DNA of 64,000 nucleotides from assembly GCA_018825365.1 (NCBI GenBank), contig JAHJEV010000003.1, forward strand, positions 238,619-302,618. Reading direction: 5' to 3'. The notes below the pieces were generated by a model that searched no databases, was not told the DNA's origin, and worked only from the letters and a program-made list of their open reading frames with translations. Source of the stretch: Patescibacteria group bacterium (GTDB taxonomy: Bacteria > Patescibacteriota > WWE3 > UBA101185 > UBA10185). Shown one piece after another: positions 1 through 64,000 of this stretch. Position 1 is the stretch's first letter. Each line of letters begins with the position of its first letter. The position numbers and the translations under genes were made by a program.

Positions 1-140
1 GTCCAAAACCTGTATTTGAAAAAGTCTTAAAACGATAAGTAGGAAGAAAATAGTCAAACCCAAAACAATTGTATCGGTTCGCCAGTCCGCAAATAAATTC
101 TTTTTTGTTCTTTTTGGATACATAAAATAATTCTACTTTA

Positions 141-163
141 AAAAATACTCCCTGTAGCGGGAG
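141..163 (-). terminator. Intrinsic terminator after ftsL
   Basis: A CTCCC / 6-nt loop / GGGAG hairpin (148-163) is followed on the minus strand by a T-rich run (TATTTTTTAAA). It lies immediately 3' of the ftsL stop. Confidence 0.45.
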
Positions 164-193
164 TTAAGCAGTACCAAATTGCTACAACAAAAT

Positions 194-514
194 TTACTGG
201 TTTAAAACAGCAACTTGAACGGGAGCACTCGGATCAATTGCTAAAACTCTCTCTGTCATTTCAACAAATCCTATCTGCTTTGCCTGTTTTTCAATGCTAC
301 TTATAGCAGAAAGGGTGGAATCAATATAGGATAGCTTGGATATTTCTTCCTCAAGTCTTTTTCTCTGCAAAAAAGCCTGTTCCAAATCACTATTTCTAAC
401 AGCCAAACTGCCGCACAGATAAATTTTTGCTCCTAAACTTAAGACAAAAAGCACAATCGAAGAAATAAAACTAAGTCTAATTATTTTTTTTGCTTTCAGT
501 GACTTTGACTTCAT
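194..514 (-). CDS. ftsL: Cell division protein FtsL-like (septum formation initiator)
   Basis: A 106-aa bitopic protein with a basic N-terminus, one TM helix and a coiled-coil. It overlaps the rsmH stop by 4 nt, in the canonical mraZ-rsmH-ftsL order. Confidence 0.6.
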   Translation of the reverse strand: MKSKSLKAKKIIRLSFISSIVLFVLSLGAKIYLCGSLAVRNSDLEQAFLQRKRLEEEISKLSYIDSTLSAISSIEKQAKQIGFVEMTERVLAIDPSAPVQVAVLNQ

Positions 515-1389
515 ATTTTTTTAAAGACTCTCATCTTAGCGCTCCTGCTTCTTGGATTCCTGCTTATTTCGGCATCCAGAGGAACAACAGGTCCATCGAA
601 AGCCTCTTTTACACTAGGCCGCGCGCTACGGCCAAAATTCTTAGCCACTTTATCTTCCAAAGAATGGAAGGTGATCAAAATGATCACACTACCAGGCAGC
701 AACAGGCGCGCGGCCCGAGGCAGTGATTTTTCCAGGTTCGCTATTTCATCGTTTACCACAATTCGAAGCGCCTGGAAGGTTCGTGTAGCAGGGTTGATTC
801 TGCCACGTTCGTAACCTAGAGGAGAAACAGACTCTATAATTTCAGCAAGCTGTGCTGTTGTCTGAATCTTCTTCAGGTTGCGAGCTTTTACTATCTCCCT
901 TGCAAATCTACCTGCCAACTTTTCGTCGGAGTACTTCCTTATTAAATGTGCAAGTTCCTTTTCACCTAACGAATTGACCAAATCAGCTGCAGTAACTCCT
1001 AAGGTTTTATCAAGTCTCATATCAAGCGGATCATCTTTTTGAAAACTAAGACCCGTCCCAAGCTCCTCAAGTTCGTACGAGCTGTATCCAAGGTCATAAA
1101 TAATGCCGCTTACCTTTTCAAAACTGTTATTTTTGGCAATCTCTTCGATATTTTTAAAGTTCCCTAAAACCCCTATAAAATTTTCCCCAAGTCCCTCGTT
1201 TTTTATTCTTCCCTGAGCTCTTTTCAAAGCATCTTCGTTTACTTCGATTCCTAAAACTTTTCCTCCAAGTTTCAAAATTTCCAATGTGTGCCCACCATCG
1301 CCAAGAGTAGCATCGATATACAGCTTCCCTTTTTCCACCTTTAAACTTTTTATTGATTCTTTTAAAAGGACCGGTTCGTGATAAGTCAT
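511..1389 (-). CDS. rsmH: 16S rRNA (cytosine1402-N4)-methyltransferase RsmH
   Basis: The N-terminus MTYHEPVLLKE... and the DATLGDGGH motif are typical of RsmH/MraW. It lies directly downstream of mraZ. Confidence 0.9.
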   Translation of the reverse strand: MTYHEPVLLKESIKSLKVEKGKLYIDATLGDGGHTLEILKLGGKVLGIEVNEDALKRAQGRIKNEGLGENFIGVLGNFKNIEEIAKNNSFEKVSGIIYDLGYSSYELEELGTGLSFQKDDPLDMRLDKTLGVTAADLVNSLGEKELAHLIRKYSDEKLAGRFAREIVKARNLKKIQTTAQLAEIIESVSPLGYERGRINPATRTFQALRIVVNDEIANLEKSLPRAARLLLPGSVIILITFHSLEDKVAKNFGRSARPSVKEAFDGPVVPLDAEISRNPRSRSAKMRVFKKI

Positions 1390-1396
1390 TTGTCTT

Positions 1397-1807
1397 TTAG
1401 GCAGATAATTCCTGTGAAATTTTGCCTATTCTTGCGTTCCAGTTATCTAAATCCCATATTTCTACGTGATCTCCAGCCCCCACAACGGCTGTTCTTTTGT
1501 TAATTTCGGCGTAACTTAACAAACTAGCCGGAAGGACAACTCGACCCTGTGAATCAATTGTGGACTCTGAAGCACCCGCGTACATGTATCTTTTCAAATC
1601 TCTTGTTTTTGCGTCGCTTATTGGATTTTCAACCTGCTTTTGAGCCTCCGTAACCCAGTCCTCTTTATCGTAAACAAATATGCATTTCTCAAAACCTTTA
1701 GAGAGGATTAAATCATCCCCCCGTACTTGCTCCCGAAGTTTCTTGGGCAGAGCTATTCTTGATCCTTCGGTAATATTCGGTTGGTATTCCCCAAGAAACA
1801 TTCTCAT
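1397..1807 (-). CDS. mraZ: Transcriptional regulator MraZ
   Basis: The N-terminus MRMFLGEYQ... and a duplicated SpoVT/AbrB-like layout within 136 aa are typical of MraZ. It is the first gene of the dcw operon. Confidence 0.85.
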   Translation of the reverse strand: MRMFLGEYQPNITEGSRIALPKKLREQVRGDDLILSKGFEKCIFVYDKEDWVTEAQKQVENPISDAKTRDLKRYMYAGASESTIDSQGRVVLPASLLSYAEINKRTAVVGAGDHVEIWDLDNWNARIGKISQELSA

Positions 1808-1956
1808 ATCAATTCACCACTTGTCACCAGACTATATCCAATATCCACCATACCAAATCCATTGTCAATACAAATAAAACCCGAATATATCATAGGTACA
1901 GTGCTTCGCAGGCGTTAAAATTTGATTTCTAAATAAAAATTACGTACACTATCCAT

Positions 1957-2307
1957 TTGCGACAACAAAAAATGAAAGGAGAGACATGTACAATGTGTCA
2001 AATAACTAGGAAAGGTTCCATAGCATGGGAGAAGGGTCATAGAGAAAGGGTGATACGGCTAGAGGACGACGCAGACCGAATAACCGGAAAGGAGGTTAGT
2101 GAGTATCTTGGTTTCCCCTTTCAAAGAAATGAAATAAAATTATCGAAGTTGCCTAAAAGGATAGACCCTAAATACATACTACAACTTATAAAGGCAAGGG
2201 CAGACCAGATAAGAACTTATCGGAAAAGGGAGAAGACGGAACCAACATTCATAGAATTCATGACGAAGAGAAACAAAAAGACACTTCGAAAGATGAAAAT
2301 ATTATGA
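1957..2307 (+). CDS. Hypothetical basic protein
   Basis: A 116-aa K/R-rich ORF with no recognisable motif. Its local GC is higher than that of its neighbours. It is the sole plus-strand ORF between two minus-strand operons. Confidence 0.3.
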   Translation: MRQQKMKGETCTMCQITRKGSIAWEKGHRERVIRLEDDADRITGKEVSEYLGFPFQRNEIKLSKLPKRIDPKYILQLIKARADQIRTYRKREKTEPTFIEFMTKRNKKTLRKMKIL

Positions 2308-2315
2308 CCGAAACT

Positions 2316-2358
2316 GGGGAGTTAACGAAACACATTACCGTAAGCTCCCCACCTCTTT
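2316..2358 (+). terminator. Weak hairpin terminator between convergent genes
   Basis: A GGGAG ... CTCCCC stem with a long loop is followed by 'acctcttttaaa'. It lies between the 3' ends of the hypothetical ORF and glyQS. Confidence 0.25.
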
Positions 2359-3734
2359 TAAAGTCTGGGGATTAAATCAGAAATCTTTACTCTTTCCTGT
2401 TTCATAGTATCCCTATCTCTTATAGTTACTGTGTCATCTTCCAATGTTTGATAGTCTATAGTCACACATGAAGGAGTCCCGATCTCATCCTGTGCAAAGT
2501 ATCTCTTACCAATATTCCCTCTGTCATCCCAATCAACAGACATCCCAGTCTTTTGAATCATTTCAAAAACCTCTTTGGCCTTGTTTACCAATTCTTCTTT
2601 GTTTTTTACAAGCGGAAATACCGCAACTCTAAAAGGAGATACCATTTTATTTAACTTAAGTACTATCCTATCTTTTTCTTCCGTATAGCCATTTGTAAGA
2701 AGCGCCAAAAATATTCTTGCTGCACCAAATGTTGGTTCCATTGTGTGCGGTATAAACTTCTCCCTGGTCTCGGGGTCAGTATATTGCAAATCCGCTCCTG
2801 ATTTTTCTATGTGATTTCTCAAGTCAAAGTCGGTTCTATAAGCCAAACCAAACATTTCTTTATAACCAACGGTAAATTCAAAATCCAAATCTTCAGTTTT
2901 TACCGAATAGTGAGATCTTTCTTCAGCAGAGTGCTCCCTCCATCGAAGTTTCTTAGAAGATATCCCAAGTGACTCTACCCAATCTTTCATTTCCTTCTTC
3001 CAATATTCAAAAACATCTTCCCATTTCTGTTTTTGAGAATTAAAAAAGTATTCAAATTCCATAAGATCAAACTCCAGTGTTCTGAAAACAAAGTTTCCCT
3101 TAGTTATCTCATTTCTAAAAACTTTCCCCTGCTGAGCAATCCCAAAGGGAAGTTTCGGTCTCATTGTATCTAAAACATTTTTAAAGTTTACAAACATACC
3201 CTGAGCAAGCTCTCCCCTTAAGTAAGTAAGAGATTGATTTTCAGGAACAATTCCAATATTTGTCTCAAAAAGATTATTAAATTTTCTTGGTTTGGTCCAC
3301 TTAAACTCCCCACATTCGGGACATACAATTTTGTGATCATTTATAATCTGCTCAAGTTCCTCAACCGGCTTTCCTTCAACACTGGCGGGTTTTCCAACCT
3401 TCTCAAGATGGGCTTCAATCATTTTTTCCGCACCAGTTCTATTTTTACAATCCTTACAGTCAATTAACACTTCATTGAAACTGGCGGTGTGCCCTGAGGA
3501 GATCCAAACACTTGGGGACATTAAAACCGCGCTGTCCAATCCATACATATCTTTTCTTTTCGTAACGAAATTCTCCCACCAAAGATTTTGGATATTTCTC
3601 ATCATTAAAACACCAAGCGGCCCATAATCGTAAGTATTTGCGAGTCCTCCATAAATCTCTGAACCTGGGAACACAAATCCCCTTCTTTTACATAAGGAGA
3701 CTATTTTTTGTTGTAAATTATCACCTTCCTTCAT
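2358..3734 (-). CDS. glyQS: Glycine--tRNA ligase (single-chain GlyQS type, class II aaRS)
   Basis: The N-terminus ...RRGFVFPGSEIYGGLANTYDYGPLG... is the characteristic GlyRS motif. The 458-aa length fits the single-chain form. Confidence 0.9.
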   Translation of the reverse strand: MKEGDNLQQKIVSLCKRRGFVFPGSEIYGGLANTYDYGPLGVLMMRNIQNLWWENFVTKRKDMYGLDSAVLMSPSVWISSGHTASFNEVLIDCKDCKNRTGAEKMIEAHLEKVGKPASVEGKPVEELEQIINDHKIVCPECGEFKWTKPRKFNNLFETNIGIVPENQSLTYLRGELAQGMFVNFKNVLDTMRPKLPFGIAQQGKVFRNEITKGNFVFRTLEFDLMEFEYFFNSQKQKWEDVFEYWKKEMKDWVESLGISSKKLRWREHSAEERSHYSVKTEDLDFEFTVGYKEMFGLAYRTDFDLRNHIEKSGADLQYTDPETREKFIPHTMEPTFGAARIFLALLTNGYTEEKDRIVLKLNKMVSPFRVAVFPLVKNKEELVNKAKEVFEMIQKTGMSVDWDDRGNIGKRYFAQDEIGTPSCVTIDYQTLEDDTVTIRDRDTMKQERVKISDLIPRL

Positions 3735-3752
3735 CTTAAAAAGTATATCAAA

Positions 3753-4493
3753 TTAACCTTTATCTATCTCTAGGCTTTTAAACCTACTTTCCAGTTTTCT
3801 TCCAATATATATTTTCATTATTTTATCTATTTCCGATGCGACGTTCTTTAAATCCGGTGTAGTTTTTAATTTATAAAGATAAAACATCCCTAAAGCTGCT
3901 TCTTTTGAGATACCCACTCCATATTTCGAGCATTTCTCACATTCAAAAGACCCGTTTTCTACATTAAATAAGTATTTTAACCACAATTTAGTAAGAGCCC
4001 TTCCGCAAACTCTGCATTTATCCAAAGTCATTTTGTAACCCAGTAGATTCATAAGATGCATTTCAAAATAATTCACGACAAAATCCGGATCGGAAGTTTT
4101 TTGTATCATTTCCAAACTTTTCTGCAAAAGATCAAACAAGTCTTCGTTTTGTTCCCCCTCCTCGATAGATTTATGAATAAGTTCAATCAAATAATAAGCT
4201 GTCAAAGACTTTTTTAGGTCTCTTTTCAAATCTTTGTAGGATTCGATGGTTTTTACTTCTTCTATATCATTAAACGCATTTAGGTTTTCTCTAATAGAAA
4301 TAGAAACAAGATTTAGCGTGTCCAAATTTCCGGCTCTTCGTGAACTTATTTTTCTAACTCCTCTTGCAACGGCGGATATTTTACCCAAATCCTTAGAAAA
4401 CAAGGTAAAAACTTTGTCTGAATCTTTGTATTTAATGTTTTTTAAAACAAAAGCTTGTGTGTTGTATCTTTTCATGGACAAAAAGCCCCGCAT
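3753..4493 (-). CDS. recO: DNA repair protein RecO
   Basis: A conserved OB-fold N-terminus (...AFVLKNIKYKDSDKVFTLFSKDLGKISAVARG...) and a C-terminal CxxC...CxxC zinc motif match RecO. The true start may be the second Met at 4475, because the first start codon lies inside the terminator hairpin. Confidence 0.8.
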   Translation of the reverse strand: MRGFLSMKRYNTQAFVLKNIKYKDSDKVFTLFSKDLGKISAVARGVRKISSRRAGNLDTLNLVSISIRENLNAFNDIEEVKTIESYKDLKRDLKKSLTAYYLIELIHKSIEEGEQNEDLFDLLQKSLEMIQKTSDPDFVVNYFEMHLMNLLGYKMTLDKCRVCGRALTKLWLKYLFNVENGSFECEKCSKYGVGISKEAALGMFYLYKLKTTPDLKNVASEIDKIMKIYIGRKLESRFKSLEIDKG

Positions 4494-4507
4494 AAAAAAA
4501 GCGGGGC
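4484..4507. terminator. Bidirectional intrinsic terminator hairpin
   Basis: The hairpin is GCCCCGC / A-rich loop / GCGGGGC with T/A runs on both sides. It lies 3' of the 4535..6577 gene. Confidence 0.55.
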
Positions 4508-4534
4508 TTTTAAAACTACTTAATAATAAATCCT

Positions 4535-6577
4535 TTACAACTGAACAGTTATTTTTTTATCGGTCGTCAGCTCGATGTTCTGCTTCTTTCCGTTAGTTAT
4601 TATTATGTAATTCTCTTTATCAATTCCCGCCTGTTTCTGAATAGTTAAGTTGTAAGTATTACCTAATACTGTGTTTTCCGGCAGGTAATACTTAAATGTC
4701 ATTTCTTTTACCTCTCCGGGTCCAAGTTCGACATATCCGCTAAACCATACTTTATCTCTTTCCTGATCAGAGAGGTTCAAACTTTCGTCTTCCGAGCCGG
4801 TTGTTGATATAAGTTCGGAGCCGGCGGGAGCATAAACCCTGACCCAATCTCTAAACCTTTTAACAAACGGTGCGTAGTCTCCGTCAGGTTGCGTGTAAGT
4901 ATACTTGATATTAACTGTGTTTACCCATTTCGCACCCTCTTTTGCAAGTGTGTGTGTAATCTCCTTATGCGTGAACCAATTCGTCTTATCGCCACCAAGA
5001 TTTGTCGAAACAACCATTAAGTAATCTCCGACTACTTTGTCCTGGATTCTCCCCCCAATACCGTAGCTATCCACCAGAGCTTGGGCTTCGGTATCAAACA
5101 AATACAACGAAACGTGCTTTCTTTTTGCGAGATCTACACCCTTCTCAATAAGTTTGGGCCAAATATCGCTGTCCGATTGGAAAACATTGAGAAGCATGGC
5201 CTGCATTAAATCCCCAAGAACTTTCTTTCGGTTTGTTTGTTCAGCAAGTGCTAATGACGCGATTTTTTCAAGCTCTAAAACCACATTATCTTTGGTGTAT
5301 GTAACACCATTTACAGTTACGGGGCCTGTGACTTCCAAAAGTTCCTGGATTACATAAGTATCAATCATAAATATCCCATCGACCTGTTTTATCTCGTAAG
5401 GATTTATGGTTCCTGCCAAGTTATAAAACCTCATAAAATCAGTCATGGACGTTGGAAGATCTGGAGAGTAGTTCATATCCCTTGCAAACCAGTGTTCGAC
5501 CTTCAAAAGTCTTGTATAGGGAGTCGGTGCACTTGGGAAAGTATAATAGTAATCAATAATCTGCAAAGTTAAATCTACACTGTACATATCCTTTGATGTG
5601 AAATCGGAATCCAAAAGACCATTTGTGATCTTAAAGGTAGCGTAATTGGTCATAAACCCTCCGGTGGGTCTTATTTCTTTATCGTTTTGCATTATTATCA
5701 TGTATCTTTTTGTAGGAGTCCCAACCGCTAAAACCTGAGGAATTATTTGTAATGCTTTTTTAATATCCGGGGCGTAAGTATCAGCCTGAGAAAGAGTATC
5801 TTTAATAAACGCAACATTTGATCTTAGTGCAAACTTTCCAATTTTTACCGGATATTTGTTTACGTTAATCGGGGCAAGCTCTTCACCAATTTTTGCAACC
5901 TTCAAAATTACACCATCCATTTGATCCGCAACCTGTGGCATAACTGAAATCCATCCCTGGAAAGCTTCCATCAAGCCCTCTGCTTTTACGATCTCTTGAT
6001 CAGGAGATACTTTAAGACCTGCCGCACTTGCGAAGGGCGTAATTATTGTTGATGTCTCTCTTAAAGCATCGATAGCGTAAAGACCAGCATTAATAAAGCG
6101 GTCCGAGTCCGCATAGAATTCCTTGGCTTTAAAAAGACCAAGATTTTTCGCCCACCCAAATCTCTTCTCTTTATCGGCTTTGAGTATATTTAAATCCTTT
6201 TCTGCTTTATCCAAAGCTTCCGCCAAAGCAACAAGATCCCTTCCCCTAAGGGACTCACTTATCTGGGAACCATCATTTTTCAAAACCTTTGCGGTACCAT
6301 AAAGCGCCATCGCGGGACGTATGGCTACAACGTAAAGAATAATTAAAATTACAACCAGAGGAAGTAAAATTGTTAAACCTAATTTTCTTAGTTTTTTCAT
6401 AGAGTTATTATTTCCTGCCGGGTGAAATTCTGTTAATAAATTGCCTTTATTACTCCCGGGTAAATTTTCATTAGTTTTTGGTTTTTGCAAAACTTCTGGC
6501 TTTGAAGCTTTGGCACTATCCTGCAATTTTGTATTGCCGTTTGTTTGAGCAGCACCCCAAAATTTTGTTCTTGCCAT
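4535..6577 (-). CDS. Membrane-anchored exported protein of unknown function (possibly DUF4012-like), partner of the priming transferase
   Basis: It has a cytoplasmic low-complexity N-terminus, a single TM helix (LGLTILLPLVVILIILYVVAI) and a ~600-aa extracytoplasmic domain. The likely start is the ATG at 6577 (MARTKFW...), which has an AAGGAG RBS 7 nt upstream and forms a TAATG stop/start overlap with the transferase. The ORF track extends the ORF to 6631. Confidence 0.5.
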   Translation of the reverse strand: MARTKFWGAAQTNGNTKLQDSAKASKPEVLQKPKTNENLPGSNKGNLLTEFHPAGNNNSMKKLRKLGLTILLPLVVILIILYVVAIRPAMALYGTAKVLKNDGSQISESLRGRDLVALAEALDKAEKDLNILKADKEKRFGWAKNLGLFKAKEFYADSDRFINAGLYAIDALRETSTIITPFASAAGLKVSPDQEIVKAEGLMEAFQGWISVMPQVADQMDGVILKVAKIGEELAPINVNKYPVKIGKFALRSNVAFIKDTLSQADTYAPDIKKALQIIPQVLAVGTPTKRYMIIMQNDKEIRPTGGFMTNYATFKITNGLLDSDFTSKDMYSVDLTLQIIDYYYTFPSAPTPYTRLLKVEHWFARDMNYSPDLPTSMTDFMRFYNLAGTINPYEIKQVDGIFMIDTYVIQELLEVTGPVTVNGVTYTKDNVVLELEKIASLALAEQTNRKKVLGDLMQAMLLNVFQSDSDIWPKLIEKGVDLAKRKHVSLYLFDTEAQALVDSYGIGGRIQDKVVGDYLMVVSTNLGGDKTNWFTHKEITHTLAKEGAKWVNTVNIKYTYTQPDGDYAPFVKRFRDWVRVYAPAGSELISTTGSEDESLNLSDQERDKVWFSGYVELGPGEVKEMTFKYYLPENTVLGNTYNLTIQKQAGIDKENYIIITNGKKQNIELTTDKKITVQL

Positions 6578-7218
6578 TAAAATGCTCCTTTTCTTGTCAA
6601 AACTACGTATGGTGTTTTTAGCACTAACCATAAATCATACAAGAAAGAATACTTTTCTGCATATTCTGCATCCAGCTTTACCCTATCAACAAACCCTATC
6701 TCCGATCTTCCACTTACCTGCCAAAGACCGGTGAGGCCCGGTTTAACACTTAACACTTTATCTAAATACTTACTTGCTTCCGGAAATCTTTTTGTCTGTT
6801 CATCAAGTTCGAAAAAATAGTAGGCCCTTGGACCTACCAAACTCATTTCCCCTTTTAGTATGTTTATAAACTGAGGAAGTTCATCGAAACTGGATTTTCT
6901 GATAAACACACCCCCCTTAATAATTCTCGGGTCCTCCTCTGAGTCTAGTTTGTAATTATTCCTAACATACTTCTCATATAACTGAACATCTTTAACCAAG
7001 ATGTCGTGGGAATTAGGATACATGGATCTAAACTTATAAAAATGAAAGGATTTCTTTCCTTTCCCAACTCTTTCAGGAATATCAGCAAATATCGGACCTT
7101 CCGGAGATACCAGTTTTATCCACAAAGATATAACGATCATTATAGGAAAAAACAAAACCAAACCAACCAGCGCGCCAACAATGTCTATTATTCTTTTAAT
7201 ACAATTTCTGTACAACAT
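6577..7218 (-). CDS. Polyprenyl-phosphate sugar-phosphate transferase (bacterial sugar transferase, WbaP/PglC-like monotopic PGT)
   Basis: The DELPQ and SLVGPR motifs, a single N-terminal re-entrant helix and the ~210-aa size are typical of small phosphoglycosyl transferases. Confidence 0.85.
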   Translation of the reverse strand: MLYRNCIKRIIDIVGALVGLVLFFPIMIVISLWIKLVSPEGPIFADIPERVGKGKKSFHFYKFRSMYPNSHDILVKDVQLYEKYVRNNYKLDSEEDPRIIKGGVFIRKSSFDELPQFINILKGEMSLVGPRAYYFFELDEQTKRFPEASKYLDKVLSVKPGLTGLWQVSGRSEIGFVDRVKLDAEYAEKYSFLYDLWLVLKTPYVVLTRKGAF

Positions 7219-7232
7219 TCCGATTTATAATA

Positions 7233-8336
7233 TTATACCTTAACCAACCTTTTGATTTCTTTCTGAAAAAAAGACTGACTAAAACTTTTGGCTCTTTCCT
7301 TGCAATCCGCGGGAGAATACTTTTTTGTATCGAATGAACTTAACACATTTGCTAAACAATCAGAAGTCTGTTGATCAAAAAACTCACCTGTCATACCCTC
7401 GAAAATACTTTCCAAAACACCTCCGGCTTTGTAAGCAATTACGGGTTTTCCACAAGCCATAACTTCCAAAGGAACTATACCGAAATCTTCTTTTTGAGTG
7501 ACAATCAATGCTTTGCAGTTTCTCATAACATCTGCCTTATCTTTATCATTTAAATACCCCAAAACCTCAATTGTCGGACTGGCGAGAGACTTAAGCCTTT
7601 CAAAATCCGGGCCCTCCCCATAAACTCTTAGTGGTAATTCCAGGGCATTACAGGCCTCAACAGCAACATCTACCCTCTTCCAAGGAGCAAGTCTCGTAAC
7701 AACCAAGAAATAATCTTTGCCTTTAGGCGAAACGTTTTCAAAATCTTTGTAGTTAATAAAAGGATGAATAACCTCGCTATCCCTTCTGTAATATTTCTCA
7801 ATTTTCCTTTTTGTCGCTAGCGAGTTTGCTATAAATACGTCGACATTCTGGGCAGCATTAAAATCAACAATTCGTAAATAGCAAAGAGCCATTTTTAAAA
7901 AGGACTTTGAAAGAAATCTAAAAGGTTTCAAAAAACCAAACTTCTCGTTTTCAAAATAAGAATCAGACTCCCAGAACATTCTTCCCGGAGAATGCATATA
8001 ACAAATATGCTTTGTTGTGGGTTTTGTAATTATATGGTGAGCAAACCTTGACGAAGATGAGATGACAACATCAAACTCCGAAAAATCAAAACTTTCAAAC
8101 GCCAGTGTATGAAGAAAAAATGCTGAGTAGTAACGGTTTAATTTAACGGCAAACGGAAATTTCTGAAGAAACGATATTTTCACGATTCTTCCCTTTTGGG
8201 AAAACCTTTCCAGCCATTTCTCTGATGCAACACTTGTATAAAGTGGGGCATCTGGGTACATATCGGATAGTTCTTCTACGATTTTCTCGGCGCCTCCAAA
8301 TTGAATAAGGTCATCGCAAACAATAGCTAATTTCAT
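7233..8336 (-). CDS. Glycosyltransferase family 4
   Basis: It has GT-B architecture with an ...FGIVPLEVMACGKPVIA... E-x7-E-like region in the C-terminal half. Confidence 0.75.
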   Translation of the reverse strand: MKLAIVCDDLIQFGGAEKIVEELSDMYPDAPLYTSVASEKWLERFSQKGRIVKISFLQKFPFAVKLNRYYSAFFLHTLAFESFDFSEFDVVISSSSRFAHHIITKPTTKHICYMHSPGRMFWESDSYFENEKFGFLKPFRFLSKSFLKMALCYLRIVDFNAAQNVDVFIANSLATKRKIEKYYRRDSEVIHPFINYKDFENVSPKGKDYFLVVTRLAPWKRVDVAVEACNALELPLRVYGEGPDFERLKSLASPTIEVLGYLNDKDKADVMRNCKALIVTQKEDFGIVPLEVMACGKPVIAYKAGGVLESIFEGMTGEFFDQQTSDCLANVLSSFDTKKYSPADCKERAKSFSQSFFQKEIKRLVKV

Positions 8337-8356
8337 AGTATTATAGCTATTATATA

Positions 8357-9505
8357 ATGAAACTAATGAAAATCGGACTTAATGGACAAAAACTATTGAT
8401 AGACAGCCCAGCCGGACCTGAAAAGTATACATACAACCTATTCCAAGCTCTTGCGAAAATAGATAAAAAAAATAAGTATATTATTTATCTGGATAAAAAA
8501 CCGGGTAAGGAGTGGTTCAAAAACCTAACTTGCAACAATCCAAATTGCTCATACGTTGTTATTCCTAATACACTTTTTTGGACACAGATAAATTTGGCTG
8601 CCGAGCTTTTAAACAATCCTCCGGATGTGTTTTTCACTGCTATTCACACTATCCCAATGGTAAGAAGTTCCAAAACTAAGTTTGTGACTATGATTCACGG
8701 GCTCGAATACAAATACACTGCTGGATACGATAATCCTATATACAGATTCAAAATAGACAGGCCCGTCAAATACACAGCACAACATTCAGATAAAATAATT
8801 GTTCCCTCCCAAGCAACAAAATCAGCTTTGCTAAAACAAACTTGGGGTATTGATAGAGAAAAAATTGAAATCATTTATGAGGGGGTAAACACCAATTTCA
8901 AGAAAAAAACAGTAAAAGATGTGAATCTTATAAGAGAGAGGTATGAAATTGGGCAGTCGTCCTACCTTCTTTTTGTCTCAACTATCCAACCCAGAAAAAA
9001 TATTCCAAACACCGTTGCAGCCTTTTCAAAATTAATAAAGGAAAACACAAAATTCAAAGACACAAAGCTTTTACTAGCAGGAAAGTTTGGTTGGGATTTT
9101 AATGAGTCTTTGGACTCACCTAAAAAATATGGGGTCGAGAAAAATGTACTGTTTTTAGGCAGAGTTTTAGATGAAGACCTTCCGTCTTTGTTCTCAGGAG
9201 CCAAAGGATACATAAACATGTCTTTAGAGGAAGGGTTTGGCCTTCCTCTGTTGGAGGCAATGTCGTGCGAAACCCCCTGTTTGGTTTCTGATATTCCCGC
9301 GTTTGATGAAATAGGAAGTGGATTTCCAGTTTTTGCCGATCCAAACGATATAGAAAACATAAAAGAAGGAATGATAACAATACTTTCAGGTAAGGTCTCT
9401 GATGAGCATAGAAAGGAATCAAGAAAATATGCTCAATCATTCACGTGGGAAAATACGGCAAAAAGGACGCTAGCTGTTTTGGAGAATCTCGTTAAAAACG
9501 CCTAA
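8357..9505 (+). CDS. Glycosyltransferase family 4
   Basis: The EGFGLPLLEAMSCETPCLVSDIPAFDEI motif is typical of Glycos_transf_1. Confidence 0.8.
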   Translation: MKLMKIGLNGQKLLIDSPAGPEKYTYNLFQALAKIDKKNKYIIYLDKKPGKEWFKNLTCNNPNCSYVVIPNTLFWTQINLAAELLNNPPDVFFTAIHTIPMVRSSKTKFVTMIHGLEYKYTAGYDNPIYRFKIDRPVKYTAQHSDKIIVPSQATKSALLKQTWGIDREKIEIIYEGVNTNFKKKTVKDVNLIRERYEIGQSSYLLFVSTIQPRKNIPNTVAAFSKLIKENTKFKDTKLLLAGKFGWDFNESLDSPKKYGVEKNVLFLGRVLDEDLPSLFSGAKGYINMSLEEGFGLPLLEAMSCETPCLVSDIPAFDEIGSGFPVFADPNDIENIKEGMITILSGKVSDEHRKESRKYAQSFTWENTAKRTLAVLENLVKNA

Positions 9506-10633
9506 AGTTTGATCTGCGGTCTTATCCCAACTGTACTTCATAATATTTTTGTAACCCTTATTTATAAGATCCTGTCTAAGATCAGCGTCTGTAATAAGTA
9601 AGTTAATCTTCTCCGCCATGTCATCAATGTTTAGCGGATCAAAGTATAAAACTGAATCACTATAAACTTCCTTGTGAATTGGAATATCAGAAATTACACA
9701 AGCTTTACCGAAATACTGAGCCTCCATAGGGGTCAAACTAAATCCCTCTTTTAATGATGGGAAAATGTAAGCTTCACATTCTTTTCTCATACCGCAGGTC
9801 TCCTCGTCAGTTATGTATTCCCTCATCCCGGGCAACAACACTCTTTCACCAAGCCCCATACTAAAAACCAGCTGACTGATGTTTTCGGAAAATTTATCCT
9901 TTTTGCCAACAAGTACAAGCTGACCGTTGTAATTATATTTCTTAATCAAGACCTCAAATGCTTGGATTAAACGAGGAACATTTTTATGTTCATACATGCT
10001 GCTTATATACAAAAGAAATGGTTTGTTGATTCCAAACTTATCCAAGACTTCATATCCCCTACTCACATCAGCGATTTTTATATCCGGATCTATCCCTTCT
10101 TGGGCGATTACATATTTATCTTTGGAGGTTTGAGGGTAGTATTTGAGAAAATCTTCAAGAACGGTTTGGGCTGGAACAATAATTTTTTTGGACTTTACTA
10201 CTGCCCATTTAAACACCAGTTTATAAACTAGTTTTTTAAGTTTGAAATATGGTTTGAAAAGAGTTGTACCTTTTTCCGTGCTAAATGTATGCATTATTAA
10301 ATCGGGAATAGCGGTAACTAATTTTCCCGGATACAAAACAGGAATATTAAAATGTGGAACATATAAAAGATCTAATTTATATTTGAGTATTTTAAACAAA
10401 AATCTAAACTGCTCATCAAATGAATACCATTTATAGTCCGCTAACACTTTTTCAAAATTGGGATTCTCAGGTTTATAAGCATTAAATCCTTGCGGGCGTA
10501 GAAACACAACGTATCTGTTTAAACCATCTATTCTTTCCAAATGAGTGAGAATGTTTTTTGTGTACCTTCCAGGACCGGCTTCCCCATAGAATCTTGCGTC
10601 AATTCCAATTCTCTTTTGTTTTTCGCTTCTCAC
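9470..10633 (-). CDS. Glycosyltransferase family 4
   Basis: It carries the KEGFSLTPMEAQYFGKACVISD motif. It overlaps the previous GT convergently by 36 nt. Confidence 0.8.
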   Translation of the reverse strand: MRSEKQKRIGIDARFYGEAGPGRYTKNILTHLERIDGLNRYVVFLRPQGFNAYKPENPNFEKVLADYKWYSFDEQFRFLFKILKYKLDLLYVPHFNIPVLYPGKLVTAIPDLIMHTFSTEKGTTLFKPYFKLKKLVYKLVFKWAVVKSKKIIVPAQTVLEDFLKYYPQTSKDKYVIAQEGIDPDIKIADVSRGYEVLDKFGINKPFLLYISSMYEHKNVPRLIQAFEVLIKKYNYNGQLVLVGKKDKFSENISQLVFSMGLGERVLLPGMREYITDEETCGMRKECEAYIFPSLKEGFSLTPMEAQYFGKACVISDIPIHKEVYSDSVLYFDPLNIDDMAEKINLLITDADLRQDLINKGYKNIMKYSWDKTADQTLGVFNEILQNS

Positions 10634-10703
10634 ACCTTCATTTTATATGTGTTTGGGATTTGAAGCAAAAAAAGGAGGATAAGCTTCTACAAACAAGATA
10701 CCC

Positions 10704-11273
10704 TCAAGATAGACCATGAGTACTTTTAAACTGCTTTAGAGCAAACTTTATTGGTCCCAACTCACTCTTAATAACCCGAGGGTTTTCTCCTAAGCCACCA
10801 ACGTCTAGCCACTCAGAACCTTCCGATACTGTAGAATCGTCAGGTATTTGAGCCAAGTAGCACTGTACAACATCGGGACCACGCTTTGAGAGCTGGGGAA
10901 GTACCCCTACAAATATCGGATCTCCAACAAAATTACATTTTAATTCCTCGTGTTGAATTCTCTGGAATGCCCCATTTATTGGATTACCATCCTCTCTTAA
11001 GAAATCCATTCTTCTCAAAAGTTGTCCTGGGGAGTTAAGCATTCCTTCCCAAATAATATCTCGAGGGGGTCTTGGTAGAAGAAGAACTTGCACTTTCCCA
11101 TCATATAAACGAAATACGATAGTCTCTATAGCTGGCTGCGGAATAGCATAAGCTAACCAATTTAAGACCTTGGGGGAGAACCTTCCCCCTCCCGCGTCGG
11201 CCCACTTCTTTAATATGCAACAAAGTATCTCGTCCTCTTGGGGGGACAAACCCTCAGTTAAATCTTCAAACAT
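10704..11273 (-). CDS. Hypothetical protein (possibly a degenerate Nudix-fold hydrolase)
   Basis: The segment ...VQVLLLPRPP...WEGMLNSPGQ...AFQRIQHEELK loosely resembles the Nudix strand-loop-helix, but with a non-canonical box. The gene is clearly GC-richer than the rest of the window. Confidence 0.3.
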   Translation of the reverse strand: MFEDLTEGLSPQEDEILCCILKKWADAGGGRFSPKVLNWLAYAIPQPAIETIVFRLYDGKVQVLLLPRPPRDIIWEGMLNSPGQLLRRMDFLREDGNPINGAFQRIQHEELKCNFVGDPIFVGVLPQLSKRGPDVVQCYLAQIPDDSTVSEGSEWLDVGGLGENPRVIKSELGPIKFALKQFKSTHGLS

Positions 11274-11276
11274 ATA

Positions 11277-12281
11277 TTATTCAGCAGGCCTAAACCACCT
11301 TCCTTGTTTGTAACCCACAGAATCCCAAAAAAAGTCGGCGGGGCTTAATTTTTTATAAAACCATAAAGGTGCCCGATGATAAGAAAGTCTACCAAGCTGG
11401 TACCCCAACCATCCCATCGCAAGTTGAAAAAATGCAGTAGGAAACATTTTAAGTTCATTCTTTAAAACATATTGTAGAAGCCCCGCTGCATACCCTACTC
11501 CCCTTTTTTGATCCCCCCCGGTACCAAAATTAATTACTTTTTCCCACTGCTTTCTATACATCCCGGTATCAAAATGCCTAATAAACTCTTTCTTTGGTCC
11601 GTAATTGTGTGAGTGACTTACAACCGCATCCGCTACATACGCTATTTTATGACCCTTTTTAAGTAGCATCGCCGCGGCAATTGCGTCTTCGCCTGACAAG
11701 ACCCATCTAAACCCTCCTATTTCATCCAATGCTTTACTAAGATACGCGGTGCAAGCGTCAGAGCAAAAAGCTGTATATATACCGTATTTACCAGCATCCC
11801 TAGCACTTCTGATATTGCCTTCTTCTGGAAAACTAAACATTCTGCCATATCTCGAAACTATGTTTGCCCCTTCATAAGGAATTTGCTTCGCGTATGCTAT
11901 CGAAGACTTTCCCTCCATAATTGGTCTCACCAATTTCTCAAGCTGGTACTCATCAGTAAAGTAGGCATCGGGAGTCATCATCACAACAATGTCGGTTCCC
12001 AGCTTCTTTCTTGTTCTTTCTCGCGCCTCACCATGATTCATCTCAGTTCTTGGTATTGAAAATACTTCCATACCAAACTTTCTTGCCTCACCCACAGTAC
12101 CGTCATTAGTAGGTTTTATAGTACCGTCGTCCTCAAAATCAGAATTAAACACTATTACTTTGGGCTTTAAAGGGGAGTCTAGCAGCGGAGGTAAACACTT
12201 CTCCAGATGTTTTTTATCTTTATACGTAATAATGCCGACACCAACAGTCATATTTTTATTGTCTTGGTTAGTTTGTTCCAT
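11277..12281 (-). CDS. GT2-like glycosyltransferase (rhamnosyltransferase-like)
   Basis: The N-terminal VGVGIITYKD resembles the GT2 motif VSVIIPTYN. It has a Dx[DA]-like TPDAYF motif and a soluble ~330-aa size, with elevated GC. Confidence 0.45.
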   Translation of the reverse strand: MEQTNQDNKNMTVGVGIITYKDKKHLEKCLPPLLDSPLKPKVIVFNSDFEDDGTIKPTNDGTVGEARKFGMEVFSIPRTEMNHGEARERTRKKLGTDIVVMMTPDAYFTDEYQLEKLVRPIMEGKSSIAYAKQIPYEGANIVSRYGRMFSFPEEGNIRSARDAGKYGIYTAFCSDACTAYLSKALDEIGGFRWVLSGEDAIAAAMLLKKGHKIAYVADAVVSHSHNYGPKKEFIRHFDTGMYRKQWEKVINFGTGGDQKRGVGYAAGLLQYVLKNELKMFPTAFFQLAMGWLGYQLGRLSYHRAPLWFYKKLSPADFFWDSVGYKQGRWFRPAE

Positions 12282-13223
12282 TTATTTTCTATAATGGGAT
12301 ATGTAAAACTCAGCAAGGTCGTCCCAAGCAGTTTTTTCGTCCCAGCCCAATTCTTTAGCATTTAACTTTGTTGTGTTTACCCTCTTGCGTGGTTGTGGAA
12401 AATCAACTTGATCAAATATCTCTATTGGACAATCTACGTTCAACCTTATTTTCATTTCATCTGCAAATTGCTTTCCAAAATCTCCCTGACTCTTAACATA
12501 TTGACTTGGATTTATTCTCAACACACCTTTTTGCGAAATCAAGGATTCGGCAAATTCCTTATATGCCTTAGCAAGTAGAGAAACATGCATGTTGTCTCTA
12601 ATATACTTGGGAGTTTTTATCTTGGGCACTTCTTTTTTCAACCAAGATTCTATTAAATAAGAGGTAAATGTTGGAGATGGTTCCTCATAAGGACCGAAAG
12701 GATTCGGAATAACAAATTTTCCAATACTCATTCCCTTTGCTTGTGTATAATATTTAAATATTTCCCAAGTTAGCCCTTTGGATAACCCGTATGGTGAAAA
12801 CGCATTGAGAGGCTCATCCCCACTTCCCTCGTTTTGCTCGAATAAACTACCTGTGACGAGTAGATGGTCGCAATCCTGTTCTTTAAGAGAGTCTAAAACT
12901 TCAGAGATATTTAAGGTGTTACCTTGTAGTGCCTTTATAACATTAAAATCCGGCGATCGATAGTTTGTAACATCCGCGGCATGGTGACAAAACAAATCCC
13001 ATTTGGATGATTTAATCAAAGCAATAAATTCATCGTCACCAAAGTATTTCCCAATAACTGGGGTACATAAACTTTGTAGCAAAGCTACTCGTTCCTTTCT
13101 TATACCCTCAAACCCTTCTGGCTTTTGCTGGAAATGTGCGACAACTTCATGACCTGCACCATGTAACTCTTTAATAAACCAATAGCCCGTAAATGAACTT
13201 GAACCGTCAAATAGTATTTTCAT
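12282..13223 (-). CDS. Extended SDR NAD(P)-dependent sugar epimerase/reductase
   Basis: A Rossmann-like N-terminus (ILFDGSSSFTGYWF) and a catalytic YxxxK (SPYGLSK) are present. It overlaps the RmlC-like gene by 4 nt. Confidence 0.7.
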   Translation of the reverse strand: MKILFDGSSSFTGYWFIKELHGAGHEVVAHFQQKPEGFEGIRKERVALLQSLCTPVIGKYFGDDEFIALIKSSKWDLFCHHAADVTNYRSPDFNVIKALQGNTLNISEVLDSLKEQDCDHLLVTGSLFEQNEGSGDEPLNAFSPYGLSKGLTWEIFKYYTQAKGMSIGKFVIPNPFGPYEEPSPTFTSYLIESWLKKEVPKIKTPKYIRDNMHVSLLAKAYKEFAESLISQKGVLRINPSQYVKSQGDFGKQFADEMKIRLNVDCPIEIFDQVDFPQPRKRVNTTKLNAKELGWDEKTAWDDLAEFYISHYRK

Positions 13224-13786
13224 AAACTAACTGTATCCATACCCTGCAAATGCCATGCAGGATCAAAATCGGTTTGTTTGGAATCCTTTTCTGAAATATG
13301 TTTCGGTTCATAAGGCCACTTTAAATCAAATTTCGGATCATTCCATCTTATTATTCTTTCTTTGTCGAGAGTATAAAACTCACTCACTAGATATAGAAAC
13401 TCTGTATCTTTTTCCATGGTCATAAAACCATGGGCAAAACCCTTTGGGATGTACATCATTCTCCTATTTTCCGCCGTAAGCTCTATACCAAAAGACTTAC
13501 CAAAAGTAAGAGAACCAGACCTAAGATCTAAAGACATATCATAAGTAGCACCTTTTAAACATCTGGCAACTCTGATTTCCGCAGCGGGGGGAAGTTGGTA
13601 GTGCATACCTCGGAGTGTGTGCCTTTCTTTTGTTAATGAATTATTAATTTGAACTATTTTTCCTTCTAAACCATGATTTTTGAATTGATTTTCACAATAA
13701 AAACGGGCAAAGAAGCCTCGTTCATCTTCCCTTTTCTCCAAATCAATTATGAACAATCCAGGAATTGGGGTTTCTGTAAATATCAT
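13220..13786 (-). CDS. NDP-4-keto-6-deoxyhexose 3,5-epimerase (RmlC/RfbC cupin family)
   Basis: The sequence ...PGLFIIDLEKREDERGFFARFY...RGMHYQ... is a typical RmlC signature within a 188-aa length. Confidence 0.8.
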   Translation of the reverse strand: MIFTETPIPGLFIIDLEKREDERGFFARFYCENQFKNHGLEGKIVQINNSLTKERHTLRGMHYQLPPAAEIRVARCLKGATYDMSLDLRSGSLTFGKSFGIELTAENRRMMYIPKGFAHGFMTMEKDTEFLYLVSEFYTLDKERIIRWNDPKFDLKWPYEPKHISEKDSKQTDFDPAWHLQGMDTVSL

Positions 13787-14595
13787 AATTCTTTACCTTC
13801 ACCTTTTTCCCAAACAACCCAAGGGGGACTGCCACTTTCCCACAGCTTATTAAGACTTAGGTAATCTTTCATAGTATCCATGCAATGCCAAAAACCATCA
13901 TGCCTATACATGGAAAGTTTCTGATCTTCGGTCAGCCTGATTAGACTATCCTCAATCATTTCGTTTTTTTTGAAGTAAGAAACAGCTTTTTTGTTATAAA
14001 CCTGAAAACCACCATTAATATAATCTCTTAGGATAGGCTTCTTTTCGACAAACGCTGTAACGAGATTGTCCTTATTAAATGTTAGTACCCCATATTTGGA
14101 ATGTGGGTGAACACAAGAAACGGTGGCGTATGTTCCAAATTTTTTCTCTTGCTCCATATGAAAATCCACAAGTCTATTAATATCAATAGTGCTAACCCCA
14201 TCCCCATAGGTAACCATAAAATGGTCTTCTTCCACATGCTCTAAGGCCTGTAAGACCCTGTCTGTTGTCATAGTATCCTCTCCTGTCTCAACAAAAGTAA
14301 TATTGTGGTCGTGGTTGTGGCGTTTATTTAAAAGGGTAGTTTTACCTGTTTTCATATCAAACTTGAAATCGTCACTGTACCTGGAAAGGGTAAGGAAATA
14401 ATCCTTTATTAACTCACCTTTATAACCCAAACACACAATAAAATCCTTGTGACCGTAGTGTGCGTATATATTCATTATGTGTAGCAAAATTGGGTAACTG
14501 CCAATCTTAATAATAGGCTTCGGTTTAAATTCTGTTTCTTCCTGTAATCTCATCCCCCTTCCGCCACAAAGTATAATAGTTTTCATACGTAACAT
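13783..14595 (-). CDS. rfbF: Glucose-1-phosphate cytidylyltransferase
   Basis: The N-terminus MKTIILCGGRGMRLQEETEFKPKPIIKIGSYPILLHIM... is a near-canonical RfbF/DdhA N-terminus. Confidence 0.85.
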   Translation of the reverse strand: MLRMKTIILCGGRGMRLQEETEFKPKPIIKIGSYPILLHIMNIYAHYGHKDFIVCLGYKGELIKDYFLTLSRYSDDFKFDMKTGKTTLLNKRHNHDHNITFVETGEDTMTTDRVLQALEHVEEDHFMVTYGDGVSTIDINRLVDFHMEQEKKFGTYATVSCVHPHSKYGVLTFNKDNLVTAFVEKKPILRDYINGGFQVYNKKAVSYFKKNEMIEDSLIRLTEDQKLSMYRHDGFWHCMDTMKDYLSLNKLWESGSPPWVVWEKGEGKEL

Positions 14596-14788
14596 ATTAA
14601 CACGTGCAAATTTTTTTGTTAACCAAACAAATTACCTTATTTTCCAGCATCGTTTTCTCATGCCAATCTTATAGTTTATAATTAGTAAACGCGGGTTACA
14701 CCATGGCCAAACATTAAGATTGCACCAAATGAACTTGATTGCTTCCTTGCTCATTTCAACGTAAAATACTAAACATGGAGGAACAAAT

Positions 14789-15940
14789 ATGAATGCTATG
14801 TTCAATAATGTTTTTAATGGAGTAACTGTTCTCATAACGGGTCATACAGGTTTTAAAGGTTCTTGGCTTTGCATATGGTTAGAAAAATTGGGAGCTAAGG
14901 TAGTTGGTTACAGCATAGATATACCTACCACACCATCTAACTTCGACCTATCCAATTTAAATAAACATGTGATTGACATCAGAGGGGACACAAGAGACTT
15001 GCCTAAGCTACAGTCTGTAATAGAAGAGCACAAACCAAAGATAATATTTCACTTAGCCGCTCAAGCTATCGTATTAAAAGCCTATGACAGCCCTAAAGAA
15101 ACCTTCGATACAAACGCCGGGGGAACTGTAAATGTTCTTGAGGCAGTTAGAAAAACCAATTGTGTTGAGATAGTTGTATCAATAACCTCAGACAAGGTGT
15201 ATCACAATAACGAGTGGAATTGGGGTTACAGAGAGACGGATTTACTGGGAGACAAAGATCCGTATGCTGCAAGTAAAGCGATGGCAGAACTTGCTATAGA
15301 ATCTTATAGGAGATCCTACTTCGCTGAAGGTAGCCTCGGAAGTAAAAGGGTAGCGCTATCTTCCACAAGAGCAGGAAATGTTATCGGCGGCGGTGATTTT
15401 GCCGACTACAGACTTGTTCCAGATTCAATGAAAGCATTAATTCTTGGGGAGCCGATTAAAATAAGAAACCCGGCTAACGTTAGACCTTGGCAATTGGTTC
15501 TTGAACCTCTAAGCGGATATTTGTGGTTAGCTGCAAAAATGTTAGGTAACCCAAACGGTGAATACAACAAAGCATGGAACTTCGGTCCCCTTAATACAAA
15601 GGGGGTTACTGCGGGTGAAGTAACTGACACATTAGTAGAGCTGTGGGGGGAGGGGTCTTGGGTAAATACAGGCACAAATCAAGCTGAAAAAGAAGCCGGT
15701 CTTTTGATGCTAGACTGGTCCCTCGCCAACAGAGAGCTGGGTTGGAGACCTGTGTATACAGATAGAGAAACTTTATCTGAGGTAGTTTCGTGGCACAAGG
15801 AGTATGCAAGACAAAACACATCTTCAAGCAGCACATTAGATATGTTTGAGACCTGCAGTAAGCAAATTGATAAATATTCTGAAAGAGCCAAGGAATTAAA
15901 AATTCCATGGGCATTCACAGACACAAATAAGGCAATGTAA
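14789..15940 (+). CDS. rfbG: CDP-glucose 4,6-dehydratase
   Basis: The sequence ...VLITGHTGFKGSWLCIWLEKLGAKVVGYS... and the YAASKA catalytic region match RfbG/DdhB. A GGAGG RBS lies 8 nt upstream of the ATG. Confidence 0.85.
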   Translation: MNAMFNNVFNGVTVLITGHTGFKGSWLCIWLEKLGAKVVGYSIDIPTTPSNFDLSNLNKHVIDIRGDTRDLPKLQSVIEEHKPKIIFHLAAQAIVLKAYDSPKETFDTNAGGTVNVLEAVRKTNCVEIVVSITSDKVYHNNEWNWGYRETDLLGDKDPYAASKAMAELAIESYRRSYFAEGSLGSKRVALSSTRAGNVIGGGDFADYRLVPDSMKALILGEPIKIRNPANVRPWQLVLEPLSGYLWLAAKMLGNPNGEYNKAWNFGPLNTKGVTAGEVTDTLVELWGEGSWVNTGTNQAEKEAGLLMLDWSLANRELGWRPVYTDRETLSEVVSWHKEYARQNTSSSSTLDMFETCSKQIDKYSERAKELKIPWAFTDTNKAM

Positions 15941-15947
15941 ATTTCAA

Positions 15948-15970
15948 AACCCCAGGAAACCGGGGTTTAG
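15948..15970 (+). terminator. Possible hairpin terminator/attenuator after rfbG
   Basis: An ACCCCAGG-aaa-CCGGGGT imperfect hairpin is followed by TTTAGAGTT. The T tract is weak. Confidence 0.3.
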
Positions 15971-16012
15971 AGTTATCTACAAAAAATACTTATTCTGCTA
16001 ACATATACCCTG

Positions 16013-17242
16013 ATGAGCAAATCCTTCCAAAAAATCGTATTTGTAGGCTTTGGAAACGTATTTAACGCCATATTGGGGTTTGCGTTCATATCCGCATCGG
16101 CAAAGATATTAGACCTTGAATCCTTTGGAAAATACGCTCTTTTGACCACACTTTTAGTTGCCATATCCAAGCTTATAGATTTCGGCACAAATTCCGTTTA
16201 TGTCGCCAGAGCAATATCAACCGAGGACAAAACGCTTAATAATACCTTCTACACTCTAAAAATCATCCTTCTCACGGCGTCCATTCCGGTATCAATGATT
16301 ATTCTCTTAATATTCAGGCTAACTAGCCTCCATCTGACTTTGTATTTCATCTTAGGACTTATTGCCTATTCCATTAATTACACGCTTGCGCCGATTTTCC
16401 AAAAACTGGAAAAATTCACTCACTGGGTTTTGTTAAACACTCTACCGGCATTGATCAAGGGGACATTTGCAATTTTAATGTTTACAAATTTAATTGCGCT
16501 AACTCTTCCACAAGCATTCGGGGTATTTTCACTTTCTCTTTTTGCAAGTGTCTTTTTAGTATTTTTTGTTCCCAAAGAATACAAAGAATTTAAACTTAAT
16601 TTTTCAAAAATAAAAACTATCCTAAAGGAAGCAGCCCCAGCAGGGCTATCCTTACTTATCTACGAGGGCTGGCCATCAATAAGCAACGCCATAGCAAAAA
16701 TAGCTAAAGACTTTTCAAATGTAGGAATATTCGCCATTGCAGAAAAAATTACAAGCATATTGGCCTTAGCATCAGTGTCTGTATTTACAGTTCTTCTTCC
16801 AAAAAACGCTTACAGGAAAAAACAAAAAGAAAATTACGATTTTAAAGAGATTTTTATGATATCTGCTCTTATACTTTTAAGTGCTTTTATAGGTATCTTT
16901 ATCTCTAAGTTCTTTATTTTAAGATTCCTGGGAGATAAATTCTCAGATTCTATCCCGCTTCTTGGATTCTTGATATTCGCAAGTGCCTTTACCGCGATAC
17001 ACAATTTTATGGAACATTACTTTTTCATTGAAGCCAAAACCAAATACATAATGTTTTTGAATGTCGGAAAACTGGCCTTGTTTTTAATCCTATCTGCCAT
17101 ACTCACACCTGCTTACTCTCTACAAGGATTGGCCATAGCAAATGTTATAGCAGCTCTGGCAGCTCTTGTTGCCACCACACTTATAATAAGTAAGCATCAA
17201 AAAAGAAGGTCTGTTTTAGAAGATAATCTAATACTTAACTAA
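16013..17242 (+). CDS. Wzx-like oligosaccharide flippase (polysaccharide biosynthesis protein, MOP superfamily)
   Basis: A ~409-aa protein with about 12 predicted TM helices and a PST-family-like N-terminus. Confidence 0.6.
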   Translation: MSKSFQKIVFVGFGNVFNAILGFAFISASAKILDLESFGKYALLTTLLVAISKLIDFGTNSVYVARAISTEDKTLNNTFYTLKIILLTASIPVSMIILLIFRLTSLHLTLYFILGLIAYSINYTLAPIFQKLEKFTHWVLLNTLPALIKGTFAILMFTNLIALTLPQAFGVFSLSLFASVFLVFFVPKEYKEFKLNFSKIKTILKEAAPAGLSLLIYEGWPSISNAIAKIAKDFSNVGIFAIAEKITSILALASVSVFTVLLPKNAYRKKQKENYDFKEIFMISALILLSAFIGIFISKFFILRFLGDKFSDSIPLLGFLIFASAFTAIHNFMEHYFFIEAKTKYIMFLNVGKLALFLILSAILTPAYSLQGLAIANVIAALAALVATTLIISKHQKRRSVLEDNLILN

Positions 17243-20088
17243 TTCTCAACTATTGGTACGTAGCCGCCAGCTGCCTTGGGAGTTAAGTACCATAAGACCC
17301 AATCACCATCTGAAGCAACTATATGTGATAACTGTGTATACCCATACACATTTTGAGAATACCTGCCCTCTTTGGTAATAAGTATTAAAGGCTCGTTGCT
17401 AGGGACAGTTGGAACTCTATCCTCAAGATCGGGTCTAAAATCCAATGTTTCAAACTGGCTTTTTGAGTAATAAAGAGCTGTTGGAAAATCTATTCTGTCA
17501 AGATAAACCTTATATTTAGTACCAAAAACCTTATCCTTTTTTACAAGCAATCTGGCCTGAGAACCATTTAGGTCTGATGTGTAAACCATTCCCCTATTTA
17601 GGAAAAGATAAAATAGCGAAAAGGTAAGTAAAAGATACAAGGACAGAAATTTGAAAAGATAAGTATTTGTAAATTTAACTCTTCGCATCACCAAATCCAA
17701 AGTTCTCTCCATAAAACTTCCAACTATCAAGCTTAAAACTGGATAAAGAGGAATTACATACCAAATAAGCTTTGACTTTGCAACCGAGAAAAACAAAAAC
17801 ATGCTTAAAGCCCAAATTGTTAAAAATACAAACCTTTTATCCTTCTTGAAAGATTTAAACAATGAAAACGGAAAAGCTCCCAAAAGCGCAATAAACCAAA
17901 TTCTCATACTGACTTTTAAGACAATCACGTACCAGAAAAAAGGTCTTCCTTTATCTTCGATTGCGCTAAAAGCTCTTCCTAAAACATGATAACCAATATA
18001 GTTTTTCAAAAAGCTCTCGCCAAATTGTACATACATATAAATATGCCAGGGAAGTGCTACTAAAAGACAAGATAAAAACCCAAGCAAATAGTTTAATACT
18101 AATCTTACAGAAAATTTCTGTTTATCAAAAATGAAAAGATATAACTCATAAAGAAAAATTACCAAAAGCGGTAAAAACCCCACCACTCCTTTTACCATCA
18201 CACTCAAACCTGCCAAAAGTCCCGATAAGATCCACAGATATCTTTTATCCCTTTCCTTTGCAAGCCAATAAATAAACAAGGATATTGTCGTGAAAAATGT
18301 CAAAGTAACATCAAGCATGGCCATTCTTGAGTAGTACAGGAAATGAACCGTTGTGATTAGAGCCAGTGCTGATATGAAAGCTGTAGTTTTGTTGAAAAAC
18401 TTTTTGGCAATCATAAAAACTAAAACCACAGTCGCCAAACCAAAAATTGCACTTGGAAGTTTAGCAGACAGAGATGTAAAACCTAAAAGATTCATAAAAC
18501 CTGCCTGCATCCACATAAAAAGAGGCGGCTTTTCATACCAAGGTTTCAAAAGAGTATCCCAATGCAAAGTAACATACTGATTACTAGTTACCATGTTTTT
18601 GGCAATCTTTGAGTATATTGCCTCATCCCAAGGAATTAAGTGATTTACCCCCACATTTATAAAAATTAGATACACCGATATCAATCCGAGAATTCCCAGT
18701 AAAAATCCCACTTTGGAGAAAAAGAAATTTATAATCTTTTTTAAATACCCCTGCCCGATCATTCCAATAGACCAGATTAGAAATATAAAATTAATAATCC
18801 AGAAAAACTCGGAATTATAAGAATAAAAAATTCCCGCTATATACCAACCCAAAACTGCCGACGCCATTCCCAAACCTACCAAAGATTTTGATTTATCTTT
18901 TTCGGTGAAAAATACATAAAGGGGAGCAAAAAGTGCTAAAGAACAAAAAAGGATATACACAGATGTCCCTACGATTCCGGTCTCCGATAAACTCTCGCCC
19001 CAAATCGTGTGGGCAGGAACCCGTGTGTTCAAGGCAGCCGGATCGCGACTAAAAAAAGTCGGTGCTATTTTTGTCTTGCTAAACTGTTCAAAAAAGGATC
19101 CGTAGCCACCGCCCAGTATTGGGTATTTCTCAAAAATCTGAACTGCCCCGGTTAAAAGCATAAGATGTGAATCGTATGAGTCTATTCTGTAATGAAAATA
19201 GTCCTTAACTTTTGCTCTAAAAACACTTTTTCTGTTTTGGTACATTAAAACCGGCGGCGTGGCTATGATTATTCCTGCAAGCAAAACGTACAGTAAACCT
19301 TTTGCTCCGAATTTCTTTAATACCAAAACCGTAACAAATGTGATAAAAGCAAAACCTCCAAGCATCCATGCGGTTCTTGAATTTGTGATAAGTAAGGATC
19401 CGAAAAGCATTATAAAAATAGCTAAGTCAATAATTTTTCTCTTCCAGGATTTATCGGTCAGTATAAAAACACCAAATACCGGTAAAACAGCTGCGATTAA
19501 TGACCCGTAATGGTTCACATCCCAAAAAGTTGAGCCTACTCTTGGAAATTTTCCGGGAACATTCCACAATGCCCCGATTATTTTTCCCGTCTTTTCGTAT
19601 AAAACAAGCTGGATAATTCCAAAAAGGGCTAAAGCAAAAACTATGTATATGTAAAACCTAAGGTACTTTAAAAGTTCCTGGGGGTTGTTCCTAAATACAA
19701 TATAAACATATATACCCAAGGCCACGACAGTTGCAAAAAATCCAAATAGGAAAAGACTCGCTTGTAAATTGGCTGAGAATATTATCGAAACTCCCCTGGT
19801 CAACCAAACAAGTAACAGAATCAAAATAAAAGGATCTTTCAGGTATCTAAGGACAGTTCTTAGGCTTTGTGTCTTTGCAACGTGAAAGTATATTTTTGTT
19901 ATGCCTGCGCACAAAAGCCCCAGCATAAAAACTCTTACAGGCATCAAATCCCATTTATAAAAGCTGAAAAGCTCTTTATGAAGCAAAACCGAAAGAACAA
20001 TCAAAACATATAAGGATAGCTTAAAGTTCCTTAGAATTAATATGTACGAAGCTATAAATATTACCAGTATAATCGCTATATCAATCAT
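17239..20088 (-). CDS. Fusion protein: N-terminal O-antigen ligase/Wzy_C-like polytopic domain and C-terminal ArnT/PMT-like GT-C glycosyltransferase domain
   Basis: Residues ~1-460 are polytopic with ...LITNSRTAWMLGG..., a Wzy_C-like motif. Residues ~470-790 contain ...WDEAIYSKIAKNM...KPWYEKPPLFMW..., the hallmark of the ArnT/PMT (GT83/GT39) family. A ~150-aa soluble C-terminal tail follows. Confidence 0.6.
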   Translation of the reverse strand: MIDIAIILVIFIASYILILRNFKLSLYVLIVLSVLLHKELFSFYKWDLMPVRVFMLGLLCAGITKIYFHVAKTQSLRTVLRYLKDPFILILLLVWLTRGVSIIFSANLQASLFLFGFFATVVALGIYVYIVFRNNPQELLKYLRFYIYIVFALALFGIIQLVLYEKTGKIIGALWNVPGKFPRVGSTFWDVNHYGSLIAAVLPVFGVFILTDKSWKRKIIDLAIFIMLFGSLLITNSRTAWMLGGFAFITFVTVLVLKKFGAKGLLYVLLAGIIIATPPVLMYQNRKSVFRAKVKDYFHYRIDSYDSHLMLLTGAVQIFEKYPILGGGYGSFFEQFSKTKIAPTFFSRDPAALNTRVPAHTIWGESLSETGIVGTSVYILFCSLALFAPLYVFFTEKDKSKSLVGLGMASAVLGWYIAGIFYSYNSEFFWIINFIFLIWSIGMIGQGYLKKIINFFFSKVGFLLGILGLISVYLIFINVGVNHLIPWDEAIYSKIAKNMVTSNQYVTLHWDTLLKPWYEKPPLFMWMQAGFMNLLGFTSLSAKLPSAIFGLATVVLVFMIAKKFFNKTTAFISALALITTVHFLYYSRMAMLDVTLTFFTTISLFIYWLAKERDKRYLWILSGLLAGLSVMVKGVVGFLPLLVIFLYELYLFIFDKQKFSVRLVLNYLLGFLSCLLVALPWHIYMYVQFGESFLKNYIGYHVLGRAFSAIEDKGRPFFWYVIVLKVSMRIWFIALLGAFPFSLFKSFKKDKRFVFLTIWALSMFLFFSVAKSKLIWYVIPLYPVLSLIVGSFMERTLDLVMRRVKFTNTYLFKFLSLYLLLTFSLFYLFLNRGMVYTSDLNGSQARLLVKKDKVFGTKYKVYLDRIDFPTALYYSKSQFETLDFRPDLEDRVPTVPSNEPLILITKEGRYSQNVYGYTQLSHIVASDGDWVLWYLTPKAAGGYVPIVEN

Positions 20089-21221
20089 TTTTTCTTTATC
20101 TCAAGAACCTTTTTGTAAACCTCCAAGGTTCTTTTAGCAGCATTTTCCCAAGTATATTCCTGTCTGATTTTCTCATCAATTAATGGTCTTGGAGCAAAAT
20201 ACTCTTTTTTGATAGCATTTTTAATAGACTTAATATCATCGGGCAAACAAAAGGATGCGTAACCTCCAAGATACTCTTTTGCTCTCAAACCTGATGCCAC
20301 CGCGTTAGTACCGCAATACAAAGCCTCCAAACTTGTAAGACCGGTTGTCTCAAACCAGCTGGCTGAGACACAGACCTTCGCATAATGATAGTAGGAAGGA
20401 AGATCCTTATAAGGAACGCTGTTTACATGGTGTACCCAATCGTATTTTTTGAAACACTTTTTTATAAGTTGATTGTATTCAAAATGTTTTATTACACTCA
20501 TCTGCCCTACAAGAACCAAATGCAAATCCAAAGATGTTTCTTCTCTTAGTTTTTTTACTGCCTCTATAATGCTGATTTGATTTTTCCTGGGCTCCACTCT
20601 CCCAACACATATTATGTAGTTATCAAACTTAAATACCTTTTCAAATTCTGTTGCCTCAATGTATACCCTTCCCACACCGTTTAAAACCTTTTCCCACCTG
20701 ATTTCAACATCAAATGTTCTTTTCAAATCCTCCGCTTCTCTTACAGTTTGAACTAAAACCGTATCTGCCATCTTAAGAACTTCTCTTTGCATATTCTTAA
20801 ATCCCTTAAAAACGCTGGTGAGTGTGGGTTTGAGCATTCTCCAATCAAACAAAGATTTGTAAACATTCTTGAAAGTGTCTCTTTTGAACTGGTCACTAAA
20901 TAAAATCTTGGAAATTCTTCTTATATCAAACACAAATTTATCGTCATATTTTTTCACCTCCTTGACATCGTGATGAATTGGTGAAAGTACCAACGGCTTT
21001 TTAAACTGCTTTGCCTTTTTGGCATAAAAGTATGTCTCAGGAGTCCAATCCAATTGAAAAACATGGATAAGATCATAAGACGCAGGATCATAATCTAAAT
21101 CAGTCTTTATATCCACCTCAACTCCAAGACGTCTCAACTCCTCGGCAGTGTGCTCAACCTGAATTCTATCCCCACCTCTTGTTTCCAAAAGACCTATTCT
21201 TCCCAACATTAAAACTTTCAT
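20085..21221 (-). CDS. Glycosyltransferase family 4/1
   Basis: It has GT-B architecture. The likely start is MKVLMLGR at 21221, 1 nt after the upstream stop. The ORF track extends the ORF to 21269. Confidence 0.65.
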   Translation of the reverse strand: MKVLMLGRIGLLETRGGDRIQVEHTAEELRRLGVEVDIKTDLDYDPASYDLIHVFQLDWTPETYFYAKKAKQFKKPLVLSPIHHDVKEVKKYDDKFVFDIRRISKILFSDQFKRDTFKNVYKSLFDWRMLKPTLTSVFKGFKNMQREVLKMADTVLVQTVREAEDLKRTFDVEIRWEKVLNGVGRVYIEATEFEKVFKFDNYIICVGRVEPRKNQISIIEAVKKLREETSLDLHLVLVGQMSVIKHFEYNQLIKKCFKKYDWVHHVNSVPYKDLPSYYHYAKVCVSASWFETTGLTSLEALYCGTNAVASGLRAKEYLGGYASFCLPDDIKSIKNAIKKEYFAPRPLIDEKIRQEYTWENAAKRTLEVYKKVLEIKKK

Positions 21222-21222
21222 A

Positions 21223-22368
21223 TTATTTATTAAGAAACTTCTGGTACAAACCCAAATAGTTACTAACAAACTTTTGCATCGAATATTCTTTTTCGACTCT
21301 AAGTTTGGACTTGTCCGAAATGATCTTTCCTTCCCCGCCGATTTTTTCGTACAAACCAGTCATTTTTTGAGCTAAACTGTGGGAATTACCTTTTTCAAAA
21401 TAATCAACAACATCATTCCCCACTTCTTTAAGTACCTCAAGGTTTGAACAGATTGTCGGAAGACCCATATATAAAGCCTCAATAAGAACAACCCCAAAAC
21501 CTTCGGCTACTGAGGGAAACAAAAACGCATCAAATGTTGAATAAAACTTAACCTTTTCACACTCATCAAAAAACCCTACGATGACAACCTTATCATTAAT
21601 TTTTAATTCTTTTGCTTTATTTTTTAACTCCTCCTCAAGTTTCCCTCCTCCAGCAATCATTAGGTAAAAGTCTCTCTTGTGAAAAAAATCCGATTTAAGA
21701 AACTTCTCAAATGCCTTCAGTAAAGTTATATGTCCTTTTTCTTCAGTTAGCCTTCCGACTGTTCCAAAAACAAAAGCGGTTTTGGGTATTTCATATCTTT
21801 TTTTAATTTCTTCTTCAAATTCCGACCTTTGATTTGGTGTAATATCATATTTTGTTGTATCCAAAGCATTAGGAATAACAACAAGTTTATCTTCTTTTAT
21901 TCCTTCACCGATTTTTATCTTTTTAACTGACAAGGTAAGAGCAATCTCCGCGTCAGAATATTTATTCACAAAACGCCTATAGATAAATAAATCTAGTTTC
22001 TTTCTAAACTTTCCTATTTGCCACTGAGAAATGGGGGTGTGGCTATGAGAAATTTTTACTTTCACACCAGCCTTGTTTCCTGCAACCAAAGCATTACAGA
22101 TAGCCTTAAGTTCGTGAGCATGGATAACCTCTATGCCTTTTTGCTTAATAAAAGTTACAAGTTCTTTAATGTATGGGTGGTCAATATCCTTTTTAATCTG
22201 CTTTACGAAAACCTGCGCACCCAATCTTTTAAATACTTCTGTCATTTCCCCATCCGGGCACCAGACATAAACCTCGTTTCCTGCTTTAATCATACCTTTA
22301 ACAAGATCGTTAACATGCCACTCCATTCCTCCATATTTTCCTGAGTTTAAAACATAAAGTATTTTCAT
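21223..22368 (-). CDS. Glycosyltransferase family 4
   Basis: It has the N-terminus MKILYVLNSGKYGGME... and the AEGFGVVLIEALYMGLPTICSN motif. Confidence 0.8.
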   Translation of the reverse strand: MKILYVLNSGKYGGMEWHVNDLVKGMIKAGNEVYVWCPDGEMTEVFKRLGAQVFVKQIKKDIDHPYIKELVTFIKQKGIEVIHAHELKAICNALVAGNKAGVKVKISHSHTPISQWQIGKFRKKLDLFIYRRFVNKYSDAEIALTLSVKKIKIGEGIKEDKLVVIPNALDTTKYDITPNQRSEFEEEIKKRYEIPKTAFVFGTVGRLTEEKGHITLLKAFEKFLKSDFFHKRDFYLMIAGGGKLEEELKNKAKELKINDKVVIVGFFDECEKVKFYSTFDAFLFPSVAEGFGVVLIEALYMGLPTICSNLEVLKEVGNDVVDYFEKGNSHSLAQKMTGLYEKIGGEGKIISDKSKLRVEKEYSMQKFVSNYLGLYQKFLNK

Positions 22369-23573
22369 ATTTTATTCATATTTTCAGATATCAGACTTAA
22401 CATTGTATAAACTTTACCTTCCCAGGTGTTTTTACTTGCCTGTTCTTCTCGAAGTTTTATCTTTTCTTGCGAATTTTCCTCAAGCGCCCTTCTTATATTC
22501 TGTGAAAACTCATTTGGGTTTTTAGCTATGTAACAAACTGAAGAAAAAGGTGTATATGAAGGTAAATCGGTTACAACAACAGGAAGGCCCGCGGCTAAAT
22601 AATCTAAAAATTTAACTGGGAAGCACCCACCAACAGTGTAATCATTTAGCTGATATGGAATTATCATGACATCAAAGTTAGCCAAATACATAGGCATATC
22701 TTCATATTTTTTGGTTCCCAAAAAGAATACGTTTTTAAGATCCCCAAACCCAAGCTGCTTTGAAGAAATATTTTTATCCTTCAAAGCCACCGGTCCGATA
22801 ACAACAAAAGAATACCCCGGATAGTCTGATGCTACTTTTTTGAATAGCTGCTTATCAAATTTGTACTCATCCAGCGCTCCAGTAAAAGCAATGATCGGAC
22901 GGGGGATGTTTATTAGGTTTTCTGGAACCTCTTTTATTCTGCTTTTTATTTTGATAAACCTGTCGTAATCACCAACGTTTGGTGTAAAATAGCAATTCGG
23001 ATTGTACTTTCTAAGTTTTTCAACAAGACCCGGAGTTGTTGCAAAAACAATATTTGCGCGGGATGCTAAGAGTTTCTCCTGGTCAGAAATTTTTTTCCTT
23101 TTCTCCAGAGTGTCATATTTTGGGAAAGCTTCATAATTATCCACACAATCGTAAACCAAAAAATCATGCTTTATATATTTCAGATAATTCTCCAAACCCT
23201 CAAGTTCAACATGATAAACCCAAAGAATAGTTTTTCTTTGACTATCAAATAGTTGCTGCGCGGCGGTATCTATCTTTTTTGCATGTCTGACAGAAAGATA
23301 CTTTGTAAAATGATGGAAGTTTAAAGGTGAAAAAATCTCCAAGAATTCCGCTTCTTTTTTTCTCCATGTGAAAAATCTACTTATTGACCACTTTCCCTGA
23401 AACAGATACTTCAAAAATATTCTTCCAAAATTTATCGGGGGGTCCACAAACAAAACATTATGACCAAGCTTTGGCAACCTTCCCATAACATGTCTTTTGT
23501 TTGTCCATAAGGGAAAGTCCCATAGCTGGTTTGAAAGGCAGATAACATTGTATTTATCTTTTTCTTGCGCCAT
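22365..23573 (-). CDS. Glycosyltransferase (GT4-like)
   Basis: It has a GT-B-like layout. The likely ATG start is at 23573 (MAQEKDKYNVICLS...). The ORF track extends the ORF to a GTG at 23639. Confidence 0.55.
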   Translation of the reverse strand: MAQEKDKYNVICLSNQLWDFPLWTNKRHVMGRLPKLGHNVLFVDPPINFGRIFLKYLFQGKWSISRFFTWRKKEAEFLEIFSPLNFHHFTKYLSVRHAKKIDTAAQQLFDSQRKTILWVYHVELEGLENYLKYIKHDFLVYDCVDNYEAFPKYDTLEKRKKISDQEKLLASRANIVFATTPGLVEKLRKYNPNCYFTPNVGDYDRFIKIKSRIKEVPENLINIPRPIIAFTGALDEYKFDKQLFKKVASDYPGYSFVVIGPVALKDKNISSKQLGFGDLKNVFFLGTKKYEDMPMYLANFDVMIIPYQLNDYTVGGCFPVKFLDYLAAGLPVVVTDLPSYTPFSSVCYIAKNPNEFSQNIRRALEENSQEKIKLREEQASKNTWEGKVYTMLSLISENMNKI

Positions 23574-23828
23574 ATATCTTAAGTAATTATAGAGTAAACA
23601 GAGAGAAATTACTTCAGAAAATATATGCACATATAGCACCTAAAACATACCACACCATTCGATGATAGGTGAAAACCAAGATTTCTTTCCACTTCTTGCT
23701 TATAGAAAGTAACTAAAATTATGGCTTTTATAGTACAAAATAAGCAAAATTTAGATAATTTTATACTCATACGTAGCTTTACACCCTTAGGTACAGTGTA
23801 TAAACACGTTCCATCATAGTTAACATTT

Positions 23829-24536
23829 TTGTTAACTGTGATAGAATGTACATACATGGATAAAGAACTAGCTCAGCAACTAAGCAAAAAACTAAAAATA
23901 TCAACTCCTCAGATAGTTAGAGAGGAGTATGAACTTATTATCCTAAAAGAACTGTTTTCTAGTTCCATAGGTGAAAAATTAGTATTCAAAGGCGGAACTG
24001 CCTTAAGACTAGGTTACGATTCCCCTAGATTTTCGGATGATTTGGACTTTTCCACTATAGGAAAGATAAAGGAAGATGTTTTTAAAAAAGCGTGTCAAGA
24101 CATAGCAAATTCCAATCAAAATCTATCCTTAGTTGAGGCTTTAGAAAAAGCATATACTCTTTTTGCGCTCTTCAAGATTAGTGACCCTTCTCTATCACAA
24201 AATTTTAGTATAAAAATCGACATCTCTATAAGAAAGATTGACCTTGTAGAAGGTAAAGATTATGTACCTCTATTATTAAAAAGCTCCGTATCTCCAATAA
24301 ATTTAATTGCTAACACTACAACTCTTGAGAAAGTTCTTTCAGATAAACTTGATATTAGTCCAAAAAGAATAAGGGACATATTTGATATTTGGTTTGTTGA
24401 ACAAAGGTTTGGAAATGTAAGTAAGAAGATGGATTTTTCTCAATTTGGTAAAAACGAGGTAAGAAGGGAGCTTAATAGATTACTTCCAATAAGCTATAAA
24501 AGTCTTATAGATGGTTTAACTAAAACAAATGAATAA
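23829..24536 (+). CDS. Nucleotidyltransferase, AbiEii/AbiGii toxin family (DUF1814/COG2253)
   Basis: The ...KLVFKGGTALRLGYDSPRFSDDLDFS... motif is typical of AbiEii-type NTases. It is on the opposite strand from the surrounding glycan genes. Confidence 0.75.
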   Translation: MLTVIECTYMDKELAQQLSKKLKISTPQIVREEYELIILKELFSSSIGEKLVFKGGTALRLGYDSPRFSDDLDFSTIGKIKEDVFKKACQDIANSNQNLSLVEALEKAYTLFALFKISDPSLSQNFSIKIDISIRKIDLVEGKDYVPLLLKSSVSPINLIANTTTLEKVLSDKLDISPKRIRDIFDIWFVEQRFGNVSKKMDFSQFGKNEVRRELNRLLPISYKSLIDGLTKTNE

Positions 24537-25110
24537 TTTAAATGCTTTACAAGAATTACAGAAGTATAAAAAGGATTTCTATACTATTAGAGATCTACAA
24601 AATATATTTAATGTACCCGTAAAGTCTCTAAGGGTACAACTTTCAAGATGGTGCAAACGGGGAGTTTTTATTAGACTCACAAAGGGTATCTACACTCCCT
24701 ACAACACTGATATAGAAGTAGATAAGGTTGCTAATCAAATATATTATCCATCCTATTTATCTTTCGAAAGTGCTTTAAGCTATTACGGTATTTTAAGCCA
24801 AATTCCTTATACTTTAACTTTTGCTACACAAAAGAAGTCGAAGAAATTAGTATTAAAAGATACACAAATAGAATATACACAGTTAGCTAACAGGTTATTC
24901 TTTGGATATATTCTAGAAAACGGTATTTATTTAGCAACACCGGAAAAAGCTTTGATGGATACAATTTACCTAGTTTCAAAAGGTAACAGAACTTTGAATA
25001 TTAGTGAGTTATACCTAAAGAATATTGATAAAGAAAAATTCAAAGAGATTTCTTTAAAGTTCCCAAAGAACACTAAGGATATGGCTACAAGAATTATTGA
25101 AAATATCTAA
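24529..25110 (+). CDS. AbiEi-like antitoxin/transcriptional regulator (COG5340-type)
   Basis: It has an N-terminal wHTH (...LSRWCKRGVFIRLTKGIYT...) and a C-terminal SYLSFESALSYYGIL...ATPEKALMDTIYL region typical of AbiEi. It overlaps the NTase by 8 nt and lies downstream of it, which is the reversed order. Confidence 0.65.
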   Translation: MNNLNALQELQKYKKDFYTIRDLQNIFNVPVKSLRVQLSRWCKRGVFIRLTKGIYTPYNTDIEVDKVANQIYYPSYLSFESALSYYGILSQIPYTLTFATQKKSKKLVLKDTQIEYTQLANRLFFGYILENGIYLATPEKALMDTIYLVSKGNRTLNISELYLKNIDKEKFKEISLKFPKNTKDMATRIIENI

Positions 25111-25560
25111 GCTCTATTCTCTGGCATCAGCCTAATCTAAATTTTAATAAAGCAACAGCCTCTTCTTTTAAAATTTTACTTATCGAGTTGAATCTCACAT
25201 CTATCCATGTTTGCTTAACATGTACACTTATGTACATATTACCGCAACCAATTTTCTTGCTGTTTAGTGTAAATAGCTAGAATTTATTCACTAGTGATCA
25301 TCCAAATAATCGTTTCATTTATCGACTCATTATGATACGATAATTCGTCTTCAACGCAGACTGGTTCAAACTTGTTCCCTATGACTTGCTCCCCCACGAC
25401 TAATCAACACGAGAAAACACATACTTTATATTGATAAATATCGTACTACAACATAAGTCGTATTTAAAAGAAATCCTGGTTTTCAGTCGTCAACGTTGTG
25501 AAAGCTCTTACTGGTAGCATAAATCCTCGTGACTATTGGTTTAAAATGAAGGGGGGTTGA

Positions 25561-25585
25561 GTTGTCGACACTTTGTCGACAACTG
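25561..25585. promoter_or_regulatory. Nested palindrome (putative operator)
   Basis: In GTTGTCGAC-ACTTT-GTCGACAAC the 9-bp arms are exact reverse complements. Each arm contains the self-complementary core TGTCGACA, present as two copies at 25563-25570 and 25574-25581. Confidence 0.4.
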
Positions 25586-25627
25586 AAATTAGTATCATCC
25601 GATGATTGTTGCACTTTGAGGTGAAGT

Positions 25628-25644
25628 GGTGACAACTTGTCACC
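25628..25644. promoter_or_regulatory. Perfect inverted repeat GGTGACAA-c-TTGTCACC
   Basis: An 8+8 bp inverted repeat shares the half-site TTGTC/GACAA with the upstream palindrome. It overlaps the possible TTG start of the small ORF. Confidence 0.4.
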
Positions 25645-25690
25645 AGTTGAAAATGCCCCAGCCGATGAAAAAAATTGTTATTATTCGAAT

Positions 25691-25897
25691 ATGAATAGTG
25701 CCAATGAACAACTAATTGAATATAGAAGAAAGTATCAAAATAAATGGGTTGCTTTAGATAAAACGACCTCCGCAGTTTTGTATAGTAATAAAAACCTTAA
25801 AAGCCTAGTTAAAAAAGCAGATGCTGCGAGTAGAGAGTATGTGTTTGAAAAGGTCTTACCTATAAATACTGCGTTCATTCTCTACTCCCACATATAA
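25691..25897 (+). CDS. Small hypothetical protein (possibly DUF5678-like)
   Basis: The sequence ...YRRKYQNKWVALDKTTSAVLYSNKNLKSLVKKA...FEKV resembles a small 'KWVAI...V..sgdsleel..kA' family. The start is ambiguous (TTG at 25637 or ATG at 25691) and there is no clear RBS. Confidence 0.3.
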   Translation: MNSANEQLIEYRRKYQNKWVALDKTTSAVLYSNKNLKSLVKKADAASREYVFEKVLPINTAFILYSHI

Positions 25898-25997
25898 ATG
25901 TGAAATATACAAAGTGGCCCTACGAAGACACAAAGATTTTAGAGCTGATGAAATAAACATAATCTGTTTCTGATCGACTTACGCCCCACCTTATAAT

Positions 25998-27383
25998 CTA
26001 AAGGCACTTGGGACAGGCTTTGTCTAAAAGCTTTAGCTTAACCATAACTCTTCTCACATTAAACATAAATTCCGAGTCTTTAATTGACCAAAGCCAGGAT
26101 GTGTTTTTGTTACCCTGATCATAAGCGGCATGCCATATACCATCGAAGAAAAACATTCCAAATATCTGAACAAGAACAGAGAAAATTAAAGTTCCAATAA
26201 AAGCCTTTTTGTATTTTTTATAAATATCAGAATTTAAAAAAGGAACGATCAAAAGAATTAAATAAGGAATAACGTCCGAGCTCATTCTGTAACCAAATGA
26301 GTAACCTCCATACCAATGCTTCCATAAACTTATGATAAAGGTGTGAAAGATTACAATAAGGAAATAAACTAAATATTGGATATTTTCGTGCCAGCCTTTT
26401 CTCATAGCAATACAAAAGCCAATAATAGAAAACACAAAAATTGGAGAATAAACCAAAATACCTTTACTCGGAGACAACCAAACACCAATCAAACTCACCG
26501 GGAAGGGAGACACCCAACTTCCCAAAAGCTGGGTTGCATAACCTTGGTTTTGTATACCTACATAGTATTTGTTGTTATACCAAAGAAAAAATAATACGTT
26601 TAAAGCAAGTCCCACAAGAATACATAGGGCTGCCTTTGTAAAGATTTTTAAATTTGCTGATTTCATAAAAACCAATGTCACAATAAAAGCAAGGCCTAAT
26701 AGTGCTGTCGGACGGGAAAGGATTGCTAATCCGAAAAACAAACCCGACAGAAAAACGTCTGGAAGCTTCTTATCTTTGTCCATGCTGTTTAGGTAGTTAA
26801 GAATAAAGTAAAGGCCTAAGATTGAAAACATTTGAAGAGTCCCGTGTTGCCACATTGACTGAGAAACCATCGCAAAGTTTACCGTTCCAAAAATATAAGC
26901 GATTGTAAGAAGTAAAGATTTCTTCTCATCAAGAAAGTGCTTTTTGAGCAAGATATATAAGAACGTTCCGGAAGCCGAAACTATTAACATTGAGGAAATC
27001 TTTGATAAGAAAATCATATTTTCCCAAGTTACAGGCATACCAAGTTTTATCGGAAGATAAAATACCGGGAGAGATACTAAAGGAGTGATAATAGGAAAAG
27101 CTGAAAGATAGTGATTATTAACTTTTTCTAGGTAATACGGGGTTAGTCCCCTAAGTTGATTTTTGTCATCCGGTTGGGGATACCTTTGAATCATAGTATT
27201 GTAATAGGAATCCAGATACAGAGTCTTTTCCTTTATTATCGAGGCGGGAAGAAATAACGCAGGGACAGTATCTTCAGATTGGACAACAAGTCTGTTTATT
27301 CCTGTTTTATAAACGAATATCCAAGAAAAAAAGAGTACAAAAAAAGAAATAAAAAATAATTTTAGTGAAATATATTTTCCCAT
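25998..27383 (-). CDS. Polytopic membrane protein, putative GT-C-type glycosyltransferase
   Basis: A 461-aa protein with more than 10 predicted TM helices and an extracytoplasmic loop after TM1. No soluble catalytic motif was found. Confidence 0.4.
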   Translation of the reverse strand: MGKYISLKLFFISFFVLFFSWIFVYKTGINRLVVQSEDTVPALFLPASIIKEKTLYLDSYYNTMIQRYPQPDDKNQLRGLTPYYLEKVNNHYLSAFPIITPLVSLPVFYLPIKLGMPVTWENMIFLSKISSMLIVSASGTFLYILLKKHFLDEKKSLLLTIAYIFGTVNFAMVSQSMWQHGTLQMFSILGLYFILNYLNSMDKDKKLPDVFLSGLFFGLAILSRPTALLGLAFIVTLVFMKSANLKIFTKAALCILVGLALNVLFFLWYNNKYYVGIQNQGYATQLLGSWVSPFPVSLIGVWLSPSKGILVYSPIFVFSIIGFCIAMRKGWHENIQYLVYFLIVIFHTFIISLWKHWYGGYSFGYRMSSDVIPYLILLIVPFLNSDIYKKYKKAFIGTLIFSVLVQIFGMFFFDGIWHAAYDQGNKNTSWLWSIKDSEFMFNVRRVMVKLKLLDKACPKCL

Positions 27384-27456
27384 TGATTTAATAATACATT
27401 ACGGGGGCCATTTTGGAGATCATAAGAGTATTTTACTACCACTGCGTATGGAGAAA

Positions 27457-27729
27457 TTACTTATAATTTTCTAATAGTTTAATGTAGTAATCCTTAAAAT
27501 TCTCTGACCATTTCTCCGCGTATGTCTCGTTTTCAACCAAATTTCTAAGATCAATAAGTATATCTTTACCTCGTAAATTACTTATCTTTTTTGATAACTT
27601 CTCAAAAGCACTTTTTGTAGTATAAGACTCTGCGCCATCTTTTAGTAATTTTTCCTTGTTAGGAACAATTTTTCTGTTTCTGTATTCGGGATAGTTAACA
27701 TATTTTGTATACCATCTTAAATAGAACAA
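27457..27729 (-). CDS. Hypothetical small protein
   Basis: A 90-aa charged, K/E-rich protein with no recognisable motif. Confidence 0.3.
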   Translation of the reverse strand: MFYLRWYTKYVNYPEYRNRKIVPNKEKLLKDGAESYTTKSAFEKLSKKISNLRGKDILIDLRNLVENETYAEKWSENFKDYYIKLLENYK

Positions 27730-27870
27730 AACCTCAGGAGTTTTAGTTTCTATGAGCTACTGAGATAAGACAAAAGAATTTCTTACACCTTGTTTAGGCA
27801 TTACTATGAAATTGGGAGAAATTTATTAATTTGTGCAAAAGTACCACAGATTATCTATATTAACCCGTTT

Positions 27871-29556
27871 TTACCTAAATTTGTATAAAATCGCCGAATT
27901 CATCGTAACGGAACCCGCTTCTATAACCTGTAAAAATTTGAAGATCCTACGCTCGGATGGACCCTCCCCTTTGAAATCAATAATGTGCACAAGTTGGGGG
28001 CTATTCTCAAAAAAAACTGCGCTCTCGCTTTTGTCGACCATATAAAAATAAACCAAATACTTCGCACCCATGTATTGAGCTTCTTCCAGCCCAGAAGCGG
28101 TATTAAGAAGGTTTGTGAAATCTTCAGACACAAAACCCGTTGGTTTACTTTCATAAAATCGAGGATTTATTAGAGGTTGCTTATAAGCCGTCATCCAAAA
28201 AATAGCTTCGTTGGTTTTACTGTAGGGATATATAACCACAGGAGACTTTGAGAAGGCCGTTGTTCCAACGTATGAGTAAACTTCTGGTGGGGATCCAATA
28301 TGGGTTACTTTTAATGGGATAAAAAATTCAGAGACACTAAAAAGTGCCAGGATTACGAGAACAGATCGTATTACTAAAGGATTTATTTTCCTACTAGTCA
28401 ATAGATTTACCAACGCGCGGTAACCGTATCCGGTAAATATCAAAGTCAAAAACAAAATTAAAATACCCGCCCGTACCAAAACCCTAAACATCGGAAAAAT
28501 TTCAAACAGGATGTAACTTGGAGAATAAAACGTCATGTTTTTTAGGATAAACACTGGAGACATAGTTAAAAGTATGAGTGCGATGGTGGTTATTAAAAGT
28601 GCCGGGTAATTAATAGGTCTATCTCGTTTGGAACGAAATAACGAAAAAATCCCAACCAAAGCCAGGATCGTGTTTACCCAACCTAGATAAGAGGCGGAAT
28701 GTTCAGCTTTAAAATAGTTTTGTGTTAGATAATTTCCTCCGCTGGAGAGTTGATTTAAAAATTGTTTTGAAAGTTCACCGAAGAAAGGGTTGTCCACGGA
28801 GGGCAAAAGATAATACCAAGGCCGCGAGGAAAAGACTATGAAATCCTCAAAAGGCCTATTCAAAGCCTTACTGTCGGTATTTTCCTCTATCCGTGCTCTA
28901 GGCGCAAAAAAATTAGACTTTACGTAGGGTGCTAAAAATGTGGCTGAGAGAAAAATAAATACCACCAATGTTTTAACAATATCTCTCCAAGATTTTTTTA
29001 TAACGTTAATTTTTGACTCAGAAAAGATAAACTTAAACACCAAATAGATTGAGGTAAATAAAAGCGTAAAGTATCCGAGGTAGTTACTGATTCCAATAAT
29101 TAAGGTCAGTAAAAGTCCTAAAAATACAGCCTTGTGACGACTTTTAGAGAAAAAAAGAGTATCCAAAAACCAAATCACTGGCCAAAACTGCAGTAAGTCA
29201 ATATGCGAGCGACTCTGATAAGCTAAATAGGGACAACTTAGCAGTATCGTGGCTAGCAAAACTGCAACAAAGCGTCCAAAAATTTTCTTAAAAAAACGAA
29301 AAGCAAAAAAGAAATTTAGAGCCAGGCCGCCTAAAACTATAAGATTGTAAGCGAGTATGGGGTCGATCAATTTTGCGAGTAAAAAAACGGGAATAAAAAT
29401 TAAAGGTTGGTTATTGGCAAACAAATTTTGACAAATGCCAGTAGGATAACCTAAATAATCAGTGCAGCCCACTAAAACGTTGCTAATATGGCGGGGAATT
29501 GCAAAAAAACCCGCGTTGTCCTCTATAATGCCTATAAGATAGTTATTAAGAATCAT
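27871..29556 (-). CDS. Polytopic membrane protein, putative GT-C/YfhO-like glycosyltransferase
   Basis: A 561-aa protein with many TM helices in the first ~420 aa and a C-terminal extracytoplasmic domain. Confidence 0.4.
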   Translation of the reverse strand: MILNNYLIGIIEDNAGFFAIPRHISNVLVGCTDYLGYPTGICQNLFANNQPLIFIPVFLLAKLIDPILAYNLIVLGGLALNFFFAFRFFKKIFGRFVAVLLATILLSCPYLAYQSRSHIDLLQFWPVIWFLDTLFFSKSRHKAVFLGLLLTLIIGISNYLGYFTLLFTSIYLVFKFIFSESKINVIKKSWRDIVKTLVVFIFLSATFLAPYVKSNFFAPRARIEENTDSKALNRPFEDFIVFSSRPWYYLLPSVDNPFFGELSKQFLNQLSSGGNYLTQNYFKAEHSASYLGWVNTILALVGIFSLFRSKRDRPINYPALLITTIALILLTMSPVFILKNMTFYSPSYILFEIFPMFRVLVRAGILILFLTLIFTGYGYRALVNLLTSRKINPLVIRSVLVILALFSVSEFFIPLKVTHIGSPPEVYSYVGTTAFSKSPVVIYPYSKTNEAIFWMTAYKQPLINPRFYESKPTGFVSEDFTNLLNTASGLEEAQYMGAKYLVYFYMVDKSESAVFFENSPQLVHIIDFKGEGPSERRIFKFLQVIEAGSVTMNSAILYKFR

Positions 29557-29710
29557 AGCTCTATAGATATGTTATCAAAAATAACGGTACAAACCCAGCT
29601 CGGCGACCGATTTTATAAGCAGTGACAGTGGTATTTTTATTAATTAGATAGTTGATGTAAATCTCCTCACCCTGAGTGCTACCTAATTAACACGTATTTT
29701 AGTCGTGAGT

Positions 29711-30601
29711 TTAAATGTCATTCCCAATAGCTGAGTTAATTTTTATAACAGATGTGAGTTCTTTTATACTCATAAGAGGACAGTTCGCGATGTAATCTTC
29801 GTGTTTTTTCTCACCAGGTGAAGCTCCGATAGTCTCTATTGAAGAATATTTATTTCCTCTTACCTTCAGAAATGCCTGTGCCAGACTTTTTAGTTTAAAC
29901 TTTTTTGTATATTCCAAAGGGTAAAATATTTTACTACTGTCAGGATTAGTTGCTAATCCCACATCTACTAAAAACTTAGCGGCATCAGGAATATTAATAA
30001 AATACCTTGTCATTTCTGGATCAGTTATCTTTATTTTATTATCTTTTTTAAGCTGTTGTTCCCACAAAGGCAATACAGAACCCCTGGACCCTAAAAGATT
30101 TGGGCATCTAGCAATAATAAAAGTTGTGCCACTGTAAAGGTCAACACTCTCCTTCACAAGATACTCTGCAAGAAGTTTTGTAGCACCATAACAATTAGTA
30201 ACGTTTATTGCTTTATCTGATGAGACATATATCAAACGTTTAATAAGTTGGCTCGAATTCAGAATATTTAGAAGTCCGAGTATATTAACTCTGTGCGCTT
30301 CTCGAGGGTTTTGCTCTGCTAAAGATACATGCTTAATTGCGGCTGTATGGAATACAACATCGATGTCCTTCATTGCGTTAGCAATAAGTTCCTTATCAGC
30401 GATATCTCCTAGTTTAAACCTAACAAAACTGGAATTTATTTCATTTTCAGCTTCTTTTATTAGTCCTTCATCTCTGCTAATTGAAAGTATTTTCTCTGCC
30501 CCAAGATCCAAAAGTCTTTTGATAATATTTCTTCCTAACGAACCGCTCCCCCCAGTTATTAGAAATCTAGTATTTTTAATGGGTAACATTTTTTTATTCA
30601 T
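29711..30601 (-). CDS. NDP-sugar 4,6-dehydratase/epimerase, Polysacc_synt_2 (CapD/PseB-like)
   Basis: It has FLITGGSGSLGRNII..., ...FHTAAIKHVSLAEQNPREAHRVNILG... (compare PseB HAAALKQVP...NPMECIKTNI) and a YGATK YxxxK motif. Confidence 0.7.
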   Translation of the reverse strand: MNKKMLPIKNTRFLITGGSGSLGRNIIKRLLDLGAEKILSISRDEGLIKEAENEINSSFVRFKLGDIADKELIANAMKDIDVVFHTAAIKHVSLAEQNPREAHRVNILGLLNILNSSQLIKRLIYVSSDKAINVTNCYGATKLLAEYLVKESVDLYSGTTFIIARCPNLLGSRGSVLPLWEQQLKKDNKIKITDPEMTRYFINIPDAAKFLVDVGLATNPDSSKIFYPLEYTKKFKLKSLAQAFLKVRGNKYSSIETIGASPGEKKHEDYIANCPLMSIKELTSVIKINSAIGNDI

Positions 30602-30818
30602 ACGTCAGTATTCAACAATGTTACAATAAATAAATAATGCTGTAAACTTATGTATCTAGTGTTCAAAAATAACTTTCTATTCAGAACTGTGTCTTATTTA
30701 TAGTCTCTCTCGTAATTCTAATTTCGGGTATACTTATTTTGTCAGGCAGAAAGTCCCATAAGTGCTGTGCCGAAAGTATTCACATAGTTATCCATAAATA
30801 ACTTTTCAGGTACTGATT

Positions 30819-31505
30819 ATGAAAGACATTTATAAAAATAAGTACACAAAAAGTAACGATTTGGAGTTAATCCATAGCACCAGAATTAAAGTAATGCGTG
30901 AAATGATTAAATGTTCGGGTATTGATACCGATAACTCTACGGTACTGGATTTCGGTTGTTATGATGGAACCTTTTTGAGTCTTTTAAGTCCCAATAAGAA
31001 AAATTTATTTGGTATTGAGGCGAGCGATTACGGGGTCAAGTCATGTAGAGAAAAGTCACTAAACGTAAAACAGTTTTATCTAGAAGATACAACAATCATA
31101 CCCTTTGATGACGCGACCTTTGACCTGCTTGTAGCCGGTGAGATTATTGAGCATATTTACGACACTGATCACTTACTTGAAGAATTTTACAGGGTACTAA
31201 AACAAAAAGGTAAGTTAATTATCTCCACGCCCAATATAAGTTCCCTAGGCCGAAGATTACTCCTTCTGGTGGGTAAAAACCCTATCATTGAACTGTCACC
31301 AAATGAAACTGATAGTAGCGGGCATATAAGATATTTCACTTTTAGTACGCTTACTGATTTATTAAAGAAACATTTCTTTAAGGTCGTTGATAAACGTTCC
31401 GACGTTGTAAACCTTTCAGGAGACGGCAAATTAAGGCTTACGACTCCCGCGAGACTTCTTCCCTCAATTGGTCAGAGCATAATTATTTTAGCTGTAAAAG
31501 ATTAG
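30819..31505 (+). CDS. Class I SAM-dependent methyltransferase
   Basis: It has motif I VLDFGCYDGTF and a post-I acidic residue (Methyltransf_11/23-like). Confidence 0.75.
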   Translation: MKDIYKNKYTKSNDLELIHSTRIKVMREMIKCSGIDTDNSTVLDFGCYDGTFLSLLSPNKKNLFGIEASDYGVKSCREKSLNVKQFYLEDTTIIPFDDATFDLLVAGEIIEHIYDTDHLLEEFYRVLKQKGKLIISTPNISSLGRRLLLLVGKNPIIELSPNETDSSGHIRYFTFSTLTDLLKKHFFKVVDKRSDVVNLSGDGKLRLTTPARLLPSIGQSIIILAVKD

Positions 31506-31530
31506 ACGATATCTACTAGTAACGTATGAC

Positions 31531-31818
31531 CTAATATTCCCGCCTAAGATAGAAAAACACTGTTACACATAGAAACAAATAAAAAAGTGCTGATGAGTTT
31601 AAGTAAATCTTCTCTATTCCAATAAGGGAGGCCAGTAGCGTTAAGCTTAAAAAAGCTGCTGAAAGTATAAGACTGATCCCCGGGGCAACTTTAAAGGACT
31701 TTACTGCAATAAACCAGGAAACCAGGATCAGAATGTAAGTCACTATATATAAATCTGGAAAAATATAAGAAAGTAACAAAGAGAGAATAAATACTGCAAT
31801 AAGAATTTTTCTTGTCAT
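31531..31818 (-). CDS. Small membrane protein (3 TM)
   Basis: A 95-aa protein with three hydrophobic helices. It overlaps the giant upstream gene by 4 nt (ATGA). Confidence 0.4.
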   Translation of the reverse strand: MTRKILIAVFILSLLLSYIFPDLYIVTYILILVSWFIAVKSFKVAPGISLILSAAFLSLTLLASLIGIEKIYLNSSALFYLFLCVTVFFYLRREY

Positions 31819-34800
31819 TTTAAACCTCTTCTTAACCGCCCTACAACAACAAATACAGTTAATACAAATGTGAAGATTACGGACAAAATGATTCCAAAAT
31901 ACAGAATTCTTTGCGGTGTGTACTCGATTATCAGGTAATAATTGTTTAAGTTATTTGTATCTTTCGGATCTATTTTCCAAACGTTAGCGTAACCATTAAC
32001 CATAAAATGGGATTTGTCTGCGATCGACGATAAATTCCAAGTGTCAAACATATTTTTATATAAAAACAAGTCCGAGTGAGTGCCCTCATTTACTTTTCCA
32101 CCAAAGTATGAAGCCTGACGGGAATTTAGTCCGGTGTAACCCACATTTGGAACGAAGTATATTTTCCAATTGCTATTGAAATTTTCACCAAAAACTAAAT
32201 CATACGGTTTTTGAGCGCCGACCACTTTAACAACATACTTCGTTTGGTTCACCCTTATGTAATCAATACTTGGAATGTCCTCTTCTGGTGTAACTACCAA
32301 TGGTACTTTCTCTCTCAAGATAATTTTAGGACGGATATACTGAGTAACAGAAATGTTTCTGATTTTAGAAACAGACGCATTATCCTTATAAGCGTTGGAA
32401 TAAAATGCGATAAATGCATTTTTAGTATCTTTACTAGCCTTTACGACTTGTTCAAAAGTTCTGTAGCAAGAGCCTTCCTCAATATACGAGCAAGTTGCGT
32501 CGCCTTCAATATTCACATCCTCCTTATCAGATTTCCCATTAAATTCCTTTGAGTATATATTTCTGTAACTAAATGGATACAAGTCGGTAGAAAAGCTCCC
32601 GGTGTTGGAAGCCTTTGCATAATCGGGAACCTCTTCAATTACAGCGACACCTAAATTGCCATTCGTTACAGAATAATTAAACTTTATTTTGTATTCCTTA
32701 GAAGACTCCCATTCTTTAAGAGGATTAACTGTAATGGGACGGTCATATGACGCACCCTTTTTTTCGGGAGTGAATAATGTGGAAACTATCGATTGTGATC
32801 TAAGATCCAAACCGTTTAAATTATTCGAACTTACAGATTCCCACTTCTTACTGTCAACCAAATTCTTAAAAGTAGGTAACGAAAAACCATATTTATACTC
32901 CTGATCGGTATTTAACTTAACTCTTCCTAAATTAACCCAATCATCCTTTTTATTTTCACTGCTAATTAATTTCGTTAGTGTCGTATCGTGGGCAGCCATA
33001 ACTATATCAAGTGACTCGGTATTAACACTATTTAAGATTCCCGTGGTATCCAAATATACATCATATTCGCCGGATTTTGGCATAGTAAATTTATAGCAAT
33101 ATTCGGCACAGTCCGGATTTCCTACCACGGTTATCCAATCTTTTAACTTATCGTAGGACTGTAAAACTTTTGCACGTTGCTGAGGGCTTACCGAGCTGGA
33201 TAAAACTGCATCCTTGGATTTACCTATATACACAAATGTTTTGCGGACGATACCCCAGAATGCAGGGGTATATTCAGTTTCAGGTATAGATGAGAGCATT
33301 TTTTTAATAGCGCCAAGCTCCTCTACGTAACTATTAATAATCGAGTCCTTATGAGAGGGGTCTAAATCGTATTTTAATAATTCGGCAGACCTCTTGGCGG
33401 ATAACCATACATATACATCAACTTTATCCAGAACCTCGGATTTTATATATATATCTTTGAGTTCGATTAATTTAACTGCGAGGTATTTTATGCTTACTGG
33501 TGAAGTGTTAGCTTCCGGCCAGGCCCACCCTTTGTTCCAAAACATCGTACTGGCAGATAGCTGACTGATCTGTTGTTGAGGTATTACAAAAAAGTCGCTT
33601 GCGGTGTTTTGAACATTTGATGGTATTTCGTGCTTTATTCTTTCATTCGGGTCAAGATAATACACTTGAGATCTCATATCGTAATTCTCAAAATCTACCA
33701 CATTGTGAATGTCGGCCAGACTTGACTGCACATACAAGACTTTATTAGGCACATATAACTTAGGTAGGTATTTTTCGAGAGGTACTTTGTACAAAGTGAA
33801 ATACCTGTTGTCGACTAGTTGTGTAAATGAATTAGTTGTATCAAATGTAGGAACACTCATAGAATCCTTTTGCAACAGGATATGGCTAGTATTGTTGAAG
33901 ATAAAAGAATTATACAAACCGGCTCCGTTTTGAATACCAGACTTATCCTCTATACTAAGGCCATACTCGTCTTGGCGTGCTACCAGCTCCTTTTTCGAAA
34001 TCCATGTCAAAAGATCAGCGCCCGAGTATCCCCACTTTTTACTAATATAACCGTTGGAAAGAGGCAGGAACATCACTTTTGAATCTGTCTTTATAGAATC
34101 TAAGGATTTTCCCATACTCCAATATTCGTTAGGTAGTTTATAGCCTTTGCGCTCAAAGTTGCTTGAGGAATAGTTAAAAAACTTGTGTCCGAAATAAATG
34201 GGGAAAAATATCACTAGATGAATAACTATTAAGATATTTAACAATGAGTTTCCTTTTTTATATTCGCTAATTTTCGTTGCTATTAAAGCAAGAGCAAGTG
34301 AGTAAAACATTGCCGCTCCTATTGCCACGTACGCGGTTGTTCTGAACATGCGGGCCTGAGGGATGTTTACTATTATAAGTCTATAGAGATCTCCAAAAGG
34401 CGGATTTGGTCCCTTTGCAATAAAAACTAACACTAACATTGCACTAAGTAGCAATAAAAATACCTTTCTTTTTTTATTATCCCTGTTGAAAAAATAAAAT
34501 CCGCTTAGCAGAAGTGCCTGAAGGAAAAAGGTCCAAATCACAAAATACCAACTGGTTAAATAATCATGGATACCTGGATAGATATTAATGATTGCACTAT
34601 TAAAAAACCGGATAATATAAAAAATTGAAGCGGTGTGAAGGTCAGCCGACCCTCCGTATGAAGAAAGGTTACTGGAAAATCCTCCCACAGCACCCCAGAA
34701 AATGCTGTAAGTAAAAGGGATAATGACCCACAGATTCAGGCCCACAGTAATTATAAATGCCTTCGACAGATCCAAAATGAGATTTCGTATTTTTGTTGGG

Positions 34801-35411
34801 TATAGGTGCTTGTATATAGCCAGTAAGAACATGGTTGATATAGAAAAAATTATGAGTTGCTTAAGCTGGGGAAGGTCTATAAAGAAAAAGAAGTTTACGC
34901 AAAGAGCAAAGAAAACAGCGTAGATTAGCTTTTTACTTTTTAAATACTTTATGAGAAGGAAGGAGCATATAGGAAATCCGTATAGCGGTAGATATGCGTC
35001 AACAACTAGATAGTAGATCGGGTTTAGGACATAAAAAGTGGCTGCGGCTAAAGCTCCCTTTCCCACATTGGCAACCGCATTAGTAAATAATTCTTTGAAT
35101 AGCAAATAGCTGAATACAAAACCAAGAATGATTAAAGTCAGGATGAGTATTTTATGGGCAATAAAACTGGGGACTCCGATAGACCCTAATATAAAATAAA
35201 ACAGGTACCAAAAAAAATGCGAAGAATTCTGAGACTCGCTTCCGGCATCCCACATAAAAGATTTATTCACGTTGTTTAAAGGGTTAAGAGGAAACATCAC
35301 ATCCCCACCAATGTAGTAATTCTTATCCATCATTGAACAGGCAAAAACTACCAAAGCCACGACAAAGGCTAATTCAATTGCATGGGTTTTTAGATAATTA
35401 ATTATTTTCAT
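31815..35411 (-). CDS. Giant membrane glycosyltransferase-like protein (AftD-like architecture)
   Basis: A 1198-aa protein. The first ~430 aa are polytopic (more than 10 TM). A ~700-aa extracytoplasmic Asn/Ser/Tyr-rich domain follows. A single C-terminal TM anchor (ILYFGIILSVIFTFVLTVFVVVG) is followed by RLRRGLK. Confidence 0.55.
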   Translation of the reverse strand: MKIINYLKTHAIELAFVVALVVFACSMMDKNYYIGGDVMFPLNPLNNVNKSFMWDAGSESQNSSHFFWYLFYFILGSIGVPSFIAHKILILTLIILGFVFSYLLFKELFTNAVANVGKGALAAATFYVLNPIYYLVVDAYLPLYGFPICSFLLIKYLKSKKLIYAVFFALCVNFFFFIDLPQLKQLIIFSISTMFLLAIYKHLYPTKIRNLILDLSKAFIITVGLNLWVIIPFTYSIFWGAVGGFSSNLSSYGGSADLHTASIFYIIRFFNSAIINIYPGIHDYLTSWYFVIWTFFLQALLLSGFYFFNRDNKKRKVFLLLLSAMLVLVFIAKGPNPPFGDLYRLIIVNIPQARMFRTTAYVAIGAAMFYSLALALIATKISEYKKGNSLLNILIVIHLVIFFPIYFGHKFFNYSSSNFERKGYKLPNEYWSMGKSLDSIKTDSKVMFLPLSNGYISKKWGYSGADLLTWISKKELVARQDEYGLSIEDKSGIQNGAGLYNSFIFNNTSHILLQKDSMSVPTFDTTNSFTQLVDNRYFTLYKVPLEKYLPKLYVPNKVLYVQSSLADIHNVVDFENYDMRSQVYYLDPNERIKHEIPSNVQNTASDFFVIPQQQISQLSASTMFWNKGWAWPEANTSPVSIKYLAVKLIELKDIYIKSEVLDKVDVYVWLSAKRSAELLKYDLDPSHKDSIINSYVEELGAIKKMLSSIPETEYTPAFWGIVRKTFVYIGKSKDAVLSSSVSPQQRAKVLQSYDKLKDWITVVGNPDCAEYCYKFTMPKSGEYDVYLDTTGILNSVNTESLDIVMAAHDTTLTKLISSENKKDDWVNLGRVKLNTDQEYKYGFSLPTFKNLVDSKKWESVSSNNLNGLDLRSQSIVSTLFTPEKKGASYDRPITVNPLKEWESSKEYKIKFNYSVTNGNLGVAVIEEVPDYAKASNTGSFSTDLYPFSYRNIYSKEFNGKSDKEDVNIEGDATCSYIEEGSCYRTFEQVVKASKDTKNAFIAFYSNAYKDNASVSKIRNISVTQYIRPKIILREKVPLVVTPEEDIPSIDYIRVNQTKYVVKVVGAQKPYDLVFGENFNSNWKIYFVPNVGYTGLNSRQASYFGGKVNEGTHSDLFLYKNMFDTWNLSSIADKSHFMVNGYANVWKIDPKDTNNLNNYYLIIEYTPQRILYFGIILSVIFTFVLTVFVVVGRLRRGLK

Positions 35412-35461
35412 ATGTCCCGATAATAGTTTTTTAACCTGTCTTGAAATTCACTTGCCATATT

Positions 35462-36592
35462 TTAATATCCAAAAGCTGAAAGTTCTATTGACGCGATAGT
35501 GTCCCATGAATATTTGTCTAACAGCACCATTCCTGCCCTATTTATAAAATCTCCACTTTTTAACAAACTCAATACTTTGGCTGCAGTTGCCATAGTATCA
35601 CCTTTCTTTACAAAATAAACCTCATCTTTAACATACAGCGGTTTATACGCATCCAAATCGTATGCAATACACTTAAGCCCACTGCAGACTGCCTCTAAAA
35701 GAGAGACCCCAAAGCTCTCATTAGGGCTTAAAAACAGGTATATTTTACTGCTTCCAATAATATCAAATTTCTCTCTTCCTGCTTTGAATCCAAGCATTAT
35801 TACATTTTTTTGCAAACCAAGTTCGTTTACTTTTTTCTGAAAAGAACTTTCGGAGGAATCGTCGCCCCTTCCCATCAAAGCTAGTAGAAAATCGGGGTAC
35901 TCTTTTTTTACAATAAGCAGTACTTTAAGCAAGTCATAAACCCCCTTGGTTTCATTAATTCTACCAACAAACAGGGCGTCATATTTATACACACCCCGGG
36001 GTTTTGTCTCTTTAATCAGCTCTACTTCCACAGCACAACCAGTTATATGAATAACACCTTTCTTAAAACCTCTGTCTAACATAAAATTGTTTAGGTCTTG
36101 GGTGATTACAAAAATAGCATCAGCCTTTTTTAATAAAAGTAAGCTCATTTCAAAAAAAATATAGGCCAGAAGCTTAATATATTTATTACCAGGCTCTTTA
36201 TATGACACTGTGTTATCAAAATTCACGCCCCATATAAACTTTTCCCCGAATATTTTAAGAAGATATGGAATAAGAAGAAGATCTAAAACCGCTGACAAAG
36301 AATATATAACATCAAAACTTGATTGCCTAATTAGCTTTATATATTTTAGAGCAAACAAATTGCGCTTCATGAATTCGAATATTAGCACTATCCGATTAGT
36401 CGGGTTTACAGCGTTATCGATAGTGTAGTAGGTAATATTTCCTAAATTCTTTTCGTATGCCTGTTTGGCGTCCTTGGTGCACAGCATGTGTATATCGCAA
36501 CCGTTTTTCTGCCAATAACGAATCTTTGAAATTACCGGTACCCGATTATTTCCTACTATAAAACTTAAATCATTTATCAGTATTTTTTTCAT
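35462..36592 (-). CDS. Glycosyltransferase family 4
   Basis: It has the NESFGVSLLEAVCSGLKCIAYD motif. Confidence 0.7.
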   Translation of the reverse strand: MKKILINDLSFIVGNNRVPVISKIRYWQKNGCDIHMLCTKDAKQAYEKNLGNITYYTIDNAVNPTNRIVLIFEFMKRNLFALKYIKLIRQSSFDVIYSLSAVLDLLLIPYLLKIFGEKFIWGVNFDNTVSYKEPGNKYIKLLAYIFFEMSLLLLKKADAIFVITQDLNNFMLDRGFKKGVIHITGCAVEVELIKETKPRGVYKYDALFVGRINETKGVYDLLKVLLIVKKEYPDFLLALMGRGDDSSESSFQKKVNELGLQKNVIMLGFKAGREKFDIIGSSKIYLFLSPNESFGVSLLEAVCSGLKCIAYDLDAYKPLYVKDEVYFVKKGDTMATAAKVLSLLKSGDFINRAGMVLLDKYSWDTIASIELSAFGY

Positions 36593-37755
36593 AATAAATT
36601 TTTAAAGATTGTATCAAACTCTGCGGCTGAAATCTCCCACGAGTACTTCTTTGAGTTCGTTAAACCTTTTTGAATTAGATCGTTACGTAACACATCGTTT
36701 GTAAGCATTTTATTCATGCACTCAGCGATCTGATCGGCTTCTTGAGCATTAGCCAAAAGGGCCGCGTCACCGCATATTTCTATAAGACTGGAGTTATCTG
36801 AGGTAATAACAGGGCAGCTATTTTGCATCGCCTCAAGTATAGGGAGCCCAAACCCCTCATAATAAGGACAGTAAACAAGACATACCGCTTTAGCGTATAA
36901 AACCTTAAGTTCCAAGGCGCTTATATAACGGTCGGTTAACACTACCTGATTGGAGTTTAAACCGAATGAATTCACAGAACGATTGATAATACTTTCCATT
37001 TCTCTGTTGTTAACTACAACCACCAGTTTTAGATCTCCGTTTATTTTCGCAACCTTTGAAAATGCCTCAATGGTTTTTTCAACATTTTTTCTTTTGGAAG
37101 TTCCCATGGTCAGAAAATATTTAGTGTTTTCGGTCAGACATAACCCTTTTAATATCTCTCTTCCTCTCTTGTCTGGGATTACGCCTGATTTTAAATCCCG
37201 ATCTATTCCTAAGTGAACGACCTTGACCATAGATTCATCAATTTTAAACAATTTTAATAAATCGTTTTTGGTGCAATTTGAAATAGTAACGATGCTATCT
37301 GCGCGTTTAAGGCTGGTCTTTAGATATATATCGTAATAGGTTTTGAGTGTAAGGGTTGTGGTCTTTGGAACAATAAATGTACACAAATCTAAAACTCCAA
37401 CAATGTGAGGAACTTTTCTATTTTTAAAAAATGGAAGTATGTCAACAGGGCTGAAATATAAATCGTACTTTTTTATATATTTATTAATAAAGAAAATATC
37501 GAATAAAACTCCGAAGATGTTGTTATTAAACCCCCAAGCACTCACCAAATGAACATTTTTATAAGACAAAAGGTCGTTTATATAGGTATTAGAGTTATCG
37601 TAATTAACTACAATTATGTAGAAATCAAAATCCCGGGATTGGCTTACCAGTGCACGAAGTAAGTTGTAAACATAGCTTTGAACCCCTGTGTAAGGTTGTT
37701 GCAGCAGGCGTAGATTTATAAGAATCTTCTTTTTCATTTTTGTGAAACCATCCAA
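36589..37755 (-). CDS. Glycosyltransferase family 4
   Basis: It has the YEGFGLPILEAMQNSCPVITSD motif. Confidence 0.8.
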   Translation of the reverse strand: MDGFTKMKKKILINLRLLQQPYTGVQSYVYNLLRALVSQSRDFDFYIIVVNYDNSNTYINDLLSYKNVHLVSAWGFNNNIFGVLFDIFFINKYIKKYDLYFSPVDILPFFKNRKVPHIVGVLDLCTFIVPKTTTLTLKTYYDIYLKTSLKRADSIVTISNCTKNDLLKLFKIDESMVKVVHLGIDRDLKSGVIPDKRGREILKGLCLTENTKYFLTMGTSKRKNVEKTIEAFSKVAKINGDLKLVVVVNNREMESIINRSVNSFGLNSNQVVLTDRYISALELKVLYAKAVCLVYCPYYEGFGLPILEAMQNSCPVITSDNSSLIEICGDAALLANAQEADQIAECMNKMLTNDVLRNDLIQKGLTNSKKYSWEISAAEFDTIFKNLL

Positions 37756-38336
37756 AGTTGTCCGCCCAGACCCAGGTTGTTCACAAAAAGCTGTACAACT
37801 TTTGGAAGAGGGTGAAAGGGAGCAGTGGCTTTGACAACTTTAAATCCGGCAACCTCCAAGATAAACTCCAGTGACTTTGAAGTAAATAAGTATTTGTGCG
37901 TTTTATCCCCATACCCGTGCCATGATTTTCCAGATAAAAATCTGCCCAAAGAGTTTAAATTAGGGGTAGTTAGTAATAACTTACCGTTAGGTTTTAAAAT
38001 ACGTCGGCATTCCCGTAAAAACCCCACTGGGCTTTCCAAATGTTCTATCACATCAAATGCTGAAATAAAACTAAACGTATCGTTTGCAAAAATTCCCAGT
38101 CCCTTATCACAGTCATGCTTGGTAAGTTGGGCTTTAGTTACTTTTTTTGCTTCATCAAGATATTCCTCAGATATGTCAATTCCCCAAGTCTTTAAACCAA
38201 AATCGTCACAGCATTTTAAGAACGAGCCTGTAGCGCAGCCTATATCTAACACCGAGGAACCCTTTGCAATCCCTTCTTTTATAATCGCTTCGGGAAAATA
38301 TATTTTATTTATTAATGTTTCAGACTTTATTATCAT
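37734..38336 (-). CDS. Class I SAM-dependent methyltransferase
   Basis: It has motif I VLDIGCATGSF and a 200-aa size. Confidence 0.75.
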   Translation of the reverse strand: MIIKSETLINKIYFPEAIIKEGIAKGSSVLDIGCATGSFLKCCDDFGLKTWGIDISEEYLDEAKKVTKAQLTKHDCDKGLGIFANDTFSFISAFDVIEHLESPVGFLRECRRILKPNGKLLLTTPNLNSLGRFLSGKSWHGYGDKTHKYLFTSKSLEFILEVAGFKVVKATAPFHPLPKVVQLFVNNLGLGGQLWMVSQK

Positions 38337-38337
38337 C

Positions 38338-39063
38338 TTATTTCTTCTTGGCCTGTAAATAAAACCTTGTCGGGATGGTCTGATTTGACACTAAACCCTC
38401 AAATATTTTCTTGTACATCCACACCGAGGTTTTATATTGGCGGTGAAATATGTGTTTATAGATATACAAAATTAGCATATCTATATCCCAGTAAATATTT
38501 CCTATCAAGTCAAGCTTTGTTAATTTAAAACCACCTTCCTCAAGCATACTCAGCATCTGCTTTTTTGAGTAATGGCGATGGCCAAGAAACCAGGCAGGGT
38601 CTATAAAATTAAAAATGTGGCTGTACATAGTACTTAAGACTAAACTACCGTCAGGTTTTAAAAGTTCACCAAGCGTTTTAAGCACTGCAGTCTCTGTGTC
38701 CTGTGGTACGTGCTCAATAACATCAAGAATAAATACAGTATCAAAGAAGTTTTTATATTTTTCCAAAAATACCTTCGGAGGGTTTATGAGATCCAACTCC
38801 TGAAAAGTATACTCAGGGAAGTTCCTCCTGGCGGTGGCTAACGCGTCCTTATTAATATCACTTCCAACTAATTCACATTTAATACCCTCTTTTTTTATCT
38901 CCCCTTCCAAAGTGCCCGTCCAGCACCCTGCATCAAGCACCTTTTTCCCCTCTATGTCCTTCTTGAATGTTTTCACAACATGTTCATGTTGATAGTTAGT
39001 CCTAATACAGGCATCGTTTAGGTTTTGAAATTCCATTTGTCCGTTGTAAAAGAAAGATCTCAT
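38338..39063 (-). CDS. Class I SAM-dependent methyltransferase
   Basis: It has motif I VLDAGCWTGTL and a 241-aa size. Confidence 0.75.
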   Translation of the reverse strand: MRSFFYNGQMEFQNLNDACIRTNYQHEHVVKTFKKDIEGKKVLDAGCWTGTLEGEIKKEGIKCELVGSDINKDALATARRNFPEYTFQELDLINPPKVFLEKYKNFFDTVFILDVIEHVPQDTETAVLKTLGELLKPDGSLVLSTMYSHIFNFIDPAWFLGHRHYSKKQMLSMLEEGGFKLTKLDLIGNIYWDIDMLILYIYKHIFHRQYKTSVWMYKKIFEGLVSNQTIPTRFYLQAKKK

Positions 39064-39064
39064 T

Positions 39065-40246
39065 TTATAAACTCCTTTCGGTAAATAGTGTTTTATACAA
39101 ACTGTAGTAGCTTTCTGCCGTAGCTTGCGGCGTTCTGGATTGCGCTTTTATACTAACATTTTTCTCAATCTCTGCCACTAACTGCGGGTTATCTACAATA
39201 TACTCAAACGCCTTGTCCCACTTGTCGTTTTCAACCAATATACCGGTTTTGTTGTCATCAATATCCTCCAAAAAATGCCCGATGTTTGAAGTAAGCACAC
39301 ACTTATGGTAGCTATTTGAATGGAAAAGCGGACCGCTGGATCCCATGGATAAAATTGCAGGGATTACCACCGCAGAAGCGTGAGTATACAAATCATCCTG
39401 CATCTCTTGCTTGATAAAGCCTTTTATTTCCACTTTATTTTCAAGCCTGTACTTTTTTACCATTTCTTTAATTTCTTCAAACGCCTGTTCCTGGCCTTCA
39501 ATAACACCGCCAGCCAGGATAAATTTAAAATCCGACATGGGGTGCTTGTCACTAAACTTCTTGAAACCCTCAAGCGCAAAACCCAAACCTTTTCTTCTTA
39601 CCATATAACCAAAATAGAAAAAGTAATGGTCATTAGTTGCGTTTGACATGTCACGCTTCGGGATGGCGGTTGGAATGACCTGAATCTTTTTGGCAGGGGC
39701 ACCGTAGTCCTGGGTTAAAATTTGTTTTGTAAGGTTTGTATGAACAATATTAAAGTTTGAAAAGTTGGTTACTGTAAAATAGACATAACTAAAAAAAGCT
39801 TTTACCAAAAAGGGGCTTATTTTATCCGGATCGTACCCAAAGGTTTCGATAAATTTTGTGTTGACCTGCTTTTTATACACCGTTGCATGTACTGTTGTTA
39901 CAACTTTAAAGCCCATGATTCTTGCCGTCAGTATTAGAAAGGGAAACATTACTGCCGTAATTTGACCGCCATACATATTTAACTCGTGTTGAAAATGCAC
40001 AATGTTTGGTTTGTCTATGCGTAACTGTTTGAGAATTTCAAAAAAAAACCTCCAGCTCTTAGACCAAACAGGCTTAATAGTTCCACAACCGGCAATGTCC
40101 AGATTTTCCTGTCTTTTGTCTGTATAAACTACTAATTCGATGTTGGGATTTAAGGCTAACCCTGACGTTATATACTGCGAATAATGCCCATTGGGAAGCA
40201 TTCCCGATACGAAGACAACTTTGAGTTTTTTGCTAGTTATAGCCAC
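39065..40246 (-). CDS. Glycosyltransferase (GT4-like, divergent)
   Basis: It has a GT-B-like two-domain layout with a degenerate EX7E region. Confidence 0.5.
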   Translation of the reverse strand: MAITSKKLKVVFVSGMLPNGHYSQYITSGLALNPNIELVVYTDKRQENLDIAGCGTIKPVWSKSWRFFFEILKQLRIDKPNIVHFQHELNMYGGQITAVMFPFLILTARIMGFKVVTTVHATVYKKQVNTKFIETFGYDPDKISPFLVKAFFSYVYFTVTNFSNFNIVHTNLTKQILTQDYGAPAKKIQVIPTAIPKRDMSNATNDHYFFYFGYMVRRKGLGFALEGFKKFSDKHPMSDFKFILAGGVIEGQEQAFEEIKEMVKKYRLENKVEIKGFIKQEMQDDLYTHASAVVIPAILSMGSSGPLFHSNSYHKCVLTSNIGHFLEDIDDNKTGILVENDKWDKAFEYIVDNPQLVAEIEKNVSIKAQSRTPQATAESYYSLYKTLFTERSL

Positions 40247-40257
40247 TTTTGCAACAG

Positions 40258-42588
40258 TTAAATAATTTCAAATTTCGGTAAAGGGAAAACTAAGTGCCCA
40301 CCTTGTTTTAAATAATCCTTTTCCTTTTCAATTATGGTATCCCTAAAATGCCAAGGCAGGACAAAAAGATAATCCGGCTTTAATTTTCTAGCCTCAGATT
40401 CAGGGATAATTGGTATTCGTGTACCCGGAGTAGTTCTACCGTATTTATATTCGTTGACTTCCGCGATAGCTGGTAGTAGTTCGTAATTAATATCGAAATA
40501 CTGTAATAAAACATTTCCTTTAGTGGAAGCGCCGTAACCAAAAATCTTTTTGTTTTCAGATTTTATTTTTCGCAAAAATCCAATAACATCCATTTTAGTT
40601 TTATCTATATTCTCTTTAAATTCATCAAATACTTTGCTGGTCGAAAACAACTTATTTTCTTTTGCTAACGCTCGTGCGAGTTTAGGTCCGCAGTCTTTAT
40701 AGATAGAATCTTTTTTAGCAATTACCAAGATAAAACTCCCCCCGTTGGTATCGTTAAAATCCAAATCAACAATTTTTAAATGAGCTTTATCACACATCCA
40801 AAGAATTTGTTTTAAACCGTAGTACTCCACATGTTCGTGACAAATGGTATCAAAGGATCTCTGTTTTAACATTTCAGGAAAATAGCTCTGTTCCGTAACC
40901 CAAATTCCTTCTTTATCATCTAATACGCTTGCAATGGATTTTACAAATTTTAGTGGTTCAAGAAGGTCATAAAACATGGCGATTGTTGTAACAATTTTAG
41001 CTTTTTTAGACGTAAACCCTTTTACAACCTGAGCGCTAAAGAATTTTGAAATATATTTAACGTAGCGTGGATAATATTCTTTAAACTTTTTGGCAGTTGG
41101 ATCTATACCCAAAAGTAGATATCCCTTATCCCCATATAAACTTAATAGCGTCCCATCGTTGCTACCAATATCTACAATTAAATCCCCTTTCTCCAGTTTC
41201 ACTAGTTTTGTTAGTTTCTCCACTATCCCACTAAGATGCGTTACCATGGATTTATTAAGTCCTGATCTATAACCATAATTGTCGCCGTAAAGTTCGGTAA
41301 GATCGTAATCATGTGCAAGCTGTGTTAGGCCGCAACCCTCTCCGTTTCGATCGTCGCATTTTACTAACGCAAGTGGGCCTACAGTTACCCGCTCACTTGG
41401 TAATGGGAAAACTCCGGTAAGACTTTGATTTCCTAAACTGATAATTTCATATAGTTTTTTGTTTCCGCAGATCCTGCAACTATCAATCCTTTTGCAAGTT
41501 ACGTCGCTTTCATTTTTACGATTGGCCCCACTTAGTTCTCTTTGGACATCGTTAATATCTTCTTTGATCATTATGTTTACTAATTCAGAAAAACTTGTGC
41601 GTGGTTTCCAGCCAAGTAGCTTTTTTGCTTTAGTGGCATCCCCGAGCAATTGCTCTACTTCCGCAGGTCTAAAAAAAGCCGGATCTACTTCAACAAGTGT
41701 TTTTCCGGTATTAGTTTCGATACCCTTCTCCCCGACACCTTTTCCTACCCACTTAATGTTTATACCTACACGCTTAAAAGACTCTTCACAAAAATCTCGC
41801 ACCGTGTGGTTTTTTCCCATAGCAATCACGAAATCCTGCGGTTCTTTCTGCTGTAGCATTAGCCACATAGCCTCTACGTAATCTTTTGCGTAACCCCAGT
41901 CTCTTTGGGCACCTAAATTACCTAGCACAAGTTTATCCTGTAGCCCATACTTTATTCGGGCAACAGACTTGGTGATTTTCTTTGTTACAAAAAGATCTCC
42001 ACGTCTGGGAGATTCGTGATTAAAAAGAATTCCGTTTACACAAAACAGATTGAAAGATTCTCTGTAGTTTATTGTAATCCAGTATGCATAGAGCTTCGCC
42101 ACTCCATAGGGAGATCTGGGATGAAATGGAGTATTTTCGTTTTGGGGCGTTTCTCTAACCTTTCCAAAAAGTTCAGATGTTGACGCCTGATAGAACTTAC
42201 ATTTGGGAACTATAGTTTTCATTGCCTCCAAAAGGCGTAATGTACCCAAAGCATTGACTTCTCCTGTAAGTTCCGGCTCTTGAAAGGATATATGTACTTG
42301 AGACTGTGCCGCTAGGTTATATATCTCATCAGGTTTTATACTTTCGATTATTCTATGAATATTAGCTGAGTCGGTTAGATCGCCATATAGCAGGTGTACC
42401 CGTTTAATAATAATTTCAGGAAGGTTGATAAGATGGTTTATTCTCTCTGTATTAGAAACGGAGCTGGATCTTTGTATCCCATAAACCTCATACCCCTTAT
42501 GGAGCAAAAACTCCGCTAAATATGAGCCGTCTTGTCCGGTTATTCCTGTGATAAGAGCTTTTTTCATAACTAGGGCATTATATAACAT
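40258..42588 (-). CDS. gmd: Bifunctional GDP-mannose 4,6-dehydratase / NDP-hexose C-methyltransferase (TylC3-like) fusion
   Basis: The N-terminal ~350 aa is canonical Gmd ([19 protein letters not shown]..., YNLAAQSHV-like, [12 protein letters not shown]). The C-terminal ~410 aa has the Zn-ribbon C-x4-C-x2-C...C-x7-C, a class I MT fold ([12 protein letters not shown]) and a C-terminal domain as in the TylC3/NovU/CloU sugar C3-methyltransferases. Confidence 0.75.
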
Positions 42589-42615
42589 AAAATATACAAA
42601 ACCATCACTTACTTT

Positions 42616-44220
42616 TTAACTCTTCAAACGTTTGATAAATCCTCTACCTGCATCGACCCAAAACTTAGGAGACAACATATTAACTTTAGTTTGATTCTTA
42701 TCAAAATCAAACAAATGGCCTATTAGTTTCTTTGCGGAGTAAGCTAAAAATTTAACATCCTGCCAACTTCTAATACCTGTAATTTTCCTGTACAAATACT
42801 GAGGGGAGAGAAACGATGAATACAATGCTTGGGTGAGTTCCATCAGTCTTTCCTGCGAAAAGGGAACGCTCATAACTGGTTTTCTCATATCAAACTGCTC
42901 ATAATCTTTTGGGTCTACAATAAACCATTTATTCTCCAAGCACTGCTTATAAAGCTCAGATCCGGGATAGGGAATGACAATTGTAGCCTGCATGGTATCT
43001 ACATGTCCGTCTTTAAACAGCTTTTTTGCCAAAACGATCGTGTTTTGAGCCATTTCCTCTGTCTCCCATGGGTACCCAAGCATAACAGTAATGTGAGGCT
43101 CAAGACCGGCCTTTTTTGCTTCCGCAAGATGCGGCTCTATTTCCTCCACTTTCAATCCTTTTTGGAGCCTGTCCAAAGTTTCCTGATTTGCCGACTCAAG
43201 ACCATAAAGGATAAATCTGAAATTAGCTTTCTTCATCAGCTCGCAGTATTCCTTAGTTAAGGCGTTTATCCTCATATTACAGCTGTATACTACTTTCTTG
43301 TTGTAACCGGAATTAATCATTAATTCACAAAATTTCTTTAACGGGGCGCCAATATAAAATGTTCCAGCATCGTCAAATATTTCTTTCACGCCATATGTAT
43401 CAACAACATGTTTTACTTCCTCAAATAGTCTTTCAGGACTAAATCTTCTGTATGTTCCAAAGGGATACAAAGTGAAATTCCATATACAAAAAGTACACTT
43501 ACCCCACCAACAATCTCTTCCAGAATACATATAAGTCCCGGGTTTATACTTATAATTCCCGTTTTCATACGCATAAAGCTCCCACTTCGTCAGGTCCCTG
43601 TCTATAAAAGGTAAAACGTCCAACTCGTGTTTCATATCAACAGGTCCGGAGTTCCAGTATTTCCCATGATGGGCTGCAGTTTCACCAAGCTTGACACTTT
43701 TGTTCTCTTCCCTTCCCCAAATTCCTCCTGTTAATATCTCTCCACTTTCAATAGATCTGACCAGATCCAAAAGAAGAAAATCATAGTCCCCCCCGGTTAT
43801 TATGTAATCGGCAGGACATCTTTCTAAAGTCTCAACGGGAAGGTAAGTTACGTGATCCCCAACCATAACAATTATTAAATTCGGAAATTTTTGCTTGATC
43901 TGCTTTACCAGTCCCCAACAAATCTTTATAACGGGGGTCTTCGATTCAATCATTACTAAATCCGGTTTTTCATCTTCAAGCTGCCCCGTCCACTCATCAA
44001 ATGTTTTTTTCTCCGCAATTCCATCCATCCAGATAACCTCGTAACCTTTTGACTTAAGCAAGGAAGCAGCGTAAGCCGGGACCATCGGATAAACATATGT
44101 AGGAGCATTAAAGTATTGGAACTGTCTGTTTTGGGATAAAAGCGGAACTCCCTTATCACTTTGGATTGGCGGATAACCTATTGCAACTTTAAATGTTTTT
44201 TTTTGCTTATCTTTTGGCAT
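42616..44220 (-). CDS. B12-binding-domain radical SAM protein (class B), putative methyltransferase
   Basis: It has an N-terminal cobalamin-binding-like Rossmann region and a radical SAM core with an unusual CX4CX2C motif (DCWWGKCTFC). Size is 534 aa. Confidence 0.65.
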   Translation of the reverse strand: MPKDKQKKTFKVAIGYPPIQSDKGVPLLSQNRQFQYFNAPTYVYPMVPAYAASLLKSKGYEVIWMDGIAEKKTFDEWTGQLEDEKPDLVMIESKTPVIKICWGLVKQIKQKFPNLIIVMVGDHVTYLPVETLERCPADYIITGGDYDFLLLDLVRSIESGEILTGGIWGREENKSVKLGETAAHHGKYWNSGPVDMKHELDVLPFIDRDLTKWELYAYENGNYKYKPGTYMYSGRDCWWGKCTFCIWNFTLYPFGTYRRFSPERLFEEVKHVVDTYGVKEIFDDAGTFYIGAPLKKFCELMINSGYNKKVVYSCNMRINALTKEYCELMKKANFRFILYGLESANQETLDRLQKGLKVEEIEPHLAEAKKAGLEPHITVMLGYPWETEEMAQNTIVLAKKLFKDGHVDTMQATIVIPYPGSELYKQCLENKWFIVDPKDYEQFDMRKPVMSVPFSQERLMELTQALYSSFLSPQYLYRKITGIRSWQDVKFLAYSAKKLIGHLFDFDKNQTKVNMLSPKFWVDAGRGFIKRLKS

Positions 44221-44223
44221 AAC

Positions 44224-45237
44224 TCAACCTTCAACATAATTCCCAGTTTTCTCATCAAATCTTTTTAATTTTAACTTAGGTTTTCTTAATAAACCAATTA
44301 GAAAATTGACTCCATAAACGACATGGGTCATAAACACTGCTACCTCAAACTCAAAGAATGCGACAATATTCTTCTCTTTAAAAGCAACTTTTGCCGACTC
44401 GAAGAACAAAACCGAGAGATAAACAATAATAACCCAATAATAAATGTTCCACAAAGGGGGAATGAGAAAGCAAAGAAACGGTCCTAAAACTATACCAAGA
44501 ACAAAAGCTGATGGAGCAAAATAACTAGGTATTCTTGAGGTTTCAGGAAATATTTTTGCAAACTGTCCTCTGTGTTGTCCATACCTTGAAATTTGTTTCA
44601 GATGGGGAAGTAGTAACCCTCTTCTGTGGTGGTAAACCAAAACTGATGGATCATACGAAAACCTCCTATCATATTTTTTAACTAAATCCAAACAAAGTTT
44701 GGTGTCTTCTCCCGGCCAAAATTCAGTTGTAAATCCTCCAACAGAGTCAAAAGAGTCCTTTCTTACAAAAAGATTTACCGAAGGATAATCATCAACCATT
44801 CTTTTTGGCTTAGGTATATATCTGTATGTTGTGTTGCCACTCACAAATGCGGACTCTATCACTCTACCAAACATCCTCTCGGAGTACCCAGCATCTAAAG
44901 GAGTTTCGGCAGGTCCTCCCAGTGCGTAAATACTGGCATCCGCAAATATAATTGCTGCATTCGTCAGCCAATCTTTTTTAGGATAGGAGTCGTCGTCTAA
45001 AAAGGCTAATATTTCCCCTGTTGCATTTCTTGCTCCCTGATTTCTTTTTCCTCCTGGGCTAAATTGATCGGCAAGCAAAAGTTTGAATCTGGAATCTCCA
45101 AAGTCAAACTCCTCTTTTACGTCCGTAATAATAAACACCTCAAAATTTGAGTAATTTAGGTTTTTTACATGAAAAATTATTTCTTTTACGTAATCGTTTA
45201 TTTTTCTAACGATTATTACTATCGAGAACTTAATCAT
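44224..45237 (-). CDS. GT2 glycosyltransferase with C-terminal TM pair (GtrB/ArnC-like polyprenyl-phosphate glycosyltransferase)
   Basis: A GT-A domain with an LDDDS DxD motif is followed by two C-terminal TM helices. Confidence 0.65.
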   Translation of the reverse strand: MIKFSIVIIVRKINDYVKEIIFHVKNLNYSNFEVFIITDVKEEFDFGDSRFKLLLADQFSPGGKRNQGARNATGEILAFLDDDSYPKKDWLTNAAIIFADASIYALGGPAETPLDAGYSERMFGRVIESAFVSGNTTYRYIPKPKRMVDDYPSVNLFVRKDSFDSVGGFTTEFWPGEDTKLCLDLVKKYDRRFSYDPSVLVYHHRRGLLLPHLKQISRYGQHRGQFAKIFPETSRIPSYFAPSAFVLGIVLGPFLCFLIPPLWNIYYWVIIVYLSVLFFESAKVAFKEKNIVAFFEFEVAVFMTHVVYGVNFLIGLLRKPKLKLKRFDEKTGNYVEG

Positions 45238-46060
45238 TTATTACTTCTCCTGTATTAACCCTCATATCAAGCTCTTTGTCGTATACCCAAAGTCTTTTGC
45301 TTTTATCGCTATAATAATGAAGAATTTTTAATCTATAAAAAACCGCAAGAGTGTCTAAAATCATATTTCTTATATTCTTATCCAAAAATAAAAAGGGTGT
45401 GAAATTAGTGTTAGCGTTATTCCAATCTATTTGTATTGGAGCCTCGTAAATTCTTTCAAATCCCAAATATTTTGAAACTGCCAATATTTCTATATCAAAA
45501 GCAAACGCTTTGACCAGAAGTCTTGGCAAAACCTTTTCTAACACTTCTCTTTTAAAAACCTTAAGACCGGACTGAGTATCTGTAATCTTCAAACCAAAGA
45601 GAATTCTGACAAATCTACTGTAAACCCAACTATAAAGTCTTCTTATAAAAGGGTATGCGACTTTTGATGCTGGGTGTCTTTTGCTTCCAACAATTATATC
45701 GGCGTTGTACCACTGCATGTGCTCCAAAATCATAGATACCCCATTCGGATTTATATCCATTCCGGAATCAATGAAAACAATGTAATCACCAAGGGACCTT
45801 GCCATTCCGTATCTTATTGCATAGCCTTTTCCCCTGTTTGTCTTATACCCGACAACCTTAACATCGAAAGTTTCAAGCGTTTTTGCCATTTCGTATGTTT
45901 TATCCATAAACCCATCAACAACAACAATAACTTCATAGGCCCACCTAGTTTGGGACATTACATCGACAATTCTTTGAACATCTTTAACAATGGTTTTTTC
46001 TTGTTTATAAGCAGGGATTATTACTGAAACTAATTTTTTATCTGCAGTATTTTCGGACAT
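45230..46060 (-). CDS. GT2 glycosyltransferase, DPM1-like (polyprenol-phosphate hexose synthase)
   Basis: It has VSVIIPAYKQEKTI, VVVDGFMDKT and FIDSGMD (DxD) motifs and is soluble at 276 aa. Confidence 0.8.
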   Translation of the reverse strand: MSENTADKKLVSVIIPAYKQEKTIVKDVQRIVDVMSQTRWAYEVIVVVDGFMDKTYEMAKTLETFDVKVVGYKTNRGKGYAIRYGMARSLGDYIVFIDSGMDINPNGVSMILEHMQWYNADIIVGSKRHPASKVAYPFIRRLYSWVYSRFVRILFGLKITDTQSGLKVFKREVLEKVLPRLLVKAFAFDIEILAVSKYLGFERIYEAPIQIDWNNANTNFTPFLFLDKNIRNMILDTLAVFYRLKILHYYSDKSKRLWVYDKELDMRVNTGEVIND

Positions 46061-47313
46061 TTAATGACTTGGGCATATAGATAAATTATTAAAAGACTCA
46101 GCGTAATTATACATATAATAATATTTACCCAAATAACCTGAAATAAAGATACGTGGTAAATATTTAGCAGAATATACTGCAGAAGCACTCCAGGAAGAAG
46201 CAATAAAGAAACCTTCTTCTTATCGATGGCAAGGAAAAACATCACAAAAAAGCTAATTAAAATATAAAGGCCAATGAATATTGAAAACAGAGGAAGGAAT
46301 TGGATAGAATTCTCAAATGTTTTCCCGAAGAAAAGGTGTGTGAGAAGTTGTGGAAAAATATGATAGCAAATGACTCCTGCGATCACAATAAAAATAAGCA
46401 AGGATGTTAATTTTTTAAATTCTTTAAGATAACCCTCGCCTTTAGCGTACAAACCTGTAATTTTTGGAAACATAATCACACTCACAGCTCCAGACCCAAA
46501 CAAAAATATTTTTCCTAAGGTTGCAGTTCCAGCATAGTATCCAGCGTCCAACCCCGAAAAAAATCTTTTAACCATTATTAGATCCATATTGTTTAAAGCT
46601 ATAAGGAAAAAATTCACAAACAAAACAGGCAGACTAAACGAAATAAGTTTTTTATAGTATTCATTAAGATTGAAACTTTCACTCCCAGTAACTTTGAAAC
46701 TTCCTCTTATTAATAAGAGTGATAGAACGAAAGTCAGAAGAGCTGCACCAACCATTCCTCCGAATACACCGACAAGTCCAAAACCGGCGAAAACTAAAAG
46801 TGTGGGAATAACAAACCTATTAAAAGAGCCCAGTACTTGGTATGCAGAGTACTTTTTAAATTTCTGTAAACCCTGTAAGTAAACTGGTGGAAGTGTTGAA
46901 AGAAAACCCAATCCCAATAAAACCGCGAACAACGTAATCGAAGGGACACTTTCAACCTTAAAACCGCTCGAAATTCTAAACCTTAAAAAGAAAAACACAG
47001 ATGTAAAAACGAATCCTAACAATAAAGAAGCCACGGAAAGCTTGAGGAAAAGTTTTTTCATTTTTCCTTTCTCTCCTCTCACATAAAGCTCTGACACAAT
47101 TTTTATAAGGGATATACCAAAAACAGATATAGGAACACTAACAAGGGAAGAAAGCGACAACAGCACGTTAAAAGACCCATAATCGGACACGGAAAGTTTT
47201 CTACCAAGCACAAACTGCAAAAGATAGCTAAAAAAAGCTCCAATTAGTGTCCCTGCTCCAACAATAATCGTTTGTTGTATATCTGAATTTTTTGTTGTTT
47301 CTTTATTACTCAA
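46030..47313 (-). CDS. Wzx-like flippase (MOP superfamily)
   Basis: A 427-aa protein with about 12 TM helices and a PST-family N-terminus. Confidence 0.6.
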   Translation of the reverse strand: MSNKETTKNSDIQQTIIVGAGTLIGAFFSYLLQFVLGRKLSVSDYGSFNVLLSLSSLVSVPISVFGISLIKIVSELYVRGEKGKMKKLFLKLSVASLLLGFVFTSVFFFLRFRISSGFKVESVPSITLFAVLLGLGFLSTLPPVYLQGLQKFKKYSAYQVLGSFNRFVIPTLLVFAGFGLVGVFGGMVGAALLTFVLSLLLIRGSFKVTGSESFNLNEYYKKLISFSLPVLFVNFFLIALNNMDLIMVKRFFSGLDAGYYAGTATLGKIFLFGSGAVSVIMFPKITGLYAKGEGYLKEFKKLTSLLIFIVIAGVICYHIFPQLLTHLFFGKTFENSIQFLPLFSIFIGLYILISFFVMFFLAIDKKKVSLLLLPGVLLQYILLNIYHVSLFQVIWVNIIICIITLSLLIIYLYAQVIKCPKILQIKN

Positions 47314-48943
47314 TTAAATTTTTCGCCTCTCTAATGTAAACCTTGTACACAGGAACGCCCCTTAATTTGACATCACCTATATATTTAATCACGTACCTGT
47401 CTTCTAATTTTGAATCATCATCCCAAACAGGATATACAAAATACCTAGTTTTATTGGCAAATGGAGTTAGGTTTCTTATAACTGCCCAAGCTCCAAACTT
47501 TCTGAAAAATGGCCAAACTTGCGAGTAATTTTTCTCTCTAAAACCAACGGTTACAACTTGTAATACTTCCTTCCCATATCCCTTATAAACAAGTTCCTCA
47601 AAAGAAGAGTCGGTTGAGATTATATAGCCATCTCTTTTTTGAACATTCTTAAAATAATCAATTAAAGGGTCAACGCCAATTAACCACTTGGGTTCGAGAA
47701 CATTTATTCCTGTTTTCAAACCCCCAAAAGCTGGGTTGTAATAAGATAAGTAGTCTGGATGAAGATAAATAGCTGTTAATAATACCGGGATTAATGCAAT
47801 AAGAATTTTTATCTTTCCAAATTTTAATTTTTCAAATAACCAAACAAAAAATATTGACGAGGTCAGCATCATAACAAGCTGTTCAGGCAAAATATATCGA
47901 TCAAGCTTTTTTGTAGGCAACGTTAGCTGGATAAAATAAAAAAAGATAAACACCAAAAGGTAATCCAAAAAGTTTTTGTAATAAGTTGGTAATTTTTTTC
48001 TAATAAACAATACACCTATAAAACCTACCAAAAGATAAATTGATGATCTAAATCCAAGAACAACAAAATAAAAGCTCGGTCCTGGATTAGTGACTAGTTT
48101 TCCAAAGTACAGTTGCTCATGATCCCCTTCTATTCCAATATCAACAATTCCTGAGTAAAGTGTTTTAAAAACTTCTCCTGGTTTAACCCAAAGGGCAGGC
48201 CACAAAAGGAAAAAAGTTGCGACAAGTGCAAACAACCATAAAAGGAATGGTCTTACAGATAATTTAACTGCTTTAAAAAAGTGTTTCTCTTCACGGAAAA
48301 AGAATAAAAACGATGCTAAACCAATAAAAGGAAGGAGAAACAAGGCAGAGGTCTTTGTAAGAATGGCAAGTCCAGCAAAGATTCCTGAAATCACTGCTCT
48401 TCTTATCAATTTTTTATCTGCAAGGTAGTAGTAAAACCAAAGAATGCTAACTAACATAAATGTTGATTCCAAGCCTTCCAAGTGGATTACCCGAGTCAGT
48501 GCTAAATAAAATGGCTCAAAATTTAACAAAATAAAGGTAACAATTGCATATTTCAACCCAAACAACTTTCTTAAAACATAAAATGCAAACCCGAATGCTA
48601 CTGCCTGGCCTGAAACAATAAAAATCTTTTGCCAAAGATCAAGTTGAAACACCGTGACCATACTGTTGAGTGCAGGATCCGAGTGATTAACTATATCAGA
48701 ATACAAATTATAAAACTTAATGCCAAAGCCTCCGAGCCACATCAGAGTTACACCCGGATGGTAAGTTTGCAGAGTCTGGTCAAATTTCAGTGTAAAAAAG
48801 CCGTTTCCGAAATCGTAAGTTCTTGCTTTCCACCTCCACACATCGGTGTTAAAACCGTCATTCCCTAAAGCAGGCAACCGGGTGAGTATAAAAAACAAAA
48901 CTACCAATATTTCGTATTTAATATTTTTAAAATTCTTAATCAT
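47306..48943 (-). CDS. GT-C family membrane glycosyltransferase (ArnT/PMT_2-like)
   Basis: A polytopic protein with the first-loop motif ...TYHPGVTLMW.... It is a paralog of 50450..52054. Confidence 0.6.
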   Translation of the reverse strand: MIKNFKNIKYEILVVLFFILTRLPALGNDGFNTDVWRWKARTYDFGNGFFTLKFDQTLQTYHPGVTLMWLGGFGIKFYNLYSDIVNHSDPALNSMVTVFQLDLWQKIFIVSGQAVAFGFAFYVLRKLFGLKYAIVTFILLNFEPFYLALTRVIHLEGLESTFMLVSILWFYYYLADKKLIRRAVISGIFAGLAILTKTSALFLLPFIGLASFLFFFREEKHFFKAVKLSVRPFLLWLFALVATFFLLWPALWVKPGEVFKTLYSGIVDIGIEGDHEQLYFGKLVTNPGPSFYFVVLGFRSSIYLLVGFIGVLFIRKKLPTYYKNFLDYLLVFIFFYFIQLTLPTKKLDRYILPEQLVMMLTSSIFFVWLFEKLKFGKIKILIALIPVLLTAIYLHPDYLSYYNPAFGGLKTGINVLEPKWLIGVDPLIDYFKNVQKRDGYIISTDSSFEELVYKGYGKEVLQVVTVGFREKNYSQVWPFFRKFGAWAVIRNLTPFANKTRYFVYPVWDDDSKLEDRYVIKYIGDVKLRGVPVYKVYIREAKNLIE

Positions 48944-50469
48944 TTTGTATTTAAACTATACACAGAAATTGAGGGACCCAGTCTTAAATTATCGCTAAAG
49001 TATACAATTTTTTTCAATTTTGATTTATTAGAATCCAAAAAATCTTTATCATTTTTCTCATCGGCTAAAATCAGCAGAGAGTTTGGATAATCCTTACTTA
49101 AAGTTATTCCCTTAATTGAATTTATTCCAAGACTTCCAAACACATCCTGCAAAGTTGAGTCGTTGTAAACGATTGTGGACCCAGGTTTGTTGTTTTTTAT
49201 AAGCCATGCTTGTAGTTGGTTTCTGGTATCGCCTCTGATAAACGAATAGGATTGGAGAAGTGAAAACATAAGAGGTGGTAAAAACACTGCGATTAGAAAC
49301 AACATTTTCAAGAACTTACCCGATTTTTCAAATAGAAACGAAAAGTAATCTACAAAATAACCAAAGGTTAAGGCCAAAAATGGATATGCTACGAAATAAT
49401 AGTGCGAACGATTCTTTTCAAATCCTGAAACGTACCATATTAGAAAAAGCGACATTAAATACAAAAACACTAAGTAAAACTCCCGTTGCTCCATTTTTTT
49501 CCTAATAAGTCTATATAAAAGCCATGAGAACAAGACAATAAAGCCAATCATTACTGTGTATCCGGTATCAACTAACAATTTATTAGCTATATCCGAGAAA
49601 AACTTAGTAAAATGTTCAGACAGCTTTACTGAACCAACATTTGTAAACTGCCAAAAAGCTCCTGCTGGACTGTCCGTTTTAGAAAAAGTCTTAAAATCAA
49701 GCACGGAATAAGGCGTACCTACAACAAATCCTACCAGTGCCGCTAAACCGGCTAAAACCAAGGCTTCCAAACCTTTTAAAGTTATCCTTTTAACTGCCCT
49801 ATCCTGTTTTTTCTTCTCAAAAACCCTTAAAAAATGGGCAACGGGAACCATAAGCGCAGAAAGTCCGCCGTTGTACTTTGTTGAAGCCGAAAATCCGACA
49901 AAAAGGCCCGACAAAATATAGTTCTTAATACCGGTTTCTTTAATAATACGGGTCGCAAAGTAAAGTCCCCAAGCAAGGAAAAAAGTCATCGGCACATCAG
50001 GCAAAGAATAGTGCGAGTGCCTTACATGGTAGGGCATAAGTGCAAAAACAAGTGCCGAAAAAAACCCCGCACTTTTCCCAAACAGTTCCTTACCTGATAA
50101 GTAAATGGGTATGACGGTTAAAGCTCCAAGTATGGCGCTGAAACATCTGGTTAAATAGTAAAAAACCAATTTATCATCCCACATTAAAGGAAATATCTTT
50201 ATAAAAAGGTCGCTTAATCCTAAACCCGGAACAAAACTTCTAAACTTCGCAAATACCATATATAAAAAATAATTTAAATAAATATAAAAGTGAGGCCAAT
50301 CAAAATGCTTCGGATTAATTTCAAACCTAATTCCCAGCGCAGATCTTACAATAGTCGGCTCGTCTGGATGAAATATGAAAGGAAATCCATGCTCAATCCC
50401 TGCCAGCCTAACAGCTAAAGCCAACACTATTATTAACAGTAAAATCCAGTTATTTCTTTTTTGTAACAT
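48940..50469 (-). CDS. GT-C family membrane glycosyltransferase (ArnT/PMT_2-like)
   Basis: A polytopic protein with an N-terminal loop containing ...GFPFIFHPDEPTIVRSA.... It resembles lipid-carrier-dependent GT39/GT83 enzymes. Confidence 0.6.
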   Translation of the reverse strand: MLQKRNNWILLLIIVLALAVRLAGIEHGFPFIFHPDEPTIVRSALGIRFEINPKHFDWPHFYIYLNYFLYMVFAKFRSFVPGLGLSDLFIKIFPLMWDDKLVFYYLTRCFSAILGALTVIPIYLSGKELFGKSAGFFSALVFALMPYHVRHSHYSLPDVPMTFFLAWGLYFATRIIKETGIKNYILSGLFVGFSASTKYNGGLSALMVPVAHFLRVFEKKKQDRAVKRITLKGLEALVLAGLAALVGFVVGTPYSVLDFKTFSKTDSPAGAFWQFTNVGSVKLSEHFTKFFSDIANKLLVDTGYTVMIGFIVLFSWLLYRLIRKKMEQREFYLVFLYLMSLFLIWYVSGFEKNRSHYYFVAYPFLALTFGYFVDYFSFLFEKSGKFLKMLFLIAVFLPPLMFSLLQSYSFIRGDTRNQLQAWLIKNNKPGSTIVYNDSTLQDVFGSLGINSIKGITLSKDYPNSLLILADEKNDKDFLDSNKSKLKKIVYFSDNLRLGPSISVYSLNTK

Positions 50470-52054
50470 ATATTCTCCAGTACTCTAAACCGTTAATTAT
50501 CAAAGAAGAGTCCTTTTCAACATAGTAATTTTTGTCATTTAAAACATTACTCGGCATATCTTCGTTCATCGGAAGCACTAGTAAATCGTAGTTTGAGGGA
50601 CCATAAGTTTTAACATAAAAAATTCTGGAATGGGGATAAATCGCACCCATTGGTTTAACATCGTAAAAACCCAGTTTTGGCTGACCTCCATAGCGTTTCA
50701 ATATAAAATCCCTAAGCTCGTGTATACCGACTCCAAACGCCTTCTGAACCACTATCCGATTCGCGTTCTCAGAACTTCCGACCAATGGACTTGTATATGC
50801 AAAATAGTAGGGGTAGAGCTTGATTAGCGGGTATATCCAAAACACAACTGAAAAAGCACTTATGGATAACCAAAAAAGGATTTTTGTTCTTTTGGTTCTG
50901 CAAAGGGAAAGTATCCTTGAATATCCGATTACCGCAAGAAGGGCCATAAAGGGGTAAATAACTATCATATACCTATCTATCTTCTTTGCAGGATAAATCA
51001 TCGCGGCAACATATCCAAGATTAAAGACCGCTAAATATAAACCAAAATTCAAAAACTTACTTTTTGTATCCTTTAATATCTCCCCGACTTTTTTCAAACT
51101 CGTTATTAACCCTGCGATAAACCCAATTATTAAAAACGGGGATGCCTTGACTAAAATTACCAACGGATAAAACCAAAAACCCGGATCCTTTGTCACCTCC
51201 CCAAGCAAAATCTGACTATGCCCTTTCCTCACACCTACTCGGATCGATTCGCTAAATATAAACGAAAGATAATAAACCGGTTTGACCCAAAGGGCGGGGA
51301 ATAGAAGAAATATGAAAAACACAAAAGAAAGAAAAGTCATCATGCAGTACTTAAATATTCTTCTTGGCTGCTTTGAGAATATGAAATAGCTAATTGCATA
51401 AAATAAAACAAATAAAACTGCGCCTATCGAGACACTTTTTGTAAGAAAAGATAAAGCTAAGAATAAACCAGTCAAAATTTGATAGACTATCTTTTCCTTT
51501 TTTAATCCTAAGAATGCAAAAATCAAAGAAAGTAGTAATAGAAGCGTGGTTAATACATCCAGGTGGTATAAGCGTGAGTTTCCCACAAAGAAAGGTTCGA
51601 AAGTGAAAAATACCACTGTTAAAAATGTTTTATAAAAACCAATAATCTTAGGTAAGATACAAAGTATTAGTATCAAAAGAACAAATTGGACAAGAACAAG
51701 TGAAGTTTTAGCAATCAAATCAAATGTTTCAAAATTGCTGTTGTTATATACAGTATCGTTTGTGATCTGCTTGTAAAGTTCAATCGGAATTCCAGTAACC
51801 CACATCAAAATTACACCCGGATGATAATGCTGGTAAGTTTTATCAAATTGCTGGTATTTTAAACCTACAACAAACTGCTCAGATCTGTAATGCCAATTTA
51901 CAGCATCGGGACTTATCACATCTGTCTTTAAACCCGGCAGTCTAGTTACGAAAAATAGGAGCGAGAATAAAACAATAAGAAAAATTCTAACCTGTTTATT
52001 TCTTTCTGCGCTGAATAGAAATTCAAGTAGTCTACGCGTCTTTTCCAAGAGCAT
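50450..52054 (-). CDS. GT-C family membrane glycosyltransferase (ArnT/PMT_2-like), paralog
   Basis: It has ...QHYHPGVILMW... in the first extracytoplasmic loop, as in 47306..48943, and is polytopic. Confidence 0.6.
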   Translation of the reverse strand: MLLEKTRRLLEFLFSAERNKQVRIFLIVLFSLLFFVTRLPGLKTDVISPDAVNWHYRSEQFVVGLKYQQFDKTYQHYHPGVILMWVTGIPIELYKQITNDTVYNNSNFETFDLIAKTSLVLVQFVLLILILCILPKIIGFYKTFLTVVFFTFEPFFVGNSRLYHLDVLTTLLLLLSLIFAFLGLKKEKIVYQILTGLFLALSFLTKSVSIGAVLFVLFYAISYFIFSKQPRRIFKYCMMTFLSFVFFIFLLFPALWVKPVYYLSFIFSESIRVGVRKGHSQILLGEVTKDPGFWFYPLVILVKASPFLIIGFIAGLITSLKKVGEILKDTKSKFLNFGLYLAVFNLGYVAAMIYPAKKIDRYMIVIYPFMALLAVIGYSRILSLCRTKRTKILFWLSISAFSVVFWIYPLIKLYPYYFAYTSPLVGSSENANRIVVQKAFGVGIHELRDFILKRYGGQPKLGFYDVKPMGAIYPHSRIFYVKTYGPSNYDLLVLPMNEDMPSNVLNDKNYYVEKDSSLIINGLEYWRIYVTKKK

Positions 52055-52946
52055 ATAAAACTCCTCCGATTAAACTTACTCCGATTCTGGATATGTGATA
52101 AATAATTGAAGCACTCAGTGCCGTGGTTACCGGAACCCCCACAATTGCAAATGTACTCATATACAAAGCATCCTGCACTCCAAAACCGTTTAAGGACGGG
52201 ATAAAAAAGCCTACTAGAGTAATTACAGGAAATGCCAAAAAGGCATAAAAAATTGGAATTCTCACCCCAATGGCCATAAATGTGAAGTACTGAACAAAGA
52301 TGGAGAGCACCTGAACGATTATTGAGGTCAGCATCGCAAAGCCCAGAACCTTCGGATAATTCTTATAGATAATAAGGGCGTTATAAACTTTGCCTAAAAA
52401 TTTAATCTTTCCGCTTAAAAGTTTAAGAGAAAAAATTCCAATATAAACACCAAGAATAAACCAAATAAGCAACACTAAAATTCCAAAACCCAAAGTTTTT
52501 GTCATGCTAAGAAGAGCTATCAACGCTAACATAACAATTCCGGTAAATCTCTCTGTAAAAACCGACGAAAAACCTATTCCCGGATCCCCTACTTTTTTAG
52601 CCATATGGTACATCTTGTAAACATCGCCGCCGATACTTGTCGGCATGAAGTTATTAAAAAAAGCTCCGATAAAATAAAGTGACAGAAGATATCTAACAGG
52701 CACGCCCTTTGCTTTTTCATGAACTAGCAAAGACTTCCATCTAAATGAGCTGACAACATAGTGGCCCACTATGAGCAAAAATATTAAGGGTATAAATCTC
52801 CAGTCCAAAAGCTCAAAGTTCTTAATAAACTCGGCCTTATCTACCTTCTTAAGAACAATGTACAAAATAAGCGTAAGACTCACCAACACTTTAATAATCG
52901 TATTTAGCTTTTTGGTTTTCTCTTTTCTCTCAAACTGTGGATCCAT
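52032..52946 (-). CDS. UPF0104/LPG_synthase_TM 'flippase-like' membrane protein
   Basis: A ~300-aa protein with 8 TM helices and a ...FNNFMPTSIGGDVYKMY... motif typical of the MprF-like TM domain. Such proteins often pair with DPM1-like GT2s. Confidence 0.5.
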   Translation of the reverse strand: MDPQFERKEKTKKLNTIIKVLVSLTLILYIVLKKVDKAEFIKNFELLDWRFIPLIFLLIVGHYVVSSFRWKSLLVHEKAKGVPVRYLLSLYFIGAFFNNFMPTSIGGDVYKMYHMAKKVGDPGIGFSSVFTERFTGIVMLALIALLSMTKTLGFGILVLLIWFILGVYIGIFSLKLLSGKIKFLGKVYNALIIYKNYPKVLGFAMLTSIIVQVLSIFVQYFTFMAIGVRIPIFYAFLAFPVITLVGFFIPSLNGFGVQDALYMSTFAIVGVPVTTALSASIIYHISRIGVSLIGGVLYALGKDA

Positions 52947-52949
52947 TTT

Positions 52950-54416
52950 TTACCCTTTTGATAGTAAACTTTTAAATCTTCTAAACCAGGAGACGAAATC
53001 CTTCTTTGATACAAACTCCGCAATAAAAAATGACGATGCTAATAAAAAGGCAAATGGGACAAACATTAGTAACTTAATTTCCAAACTTGGAAAAACACAC
53101 AACACGGATATAGAAAATGCCTGAACCAGTATAGCAGCGTGGTCTATATTAAAAAACATGAACTTCATTCTTTTCCTTACCCAATAAATCATAAATATTA
53201 AGCAGATAAAAGATCCAAAAGTCATTGCCCAAGAAACAGCAGATAAAAGAGGTATAAATTTGTACATTCCTAAAAACGCCAGGACAGAGCCTATAATCAA
53301 AAACAGGTAACTTACTATCATGCTTTTGGCCATCTTTGCCGGAATCATAACGCTAGAACTTATAAGGTTAATAAAGGAATAAAGGATAAATGTGAAAATC
53401 ATCGGCGGGATAAGGGGTAAAGTCGCATTATACTTGTCTCCCCCCACCAATATCTTTATAACAAAAGGCGCGAAATAAGAAGCAAACGCTCCGGAAAATA
53501 CAATCAGGGAAAAGAGTTTATTGAAGTTCTTCTCAAATAAATCCCTAAACTCATTAAGATTTCTAACGTATTTTTCTGAAAAAATCGGGATGTTAACTGT
53601 TGTCACAGAATCCGAAATACTCATTAGCTTTTTGGCGTAAAGCATTGCGAATGCATAAATTGCCACAACTTCGGTTGAATTGAAAAGACCCAAAGCGTTA
53701 CTTCCAAGCTTTTCCCAGTTCGTATAAATTATTTTTATTATATAAATAGCAATGCTGATAGAAAATATGTCCTTAAACAATCTCTTAAAATCCTTCGTTG
53801 TCGGCATTAATAGTTTTCCCTTCAAGGGTTTAAATGCCATAAAGGATAAAACTAGGGAAGAGATAATGTTAAATATCAAAAACGCGTAGAAAAACCCGTT
53901 AACTCTGTAAAGATAAACAAGGGGGATGCTGATCAAAATACTTACAAAAGCTATAGTTACTTGGTAAATAAAAAGTGCTCTGAATCTTTTCGTACCAGAA
54001 ATAACGGAATTTAAAATACCCTGAACTCCCTGAAAAAGTAGCGTAACAGAATAGATCTGAAGGGGAATCACTAACGAAACATTTTTGTACAAAACTGTGG
54101 CAAGGTAATGTGCGGAGAAGAAAAGTCCGATCGCAATTGGTAAAGTCACACAGTACCTAATAACTGATGAGGTTACAAAAATCTTAAAAATATCTTCTTC
54201 GTTTTCCGCTGAGGAAATCTCGCGTGTACTAGCTGAGACTAAACCTAGGTGCTGGTATATTCCTAAAGCTCCCCCAATAGAAATAGCCAGCTGAATTACT
54301 CCCCACTCTCCGAGACTTAGAATTCTTATGATAATAAAGGTTTGGATAATACCAAGCACCATCGCCATTCCCTGGGATAACATACTAATAATTTGCCATT
54401 TTCCAAGATCTTTCAT
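52950..54416 (-). CDS. Wzx-like flippase (MOP superfamily)
   Basis: A 488-aa protein with about 14 TM helices and a PST-family-like N-terminus. Confidence 0.6.
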   Translation of the reverse strand: MKDLGKWQIISMLSQGMAMVLGIIQTFIIIRILSLGEWGVIQLAISIGGALGIYQHLGLVSASTREISSAENEEDIFKIFVTSSVIRYCVTLPIAIGLFFSAHYLATVLYKNVSLVIPLQIYSVTLLFQGVQGILNSVISGTKRFRALFIYQVTIAFVSILISIPLVYLYRVNGFFYAFLIFNIISSLVLSFMAFKPLKGKLLMPTTKDFKRLFKDIFSISIAIYIIKIIYTNWEKLGSNALGLFNSTEVVAIYAFAMLYAKKLMSISDSVTTVNIPIFSEKYVRNLNEFRDLFEKNFNKLFSLIVFSGAFASYFAPFVIKILVGGDKYNATLPLIPPMIFTFILYSFINLISSSVMIPAKMAKSMIVSYLFLIIGSVLAFLGMYKFIPLLSAVSWAMTFGSFICLIFMIYWVRKRMKFMFFNIDHAAILVQAFSISVLCVFPSLEIKLLMFVPFAFLLASSFFIAEFVSKKDFVSWFRRFKSLLSKG

Positions 54417-54417
54417 G

Positions 54418-56565
54418 TTAATCTACCTTCAAATCTCCCAAATACATACTCATATATCTTATTCTGTTGGTTAAACTTACAAAAACTTTGTAGTTGCCGG
54501 CCTTTACATAGGAAGGCAAGGCGATATCAATGTTTTCCACGTAATAATACCCTTTTTCCCACTCTTCCGGTCTATAAAATGCAAAGGACGGCAGGTTTGC
54601 AACCTGATACATCTCCCCGGTTTTGCTGTTAACATAACTTGTGTAAAGCATGTATCCATTTAAGCTTCCCAGCTCATTTCTTTGATAAACAATTGTAGCC
54701 TTAGCATCGACTCCCCTTACGACTCTTTCCGGCAAACTATAATCTACAACACTCATGAGTTCAGAAAAAGGATAGTTAAATTTTTCTTTATACATGAATT
54801 TTTCCTGAATTGGATAGATGTCCAAAGCATTAGGATTCGCGACAGCATCTTTTTTAAACAAAAATAAATTTCCACAAGCCATAACAAGTGTGTGATCCCT
54901 ACTTGTTATTAAAAACTTCCCCACCTCACTAACAATATTTGAATCAAGCATCAAAAGAAGGGTAATTTTTCGTGAGAGCACATCTAGTATTACGTAATCG
55001 GCTTCATTCCAAAGAGCGGGGTACAAAGCATAAGTTTCTCTCATAGACAAGTGAGCTCCCAGGTTATCCGGACCGCTTACTGAAACACCGTCAGGTATCT
55101 GAGAGATTATTGCATTTGCACACTTTACATCTCTGACATCGATATCCTTAAGTTTAACGACATCACCTAGCTTCAGATCTGTTCGCTTAATAATATCCGT
55201 ATCGTACTTAGCCTGAACTCTTCTCATGACAGCCTGAGTAAACCATAAATACATGGGGTTGTCGTAATATTTCGATGTAACTAAACAGGAAACCGCAATC
55301 GCTGAGGAAAATAGAATGATAAAAACCCTCTCTGCGTTTTTACTAACGTTCTGATTTTTTATGAGCTGGCTCAAAGATTTTGATATAAAACCCACTGCGT
55401 AAATTGAAGATATTATCAGTATCGGAATTATCATAGAGATTCTGTGGTTTTGTATTTCAGAAGTACCTATTCCCTCTTCTGTTGTAAGGTAATTCATAAG
55501 AAAATCAGGAGCAGATATCAAAAGCATGGATGGGTTCAATAAAGGAGCATACAAAAGAGGCGTGAAAGTCATGCTTAAATTTTCGAGTTTATCGGTCCCG
55601 AAAAACACTCTGATAACTTTTCTGTGGTTCAGAATCATGTTTATAATCACATCCTTATAGGAGCTACCGAAGCCTTCGTATCTTCCCAGAAAATAATTTT
55701 CAAGTGTAACATTGGCACTGCTATTTACATCAACATTCAATGATTTTAAAAATCTGTTGTAACTTTCAGTTCTAAGAGGGGCGTATTTAGGTATTATCAC
55801 AAAAAAGGCCACACAAAACCAAAGAAACCCGGAAATAACCATCCCCAACCCTATCTTTGTGTTAACTTTTAAGATCCATTTTCTAAACCACTCCCTTGTG
55901 AACTTGAAGGAATCTGTAACACCGTTTCTAAAAACCAGAATAAATAACCCCCACATAAATATGTAAAGGGGAACCTGTTCCTTGCCTGACATTGTGATTA
56001 TTAAGAGTATTGATAGAACGATAATTCCTTTGGAGGTAAATCCCTTTTTATACATTTTTTCAAATACATAAAAGGCACCAAGGAAAAAAGGCACCGCTGC
56101 GGTAACCCCATGAAATCCCATTGTGGAATTAATAAAACCAAGAGCCGGATACATTAAATAGGAAACAGCAAAGGCGCACGAAGCCCATCCGGACTTGAGC
56201 TCCATGTTTGCTATCGCATAAACAATAAAGGCGCTAAGAACAACAAGTATAAGCTGGGCGTAAGCTAACGTCATCGGATGTTGGAAAAGGGCAAATACGG
56301 GCGCGAACAGCAAAAGAATTGGGTCTACGTGGCTCATTGACCATCTCGGAACGTTGGATCCAAAGTAGTCAGTCAAATACAAAATTCTCCCGTGCAACGT
56401 ATTCCAAACCATCTGAGTCATGTTCCCCTGGTCAAATTTCCCAAAGTCAAAGTTATTAAATTTAAAAATGTAAAGTCTCAGAGCTATAAAAAGGTATACT
56501 GCCGAAAAACCACCAAGTACAAGTAGATAAATATTATTTTTTATAAAATTCTTTATCTTATTCAT
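54418..56565 (-). CDS. Large polytopic membrane protein with C-terminal extracytoplasmic domain (GT-C-like; possibly DUF2079-type)
   Basis: A 715-aa protein with a polytopic N-terminal ~450 aa, including ...HVDPILLLF..., and a ~250-aa soluble C-terminal domain. Confidence 0.4.
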   Translation of the reverse strand: MNKIKNFIKNNIYLLVLGGFSAVYLFIALRLYIFKFNNFDFGKFDQGNMTQMVWNTLHGRILYLTDYFGSNVPRWSMSHVDPILLLFAPVFALFQHPMTLAYAQLILVVLSAFIVYAIANMELKSGWASCAFAVSYLMYPALGFINSTMGFHGVTAAVPFFLGAFYVFEKMYKKGFTSKGIIVLSILLIITMSGKEQVPLYIFMWGLFILVFRNGVTDSFKFTREWFRKWILKVNTKIGLGMVISGFLWFCVAFFVIIPKYAPLRTESYNRFLKSLNVDVNSSANVTLENYFLGRYEGFGSSYKDVIINMILNHRKVIRVFFGTDKLENLSMTFTPLLYAPLLNPSMLLISAPDFLMNYLTTEEGIGTSEIQNHRISMIIPILIISSIYAVGFISKSLSQLIKNQNVSKNAERVFIILFSSAIAVSCLVTSKYYDNPMYLWFTQAVMRRVQAKYDTDIIKRTDLKLGDVVKLKDIDVRDVKCANAIISQIPDGVSVSGPDNLGAHLSMRETYALYPALWNEADYVILDVLSRKITLLLMLDSNIVSEVGKFLITSRDHTLVMACGNLFLFKKDAVANPNALDIYPIQEKFMYKEKFNYPFSELMSVVDYSLPERVVRGVDAKATIVYQRNELGSLNGYMLYTSYVNSKTGEMYQVANLPSFAFYRPEEWEKGYYYVENIDIALPSYVKAGNYKVFVSLTNRIRYMSMYLGDLKVD

Positions 56566-56566
56566 C

Positions 56567-57253
56567 TCAATTCGTAAATCTAAACTTGATTAACGACCAG
56601 ACGGCTTTAATACCATCTCTCCACGTTATCTTTTTACCCTCACCAAAACTTCTCCCCTTATAATTAATCGGAACTTCTTTAATTCTTAGTCCAGACTTTA
56701 GTATTTTTGCGGTTATCTCAGGCTCAAACTCAAATCCTTCGGATTTAATATTCAGTTTTCTTACAAAATCTCCCGGCATGAGCTTATAACAGGTTTCCAT
56801 ATCGGTCAGTTTTACTCCAAACAAAATATTGGTAGCGAGTGTTAAGATCTTGTTTCCAAAATAATGAAGGGTAGTCATTTTTTCGTAACTTCCAGAGAAT
56901 CTAGACCCATAGACTACATCAGCATTGTTTTCCTCAAGCGTTCTCAAAAGCTTTTTATAATCCTGCGGGTCATATTCAAGATCCGCGTCCTGAACGATCA
57001 CATACTCTCCACTTGTATGCGCAAAACCTACCTTCAAAGTGTCTCCCTTTCCTTTGTTAGCAGTTTTATAAATAACTTTCATATCAGGATATTTCTTTTC
57101 CAGATTCTTTAATATTTCTACTGATCCATCACTTGAAGCATCGTCTACTATAACAATCTCAAGATCGACACCATCAACAGATCTGACCAAATTCACCAAC
57201 TGCTCAATTGTATTTTTTTCATTATATACGGGTATAACAACCGAAAGCTTCAT
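56567..57253 (-). CDS. GT2 glycosyltransferase, DPM1-like (polyprenol-phosphate hexose synthase)
   Basis: It has LSVVIPVYNEKNTI, VIVDDASSDGS and QDADLEYDP motifs and is soluble at 228 aa. Confidence 0.8.
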   Translation of the reverse strand: MKLSVVIPVYNEKNTIEQLVNLVRSVDGVDLEIVIVDDASSDGSVEILKNLEKKYPDMKVIYKTANKGKGDTLKVGFAHTSGEYVIVQDADLEYDPQDYKKLLRTLEENNADVVYGSRFSGSYEKMTTLHYFGNKILTLATNILFGVKLTDMETCYKLMPGDFVRKLNIKSEGFEFEPEITAKILKSGLRIKEVPINYKGRSFGEGKKITWRDGIKAVWSLIKFRFTN

Positions 57254-58869
57254 TGCTGTTTTTCCTTGTTAAACTTCAAAATATCGGTGAAGAAAATTTT
57301 CCCGTTTATAGTATACCTAAACTCTTTAACAAGCGTCAGATAAGGTCTTTTCTCAATTCCAAAATACATATCGGTATTATTTTCGTTAGTTAGTAAAATA
57401 TAATCCGGGTTTTTTCCTGAAATCCTTTTATAACTGATATCATGAAGGATCAAAACATCGTGCCGATCCCCATACACATTTTTATTTATTCCCGACCTGT
57501 TAAGATACCAGTCGGCAATTCCATATGTGTCGTTGTAAATAACATACCCGCTAAGATTTTTAGCAGCATACACGGCCGCTTCCTTCATGGAAATGTAAAT
57601 AAATCTATGGACCCAAATTGTGGCTAAACCCCAGACAAGTAGAGATATAAAAGAAAACATAAGAAACATTTTTTCTTTTCTTAAGATGAGAAAAATCAGA
57701 ATAATAATCTGCAAAATAAAAACAAATAGAAAAGCCCACTGGTTAGAAACAAGAAACTGAAGTTTAAAAATGTACTGAGTCAAGCCGAAGTTGCCAATTA
57801 GAAAAGCAAGAGCAATATAATCCAAAGCTCTCAAATGAGGGCCATTTGACTGAAACTCTTCATAAGAAAGGACAAGAAGAATCACGAAAAACGGTATTAT
57901 TGCACTGAAAAGTCGGGGCACGGCTGCCGGCCACCAAAGTATGAGAATTATTTCCAATAAGATATAAACTGATATTCCGACATTTTCCATCAAAAATCTA
58001 ACAGCAGAGCCTGTTTTTTTATATGAAAAAATGTTCTTAAAAATAAAATAAAAAAACGGTAAAAATCCAAGTATATAAAAAAGTGACGAGAAATAAACCC
58101 AAATAAGTCTCCAATCAAACGTTCTATACTCCTGTTCGCCGAAATATTTAGAATCTAAAGGACTTCTAAAGAACCAATACGGAAGTAACACAAGCAAGGT
58201 CGTTAATCCTAGAGGGAGTAAAAATTTAAGCTCGTGCCAAAGACCGAAAAAGAAAGTTCTTGGTTTAAATGCACTAAGCTTCAACCCGGAATTGAGAAAA
58301 ACTACCCCGATAAACAACGCAAAAAATAAAATGTATCCCTCAAACCTTGTTAAAATAGACAACCCGGCTAAAGCCCCAAGCAAAATACTTTTTTTGATAT
58401 CCAATTTTTCTTTCCATCTTGAAAGAAGATAAAAAATCACAATTCCAAAGAAAGAAAACGGAATATCGGACATGATTCTTATCGACCAATACAGATAAAC
58501 CGGATTTAGCGTAAAAAGGATTAGTGCAAATTTTTGATATTTCTTACTTTTTATGTGTTGACAAACTAATTTATCGAAAACGATAAACGACGCAAAACTG
58601 AAAACAAAGACCACTCCCCTACCCCACGAAATTGCATTCACTCCATGTGGTCTTGTAGCTAAAACCACTGAAAAAAATGGGGGTCTTTTCTCTTTCTGAG
58701 GATAAATACCTGTTTTTATGCTCTCCGCCGACCTTAGAATGCTGTATGAATCCCCCCATTCGGTCGCGTTGATGTTAAACAAAAACAGGTGCAGTACTAT
58801 AAAAAACGCGTATATGAGCAGTTTGCTTTTAAATATTTCAGAGAAGATAATTCTTTTTTGCGAATTCAT
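57250..58869 (-). CDS. GT-C family membrane glycosyltransferase (PMT_2/ArnT-like)
   Basis: It is polytopic, and ...YPQKEKRPPFF... resembles the 'EKPPL' loop motif. Confidence 0.6.
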   Translation of the reverse strand: MNSQKRIIFSEIFKSKLLIYAFFIVLHLFLFNINATEWGDSYSILRSAESIKTGIYPQKEKRPPFFSVVLATRPHGVNAISWGRGVVFVFSFASFIVFDKLVCQHIKSKKYQKFALILFTLNPVYLYWSIRIMSDIPFSFFGIVIFYLLSRWKEKLDIKKSILLGALAGLSILTRFEGYILFFALFIGVVFLNSGLKLSAFKPRTFFFGLWHELKFLLPLGLTTLLVLLPYWFFRSPLDSKYFGEQEYRTFDWRLIWVYFSSLFYILGFLPFFYFIFKNIFSYKKTGSAVRFLMENVGISVYILLEIILILWWPAAVPRLFSAIIPFFVILLVLSYEEFQSNGPHLRALDYIALAFLIGNFGLTQYIFKLQFLVSNQWAFLFVFILQIIILIFLILRKEKMFLMFSFISLLVWGLATIWVHRFIYISMKEAAVYAAKNLSGYVIYNDTYGIADWYLNRSGINKNVYGDRHDVLILHDISYKRISGKNPDYILLTNENNTDMYFGIEKRPYLTLVKEFRYTINGKIFFTDILKFNKEKQQ

Positions 58870-60037
58870 AGACTTGCTCTAACTCCCTTGCCCTTGCGTC
58901 CCAAGAATAAATTGCAGACACCCGGCTACTGTCAACAGATATGGGATTATCTAGAATATTAGTAATATAGCTGGCTATATATTCGGGTTTTAAACTTTCC
59001 AAATAGTACAAACCCCGTATCTCCTGGGATAGTTTAAAGCCTGATACCAAACAGGGCGTTCCACAAGCAATACCCTGCATGACAACTTTTGGGAGTCCTT
59101 CCCAAGACGACGGCAAAACAAAAATATCGGAAATCTGATACCCAACCGGTGTTTGGGGATATGGTGTGTAACCGGTTTGCATTATTCTGTCGGAAAGTCC
59201 ACTTACTTTTATTTCTTCATTTATTTTCCCCATATATCCCAAGTCCCCAGATCCAACCAAAAGTAATTTATAATTTCTAGGAAGAAACTTCATGGCCTCA
59301 ATTAAAAGTAATATATTTTTCCTTTCAGACATCACGCCATGATTCAGAACTATCTTGTCGTAAATATCAAATCCTATGTCTCTTCTTGATTTTTCTTTTT
59401 CTTCTTGGGTCACGGGCTTAAACAAGTTGGGGTTTACTCCGGTTTCGACCACAAAGCATCTTTGTGTGTTAGCCTTGTAAAGCTCTATCGCTTTTTTCTT
59501 GTTTTCCATACTAACAAATACACAAGCCGCAGCAGACTTAACTGCTTTTTTATCTGAAAAAACTGAGAGCGGCCAAACCAGATATTTTGACAAAATCGAT
59601 ATTTGTTTTTTCTGCCTAACCATTGAATTCCATCTATCTTCAGCTATGTTGTGAAAATGAACAACCAAAGGAGTTTTAAGCTCTTTTGACCAAGGGAAAA
59701 ACTTTTGCAAGAAAGACCGATACATGTAAATCCAAACGGCAAAGTGACCATGCGAGTGAATTATATCTACATCTTTGTTTTTCTTTCTCCAGCAAAGATA
59801 CTTAAAAAACAAGACTACTGAGCTCGTAAAAAATATTGTTCCGGGAAAAGGCTCTCTCATAATCGGGAGTATCTTGACTCCTTTTGGTGTCTCAACACTA
59901 CCAGCCCTTGGCCACCTACCACAAAATATTTCGATAGTGTGCCCCTTTTTGGCCTGAGACACGGTAAGCTCATAAGGGTGGGGAGCCAAACCTTGCCAAG
60001 GCGGCGGCCAATCATAAATTATTCGAAGAATTTTCAT
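58838..60037 (-). CDS. Glycosyltransferase family 4
   Basis: It has GT-B architecture with a ...PSSWEGLPKVVMQGIACGTPCLVSG... motif. Confidence 0.65.
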   Translation of the reverse strand: MKILRIIYDWPPPWQGLAPHPYELTVSQAKKGHTIEIFCGRWPRAGSVETPKGVKILPIMREPFPGTIFFTSSVVLFFKYLCWRKKNKDVDIIHSHGHFAVWIYMYRSFLQKFFPWSKELKTPLVVHFHNIAEDRWNSMVRQKKQISILSKYLVWPLSVFSDKKAVKSAAACVFVSMENKKKAIELYKANTQRCFVVETGVNPNLFKPVTQEEKEKSRRDIGFDIYDKIVLNHGVMSERKNILLLIEAMKFLPRNYKLLLVGSGDLGYMGKINEEIKVSGLSDRIMQTGYTPYPQTPVGYQISDIFVLPSSWEGLPKVVMQGIACGTPCLVSGFKLSQEIRGLYYLESLKPEYIASYITNILDNPISVDSSRVSAIYSWDARARELEQVYEFAKKNYLL

Positions 60038-61212
60038 TTCAATACCTCCATAAAAATCTTTTCATAAGTATCTATCATTTTACCAATTGTAAACTCGGAA
60101 AGAGCTTTTTCTCTTCCAGCCAAACCCAATTTATTTCTTAACTCCAAATTACCGATTAAACTTTCAAGTTTGAGTTTAAATTCTTTGTTATTTCCAGCCT
60201 TAATTAAATATCCGGTTTTTTCATTTTCAATCGCATCCGTAACCCCGCCAAGATTAAATGCCACAACAGGAAGACCAAGCAACATGCTTTCAACCAAAAC
60301 CATCGGAAAACCTTCAATTCTTTGAGTTGGGAAAACAAAAATATCTGGTTTTAGGTTCTTAACAAATTCTTTATAAGGAACCTTCCCGTGAAATACAACT
60401 TTATCCGACACTCTCATCTTTTTAGAAATTCTTTTTGCATCCTCAAGATCTGGTCCTTCCCCAACAACATGCAAGACATAATCATTTTTTATATCAGAAA
60501 TTATTTTCAAAATAGTAAGTATGCCCTTTGACTTCTCTACCCTGCCTAAAAACAAAAGCTTAACCCCATCATCAGTTGACTCCTCCAGCAAATCAAAGTC
60601 CTTTGGGTCAACTCCGTTGGACACTACTTCTATTTTTCTGTCATCCGCAAAACACTCATTAATCAGTGCGGTCTTAACATAATTTGAAACGGCAATAACT
60701 TTATCCGAATGCAACACATACCTTCTTTGCCTTCCGAAGAATTGTCTTAGAAAATACTGGGTATTTCTGGCGAACCAATAAAAATCTTTGAGATTTTTAA
60801 TATTTTTTAGAAATGTAATGTATTCAGAAGCAGCAGATCCGTGGGCAACAGAAACAACCTTAACTCCCAGCTTTTTCTTATTTTCTATTATGCTTTCTGC
60901 TGAGGCGCTTTGACTCAAAACTAAATCAAACGAATCTGCTTTATGAATTTCCTGAAATTTTTCTAAAGATTTTTTAAACCAGCTGTTTTTGTTAAGTCTC
61001 GCAAACAGATACTTTTTGTATTCCGATGTTATAAAAACATATCTAACTAAGTTTTCACTTTTCTCATCGATATCAAGTTCTTTTTTCGTGGAAAATACTG
61101 TAATGCGGTGTCCTCTTTTTGCTAATTCCTCACATAAAGATCTGCTCTGGGTTTCCAAACCCCCAGATCCCTTATGAAAGGTGGTTAATTTTATAAATAC
61201 TGCAATATTCAT
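60034..61212 (-). CDS. Glycosyltransferase family 4
   Basis: It has the IEGFPMVLVESMLLGLPVVAFNLGGV motif. Confidence 0.8.
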   Translation of the reverse strand: MNIAVFIKLTTFHKGSGGLETQSRSLCEELAKRGHRITVFSTKKELDIDEKSENLVRYVFITSEYKKYLFARLNKNSWFKKSLEKFQEIHKADSFDLVLSQSASAESIIENKKKLGVKVVSVAHGSAASEYITFLKNIKNLKDFYWFARNTQYFLRQFFGRQRRYVLHSDKVIAVSNYVKTALINECFADDRKIEVVSNGVDPKDFDLLEESTDDGVKLLFLGRVEKSKGILTILKIISDIKNDYVLHVVGEGPDLEDAKRISKKMRVSDKVVFHGKVPYKEFVKNLKPDIFVFPTQRIEGFPMVLVESMLLGLPVVAFNLGGVTDAIENEKTGYLIKAGNNKEFKLKLESLIGNLELRNKLGLAGREKALSEFTIGKMIDTYEKIFMEVLK

Positions 61213-62408
61213 TGATTAATTAGTTCCTCCAGTTTTACAATATTTGCGCTAGAATCAAAACCGCTAATTACCCTGGCATATGCGTTTTTACAAAGATTGG
61301 ATGCGAAGCTTTTGTCAGTTAAAAGCATCTCGACCGCATTGGCGATAGCATTTGGATGCCGTTGTGGAACCACTAACCCTGTTTCTCCATCAGAAATAAG
61401 CTCACAAGTACTCCCAGCATCTGTTGCAACAATTGGAAGACTTAAAGCTCCAGCTTCCAACAAAACATTTGCGATCCCGTCAACATCCCCTTCTGCTGTC
61501 TGAATACTTGAAAGAACAAAAACATCGGAAACTTTCATGAGTCCCAAGGTCTCGCTGTTTGATAAACCTTTGTTTTCTCCGAGAATTTTAACTTGCTCTT
61601 CCAAATCCAAATCCGAAATCTGCCTCTTAAGATCCTGATACAAGGGCCCGAAACCAACGATATAGCAAACAAAATCTAAACCTCTGTCTTTTAATATTTT
61701 TGCGGTGTCAATAAGGTAACTAAACCCTTTTTTCTCGGTAAGTCTTCCCACAGAAAGTATTAGATACTTATCCGGCCTTTTGATACCGCCCAAAGCCTCC
61801 CTCATCACCCTTCCCGAATCAACCCCGTGATAATTTAAATAAACATTCCCGGGATTATTGCCGCCAAGAAGATTTAAAAGAAAATAGTAGGCGCTTTTGT
61901 TGCAAACTGTAATAAATTTTGCCTCACTTGCCTTTTTTTCAACATATTCATAAGTTACAGTTACATCTTTTGCATGCGCAGAGATCGCAAAAGGAACCCC
62001 CAATATTTCGGAGGATACCATCGCTATCGTTGAGGGCTCTGACAAAAAGTGTGAAAGGATTAGATCTGGCTTTTGGGTTGCAAATTTCAAAGAGTAACCG
62101 ACAGATTTTAGTATTAAAAACAACCTACTATGAGAACCGGGTTTCAAATCCCCATAAATCTTTGAAATCTTATCGAAATGAGAAAAAGTGTATTTTAGTA
62201 TTCCAAATATATCGGGAAATCCCAATCTTTGATATAAAACCTTCGTTCTTAAGTTTTCGGATAAGTGTCCAGTGCCCTTTTTTAGCGAAAACACAACAAG
62301 GTCAACATTGTTTCTTTCAACCAATTTGGAAAGTTCTCTTTCAATAAAAGTTTCGGTCAAAACCGGAAATTCCGGAATAAAAACCAAAACTTTTTTATTA
62401 GTTTCCAT
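61209..62408 (-). CDS. Glycosyltransferase family 4
   Basis: It has the ...AEGDVDGIANVLLEAGALSLPIVATDAGS... motif. Confidence 0.8.
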   Translation of the reverse strand: METNKKVLVFIPEFPVLTETFIERELSKLVERNNVDLVVFSLKKGTGHLSENLRTKVLYQRLGFPDIFGILKYTFSHFDKISKIYGDLKPGSHSRLFLILKSVGYSLKFATQKPDLILSHFLSEPSTIAMVSSEILGVPFAISAHAKDVTVTYEYVEKKASEAKFITVCNKSAYYFLLNLLGGNNPGNVYLNYHGVDSGRVMREALGGIKRPDKYLILSVGRLTEKKGFSYLIDTAKILKDRGLDFVCYIVGFGPLYQDLKRQISDLDLEEQVKILGENKGLSNSETLGLMKVSDVFVLSSIQTAEGDVDGIANVLLEAGALSLPIVATDAGSTCELISDGETGLVVPQRHPNAIANAVEMLLTDKSFASNLCKNAYARVISGFDSSANIVKLEELINQ

Positions 62409-63768
62409 TCCTTAATATTACACCAGGAGTCCCCGCGGGTCTTCTATCCAAAAGCTCCGTGCCGCTTGTTTTCTTCCCTATTGTGAAGTATGTAAACCCG
62501 GCGCTTTCTACCTTTTTTCTATCTAATAATATTCTCCCATCAAATATCACCTGGTTTTTGAGAGACATTCTCACTTTATCAAGATCCAAAGTTGAAAACT
62601 CCTGCCACTCGGTCAAGATTATTAAAGCATCAGTCCCTTCGATTGCCTCATACTTATCTAAACAGTACTTAATACTCACCTCTCCCAAAACCTTTTTAGC
62701 GTTATACATAGCTTGCGGATCAAATACTTTCTGGTAGGCTCCTAAACCTCTTAACATTTTCACTATTTCTACCCCAACTGAATCTCTAATATCATCGGTG
62801 TTGTTTTTGAAAGCAAGCCCCAAAACTCCGAAAGTTTTCCCGGATAAAGCTCCGTCAAAATATCTAACTATCTTGTTAACAAAGTGTTCTTTTTGACTTT
62901 CGTTAACCTCCATAACACCTCTTAAGAGCTTAAAGTCATAGGCTTGATCAGATGAAGTCTTGTACAAAGCGGCGACATCTTTAGGAAAGCAGCTTCCGCC
63001 GTAGCCTATACCGGCGTTTAGGAATTTCGGACCAATTCTGCTATCAAGTCCCATTCCTTTGGCTACAACAGTAATATCGGCTCCAGATTTTTCACAAATC
63101 TGAGCCATTTCGTTAATAAAAGATATTTTTGAAGCGAGAAATGCGTTTGAAGCGTACTTGATCATCTCAGAGGACCTAAAATCGCATTCAACAATAGGCT
63201 TGCCTAAGTGTTCATAAAGCCTTCTCATTATTCCCAAGGCTTTTTCTGAGTCTGAACCAACAACAGTCCTATCTGGATTTTGCATATCCTCAACCGAGTA
63301 ACCCTCTCTTAAAAATTCGGGGTTAGAAACTACATCAAACTCTGCTGACATTTTCATATTCTCTCTAATTACATTTTTGATCTTCTCGTTTGTTCCTACA
63401 GGGACCGTGCTTTTAAGTACGATTACTTTGTATCCGAAGAGGTTTTCACCAATTTGTTTAGCAACCTCCCAAACTGCTGAAAGATCCGCATCTCCTGTCT
63501 CACTTTGGGGAGTACCTACACAAATAAAAACTGCCTCGGCTTCTTTCATTCCATCAACCAGAGATGTGGTGAAAGACAATCTGTTTGCGGAAATATTTTT
63601 CACTACAAGATCTGAAAGCCCCGGTTCATAAATTGGCATTTCGCCTTTTTTTATTCGCTCAATTTTCTCAGCGTCTATATCAACGCCAACAACTTGATTG
63701 CCCCAATCAGAAAAAATGGCAGCGCCTACCAAACCGACGTAGCCTGTACCTACCACACATAGTTTCAT
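62398..63768 (-). CDS. ugd: UDP-glucose 6-dehydrogenase (nucleotide-sugar dehydrogenase family)
   Basis: It has the N-terminus MKLCVVGTGYVGLV, the catalytic GGSCFPKD and a three-domain UDPG_MGDP_dh layout. Confidence 0.9.
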   Translation of the reverse strand: MKLCVVGTGYVGLVGAAIFSDWGNQVVGVDIDAEKIERIKKGEMPIYEPGLSDLVVKNISANRLSFTTSLVDGMKEAEAVFICVGTPQSETGDADLSAVWEVAKQIGENLFGYKVIVLKSTVPVGTNEKIKNVIRENMKMSAEFDVVSNPEFLREGYSVEDMQNPDRTVVGSDSEKALGIMRRLYEHLGKPIVECDFRSSEMIKYASNAFLASKISFINEMAQICEKSGADITVVAKGMGLDSRIGPKFLNAGIGYGGSCFPKDVAALYKTSSDQAYDFKLLRGVMEVNESQKEHFVNKIVRYFDGALSGKTFGVLGLAFKNNTDDIRDSVGVEIVKMLRGLGAYQKVFDPQAMYNAKKVLGEVSIKYCLDKYEAIEGTDALIILTEWQEFSTLDLDKVRMSLKNQVIFDGRILLDRKKVESAGFTYFTIGKKTSGTELLDRRPAGTPGVILRNGN

Positions 63769-63793
63769 AATTTAAACATAATGCCCCAAATTT

Positions 63794-64000
63794 TTACTTA
63801 GAATTCTTATCGGAGCGTTTGGCAGTCTTATACTTCCCCCTTAAATCGTTAAGTCTGACCTTAAAAACATCCCATGCCATTTTGATTGAGGATGTTATCA
63901 CGTTAAACTTCTTGGTCTTAACATATGTCCATGTCACAGGAACCTGTTTGATAGTATACCCCATTTTTCTGGCTAAAAACAAAACCTCAACATCCCAAGC
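63794..64000 (-). CDS. C-terminal fragment of a GT2 (DPM1-like) glycosyltransferase; gene continues beyond the window
   Basis: The tail ...KMGYTIKQVPVTWTY... is typical of the C-terminus of DPM1-like GT2s. The ORF is open to the window edge. Confidence 0.45.
   Translation of the reverse strand, partial: AWDVEVLFLARKMGYTIKQVPVTWTYVKTKKFNVITSSIKMAWDVFKVRLNDLRGKYKTAKRSDKNSK

Follow-up and report, generated by a model that had tools for sequence, protein, structure and literature searches.

A Gmd/sugar C-methyltransferase fusion predicted to act in a GDP-linked C-methyl sugar pathway, and its radical SAM neighbour, in a Patescibacteria glycan operon

A 776-aa protein encoded in the window (the whole 64-kb stretch of DNA analysed here) is predicted to be a full GDP-mannose 4,6-dehydratase (Gmd) joined to a full TylC3/EryBIII-type sugar C-methyltransferase (C-MT), and its gene appears to be the fused form of a widespread predicted pathway to a rare branched C-methylated 6-deoxy sugar. 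Overall, the bifunctional protein probably makes a GDP-linked C-methyl sugar, its gene forms a module with that of a GT4 glycosyltransferase, and the adjacent B12-type radical SAM gene (rSAM) belongs to a separate cassette. The fusion gene has the following features:

40258-42588, minus strand: bifunctional Gmd/TylC3/EryBIII-type sugar C-methyltransferase gene, 776 aa
41542-42564, minus strand: Gmd domain, aa 9-349, with GITGQDG at 15-21, STSE at 136-139 (E139), Y161 and K165
41497-41541, minus strand: inter-domain linker, aa 350-364, ~15 residues
41287-41478, minus strand: methyltransferase Zn-ribbon, aa 371-434 (Pfam PF08421)
40765-41220, minus strand: C-methyltransferase class I SAM-binding fold, aa 457-608 (Pfam PF13489, Methyltransf_23; 4rv9/KijD1 alignment)
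40276-40749, minus strand: C-methyltransferase C-terminal domain, aa 614-771, with GASTKGN at 686-692 (Pfam PF08484)

The open reading frames of the fusion and of rSAM (42616-44220, minus strand, 534 aa) were both present. Counted from its first ATG the fusion protein has 776 aa; its identical public entry (P0001, 769 aa) is annotated from Met8 (42567). The initial annotation had called the N-terminal half a canonical Gmd, and this was borne out. Pfam GDP_Man_Dehyd matched residues 12-340 (E 2e-147), the NCBIfam model TIGR01472 (gmd) scored 531 bits against a cutoff of 415, and solved GMDs aligned end to end with this half (2z1m, 470 bits), which is thus a canonical member of the family of the Aquifex (2z1m) and E. 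coli (1db3) enzymes. E139, Y161, and K165 showed no variation across 47 fusions.

The C-terminal half was likewise correctly named as a TylC3-type NDP-hexose C-methyltransferase rather than a generic methyltransferase. Pfam Methyltransf_13 matched at 371-434 (E 4e-10) and Methyltransf_14 (PF08484) at 614-771 (E 1.8e-47), and the half aligned end to end with 4rv9, KijD1, and TcaB9 (E 1e-46 to 3e-34). It is 44-48% identical over the full length to TylC3 (TylCIII), EryBIII, and AviG1, which methylate C3 of NDP-4-keto-6-deoxyhexoses in macrolide and orthosomycin biosynthesis. It has in common with them the arrangement of three domains (Zn ribbon, class I fold, Methyltransf_14) as well as the CHEH (acid/base) and DIGSNDG (SAM) motifs. 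The SAM-binding fold contains DIGSNDG at 473-479, D496, and the HEH acid/base pair at 584-586; in homologue alignments H586 was invariant and position 585 was E or D. All four Zn-ribbon cysteines (C371, C374, C411, C419) were unvarying in A1 and A3, and their second pair is CX7C, whereas it is CX4C in TylCIII, EryBIII, and AviG1 and CX2C in 4rv9. The structurally solved sugar C3-methyltransferases 4rv9 (deposited as 'D-mycarose 3-C-methyltransferase'), TcaB9, and KijD1 (PDB 4rv9, 3ndi, and 5t64) are of the same fold family, but they are only ~30% identical, are dTDP-linked, and belong to a subfamily other than TylC3/EryBIII.

The AF2 model of the fusion had a pLDDT of 90, with disorder confined to the linker (pLDDT < 50 at residues 354-363). 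Its pTM was 0.57, without a defined inter-domain interface, and therefore the substrate channelling suggested earlier finds no support beyond simple proximity. It is hardly conceivable that an assembly or frameshift artefact joined two separate genes. In the closest unfused relatives (L010, L123) gmd and cmt are indeed adjacent and in the same orientation, but the fusion ORF is continuous, an identical protein is present in NCBI, the same architecture occurs at 83-86% identity in three independent sources (JGI, Logan, and ENA assemblies) and in dozens of more distant homologues, and the length of the linker region was kept over 47 fusions. Thus, the fusion is genuine. It is also not rare: the initial annotation knew of no Gmd fusion, but 81 of the 120 best database clusters were Gmd/C-MT fusions, 49 in the order Gmd-CMT and 32 in the order CMT-Gmd, and the public name of all 81 was only 'GDP-mannose 4,6-dehydratase'. 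CMT-reductase fusions also occur (P0054, P0055, P0076, L011). A rough NJ/Fitch analysis gave ~19 state changes. The same C-MT clade was found in at least 595 species-representative genomes, mostly as a standalone gene and often adjoining gmd.

Operon context was surveyed in 79 GTDB loci in which the methyltransferase is complete. A true Gmd lay within the locus in 24 of them and any Gmd-family SDR in 55, and in 34 loci a Gmd-paralogue SDR was directly downstream of the C-MT. On an Azospirillum oryzae plasmid, for example, the gene order is ManC, methyltransferase, short 'Gmd', and then glycosyltransferases. This partner SDR is usually the gene after the C-MT and rarely fused to it. In 116 of 120 members the Gmd catalytic glutamate (E139) was replaced by L, H, or M and the S/T-Y-K triad was retained, and sequence comparison identifies the partner of these relatives as a probable Gmd-derived reductase. 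Like Rmd (2pk3), which it also resembles in size and position, it has lost the catalytic glutamate, but the family is nearer to Gmd (181 bits) than to this solved Rmd (62 bits), and the SDR is absent from the window.

No 4-ketoreductase partner of the fusion was found within the 64-kb window, and none of the 120 best reductase homologues lay on a contig matching that of this genome in size. This absence beside the fusion would be accounted for if the C-MT domain doubled as the 4-ketoreductase, its one site accepting either SAM or NADPH, or if the Gmd domain itself were bifunctional. The best PDB match of the C-terminal half is 4rv9, presumably the structure of MtmC, which we take to be the S. 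argillaceus TylCIII homologue with 4-ketoreductase activity, and bifunctional GMDs were reportedly described by King et al. in 2009. The activity of the S. argillaceus homologue is reported in work cited by PMC3539893. However, the C-MT half is only ~30% identical to 4rv9, most relatives have a dedicated reductase, and a reductase may sit elsewhere on the ~460-kb contig. Such a double function is thus unlikely.

We infer that the 776-aa protein catalyses two successive reactions on the way to a GDP-linked branched sugar. The N-terminal domain would convert GDP-D-mannose by oxidation, dehydration, and reduction to GDP-4-keto-6-deoxy-D-mannose. In the C-terminal domain the E585/H586 pair would deprotonate a carbon beside the 4-keto group, which would then receive a methyl group from SAM; most probably this happens at C3, so that GDP-3-C-methyl-4-keto-6-deoxyhexose is formed. 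In relatives, the Gmd-derived SDR without the dehydratase glutamate would then reduce C4, and the expected end product is a 6-deoxy-3-C-methylhexose of the evalose or virenose type. The GDP-linked C-methyl-6-deoxyhexose is well supported as a prediction because fusions occur in both orders, the C-MT lies beside gmd, and a Gmd-derived reductase lies downstream; the repeated fusions and the gmd-cmt-reductase operons thus agree with the route from GDP-4-keto-6-deoxymannose that had been put forward in the initial annotation. TylC3, EryBIII, and AviG1 are standalone enzymes of antibiotic clusters with dTDP-2,6-dideoxy-4-ketohexose substrates, whereas the C-MT of the window is fused to Gmd and lies in an envelope-glycan operon. 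The fusion to Gmd implies a GDP-4-keto-6-deoxymannose substrate, and the evidence for GDP specificity is this fusion and the gene context; the characterised TylC3 and EryBIII use dTDP-sugars.

A GDP route with Gmd and a TylCIII-like methyltransferase has already been proposed for virenose in Coxiella (PMC3539893); PMC13252051 still calls the characterisation of that pathway incomplete. The Coxiella burnetii locus encodes a Gmd (CBU_0689), a TylCIII-like methyltransferase (CBU_0691), and an Fcl-like protein (CBU_0688), and the proposed chemistry is the same, with GDP-mannose undergoing 4-keto-6-deoxy conversion, C3-methylation, and reduction (PMC3539893). CBU_0691 shares ~45% identity with the C-MT half and 62-72% with standalone members of the C-MT clade. 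In Coxiella the genes are separate and the reductase is Fcl-like, whereas the relatives of the window have a Gmd-derived SDR.

C3 is the likely methylation site, as judged from identities. Only ~29% identity was found between the C-MT half and the C-1027 sugar-cluster methyltransferase, which we take to be C5-specific. Its identity to TylCIII, EryBIII, AviG1, and CBU_0691 was 44.6%, 43.8%, 48.0%, and 44.7%, respectively (comparison sequences from the supplement of PMC3539893), and the first three are C3-methyltransferases. Moreover, 3-C-methyl-D-rhamnose, 3-C-methyl-mannose, and virenose are found in bacterial O-antigens, and the C-methyl 6-deoxyhexoses described in these O-antigen papers are methylated at C3 (PMC7203242, PMC12961483, PMC3539893). 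These points argue against methylation at C5, which would give a 5-C-methyl-6-deoxyhexose, a gem-dimethyl sugar of the noviose or tiacumicin type, and which we regard as possible at low probability. C5 is likewise alpha to the 4-keto group, and NovU-type C5-methyltransferases have the same Pfam architecture. A precedent on a rhamnose is the tiacumicin sugar C-methyltransferase TiaS2, which yields 5-methyl-rhamnose (PMC6963833).

The rSAM gene is separated from the fusion by 27 nt on the same strand. Its features and those of the genes upstream are:

42616-44220, minus strand: radical SAM protein with a B12-binding domain, 534 aa, at the end of a conserved cassette
43792-44100, minus strand: B12-binding-like Rossmann domain, aa 41-143 (Pfam PF02310, 41.9 bits, above 32.1)
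43486-43512, minus strand: CWWGKCTFC cluster motif, C237, C242, and C245 (CX4CX2C)
44224-46060, minus strand: two GT2 glycosyltransferases, one membrane-anchored (337 aa) and one polyprenyl-phosphate-sugar-synthase-like (276 aa), with orthologues upstream of rSAM elsewhere
46030-47313, minus strand: flippase (Polysacc_synt), also in the conserved cassette

Pfam placed the Radical_SAM domain at 234-395. A motif scan of the B12-binding-like domain found no DxHxxG; GDHVT was present at 121-125. Positions 43486-43515 (minus strand) encode DCWWGKCTFC, and CWW[NGA][RK]C[TIV]FC occurred in 120 of the 120 best homologues (one being CWYNRCTFC); the CX4CX2C loop is a family trait. The unusual spacing that had been pointed out is thus genuine, but it is not new, having been described before for two cobalamin-dependent enzymes of the radical SAM class, OxsB and GenD1 (PMC9204698, PMC4340712). 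OxsB and GenD1/GenK likewise combine a B12-binding-like domain with a radical SAM core whose Cys loop is one residue longer, but they are ~15% identical to rSAM, differ in domain extent, and act in unrelated pathways (PMC9204698, PMC4340712).

A conserved Patescibacteria cassette consists of the flippase, GT2, GT2, often a ferredoxin, and then rSAM as the last gene. Among 50 loci, orthologues of the 337-aa GT2 were upstream of rSAM in 46, of the 276-aa GT2 in 37, and a ferredoxin in 29. The GT2 orthologues upstream of rSAM in WWE3 and Saccharimonadales loci were 58-62% identical; NCBIfam matches of the pair were weak. The initial annotation had suggested that rSAM might add a second unusual methylation to the same sugar or glycan; the target would be the GDP-sugar itself or the residue that the fusion supplies. 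The genes are adjacent, C-methylases are common among class B enzymes (PMC9204698), and rSAM lies directly upstream of a C-MT module in three Patescibacteria loci (the window, L001/L095, and L013) and within ~1.6 kb of one in L123. However, among the 52 rSAM loci that extend downstream of the gene only 2 had a C-MT there, and rSAM was present in only 1 of 79 C-MT loci. Identity of rSAM among relatives (63-90%) was far above that of the C-MT module, and rSAM tracked the two GT2 genes. The closest relative (L092) has no fusion gene but retains an rSAM 90% identical. The data thus do not support action on a shared sugar, which we consider quite improbable.

Methylation is one option for rSAM, but its best-scoring characterised relatives, HpnJ, BchE, AprD4, and OxsB, are non-methylases (PMC9204698). 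A non-methylating reaction on a polyprenyl-phosphate sugar from the two upstream GT2s (HpnJ-like ring contraction, AprD4-like dehydration, or OxsB-like rearrangement) is a serious candidate, at somewhat less than even probability. The best NCBIfam matches were HpnJ (166 bits) and BchE (114 bits), both aligned over the full length; the best structural match was AprD4, a sugar diol-dehydratase (TM 0.68/0.79), and OxsB, which has CX4CX2C in common, was among the top structural matches. The tight linkage to the polyprenyl-P-sugar-synthase-like GT2, the membrane GT2, and often a ferredoxin also points this way, and the substrate of HpnJ, the hopanoid cyclitol-ether enzyme, is likewise a lipid-linked hexosamine that a GT2 produces (PMC9204698). 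However, all family scores were far under curated cutoffs (HpnJ 166 vs 577), the methylases MgmA, TsrM, CysS, and TokK were among the structural matches, and hopanoid genes are absent here. Relatives at a distance like that of HpnJ (~30% identity) have CX3CX2C. The most likely substrate of rSAM would be the lipid-linked sugar that the GT2s produce, and not the GDP-sugar.

Downstream of the fusion lie:

39065-40246, minus strand: GT4 glycosyltransferase, with orthologues following the C-MT or reductase in other loci
37734-39063, minus strand: two small class I SAM methyltransferases (Pfam), 241 and 200 aa, syntenic in L001 and L013

GT4 orthologues were found directly after the C-MT or reductase in L001 (75%), L013 (55%), L095, and L123, and in L092 another GT4 follows rSAM where the fusion gene is gone as well. 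By gene context, the GT4 is co-inherited with the C-MT and is likely the transferase for the C-methyl sugar, which it would probably place onto an envelope glycan. The two small methyltransferases probably modify the same glycan further by O-methylation. In this arrangement rSAM closes the conserved half of a long Patescibacteria glycan operon, and the fusion and GT4 form a swappable module that opens its variable half.

The window is low in GC (about 36%) and nearly all of it is one envelope-glycan region, with genes mostly on the minus strand. Two of its open reading frames, separated by 27 nt, encode a fusion of a GDP-mannose 4,6-dehydratase (Gmd) to a C-methyltransferase (C-MT) and a B12-type radical SAM protein (rSAM). 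The protein deposited for the fusion is 100% identical but has 769 aa, as it starts at Met8. It comes from a 459,952-bp contig and is titled 'GDP-mannose 4,6-dehydratase [Patescibacteria group bacterium]'. An Rfam scan of the whole window found no RNA families. A promoter and terminator scan of 35000-47500 gave counts not above those of shuffles, and thus operon boundaries were not obtained from it.

Open reading frames and their Pfam domains
40258..42588, minus strand: fusion, 776 aa
Fusion residues 12-340: GDP_Man_Dehyd (PF16363), E 2e-147
Fusion residues 371-434: Methyltransf_13 Zn ribbon (PF08421), 40.2 bits > 31.3
Fusion residues 457-608: class I methyltransferase fold (PF13489), 36.5 bits
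Fusion residues 614-771: Methyltransf_14 (PF08484), 161.5 bits, E 2e-47
42616..44220, minus strand: rSAM, 534 aa
rSAM, N-terminal: B12-binding-type domain (PF02310), 41.9 bits > 32.1
rSAM, after the B12-binding-type domain: radical SAM core (PF04055), 62.3 bits > 29.5

The N-terminal half of the fusion matched the NCBIfam Gmd equivalog TIGR01472 over residues 9-346 (531 bits, cutoff 415) and aligned over its entire length with solved GMDs (470 bits for Aquifex 2z1m). The NADP-binding motif GITGQDG (residues 15-21) and the catalytic residues STSE (136-139), Y161, and K165 are kept, and 47 fusions all share E139, Y161, and K165; the catalytic roles were taken from the supplement legend of PMC3539893. 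By its sequence, this half is a canonical Gmd, and its predicted reaction is the conversion of GDP-mannose to GDP-4-keto-6-deoxymannose.

The C-terminal half aligned end to end with the solved sugar C-methyltransferases 4rv9, KijD1, and TcaB9 (E 1e-46 to 3e-34). Over about 410 aa it is 44.6% identical to TylCIII, 43.8% to EryBIII, 48.0% to AviG1, and 44.7% to Coxiella CBU_0691, the sequences of which were taken from the supplementary alignment of PMC3539893. These identities of 44-48% place it in the true TylC3/EryBIII subfamily, beyond mere Pfam architecture, and it is predicted to be a sugar C-methyltransferase of that subfamily. The Zn-ribbon cysteines C371, C374, C411, and C419 are invariant among relatives, and the SAM motif DIGSNDG is conserved. 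In the alignment, CHEH at 583-586 corresponds to YHEH in 4rv9 and to YDEH in KijD1. In this acid/base motif H586 is invariant among relatives and position 585 is E or D; we take the catalytic Glu-His pair of TcaB9 to be E224/H225.

Subfamily membership would place the new methyl group at C3. The methyltransferase of the C-1027 aminosugar cluster, presumably a C5 enzyme, is only about 29% identical to the C-MT half, whereas all characterized subfamily members that we compared are C3-methyltransferases. Methylation at C5 instead was kept as an alternative because TiaS2 methylates C5 of rhamnose in tiacumicin (PMC6963833), but we consider it unlikely here. In the O-antigen papers that we consulted, the C-methyl 6-deoxyhexoses have their methyl group at C3: evalose (Azorhizobium and B. 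andropogonis), 3-C-methylmannose (H. pylori), and virenose (Coxiella) (PMC7203242, PMC12961483, PMC3539893).

The joining of Gmd to a C-MT, proposed in the initial annotation, is real. Proteins of the same architecture, 83-86% identical, are present in independent JGI, Logan, and ENA assemblies, and an artefact was rejected. In the AF2 model (mean pLDDT 90, pTM 0.57) disorder is confined to residues 354-363; both halves are well folded, a flexible tether connects them, and a fixed interface between them is not predicted. Since a pTM of 0.57 gives no confident inter-domain geometry, no channel is claimed. Nor is the fusion rare: when domains were mapped in the 120 best clusters, 49 were Gmd-CMT fusions, 32 had the order CMT-Gmd, and several joined a C-MT to a reductase. 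The named sources are Patescibacteria, WWE3, Nanoarchaeota, or 'archaeon', and one fusion locus (L002) has surrounding genes atypical of Patescibacteria. About 19 architecture changes were counted by Fitch parsimony on a rough, approximate NJ tree, suggesting that fusions arose repeatedly.

The unfused C-MT is much commoner than the fusion. A scan of GTDB species representatives, with an aligned set of the methyltransferase halves as query, gave at least 595 confirmed loci. The best 80 of these are 48-56% identical to the query and come from Bacteroidota, Verrucomicrobiota, Planctomycetota, Chloroflexota, Proteobacteria, Myxococcota, Lachnospiraceae, Methanoregula, and Patescibacteria. In the 79 loci with a complete methyltransferase the C-MT is standalone, except that in locus L011 it is fused to a Gmd-paralogous SDR; such an SDR lies directly downstream in 34 of the 79. 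A true Gmd is found in 24/79 loci and some Gmd-family SDR in 55/79. Plasmids of cultured organisms also carry it. On an Azospirillum oryzae plasmid the gene order is ManC, methyltransferase, a short 'Gmd', and then glycosyltransferases, while the neighbors on a Phyllobacterium plasmid are PMM, a glycosyltransferase, and rhamnan synthesis F. Both methyltransferases carry only the annotation 'class I SAM-dependent methyltransferase'.

The partner SDRs have their top scores against Gmd models and structures, yet fall under the cutoffs. Leu, His, or Met replaces the Glu equivalent to E139 in 116 of 120, whereas the Ser/Thr-Tyr-Lys triad is invariant; this is the signature expected of a 4-ketoreductase and not of a dehydratase. 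The conserved pathway would therefore consist of Gmd, then C-MT, then a Gmd-derived reductase. For the last step, tblastn of the window with the SDRs of the related genome L001 and of the fusion locus L002 found only the Gmd half of the fusion; in L001 the reductase sits between rSAM and the fusion. The SDR at 12282-13223 was rejected as the reductase, as it has no NCBIfam or PDB match and lies within a CDP-glucose module.

The fusions and operons point to GDP as the nucleotide carrier of the C-MT substrate. So far GDP-dependent C-methylation has only been an in silico proposal, made for virenose, a virulence sugar of Coxiella, in a pathway with the same chemistry as that predicted for the fusion (PMC3539893). 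According to a 2026 preprint, the virenose pathway is still incompletely characterized (PMC13252051). Other fusions also occur in this pathway. The C-MT is joined to a reductase lacking the Glu in L011 (1423-3624) and the database clusters P0054, P0055, and P0076. A 1102-aa methyltransferase plus Gmd protein of Nanoarchaeota (P0089) has NUDIX-family Pfam matches (PF00293, PF14815), and in a further kind (P0024, P0036, P0041, and P0079) Gmd is joined to a second SDR.

For rSAM, the CX4CX2C motif reported in the initial annotation was confirmed in the sequence and was found in all 120 of 120 close homologues. C237, C242, and C245 are invariant among homologues, and with one residue inserted the motif aligns with CX3CX2C in 9ccb and in distant relatives. 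The observation is correct, but the spacing has precedent in OxsB, for which there is a crystal structure, and in GenD1 (PMC9204698, PMC4340712), and among the megaclusters at RadicalSAM.org there is one with CX4CX2C (PMC9477430). Across the 120 best clusters rSAM is 63-90% identical, with named sources in Patescibacteria, including WWE3 and Saccharimonadales. Among 50%-identity representatives, closer relatives have X4 and others X7 or X9-X19; distant relatives (about 30% identity) carry the canonical X3, and a few have no Cys triad. The spacing of the first two cluster cysteines is hypervariable in this clade (P0241-P0390). P0260, P0262, P0267, P0272, and P0278 are full-length and have no triad, and may be cluster-less paralogues.

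The AF2 model of rSAM has a pLDDT of 84 and a pTM of 0.85, with a confidence of about 60 in the loop of the cysteines, the putative cluster ligands. Its best structural matches are AprD4, MgmA, OxsB, TsrM, CysS, and TokK. The top match, AprD4, has the same domain layout but is not known to use cobalamin. A motif scan found no DxHxxG in rSAM. The domain architecture is that of class B (cobalamin-dependent) radical SAM enzymes; the protein may bind cobalamin, and it may be a methylase or a non-methylase. The best curated families are HpnJ and BchE. Membership of HpnJ (TIGR03471) was rejected, since rSAM scored 165.6 bits against an equivalog cutoff of 577.6, there are no hopanoid genes in the window, and the neighboring GT2 glycosyltransferases do not match HpnI. 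An HpnI/HpnJ/HpnL-like trio was rejected as well, because 52032-52946 has only a generic flippase-like domain and the GT2s lack the HpnI match.

We examined the surroundings of rSAM in metagenome loci with at least 3 kb upstream (50 loci) or downstream (52 loci). Upstream, an orthologue of the GT2 at 44224-45237 is present in 46/50 loci, one of the GT2 at 45230-46060 in 37/50, and a small ferredoxin in 29/50; downstream, a C-MT is present in only 2/52. Therefore, rSAM belongs to a conserved cassette and not to the C-methyl-sugar module. The earlier suggestion that rSAM acts on the same sugar as the fusion is unsupported by these counts and by the closest relative contig (L092), whose rSAM protein is 90% identical and which lacks the fusion gene. 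The cassette consists of a flippase, two GT2s, often a ferredoxin, and rSAM, with 56-90% identity across sampled loci and clusters. The ferredoxin (86-88 aa) lies between the GT2 pair and rSAM in many Patescibacteria loci, and in L005 (4044-5298), L006 (1219-2493), and L007 (4830-6035) it is followed by a conserved protein of about 320 aa. The rSAM-adjacent proteins of other loci (about 320, 241, and 227 aa) have only faint GH42/TIM-like matches; these and the ferredoxin are absent from the window. Our literature search, with limited coverage of subscription journals, found no publication that describes a Gmd/C-MT fusion, characterizes a GDP-sugar C-methyltransferase biochemically, or deals with a B12-rSAM cassette of Patescibacteria.

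In L092, rSAM is followed by a different GT4 glycosyltransferase (50%) and then by an orthologue of the methyltransferase at 38338-39063 (83% at the nucleotide level). Another related locus, L093, is collinear with 54247-42698 of the window and diverges directly after rSAM. The GT4 at 39065-40246 has orthologues in L001 (75%), L013 (55%), L095, and L123, in each case directly after the C-MT or the reductase. From these comparisons the fusion and this GT4 form a swappable module, with which, by gene order, the operon's variable half begins. Speculatively, rSAM would be the signature enzyme of a Patescibacteria-wide cassette, performing a cobalamin-assisted radical rearrangement or C-methylation of a polyprenyl-phosphate-linked sugar to give an envelope sugar with no known counterpart in other bacteria, and the Gmd-C-MT-GT4 module would add a GDP-derived 3-C-methyl-6-deoxyhexose to the same glycan; we regard this combined scheme as doubtful.

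There are other glycan genes in the window. The stretches 47306-52054, 57250-58869, 54418-56565, and 52032-52946 (minus strand) encode four PMT_2 (ArnT/PMT-like GT-C) paralogues, a DUF2079 membrane protein, and an LPG_synthase_TM/flippase-like protein, which suggests extensive extracytoplasmic glycosylation dependent on polyprenyl-phosphate sugars. A fifth PMT_2 domain is inside a 949-aa protein (17239-20088, minus strand) that has a Wzy_C (O-antigen ligase) domain together with PMT/PMT_2 (GT-C) domains. A second nucleotide-sugar module (12282-15940) encodes a glucose-1-phosphate cytidylyltransferase-like protein, a CDP-glucose 4,6-dehydratase (421 bits, above the cutoff), an RmlC-like epimerase, and the 313-aa SDR, and its probable product is a CDP-6-deoxyhexose. 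Midway through the glycan region, on the opposite strand (23829-25110, plus), are an AbiEii-type nucleotidyltransferase toxin gene and an overlapping ORF without assigned function. No Pfam family matches the large minus-strand ORFs at 31815-35411, 27871-29556, and 25998-27383 (1198, 561, and 461 aa). A Collierbacteria locus (L013) carries, in the corresponding position, a relative of the 1198-aa protein (44% identity over 44% of its length).

C-methyl branched 6-deoxyhexoses (evalose and virenose, for example) are considered rare. The pathway described here is widespread, with at least 595 species-representative genomes in many bacterial phyla and some archaea, and members of the clade are nearly always labeled just 'class I SAM-dependent methyltransferase' or 'GDP-mannose 4,6-dehydratase'. 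A highly conserved B12-type rSAM cassette of Patescibacteria envelope-glycan loci is now flagged as well. The repeated fusions of the C-MT, whether with Gmd (in both orders) or with the reductase that follows, provide the best genomic evidence available for the use of GDP-4-keto-6-deoxymannose by this TylC3 clade. The single-polypeptide Gmd-C-MT would be a handy reagent for testing the reaction and making GDP-C-methyl sugars. The value of the fusion lies in the Rosetta-stone evidence that it gives for a GDP-linked branched-sugar pathway, widespread and under-annotated, built from known kinds of enzymes.

Follow-up and report, generated by a model that had tools for sequence, protein, structure and literature searches.

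In the present study, we propose that a gene block of ~20-25 kb from a very small, uncultured bacterium of the WWE3 (Katanobacteria) lineage, represented by a Patescibacteria MAG, probably encodes an assembly line shared across the lineage that takes polyprenyl-phosphate sugars to the outer face and assembles a core glycoconjugate of the envelope from them. The genes lie on the minus strand in the order GT4-GT4-GTC4-GT2c-DUF2079-Wzx2-(UPF0104)-GTC3-GTC2-GTC1-Wzx1-GT2b-GT2a-B12 radical SAM. Since about 65 related species with WWE3-type genomes keep both the genes and their order, the product is probably a core cell-envelope glycan and not an optional decoration. An earlier note on positions 44224-58869 of the window (the whole stretch of 64,000 nucleotides that was analyzed) was partly confirmed in its observations and partly supported in its interpretation. 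Its general logic, in which GT2 enzymes load sugars that are flipped and then transferred by outer-face GT-C enzymes, agrees with the family assignments, the predicted fold of the DUF2079 protein, the placement of acidic motifs, and the co-occurrence of GTC4 and GT2c described below.

Organization and conservation of the gene block

All of the ORFs previously reported between 44224 and 58869 were found at their coordinates on the minus strand, in agreement with public gene calls, and neighboring ORFs abut or overlap with spacings of -32 to +3 nt. The block reaches past both edges of this region; tight packing (gaps of 3 nt or less, or overlaps) continues as far as 63768, and a 27 nt gap separates the block from 40258-42588. 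A comparison with related genomes, which had been suggested as a check, showed that the block is collinear in every related locus that is long enough, at protein identities of 35-80%. Gene order and strand are identical in all 30 loci that cover the entire block, the complete genomes CP006914 and MEWB01000001 carry the same order, and L060 is the only exception among the partial loci. Because many MAG taxon labels are automatic ('Saccharibacteria', 'Nomurabacteria'), the WWE3-wide scope depends on named WWE3 genomes and sequence similarity. This limit counts against the core-glycan reading, as do the housekeeping genes that break up the block in some genomes.

Shared inheritance patterns link partner genes within the block. 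GTC4 and GT2c are both present in 45 loci and both absent from 5, with no discordant locus; GTC1 and GTC3 are jointly lost in 2 loci (L034 and L060); and GT2b and GT2a form a single ORF in four species, with GT2b at the N terminus.

The GT-C enzymes

Regarding the GT-C enzymes, GTC1 (47306..48943, 545 aa) and GTC3 (50450..52054, 534 aa) are PMT_2/ArnT-like paralogs, GTC2 (48940..50469, 509 aa) is of the PMT_2 type, and GTC4 (57250..58869, 539 aa) is a divergent PMT_2/ArnT-like protein. All four, previously described as ArnT/PMT-like, exceed the Pfam PMT_2 cut-off of 26.1 bits (GTC1, 29.9; GTC2, 57.7; GTC3, 33.1; GTC4, 27.9) and have profile-profile support; all of these scores except that of GTC2 are marginal, which counts against our reading, as does the lack of a match between the GTC4 profile and PDB sequences. 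When ortholog alignments were compared using hhalign, GTC1 and GTC3 matched at a probability of 100 (E 1e-72), GTC2 and GTC4 aligned to GTC1/GTC3 and to the ArnT-like domain encoded at 17239-20088 at 83-97%, GTC3 aligned to that domain at 97.3%, and GTC4 aligned to GTC2 at 95.9% across 417 columns. The GTC1 profile also matches ArnT (5ezm, 2e-5). The fifth polytopic protein of the region, the DUF2079 protein (54418..56565, 715 aa), had been counted as a GT-C transferase, and its structural model bears this out: the membrane domain is predicted to have a GT-C fold and is followed by a C-terminal beta-sandwich region in which Cys482 and Cys564 are invariant.

The five GT-C proteins share a plan of a K/R-rich N-terminus, TM1, and, directly after TM1, a conserved acidic motif (D34 in GTC1; D36 and E37 in GTC2; D45 and D50 in GTC3; E37 and D40 in GTC4; D45 and D66 in the DUF2079 protein). 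Further conserved residues are YHPGV 61-65 and KKLDRY 345-350 in GTC1 and YxPG 77-80 and KKxDRY 357-362 in GTC3. In GTC2, which was found in 68 of the 68 loci scored, H34 P35 D36 E37 P38 (HPDEP) and HFDWPH 55-60 are invariant, as are E37 W38 G39 D40 (EWGD) and E60 K61 R62 P64 (of the EKRPP motif) in GTC4.

The GT-C enzymes may instead work on S-layer, pilin, or other surface proteins in the manner of PMT, AglS, or oligosaccharyltransferase-type enzymes, which we consider unlikely, albeit worthy of attention. PMT_2 is a family related to protein mannosyltransferases, GTC2 shows below-threshold matches to STT3 (19.9 bits, Pfam E 6e-4; archaeo_STT3, 35.9 bits) and, in HPDE, a D-E pair like that of PMT, the best NCBIfam models of GT2b and GT2c, AglJ and PgfS, belong to protein glycosylation pathways, and an archaeal neighborhood of UPF0104, GT2, and PMT-STT3-like genes is tied to S-layer glycosylation (PMC5898192). 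However, a MIR domain and the WWDxG motif are absent from all five GT-C proteins, no candidate gene for a glycosylation target protein is conserved within the block, and the C-terminal beta domains in the DUF2079 model look like glycan-binding modules. Moreover, five GT-Cs together with a synthase-like GT2, three GT4s, and a UDP-glucose dehydrogenase better suit the assembly of a polymer or lipoglycan.

Block ends and the remainder of the window

The block opens with the conserved genes for two cytoplasmic GT-B glycosyltransferases, GT4z (58838-60037) and GT4y (60034-61212), which have Glycos_transf_1 / Glyco_transf_4 matches; GT4z occurs in each of the 47 loci reaching its position (45-76% identity). 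Upstream, GT4x (61209-62408) and the gene for UDP-glucose 6-dehydrogenase (62398-63768; TuaD model, 547 bits) are conserved in the same order in the three long relatives compared (L087-L089), with the dehydrogenase truncated in L088. Ahead of this pair, just past the end of the window, come two more DPM1-like GT2s, one of them fused to GtrA_DPMS_TM and the other small. The GT4s of the block have generic family matches only, which counts against our reading.

At the opposite end, the final conserved gene encodes an HpnJ/BchE-like B12-binding radical SAM enzyme (42616..44220, 534 aa; Pfam Radical_SAM, 62.3 bits, and B12-binding, 41.9 bits; NCBIfam BchE, 114 bits), and adjoins GT2a in 37 of 37 loci reaching that position at identities of 61-80%. 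This gene and the two upstream GT4s had been missed as members of the block. Genes downstream of it differ between genomes, and the variable genes sit outside the block.

Elsewhere, the window contains Bac_transf (6577-7218), a third Wzx (16013-17242), a Wzy_C-PMT fusion with an ArnT-like domain (17239-20088), and many GT4s. Of the at least seven GT-C candidates previously claimed for the window, we confirm six (those of the block and the fusion at 17239-20088), and one (25998-27383; LA_3751/LA_3752 putative GT model, 46.6 bits) is only probable; no family assignment was detectable for the polytopic protein at 27871-29556 or the N-terminal part of that at 31815-35411.

Considering this gene content, the block may add only side-chain sugars, in the style of Gtr, Arn, or Gac, to a repeat-unit polymer produced by these GT4, Bac_transf, Wzx, and Wzy genes, and the presence of GTC4 and GT2c as a cassette removable in 5 loci resembles a side-chain module. 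We regard this as improbable because typical decoration loci vary by strain, whereas the remaining content and order of the block are invariant and variable genes are found beyond the radical SAM gene; furthermore, five GT-Cs would have to serve decoration alone. The earlier view of an elaborate modification in addition to a GT4-built repeat unit is similarly disfavored by a strictly collinear core that holds neither an initiating phosphoglycosyltransferase (Bac_transf or MraY-type) nor Wzy.

The GT2 enzymes

GT2b and GT2c are the two soluble DPM1-like GT2s that the earlier note had recognized, and the top PDB match of both is the DPMS of P. furiosus (5mlz). GT2c (56567..57253, 228 aa; Glycos_transf_2, 126.6 bits) has a canonical DAD motif with conserved Q88 D89 A90 D91 and matches DPMS at 1.5e-22 (single sequence, residues 1-208) and ArnC at 1.8e-15; it is a candidate donor synthase for GTC4. 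GT2b (45230..46060, 276 aa) matches DPMS at 3.6e-20 (profile; positions 6-225 to residues 20-236), followed by GtrB (2.3e-14) and ArnC (1e-10), and is a candidate polyprenyl-phosphate sugar synthase for the downstream half of the block. Its activity could differ because DxG stands where the metal-binding DxD is expected (D98 aligns with DPMS D89 and G100 with D91), which counts against our reading.

GT2a (44224..45237, 337 aa) had been described as a GtrB/ArnC-like GT2 with a TM pair; we reject this assignment because its structural model and motifs place it among membrane-embedded synthase-like GT2s. The model, a GT-A domain with an interface helix and three C-terminal helices, indicates a minimal cellulose-synthase-like fold nearest HAS, BcsA, and PcManGT (the membrane GT2 of Pyrobaculum calidifontis, PDB 6yv7; identity about 14-15%), and the motifs are GED and QxxRY (QxxRW-like). 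The previous count of three to four lipid-linked donors finds no support as derived, since one of the three GT2s of the region is synthase-like and two more DPM1-like enzymes lie beyond the window. It is very improbable that GT2a is a processive synthase making and exporting a GT2b-primed homopolymer (beta-glucan, chitin-like, or hyaluronan-like) with the GT-Cs secondary, because, although its fold, motifs, fusion with GT2b, and the UDP-glucose dehydrogenase of the block would fit, approximately three C-terminal transmembrane helices and one interface helix are too few for a HAS/BcsA-type channel, and its best NCBIfam matches, MftF, EpsD, and AglG, use lipid- or cofactor-linked acceptors.

Putative flippases

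The two Wzx-like proteins and the UPF0104 'flippase-like' protein reported previously have family matches of the expected kind, and Wzx1 and Wzx2 are putative flippases. Wzx1 (46030..47313, 427 aa; Polysacc_synt_3, 47.6 bits; Polysacc_synt, 44.4 bits) and Wzx2 (52950..54416, 488 aa; Polysacc_synt_3, 65.3 bits; 59 of the 59 loci reaching its position) are polytopic proteins of the MOP superfamily that align at 97% (hhalign). MOP proteins normally flip Und-PP-oligosaccharides, which counts against our reading. The UPF0104 protein (52032..52946, 304 aa) belongs to the MprF flippase-domain family (PF03706, LPG_synthase_TM, 140.7 bits; TIGR00374, 73.3 bits) and is an optional member, missing in 13 of 63 loci spanning its position, including the complete RAAC2 genome; its dispensability across a whole clade also weighs against the proposed role.

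Proposed assembly line and comparison with known systems

In the assembly line that we infer, including its lipid carrier, sugars, acceptor, and the pairing of flippases with substrates and of donors with GT-Cs, GT2c, GT2b, and the two enzymes encoded past the window end would charge polyprenyl phosphate with single sugars taken from nucleotide sugars at the cytoplasmic face. GT2b may act physically with GT2a, which would extend the lipid-linked intermediate by further sugar(s), and the radical SAM enzyme may alter this intermediate. The two MOP/Wzx-type proteins would then carry lipid-linked sugars to the outer leaflet, with the UPF0104 protein assisting in certain lineages, and GTC1-4 and the DUF2079 protein would move the sugars onto the growing glycoconjugate at the outer face, the primer of which probably derives from the conserved GT4s and UDP-glucuronate.

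The assembly of LM, LAM, and arabinogalactan in mycobacteria and corynebacteria employs Ppm1, the GT4s PimA/PimB, and the GT-Cs PimE, MptA-C, EmbA-C, and AftA-D. As proposed for the WWE3 block, a DPM1-like GT2 supplies a polyprenyl-phosphate sugar, cytoplasmic GT4s make a primer, and many outer-face GT-Cs, several encoded by clustered genes, extend it into a core envelope structure that is not strain-variable; structural matches of the DUF2079 model include PimE, AftA, AftB, and AftD. In contrast, there is no orthology at the sequence level, the WWE3 GT-Cs are of the PMT_2 and DUF2079 and not the Emb/Aft/Mpt types, the block itself encodes MOP and UPF0104 proteins, nothing in those pathways corresponds to the B12 radical SAM enzyme or to the pairing of GT2a with a DPMS-like GT2 as a fusion or a neighbor, and the WWE3 bacterium has a ~0.9 Mb genome.

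In the ArnC/ArnT and GtrB/GtrC systems, a GT2 forms an Und-P-sugar that is flipped and transferred by a GT-C. A similar route to a wall polymer is provided by streptococcal GacI/GacJ/GacK/GacL, in which the Und-P-GlcNAc synthase GacI is paired with the GT-C GacL (10.1101/180810). GTC4 and GT2c behave as a two-gene unit of this type. GT2c and GT2b match ArnC and GtrB in sequence but do not have the C-terminal TM helices of those enzymes. However, the known systems are accessory, with one donor and one GT-C, whereas the invariant WWE3 block combines five GT-Cs with as many as four donor synthases.

In archaea, the same family triad of an AglD/AglJ-type GT2, UPF0104, and a PMT/STT3-like protein (arCOG00563, Agl23-type) is encoded together (PMC5898192). 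AglJ is the top NCBIfam model of GT2b and GT2c, and Agl23 (TIGR03663) weakly matches GTC3, but all scores are far under the equivalog cut-offs (for GT2c and AglJ, 124.7 bits against 325; for GTC3, 26.5 bits against 126). The WWE3 module also belongs to a bacterium, can lack UPF0104, and has multiple GT-Cs.

The GT2a-radical SAM pair resembles the HpnI/HpnK/HpnJ hopanoid side-chain pathway, in which a lipid-glycosylating membrane GT2 stands beside an HpnJ-type B12 radical SAM enzyme that is thought to rearrange the attached sugar (PMC13459092). HpnJ is the best NCBIfam model of the WWE3 enzyme, but its 165.6 bits are well under the 577-bit cut-off, GT2a has no match to the HpnI model, and no hopanoid genes were seen within the window or the fetched flanks. 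The number of glycosyltransferases in WWE3 was previously reported to be unusually high (Kantor et al., PMC3812714).

Block architecture

The minus-strand genes between 35462 and 63768 form one unbroken run in the window, and from 40258 to 63768 adjacent genes overlap by 4-32 nt or sit 1-27 nt apart. The earlier note had described a GT-C / DPM1-like GT2 / flippase module at 44224-58869; its ORFs are present at those positions, agree with public gene calls, and are separated by no more than 3 nt. The conserved glycan block is wider than this region on both sides, extending downstream to a B12 radical SAM gene (42616-44220) and upstream to the GT4 genes GT4z (58838-60037), GT4y (60034-61212), and GT4x (61209-62408) and a UDP-glucose dehydrogenase gene (UGD, 62398-63768). 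It includes neither an initiating phosphoglycosyltransferase nor Wzy, and no tRNA genes, or Rfam families at the gathering threshold, were found across the window (1-64000). The block continues beyond the window end, upstream of UGD, with genes for a GT2-GtrA_DPMS_TM fusion (374 aa) and for another small GT2 that is DPM1-like. Genes for a DUF5656 protein and a CAP-domain protein also lie there, and all four are conserved in relatives (L087 869-2772; also L088 and L089) and in this genome.

GT-C proteins

Regarding the polytopic proteins GTC1 (47306-48943), GTC2 (48940-50469), GTC3 (50450-52054), and GTC4 (57250-58869), Pfam PMT_2 scores were 29.9, 57.7, 33.1, and 27.9 bits, respectively. Since three of the four were barely higher than the cut-off of 26.1 bits, the GT-C assignment was tested independently by profile-profile comparison with hhalign, each ortholog alignment containing 46-67 sequences. 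The paralogy of GTC1 and GTC3 spans their full length (hhalign probability 100, E 1e-72), and GTC2 and GTC4 are linked to GTC1/GTC3 and to the ArnT-like C-terminal domain of the 17239-20088 protein (hhalign 83-97%). The GTC1 profile matched ArnT (5ezm) at 2e-5, and the GTC4 profile found no solved structure in the PDB. These sequence matches suggest that GTC1-GTC4 belong to the PMT_2 / ArnT-PMT type (GT39/GT83-like) of the GT-C superfamily.

The fifth candidate, the DUF2079 protein (54418-56565; Pfam DUF2079, 104.7 bits), showed no hhalign link to the PMT_2-type proteins, and sequence and profile searches of the PDB gave chance-level matches only (E 0.11 or worse). Structure comparison alone provided the link, the modeled fold being similar to those of solved GT-C enzymes; beta-sandwiches containing two invariant cysteines make up the C-terminal 250 residues. 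The DUF2079 family, which was mentioned in no paper retrieved by a full-text literature search, is thereby assigned a fold and hence a likely activity.

In all five proteins, a K/R-rich N-terminus and TM1 are followed immediately by invariant acidic residues: D34 in GTC1; H34-P-D-E-P38 in GTC2, the HPDE motif of the earlier note; D45 and D50 in GTC3; E37-W-G-D40 and then E60-K-R-P-P64, the previously noted EKPPL-like motif, in GTC4; and D45, D66, and H79-x-D81 in the DUF2079 protein. Because of the K/R-rich N-termini, TM1 is predicted to run in-to-out, and the acidic residues that follow it would face outward by the positive-inside rule; such outward acidic residues after TM1 are a GT-C hallmark. 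No MIR domain was matched in Pfam scans of the block GT-C proteins and the WWDxG motif occurs in none of the five, GTC2 containing no WWD in its sequence, so that none fits a PMT proper (GT39) or an oligosaccharyltransferase (STT3/AglB/PglB). GTC2 scored 19.9 bits against STT3 (cut-off 24.5) and 35.9 bits against archaeo_STT3 (cut-off 450). The possibility that the polytopic proteins are transporters or Wzy polymerases was rejected on HMM, profile, and fold evidence.

A count of at least seven GT-C proteins in the window had been put forward, of which six were confirmed; the 25998-27383 protein is a probable seventh, and two polytopic proteins have no family match. To call this unusually many for one locus is fair, and the number is not extraordinary; multi-GT-C clusters have precedent, as in the mycobacterial emb/aft region, in which several GT-C genes are clustered.

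GT2 proteins

The GT2c protein (56567-57253; Pfam Glycos_transf_2, 126.6 bits), which has 228 aa and no TM segment, aligns over its full length with the catalytic domain of the Pyrococcus furiosus dolichyl-phosphate mannose synthase (5mlz, 1.5e-22, residues 1-208), and also matches ArnC at 1.8e-15. With this DPM1/DPMS/GtrB/ArnC-type homology and a conserved DAD motif (Q88-D-A-D91), GT2c is a candidate polyprenyl-phosphate sugar synthase. The profile of GT2b (45230-46060; Glycos_transf_2, 79.6 bits; 276 aa) best matched DPMS (5mlz, 3.6e-20), followed by GtrB (2.3e-14) and ArnC, and in nearly all orthologs Gly replaces the second Asp of its DxD motif (D98-x-G100).

GT2a (44224-45237) scored 41.5 bits for Glycos_transf_2 and 26.4 bits for Glyco_trans_2_3, slightly below the cut-off of 27. 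It had been taken for a GtrB/ArnC-like enzyme, and neither its single sequence nor its profile matched DPMS, GtrB, or ArnC. The best NCBIfam models were MftF, EpsD, and AglG, and the invariant motifs are DDD81-83, GED176-178, HHRR, and Q215xxRY219. In the structural model (pLDDT 89.9), a GT-A domain leads into an interface helix and then three long helices (210-229, 237-258, 262-288, and 291-317), and hyaluronan synthase (HAS), PcManGT, and BcsA occupied the top Foldseek ranks. GT2a is therefore predicted to be a membrane-embedded, synthase-like GT2 of the BcsA/HAS/PcManGT type. Its candidacy as a third polyprenyl-phosphate sugar synthase was rejected on the missing DPMS/GtrB/ArnC match and a fold nearer to the synthases. 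The earlier note had allowed that GT2s being processive synthases would count against its module, and this applies to one of the three, GT2a, at least at the level of fold class; its observation otherwise largely stands.

Flippase-type proteins and the radical SAM enzyme

Wzx1 (46030-47313) and Wzx2 (52950-54416) are related MOP proteins (hhalign 97%), and their Polysacc_synt_3 scores (47.6 and 65.3 bits, respectively) and polytopic hydropathy point to putative flippases of the MOP/Wzx type. The UPF0104 protein (52032-52946) matched LPG_synthase_TM (PF03706) at 140.7 bits (cut-off 33.4) and TIGR00374 at 73.3 bits (cut-off 43.2), which groups it with the MprF flippase domain (PplT). Archaeal UPF0104 proteins either form fusions with AglD or are encoded next to AglD-like GT2s and PMT/STT3-like proteins (PMC5898192), and a glycosylation flippase has been predicted from this neighborhood (PMC5898192; see also 10.1101/2022.03.11.483950).

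Pfam places the radical SAM protein, which carries a B12-binding domain, in class B (B12-binding). Its best model was HpnJ, followed by BchE; it cannot be regarded as HpnJ proper because its score of 165.6 bits is far under the equivalog cut-off of 577.6 bits and the window contains no hopanoid genes. HpnJ has been proposed to act on a lipid-linked glucosamine installed by the GT2 HpnI, contracting its sugar ring (PMC13459092), and this pairing of a GT2 with a B12 radical SAM enzyme parallels the invariant pair of GT2a and the radical SAM gene, a likeness that is suggestive only. In two relatives, a short gene for a ferredoxin of 85-91 aa (L004 16265-16540 and L089 21376-21633) lies immediately before that for the B12 radical SAM enzyme; the window lacks this ferredoxin gene, the product of which is likely the electron donor of the enzyme.

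Conservation and partner patterns

Scanning one genome per GTDB species with conserved GTC2 motifs yielded 80 loci, approximately 66 of which are WWE3-type, including those of the complete genomes CP006914.1 (RAAC2_WWE3_1) and MEWB01000001. The GTC2 homologs carry the names Patescibacteria or candidate division WWE3, and the "Saccharibacteria" labels on many recent MAGs are automatic. The other 13 loci are from Chloroflexota, Burkholderiales, Acidobacteriota, and one unclassified bacterium; their GTC2 matches are at 26-34% identity, mostly in the N-terminal half, and the remaining block genes are absent, barring occasional GT4- or UGD-like matches at 24-29%.

When the window proteins were compared by BLASTP with every ORF in the loci, one order recurred on a single strand, GT4y-GT4z-GTC4-GT2c-DUF2079-Wzx2-UPF0104-GTC3-GTC2-GTC1-Wzx1-GT2b-GT2a-B12 radical SAM. 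It is kept in all 30 loci that extend across the entire block and in all partial loci apart from L060, which is rearranged, and the gene tables of three relatives agree with it. Beyond the radical SAM gene, these tables show gene content varying among genomes. Identity to the window proteins is 58-84% for GT2b, 58-81% for GT2c, 61-80% for the radical SAM protein, 47-66% for GT2a, 45-76% for GT4z, and 34-69% for the five GT-C proteins.

GTC4 and GT2c are found as a pair in 45 loci and are jointly missing from five, in which GT4z directly abuts DUF2079; neither occurs singly. GTC1 and GTC3 are both missing from L034 and L060. GT2a and the radical SAM gene occur together in 37 of 37 loci, and in four loci (L015, L044, L047, and L055) GT2b and GT2a form a single ORF of 607-631 aa, the N-terminal part of which corresponds to GT2b and the C-terminal part to GT2a by BLASTP. 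UPF0104 is missing from 13 loci, including that of RAAC2, and there Wzx2 abuts GTC3. These patterns of co-inheritance and fusion predict the partners GTC4-GT2c, GT2b-GT2a-radical SAM, and GTC1-GTC3, which may be tested in heterologous hosts without cultivation of the organism.

The block is interrupted in some relatives by genes for an Elp3-like enzyme, ProRS, or methyltransferases. Genes for an Elp3-like radical SAM + GNAT protein and a prolyl-tRNA synthetase lie between Wzx2 and UPF0104 (L034 3329-4975, L049 4738-6420, and L060 6603-8252, opposite strand; L057 4102-5598). The extra DNA was rejected as a source of further GT-Cs, its content being unrelated housekeeping and methyltransferase genes.

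Proposed function

The data support the component families and folds, a tight operon structure, conservation in the lineage, and the partner patterns. The most likely scheme is drawn by analogy with ArnC/ArnT, GtrB/GtrC, and the mycobacterial system of Ppm1 and PimE/Mpt/Emb/Aft. In it, polyprenyl-phosphate sugars would come from the DPMS-like GT2s, and GT2b, GT2a, and the radical SAM enzyme would together build a more complex lipid-linked unit; translocation of these sugars or this unit would fall to the MOP and UPF0104 proteins, and the five GT-Cs would use the lipid-linked sugars on the outer face. A further analogy is provided by GacI/GacL (10.1101/180810). Since the block holds GT4s and UGD together with no initiating phosphoglycosyltransferase or Wzy, it is plausible that the GT4s make a primer, possibly a glycolipid as in lipomannan; their NCBIfam matches were all generic, mutually inconsistent, and sub-threshold, and are therefore uninformative on the acceptor. 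The extracytoplasmic modification envisaged in the earlier note is supported in part.

The most far-reaching interpretation, to which we give a small chance of being correct, is that the block makes the main WWE3 envelope polymer: a lipoglycan or wall glycan assembled almost wholly outside the membrane from polyprenyl-phosphate sugars, one building block of which would be a polyprenyl-phosphate-linked GT2b-GT2a oligosaccharide that the HpnJ-like B12 radical SAM enzyme rearranges in its lipid-linked state, through ring contraction or C-methylation. We know of no description of such rearrangement chemistry in bacterial wall glycans. Rival readings to the analogy-based scheme are protein glycosylation, mere side-chain decoration of a polymer encoded elsewhere in the window, and a homopolymer driven by GT2a.

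If the block does make the main envelope polymer, this could compensate for the WWE3 peptidoglycan pathway, which was reported as not completely identifiable (PMC3812714). Kantor et al. also found WWE3 to be the richest in glycosyltransferases among four CPR genomes (PMC3812714). Our literature searches found no description of this block, and no papers on CPR with GT-C or on Patescibacteria with mannosyltransferase and S-layer. We are aware of almost no experimental knowledge of the CPR cell envelope, which mediates attachment to hosts. The general logic of polyprenyl-phosphate sugar synthases and GT-Cs is already known; new are a five-GT-C, multi-donor block whose gene order is conserved throughout a CPR lineage with ~0.9-Mb genomes, the placement of DUF2079 in the GT-C fold by structure, and the fusion of a DPMS-like with a synthase-like GT2 and its invariant B12 radical SAM partner. 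The retention in genomes of <1 Mb of an ordered block of ~20-25 kb, with five GT-Cs, up to four lipid-sugar synthases, and a radical SAM enzyme, argues for a product that is a core structure of the lineage.

Other genes in and around the window

The 949-aa protein encoded at 17239-20088 (minus strand) combines an N-terminal Wzy_C half (O-antigen ligase/polymerase-like, 41.9 bits) with a C-terminal half of ArnT/PMT-like type, which scored 80 bits for PMT_2 and 105 bits for the ArnT model and carries WDE and YEKPPL motifs. A third Wzx gene (16013-17242) adjoins the gene for this fusion. A DUF4012 protein with a Bac_transf phosphoglycosyltransferase (4535-7218, minus) lies at the far end of the locus. 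The polytopic 25998-27383 protein (minus) scored 46.6 bits for the LA_3751/LA_3752 putative glycosyltransferase family and shows a weak hhalign resemblance to GTC1 (38%). Neither it nor the polytopic 27871-29556 protein (minus) had a Pfam match at E<=10, and the latter also had none in sequence and profile searches of the PDB. The 31815-35411 product (minus; 1198 aa) begins with approximately 12 TM segments, continues with a large region outside the membrane, and ends in a TM anchor. It had no family or PDB match, with only weak hits to Golvesin_C and GT-C_AftD at E 0.63, and could be another GT-C. At the L086 locus, mraZ/mraW are followed downstream by an FtsL-like gene, an FtsI-type PBP gene, and then unrelated genes, none of them mur genes.

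An AbiEii/AbiEi-like toxin-antitoxin pair (23829-25110, plus strand) suggests an insertion because it lies in the middle of the glycan locus on the opposite strand and in the part of the window where GC content is lowest (0.32-0.34 at 24-28 kb). The gene at 40258-42588 (minus) encodes a GDP-mannose 4,6-dehydratase (TIGR01472, 531 bits) and a C-methyltransferase in a single 776-aa ORF. The public record copy (L001) is one base short at position 42327 (ATCTCATC vs ATCTATC) and was called as 84-aa and 437-aa fragments, and the intact dehydratase-methyltransferase fusion thus hangs on a single base.
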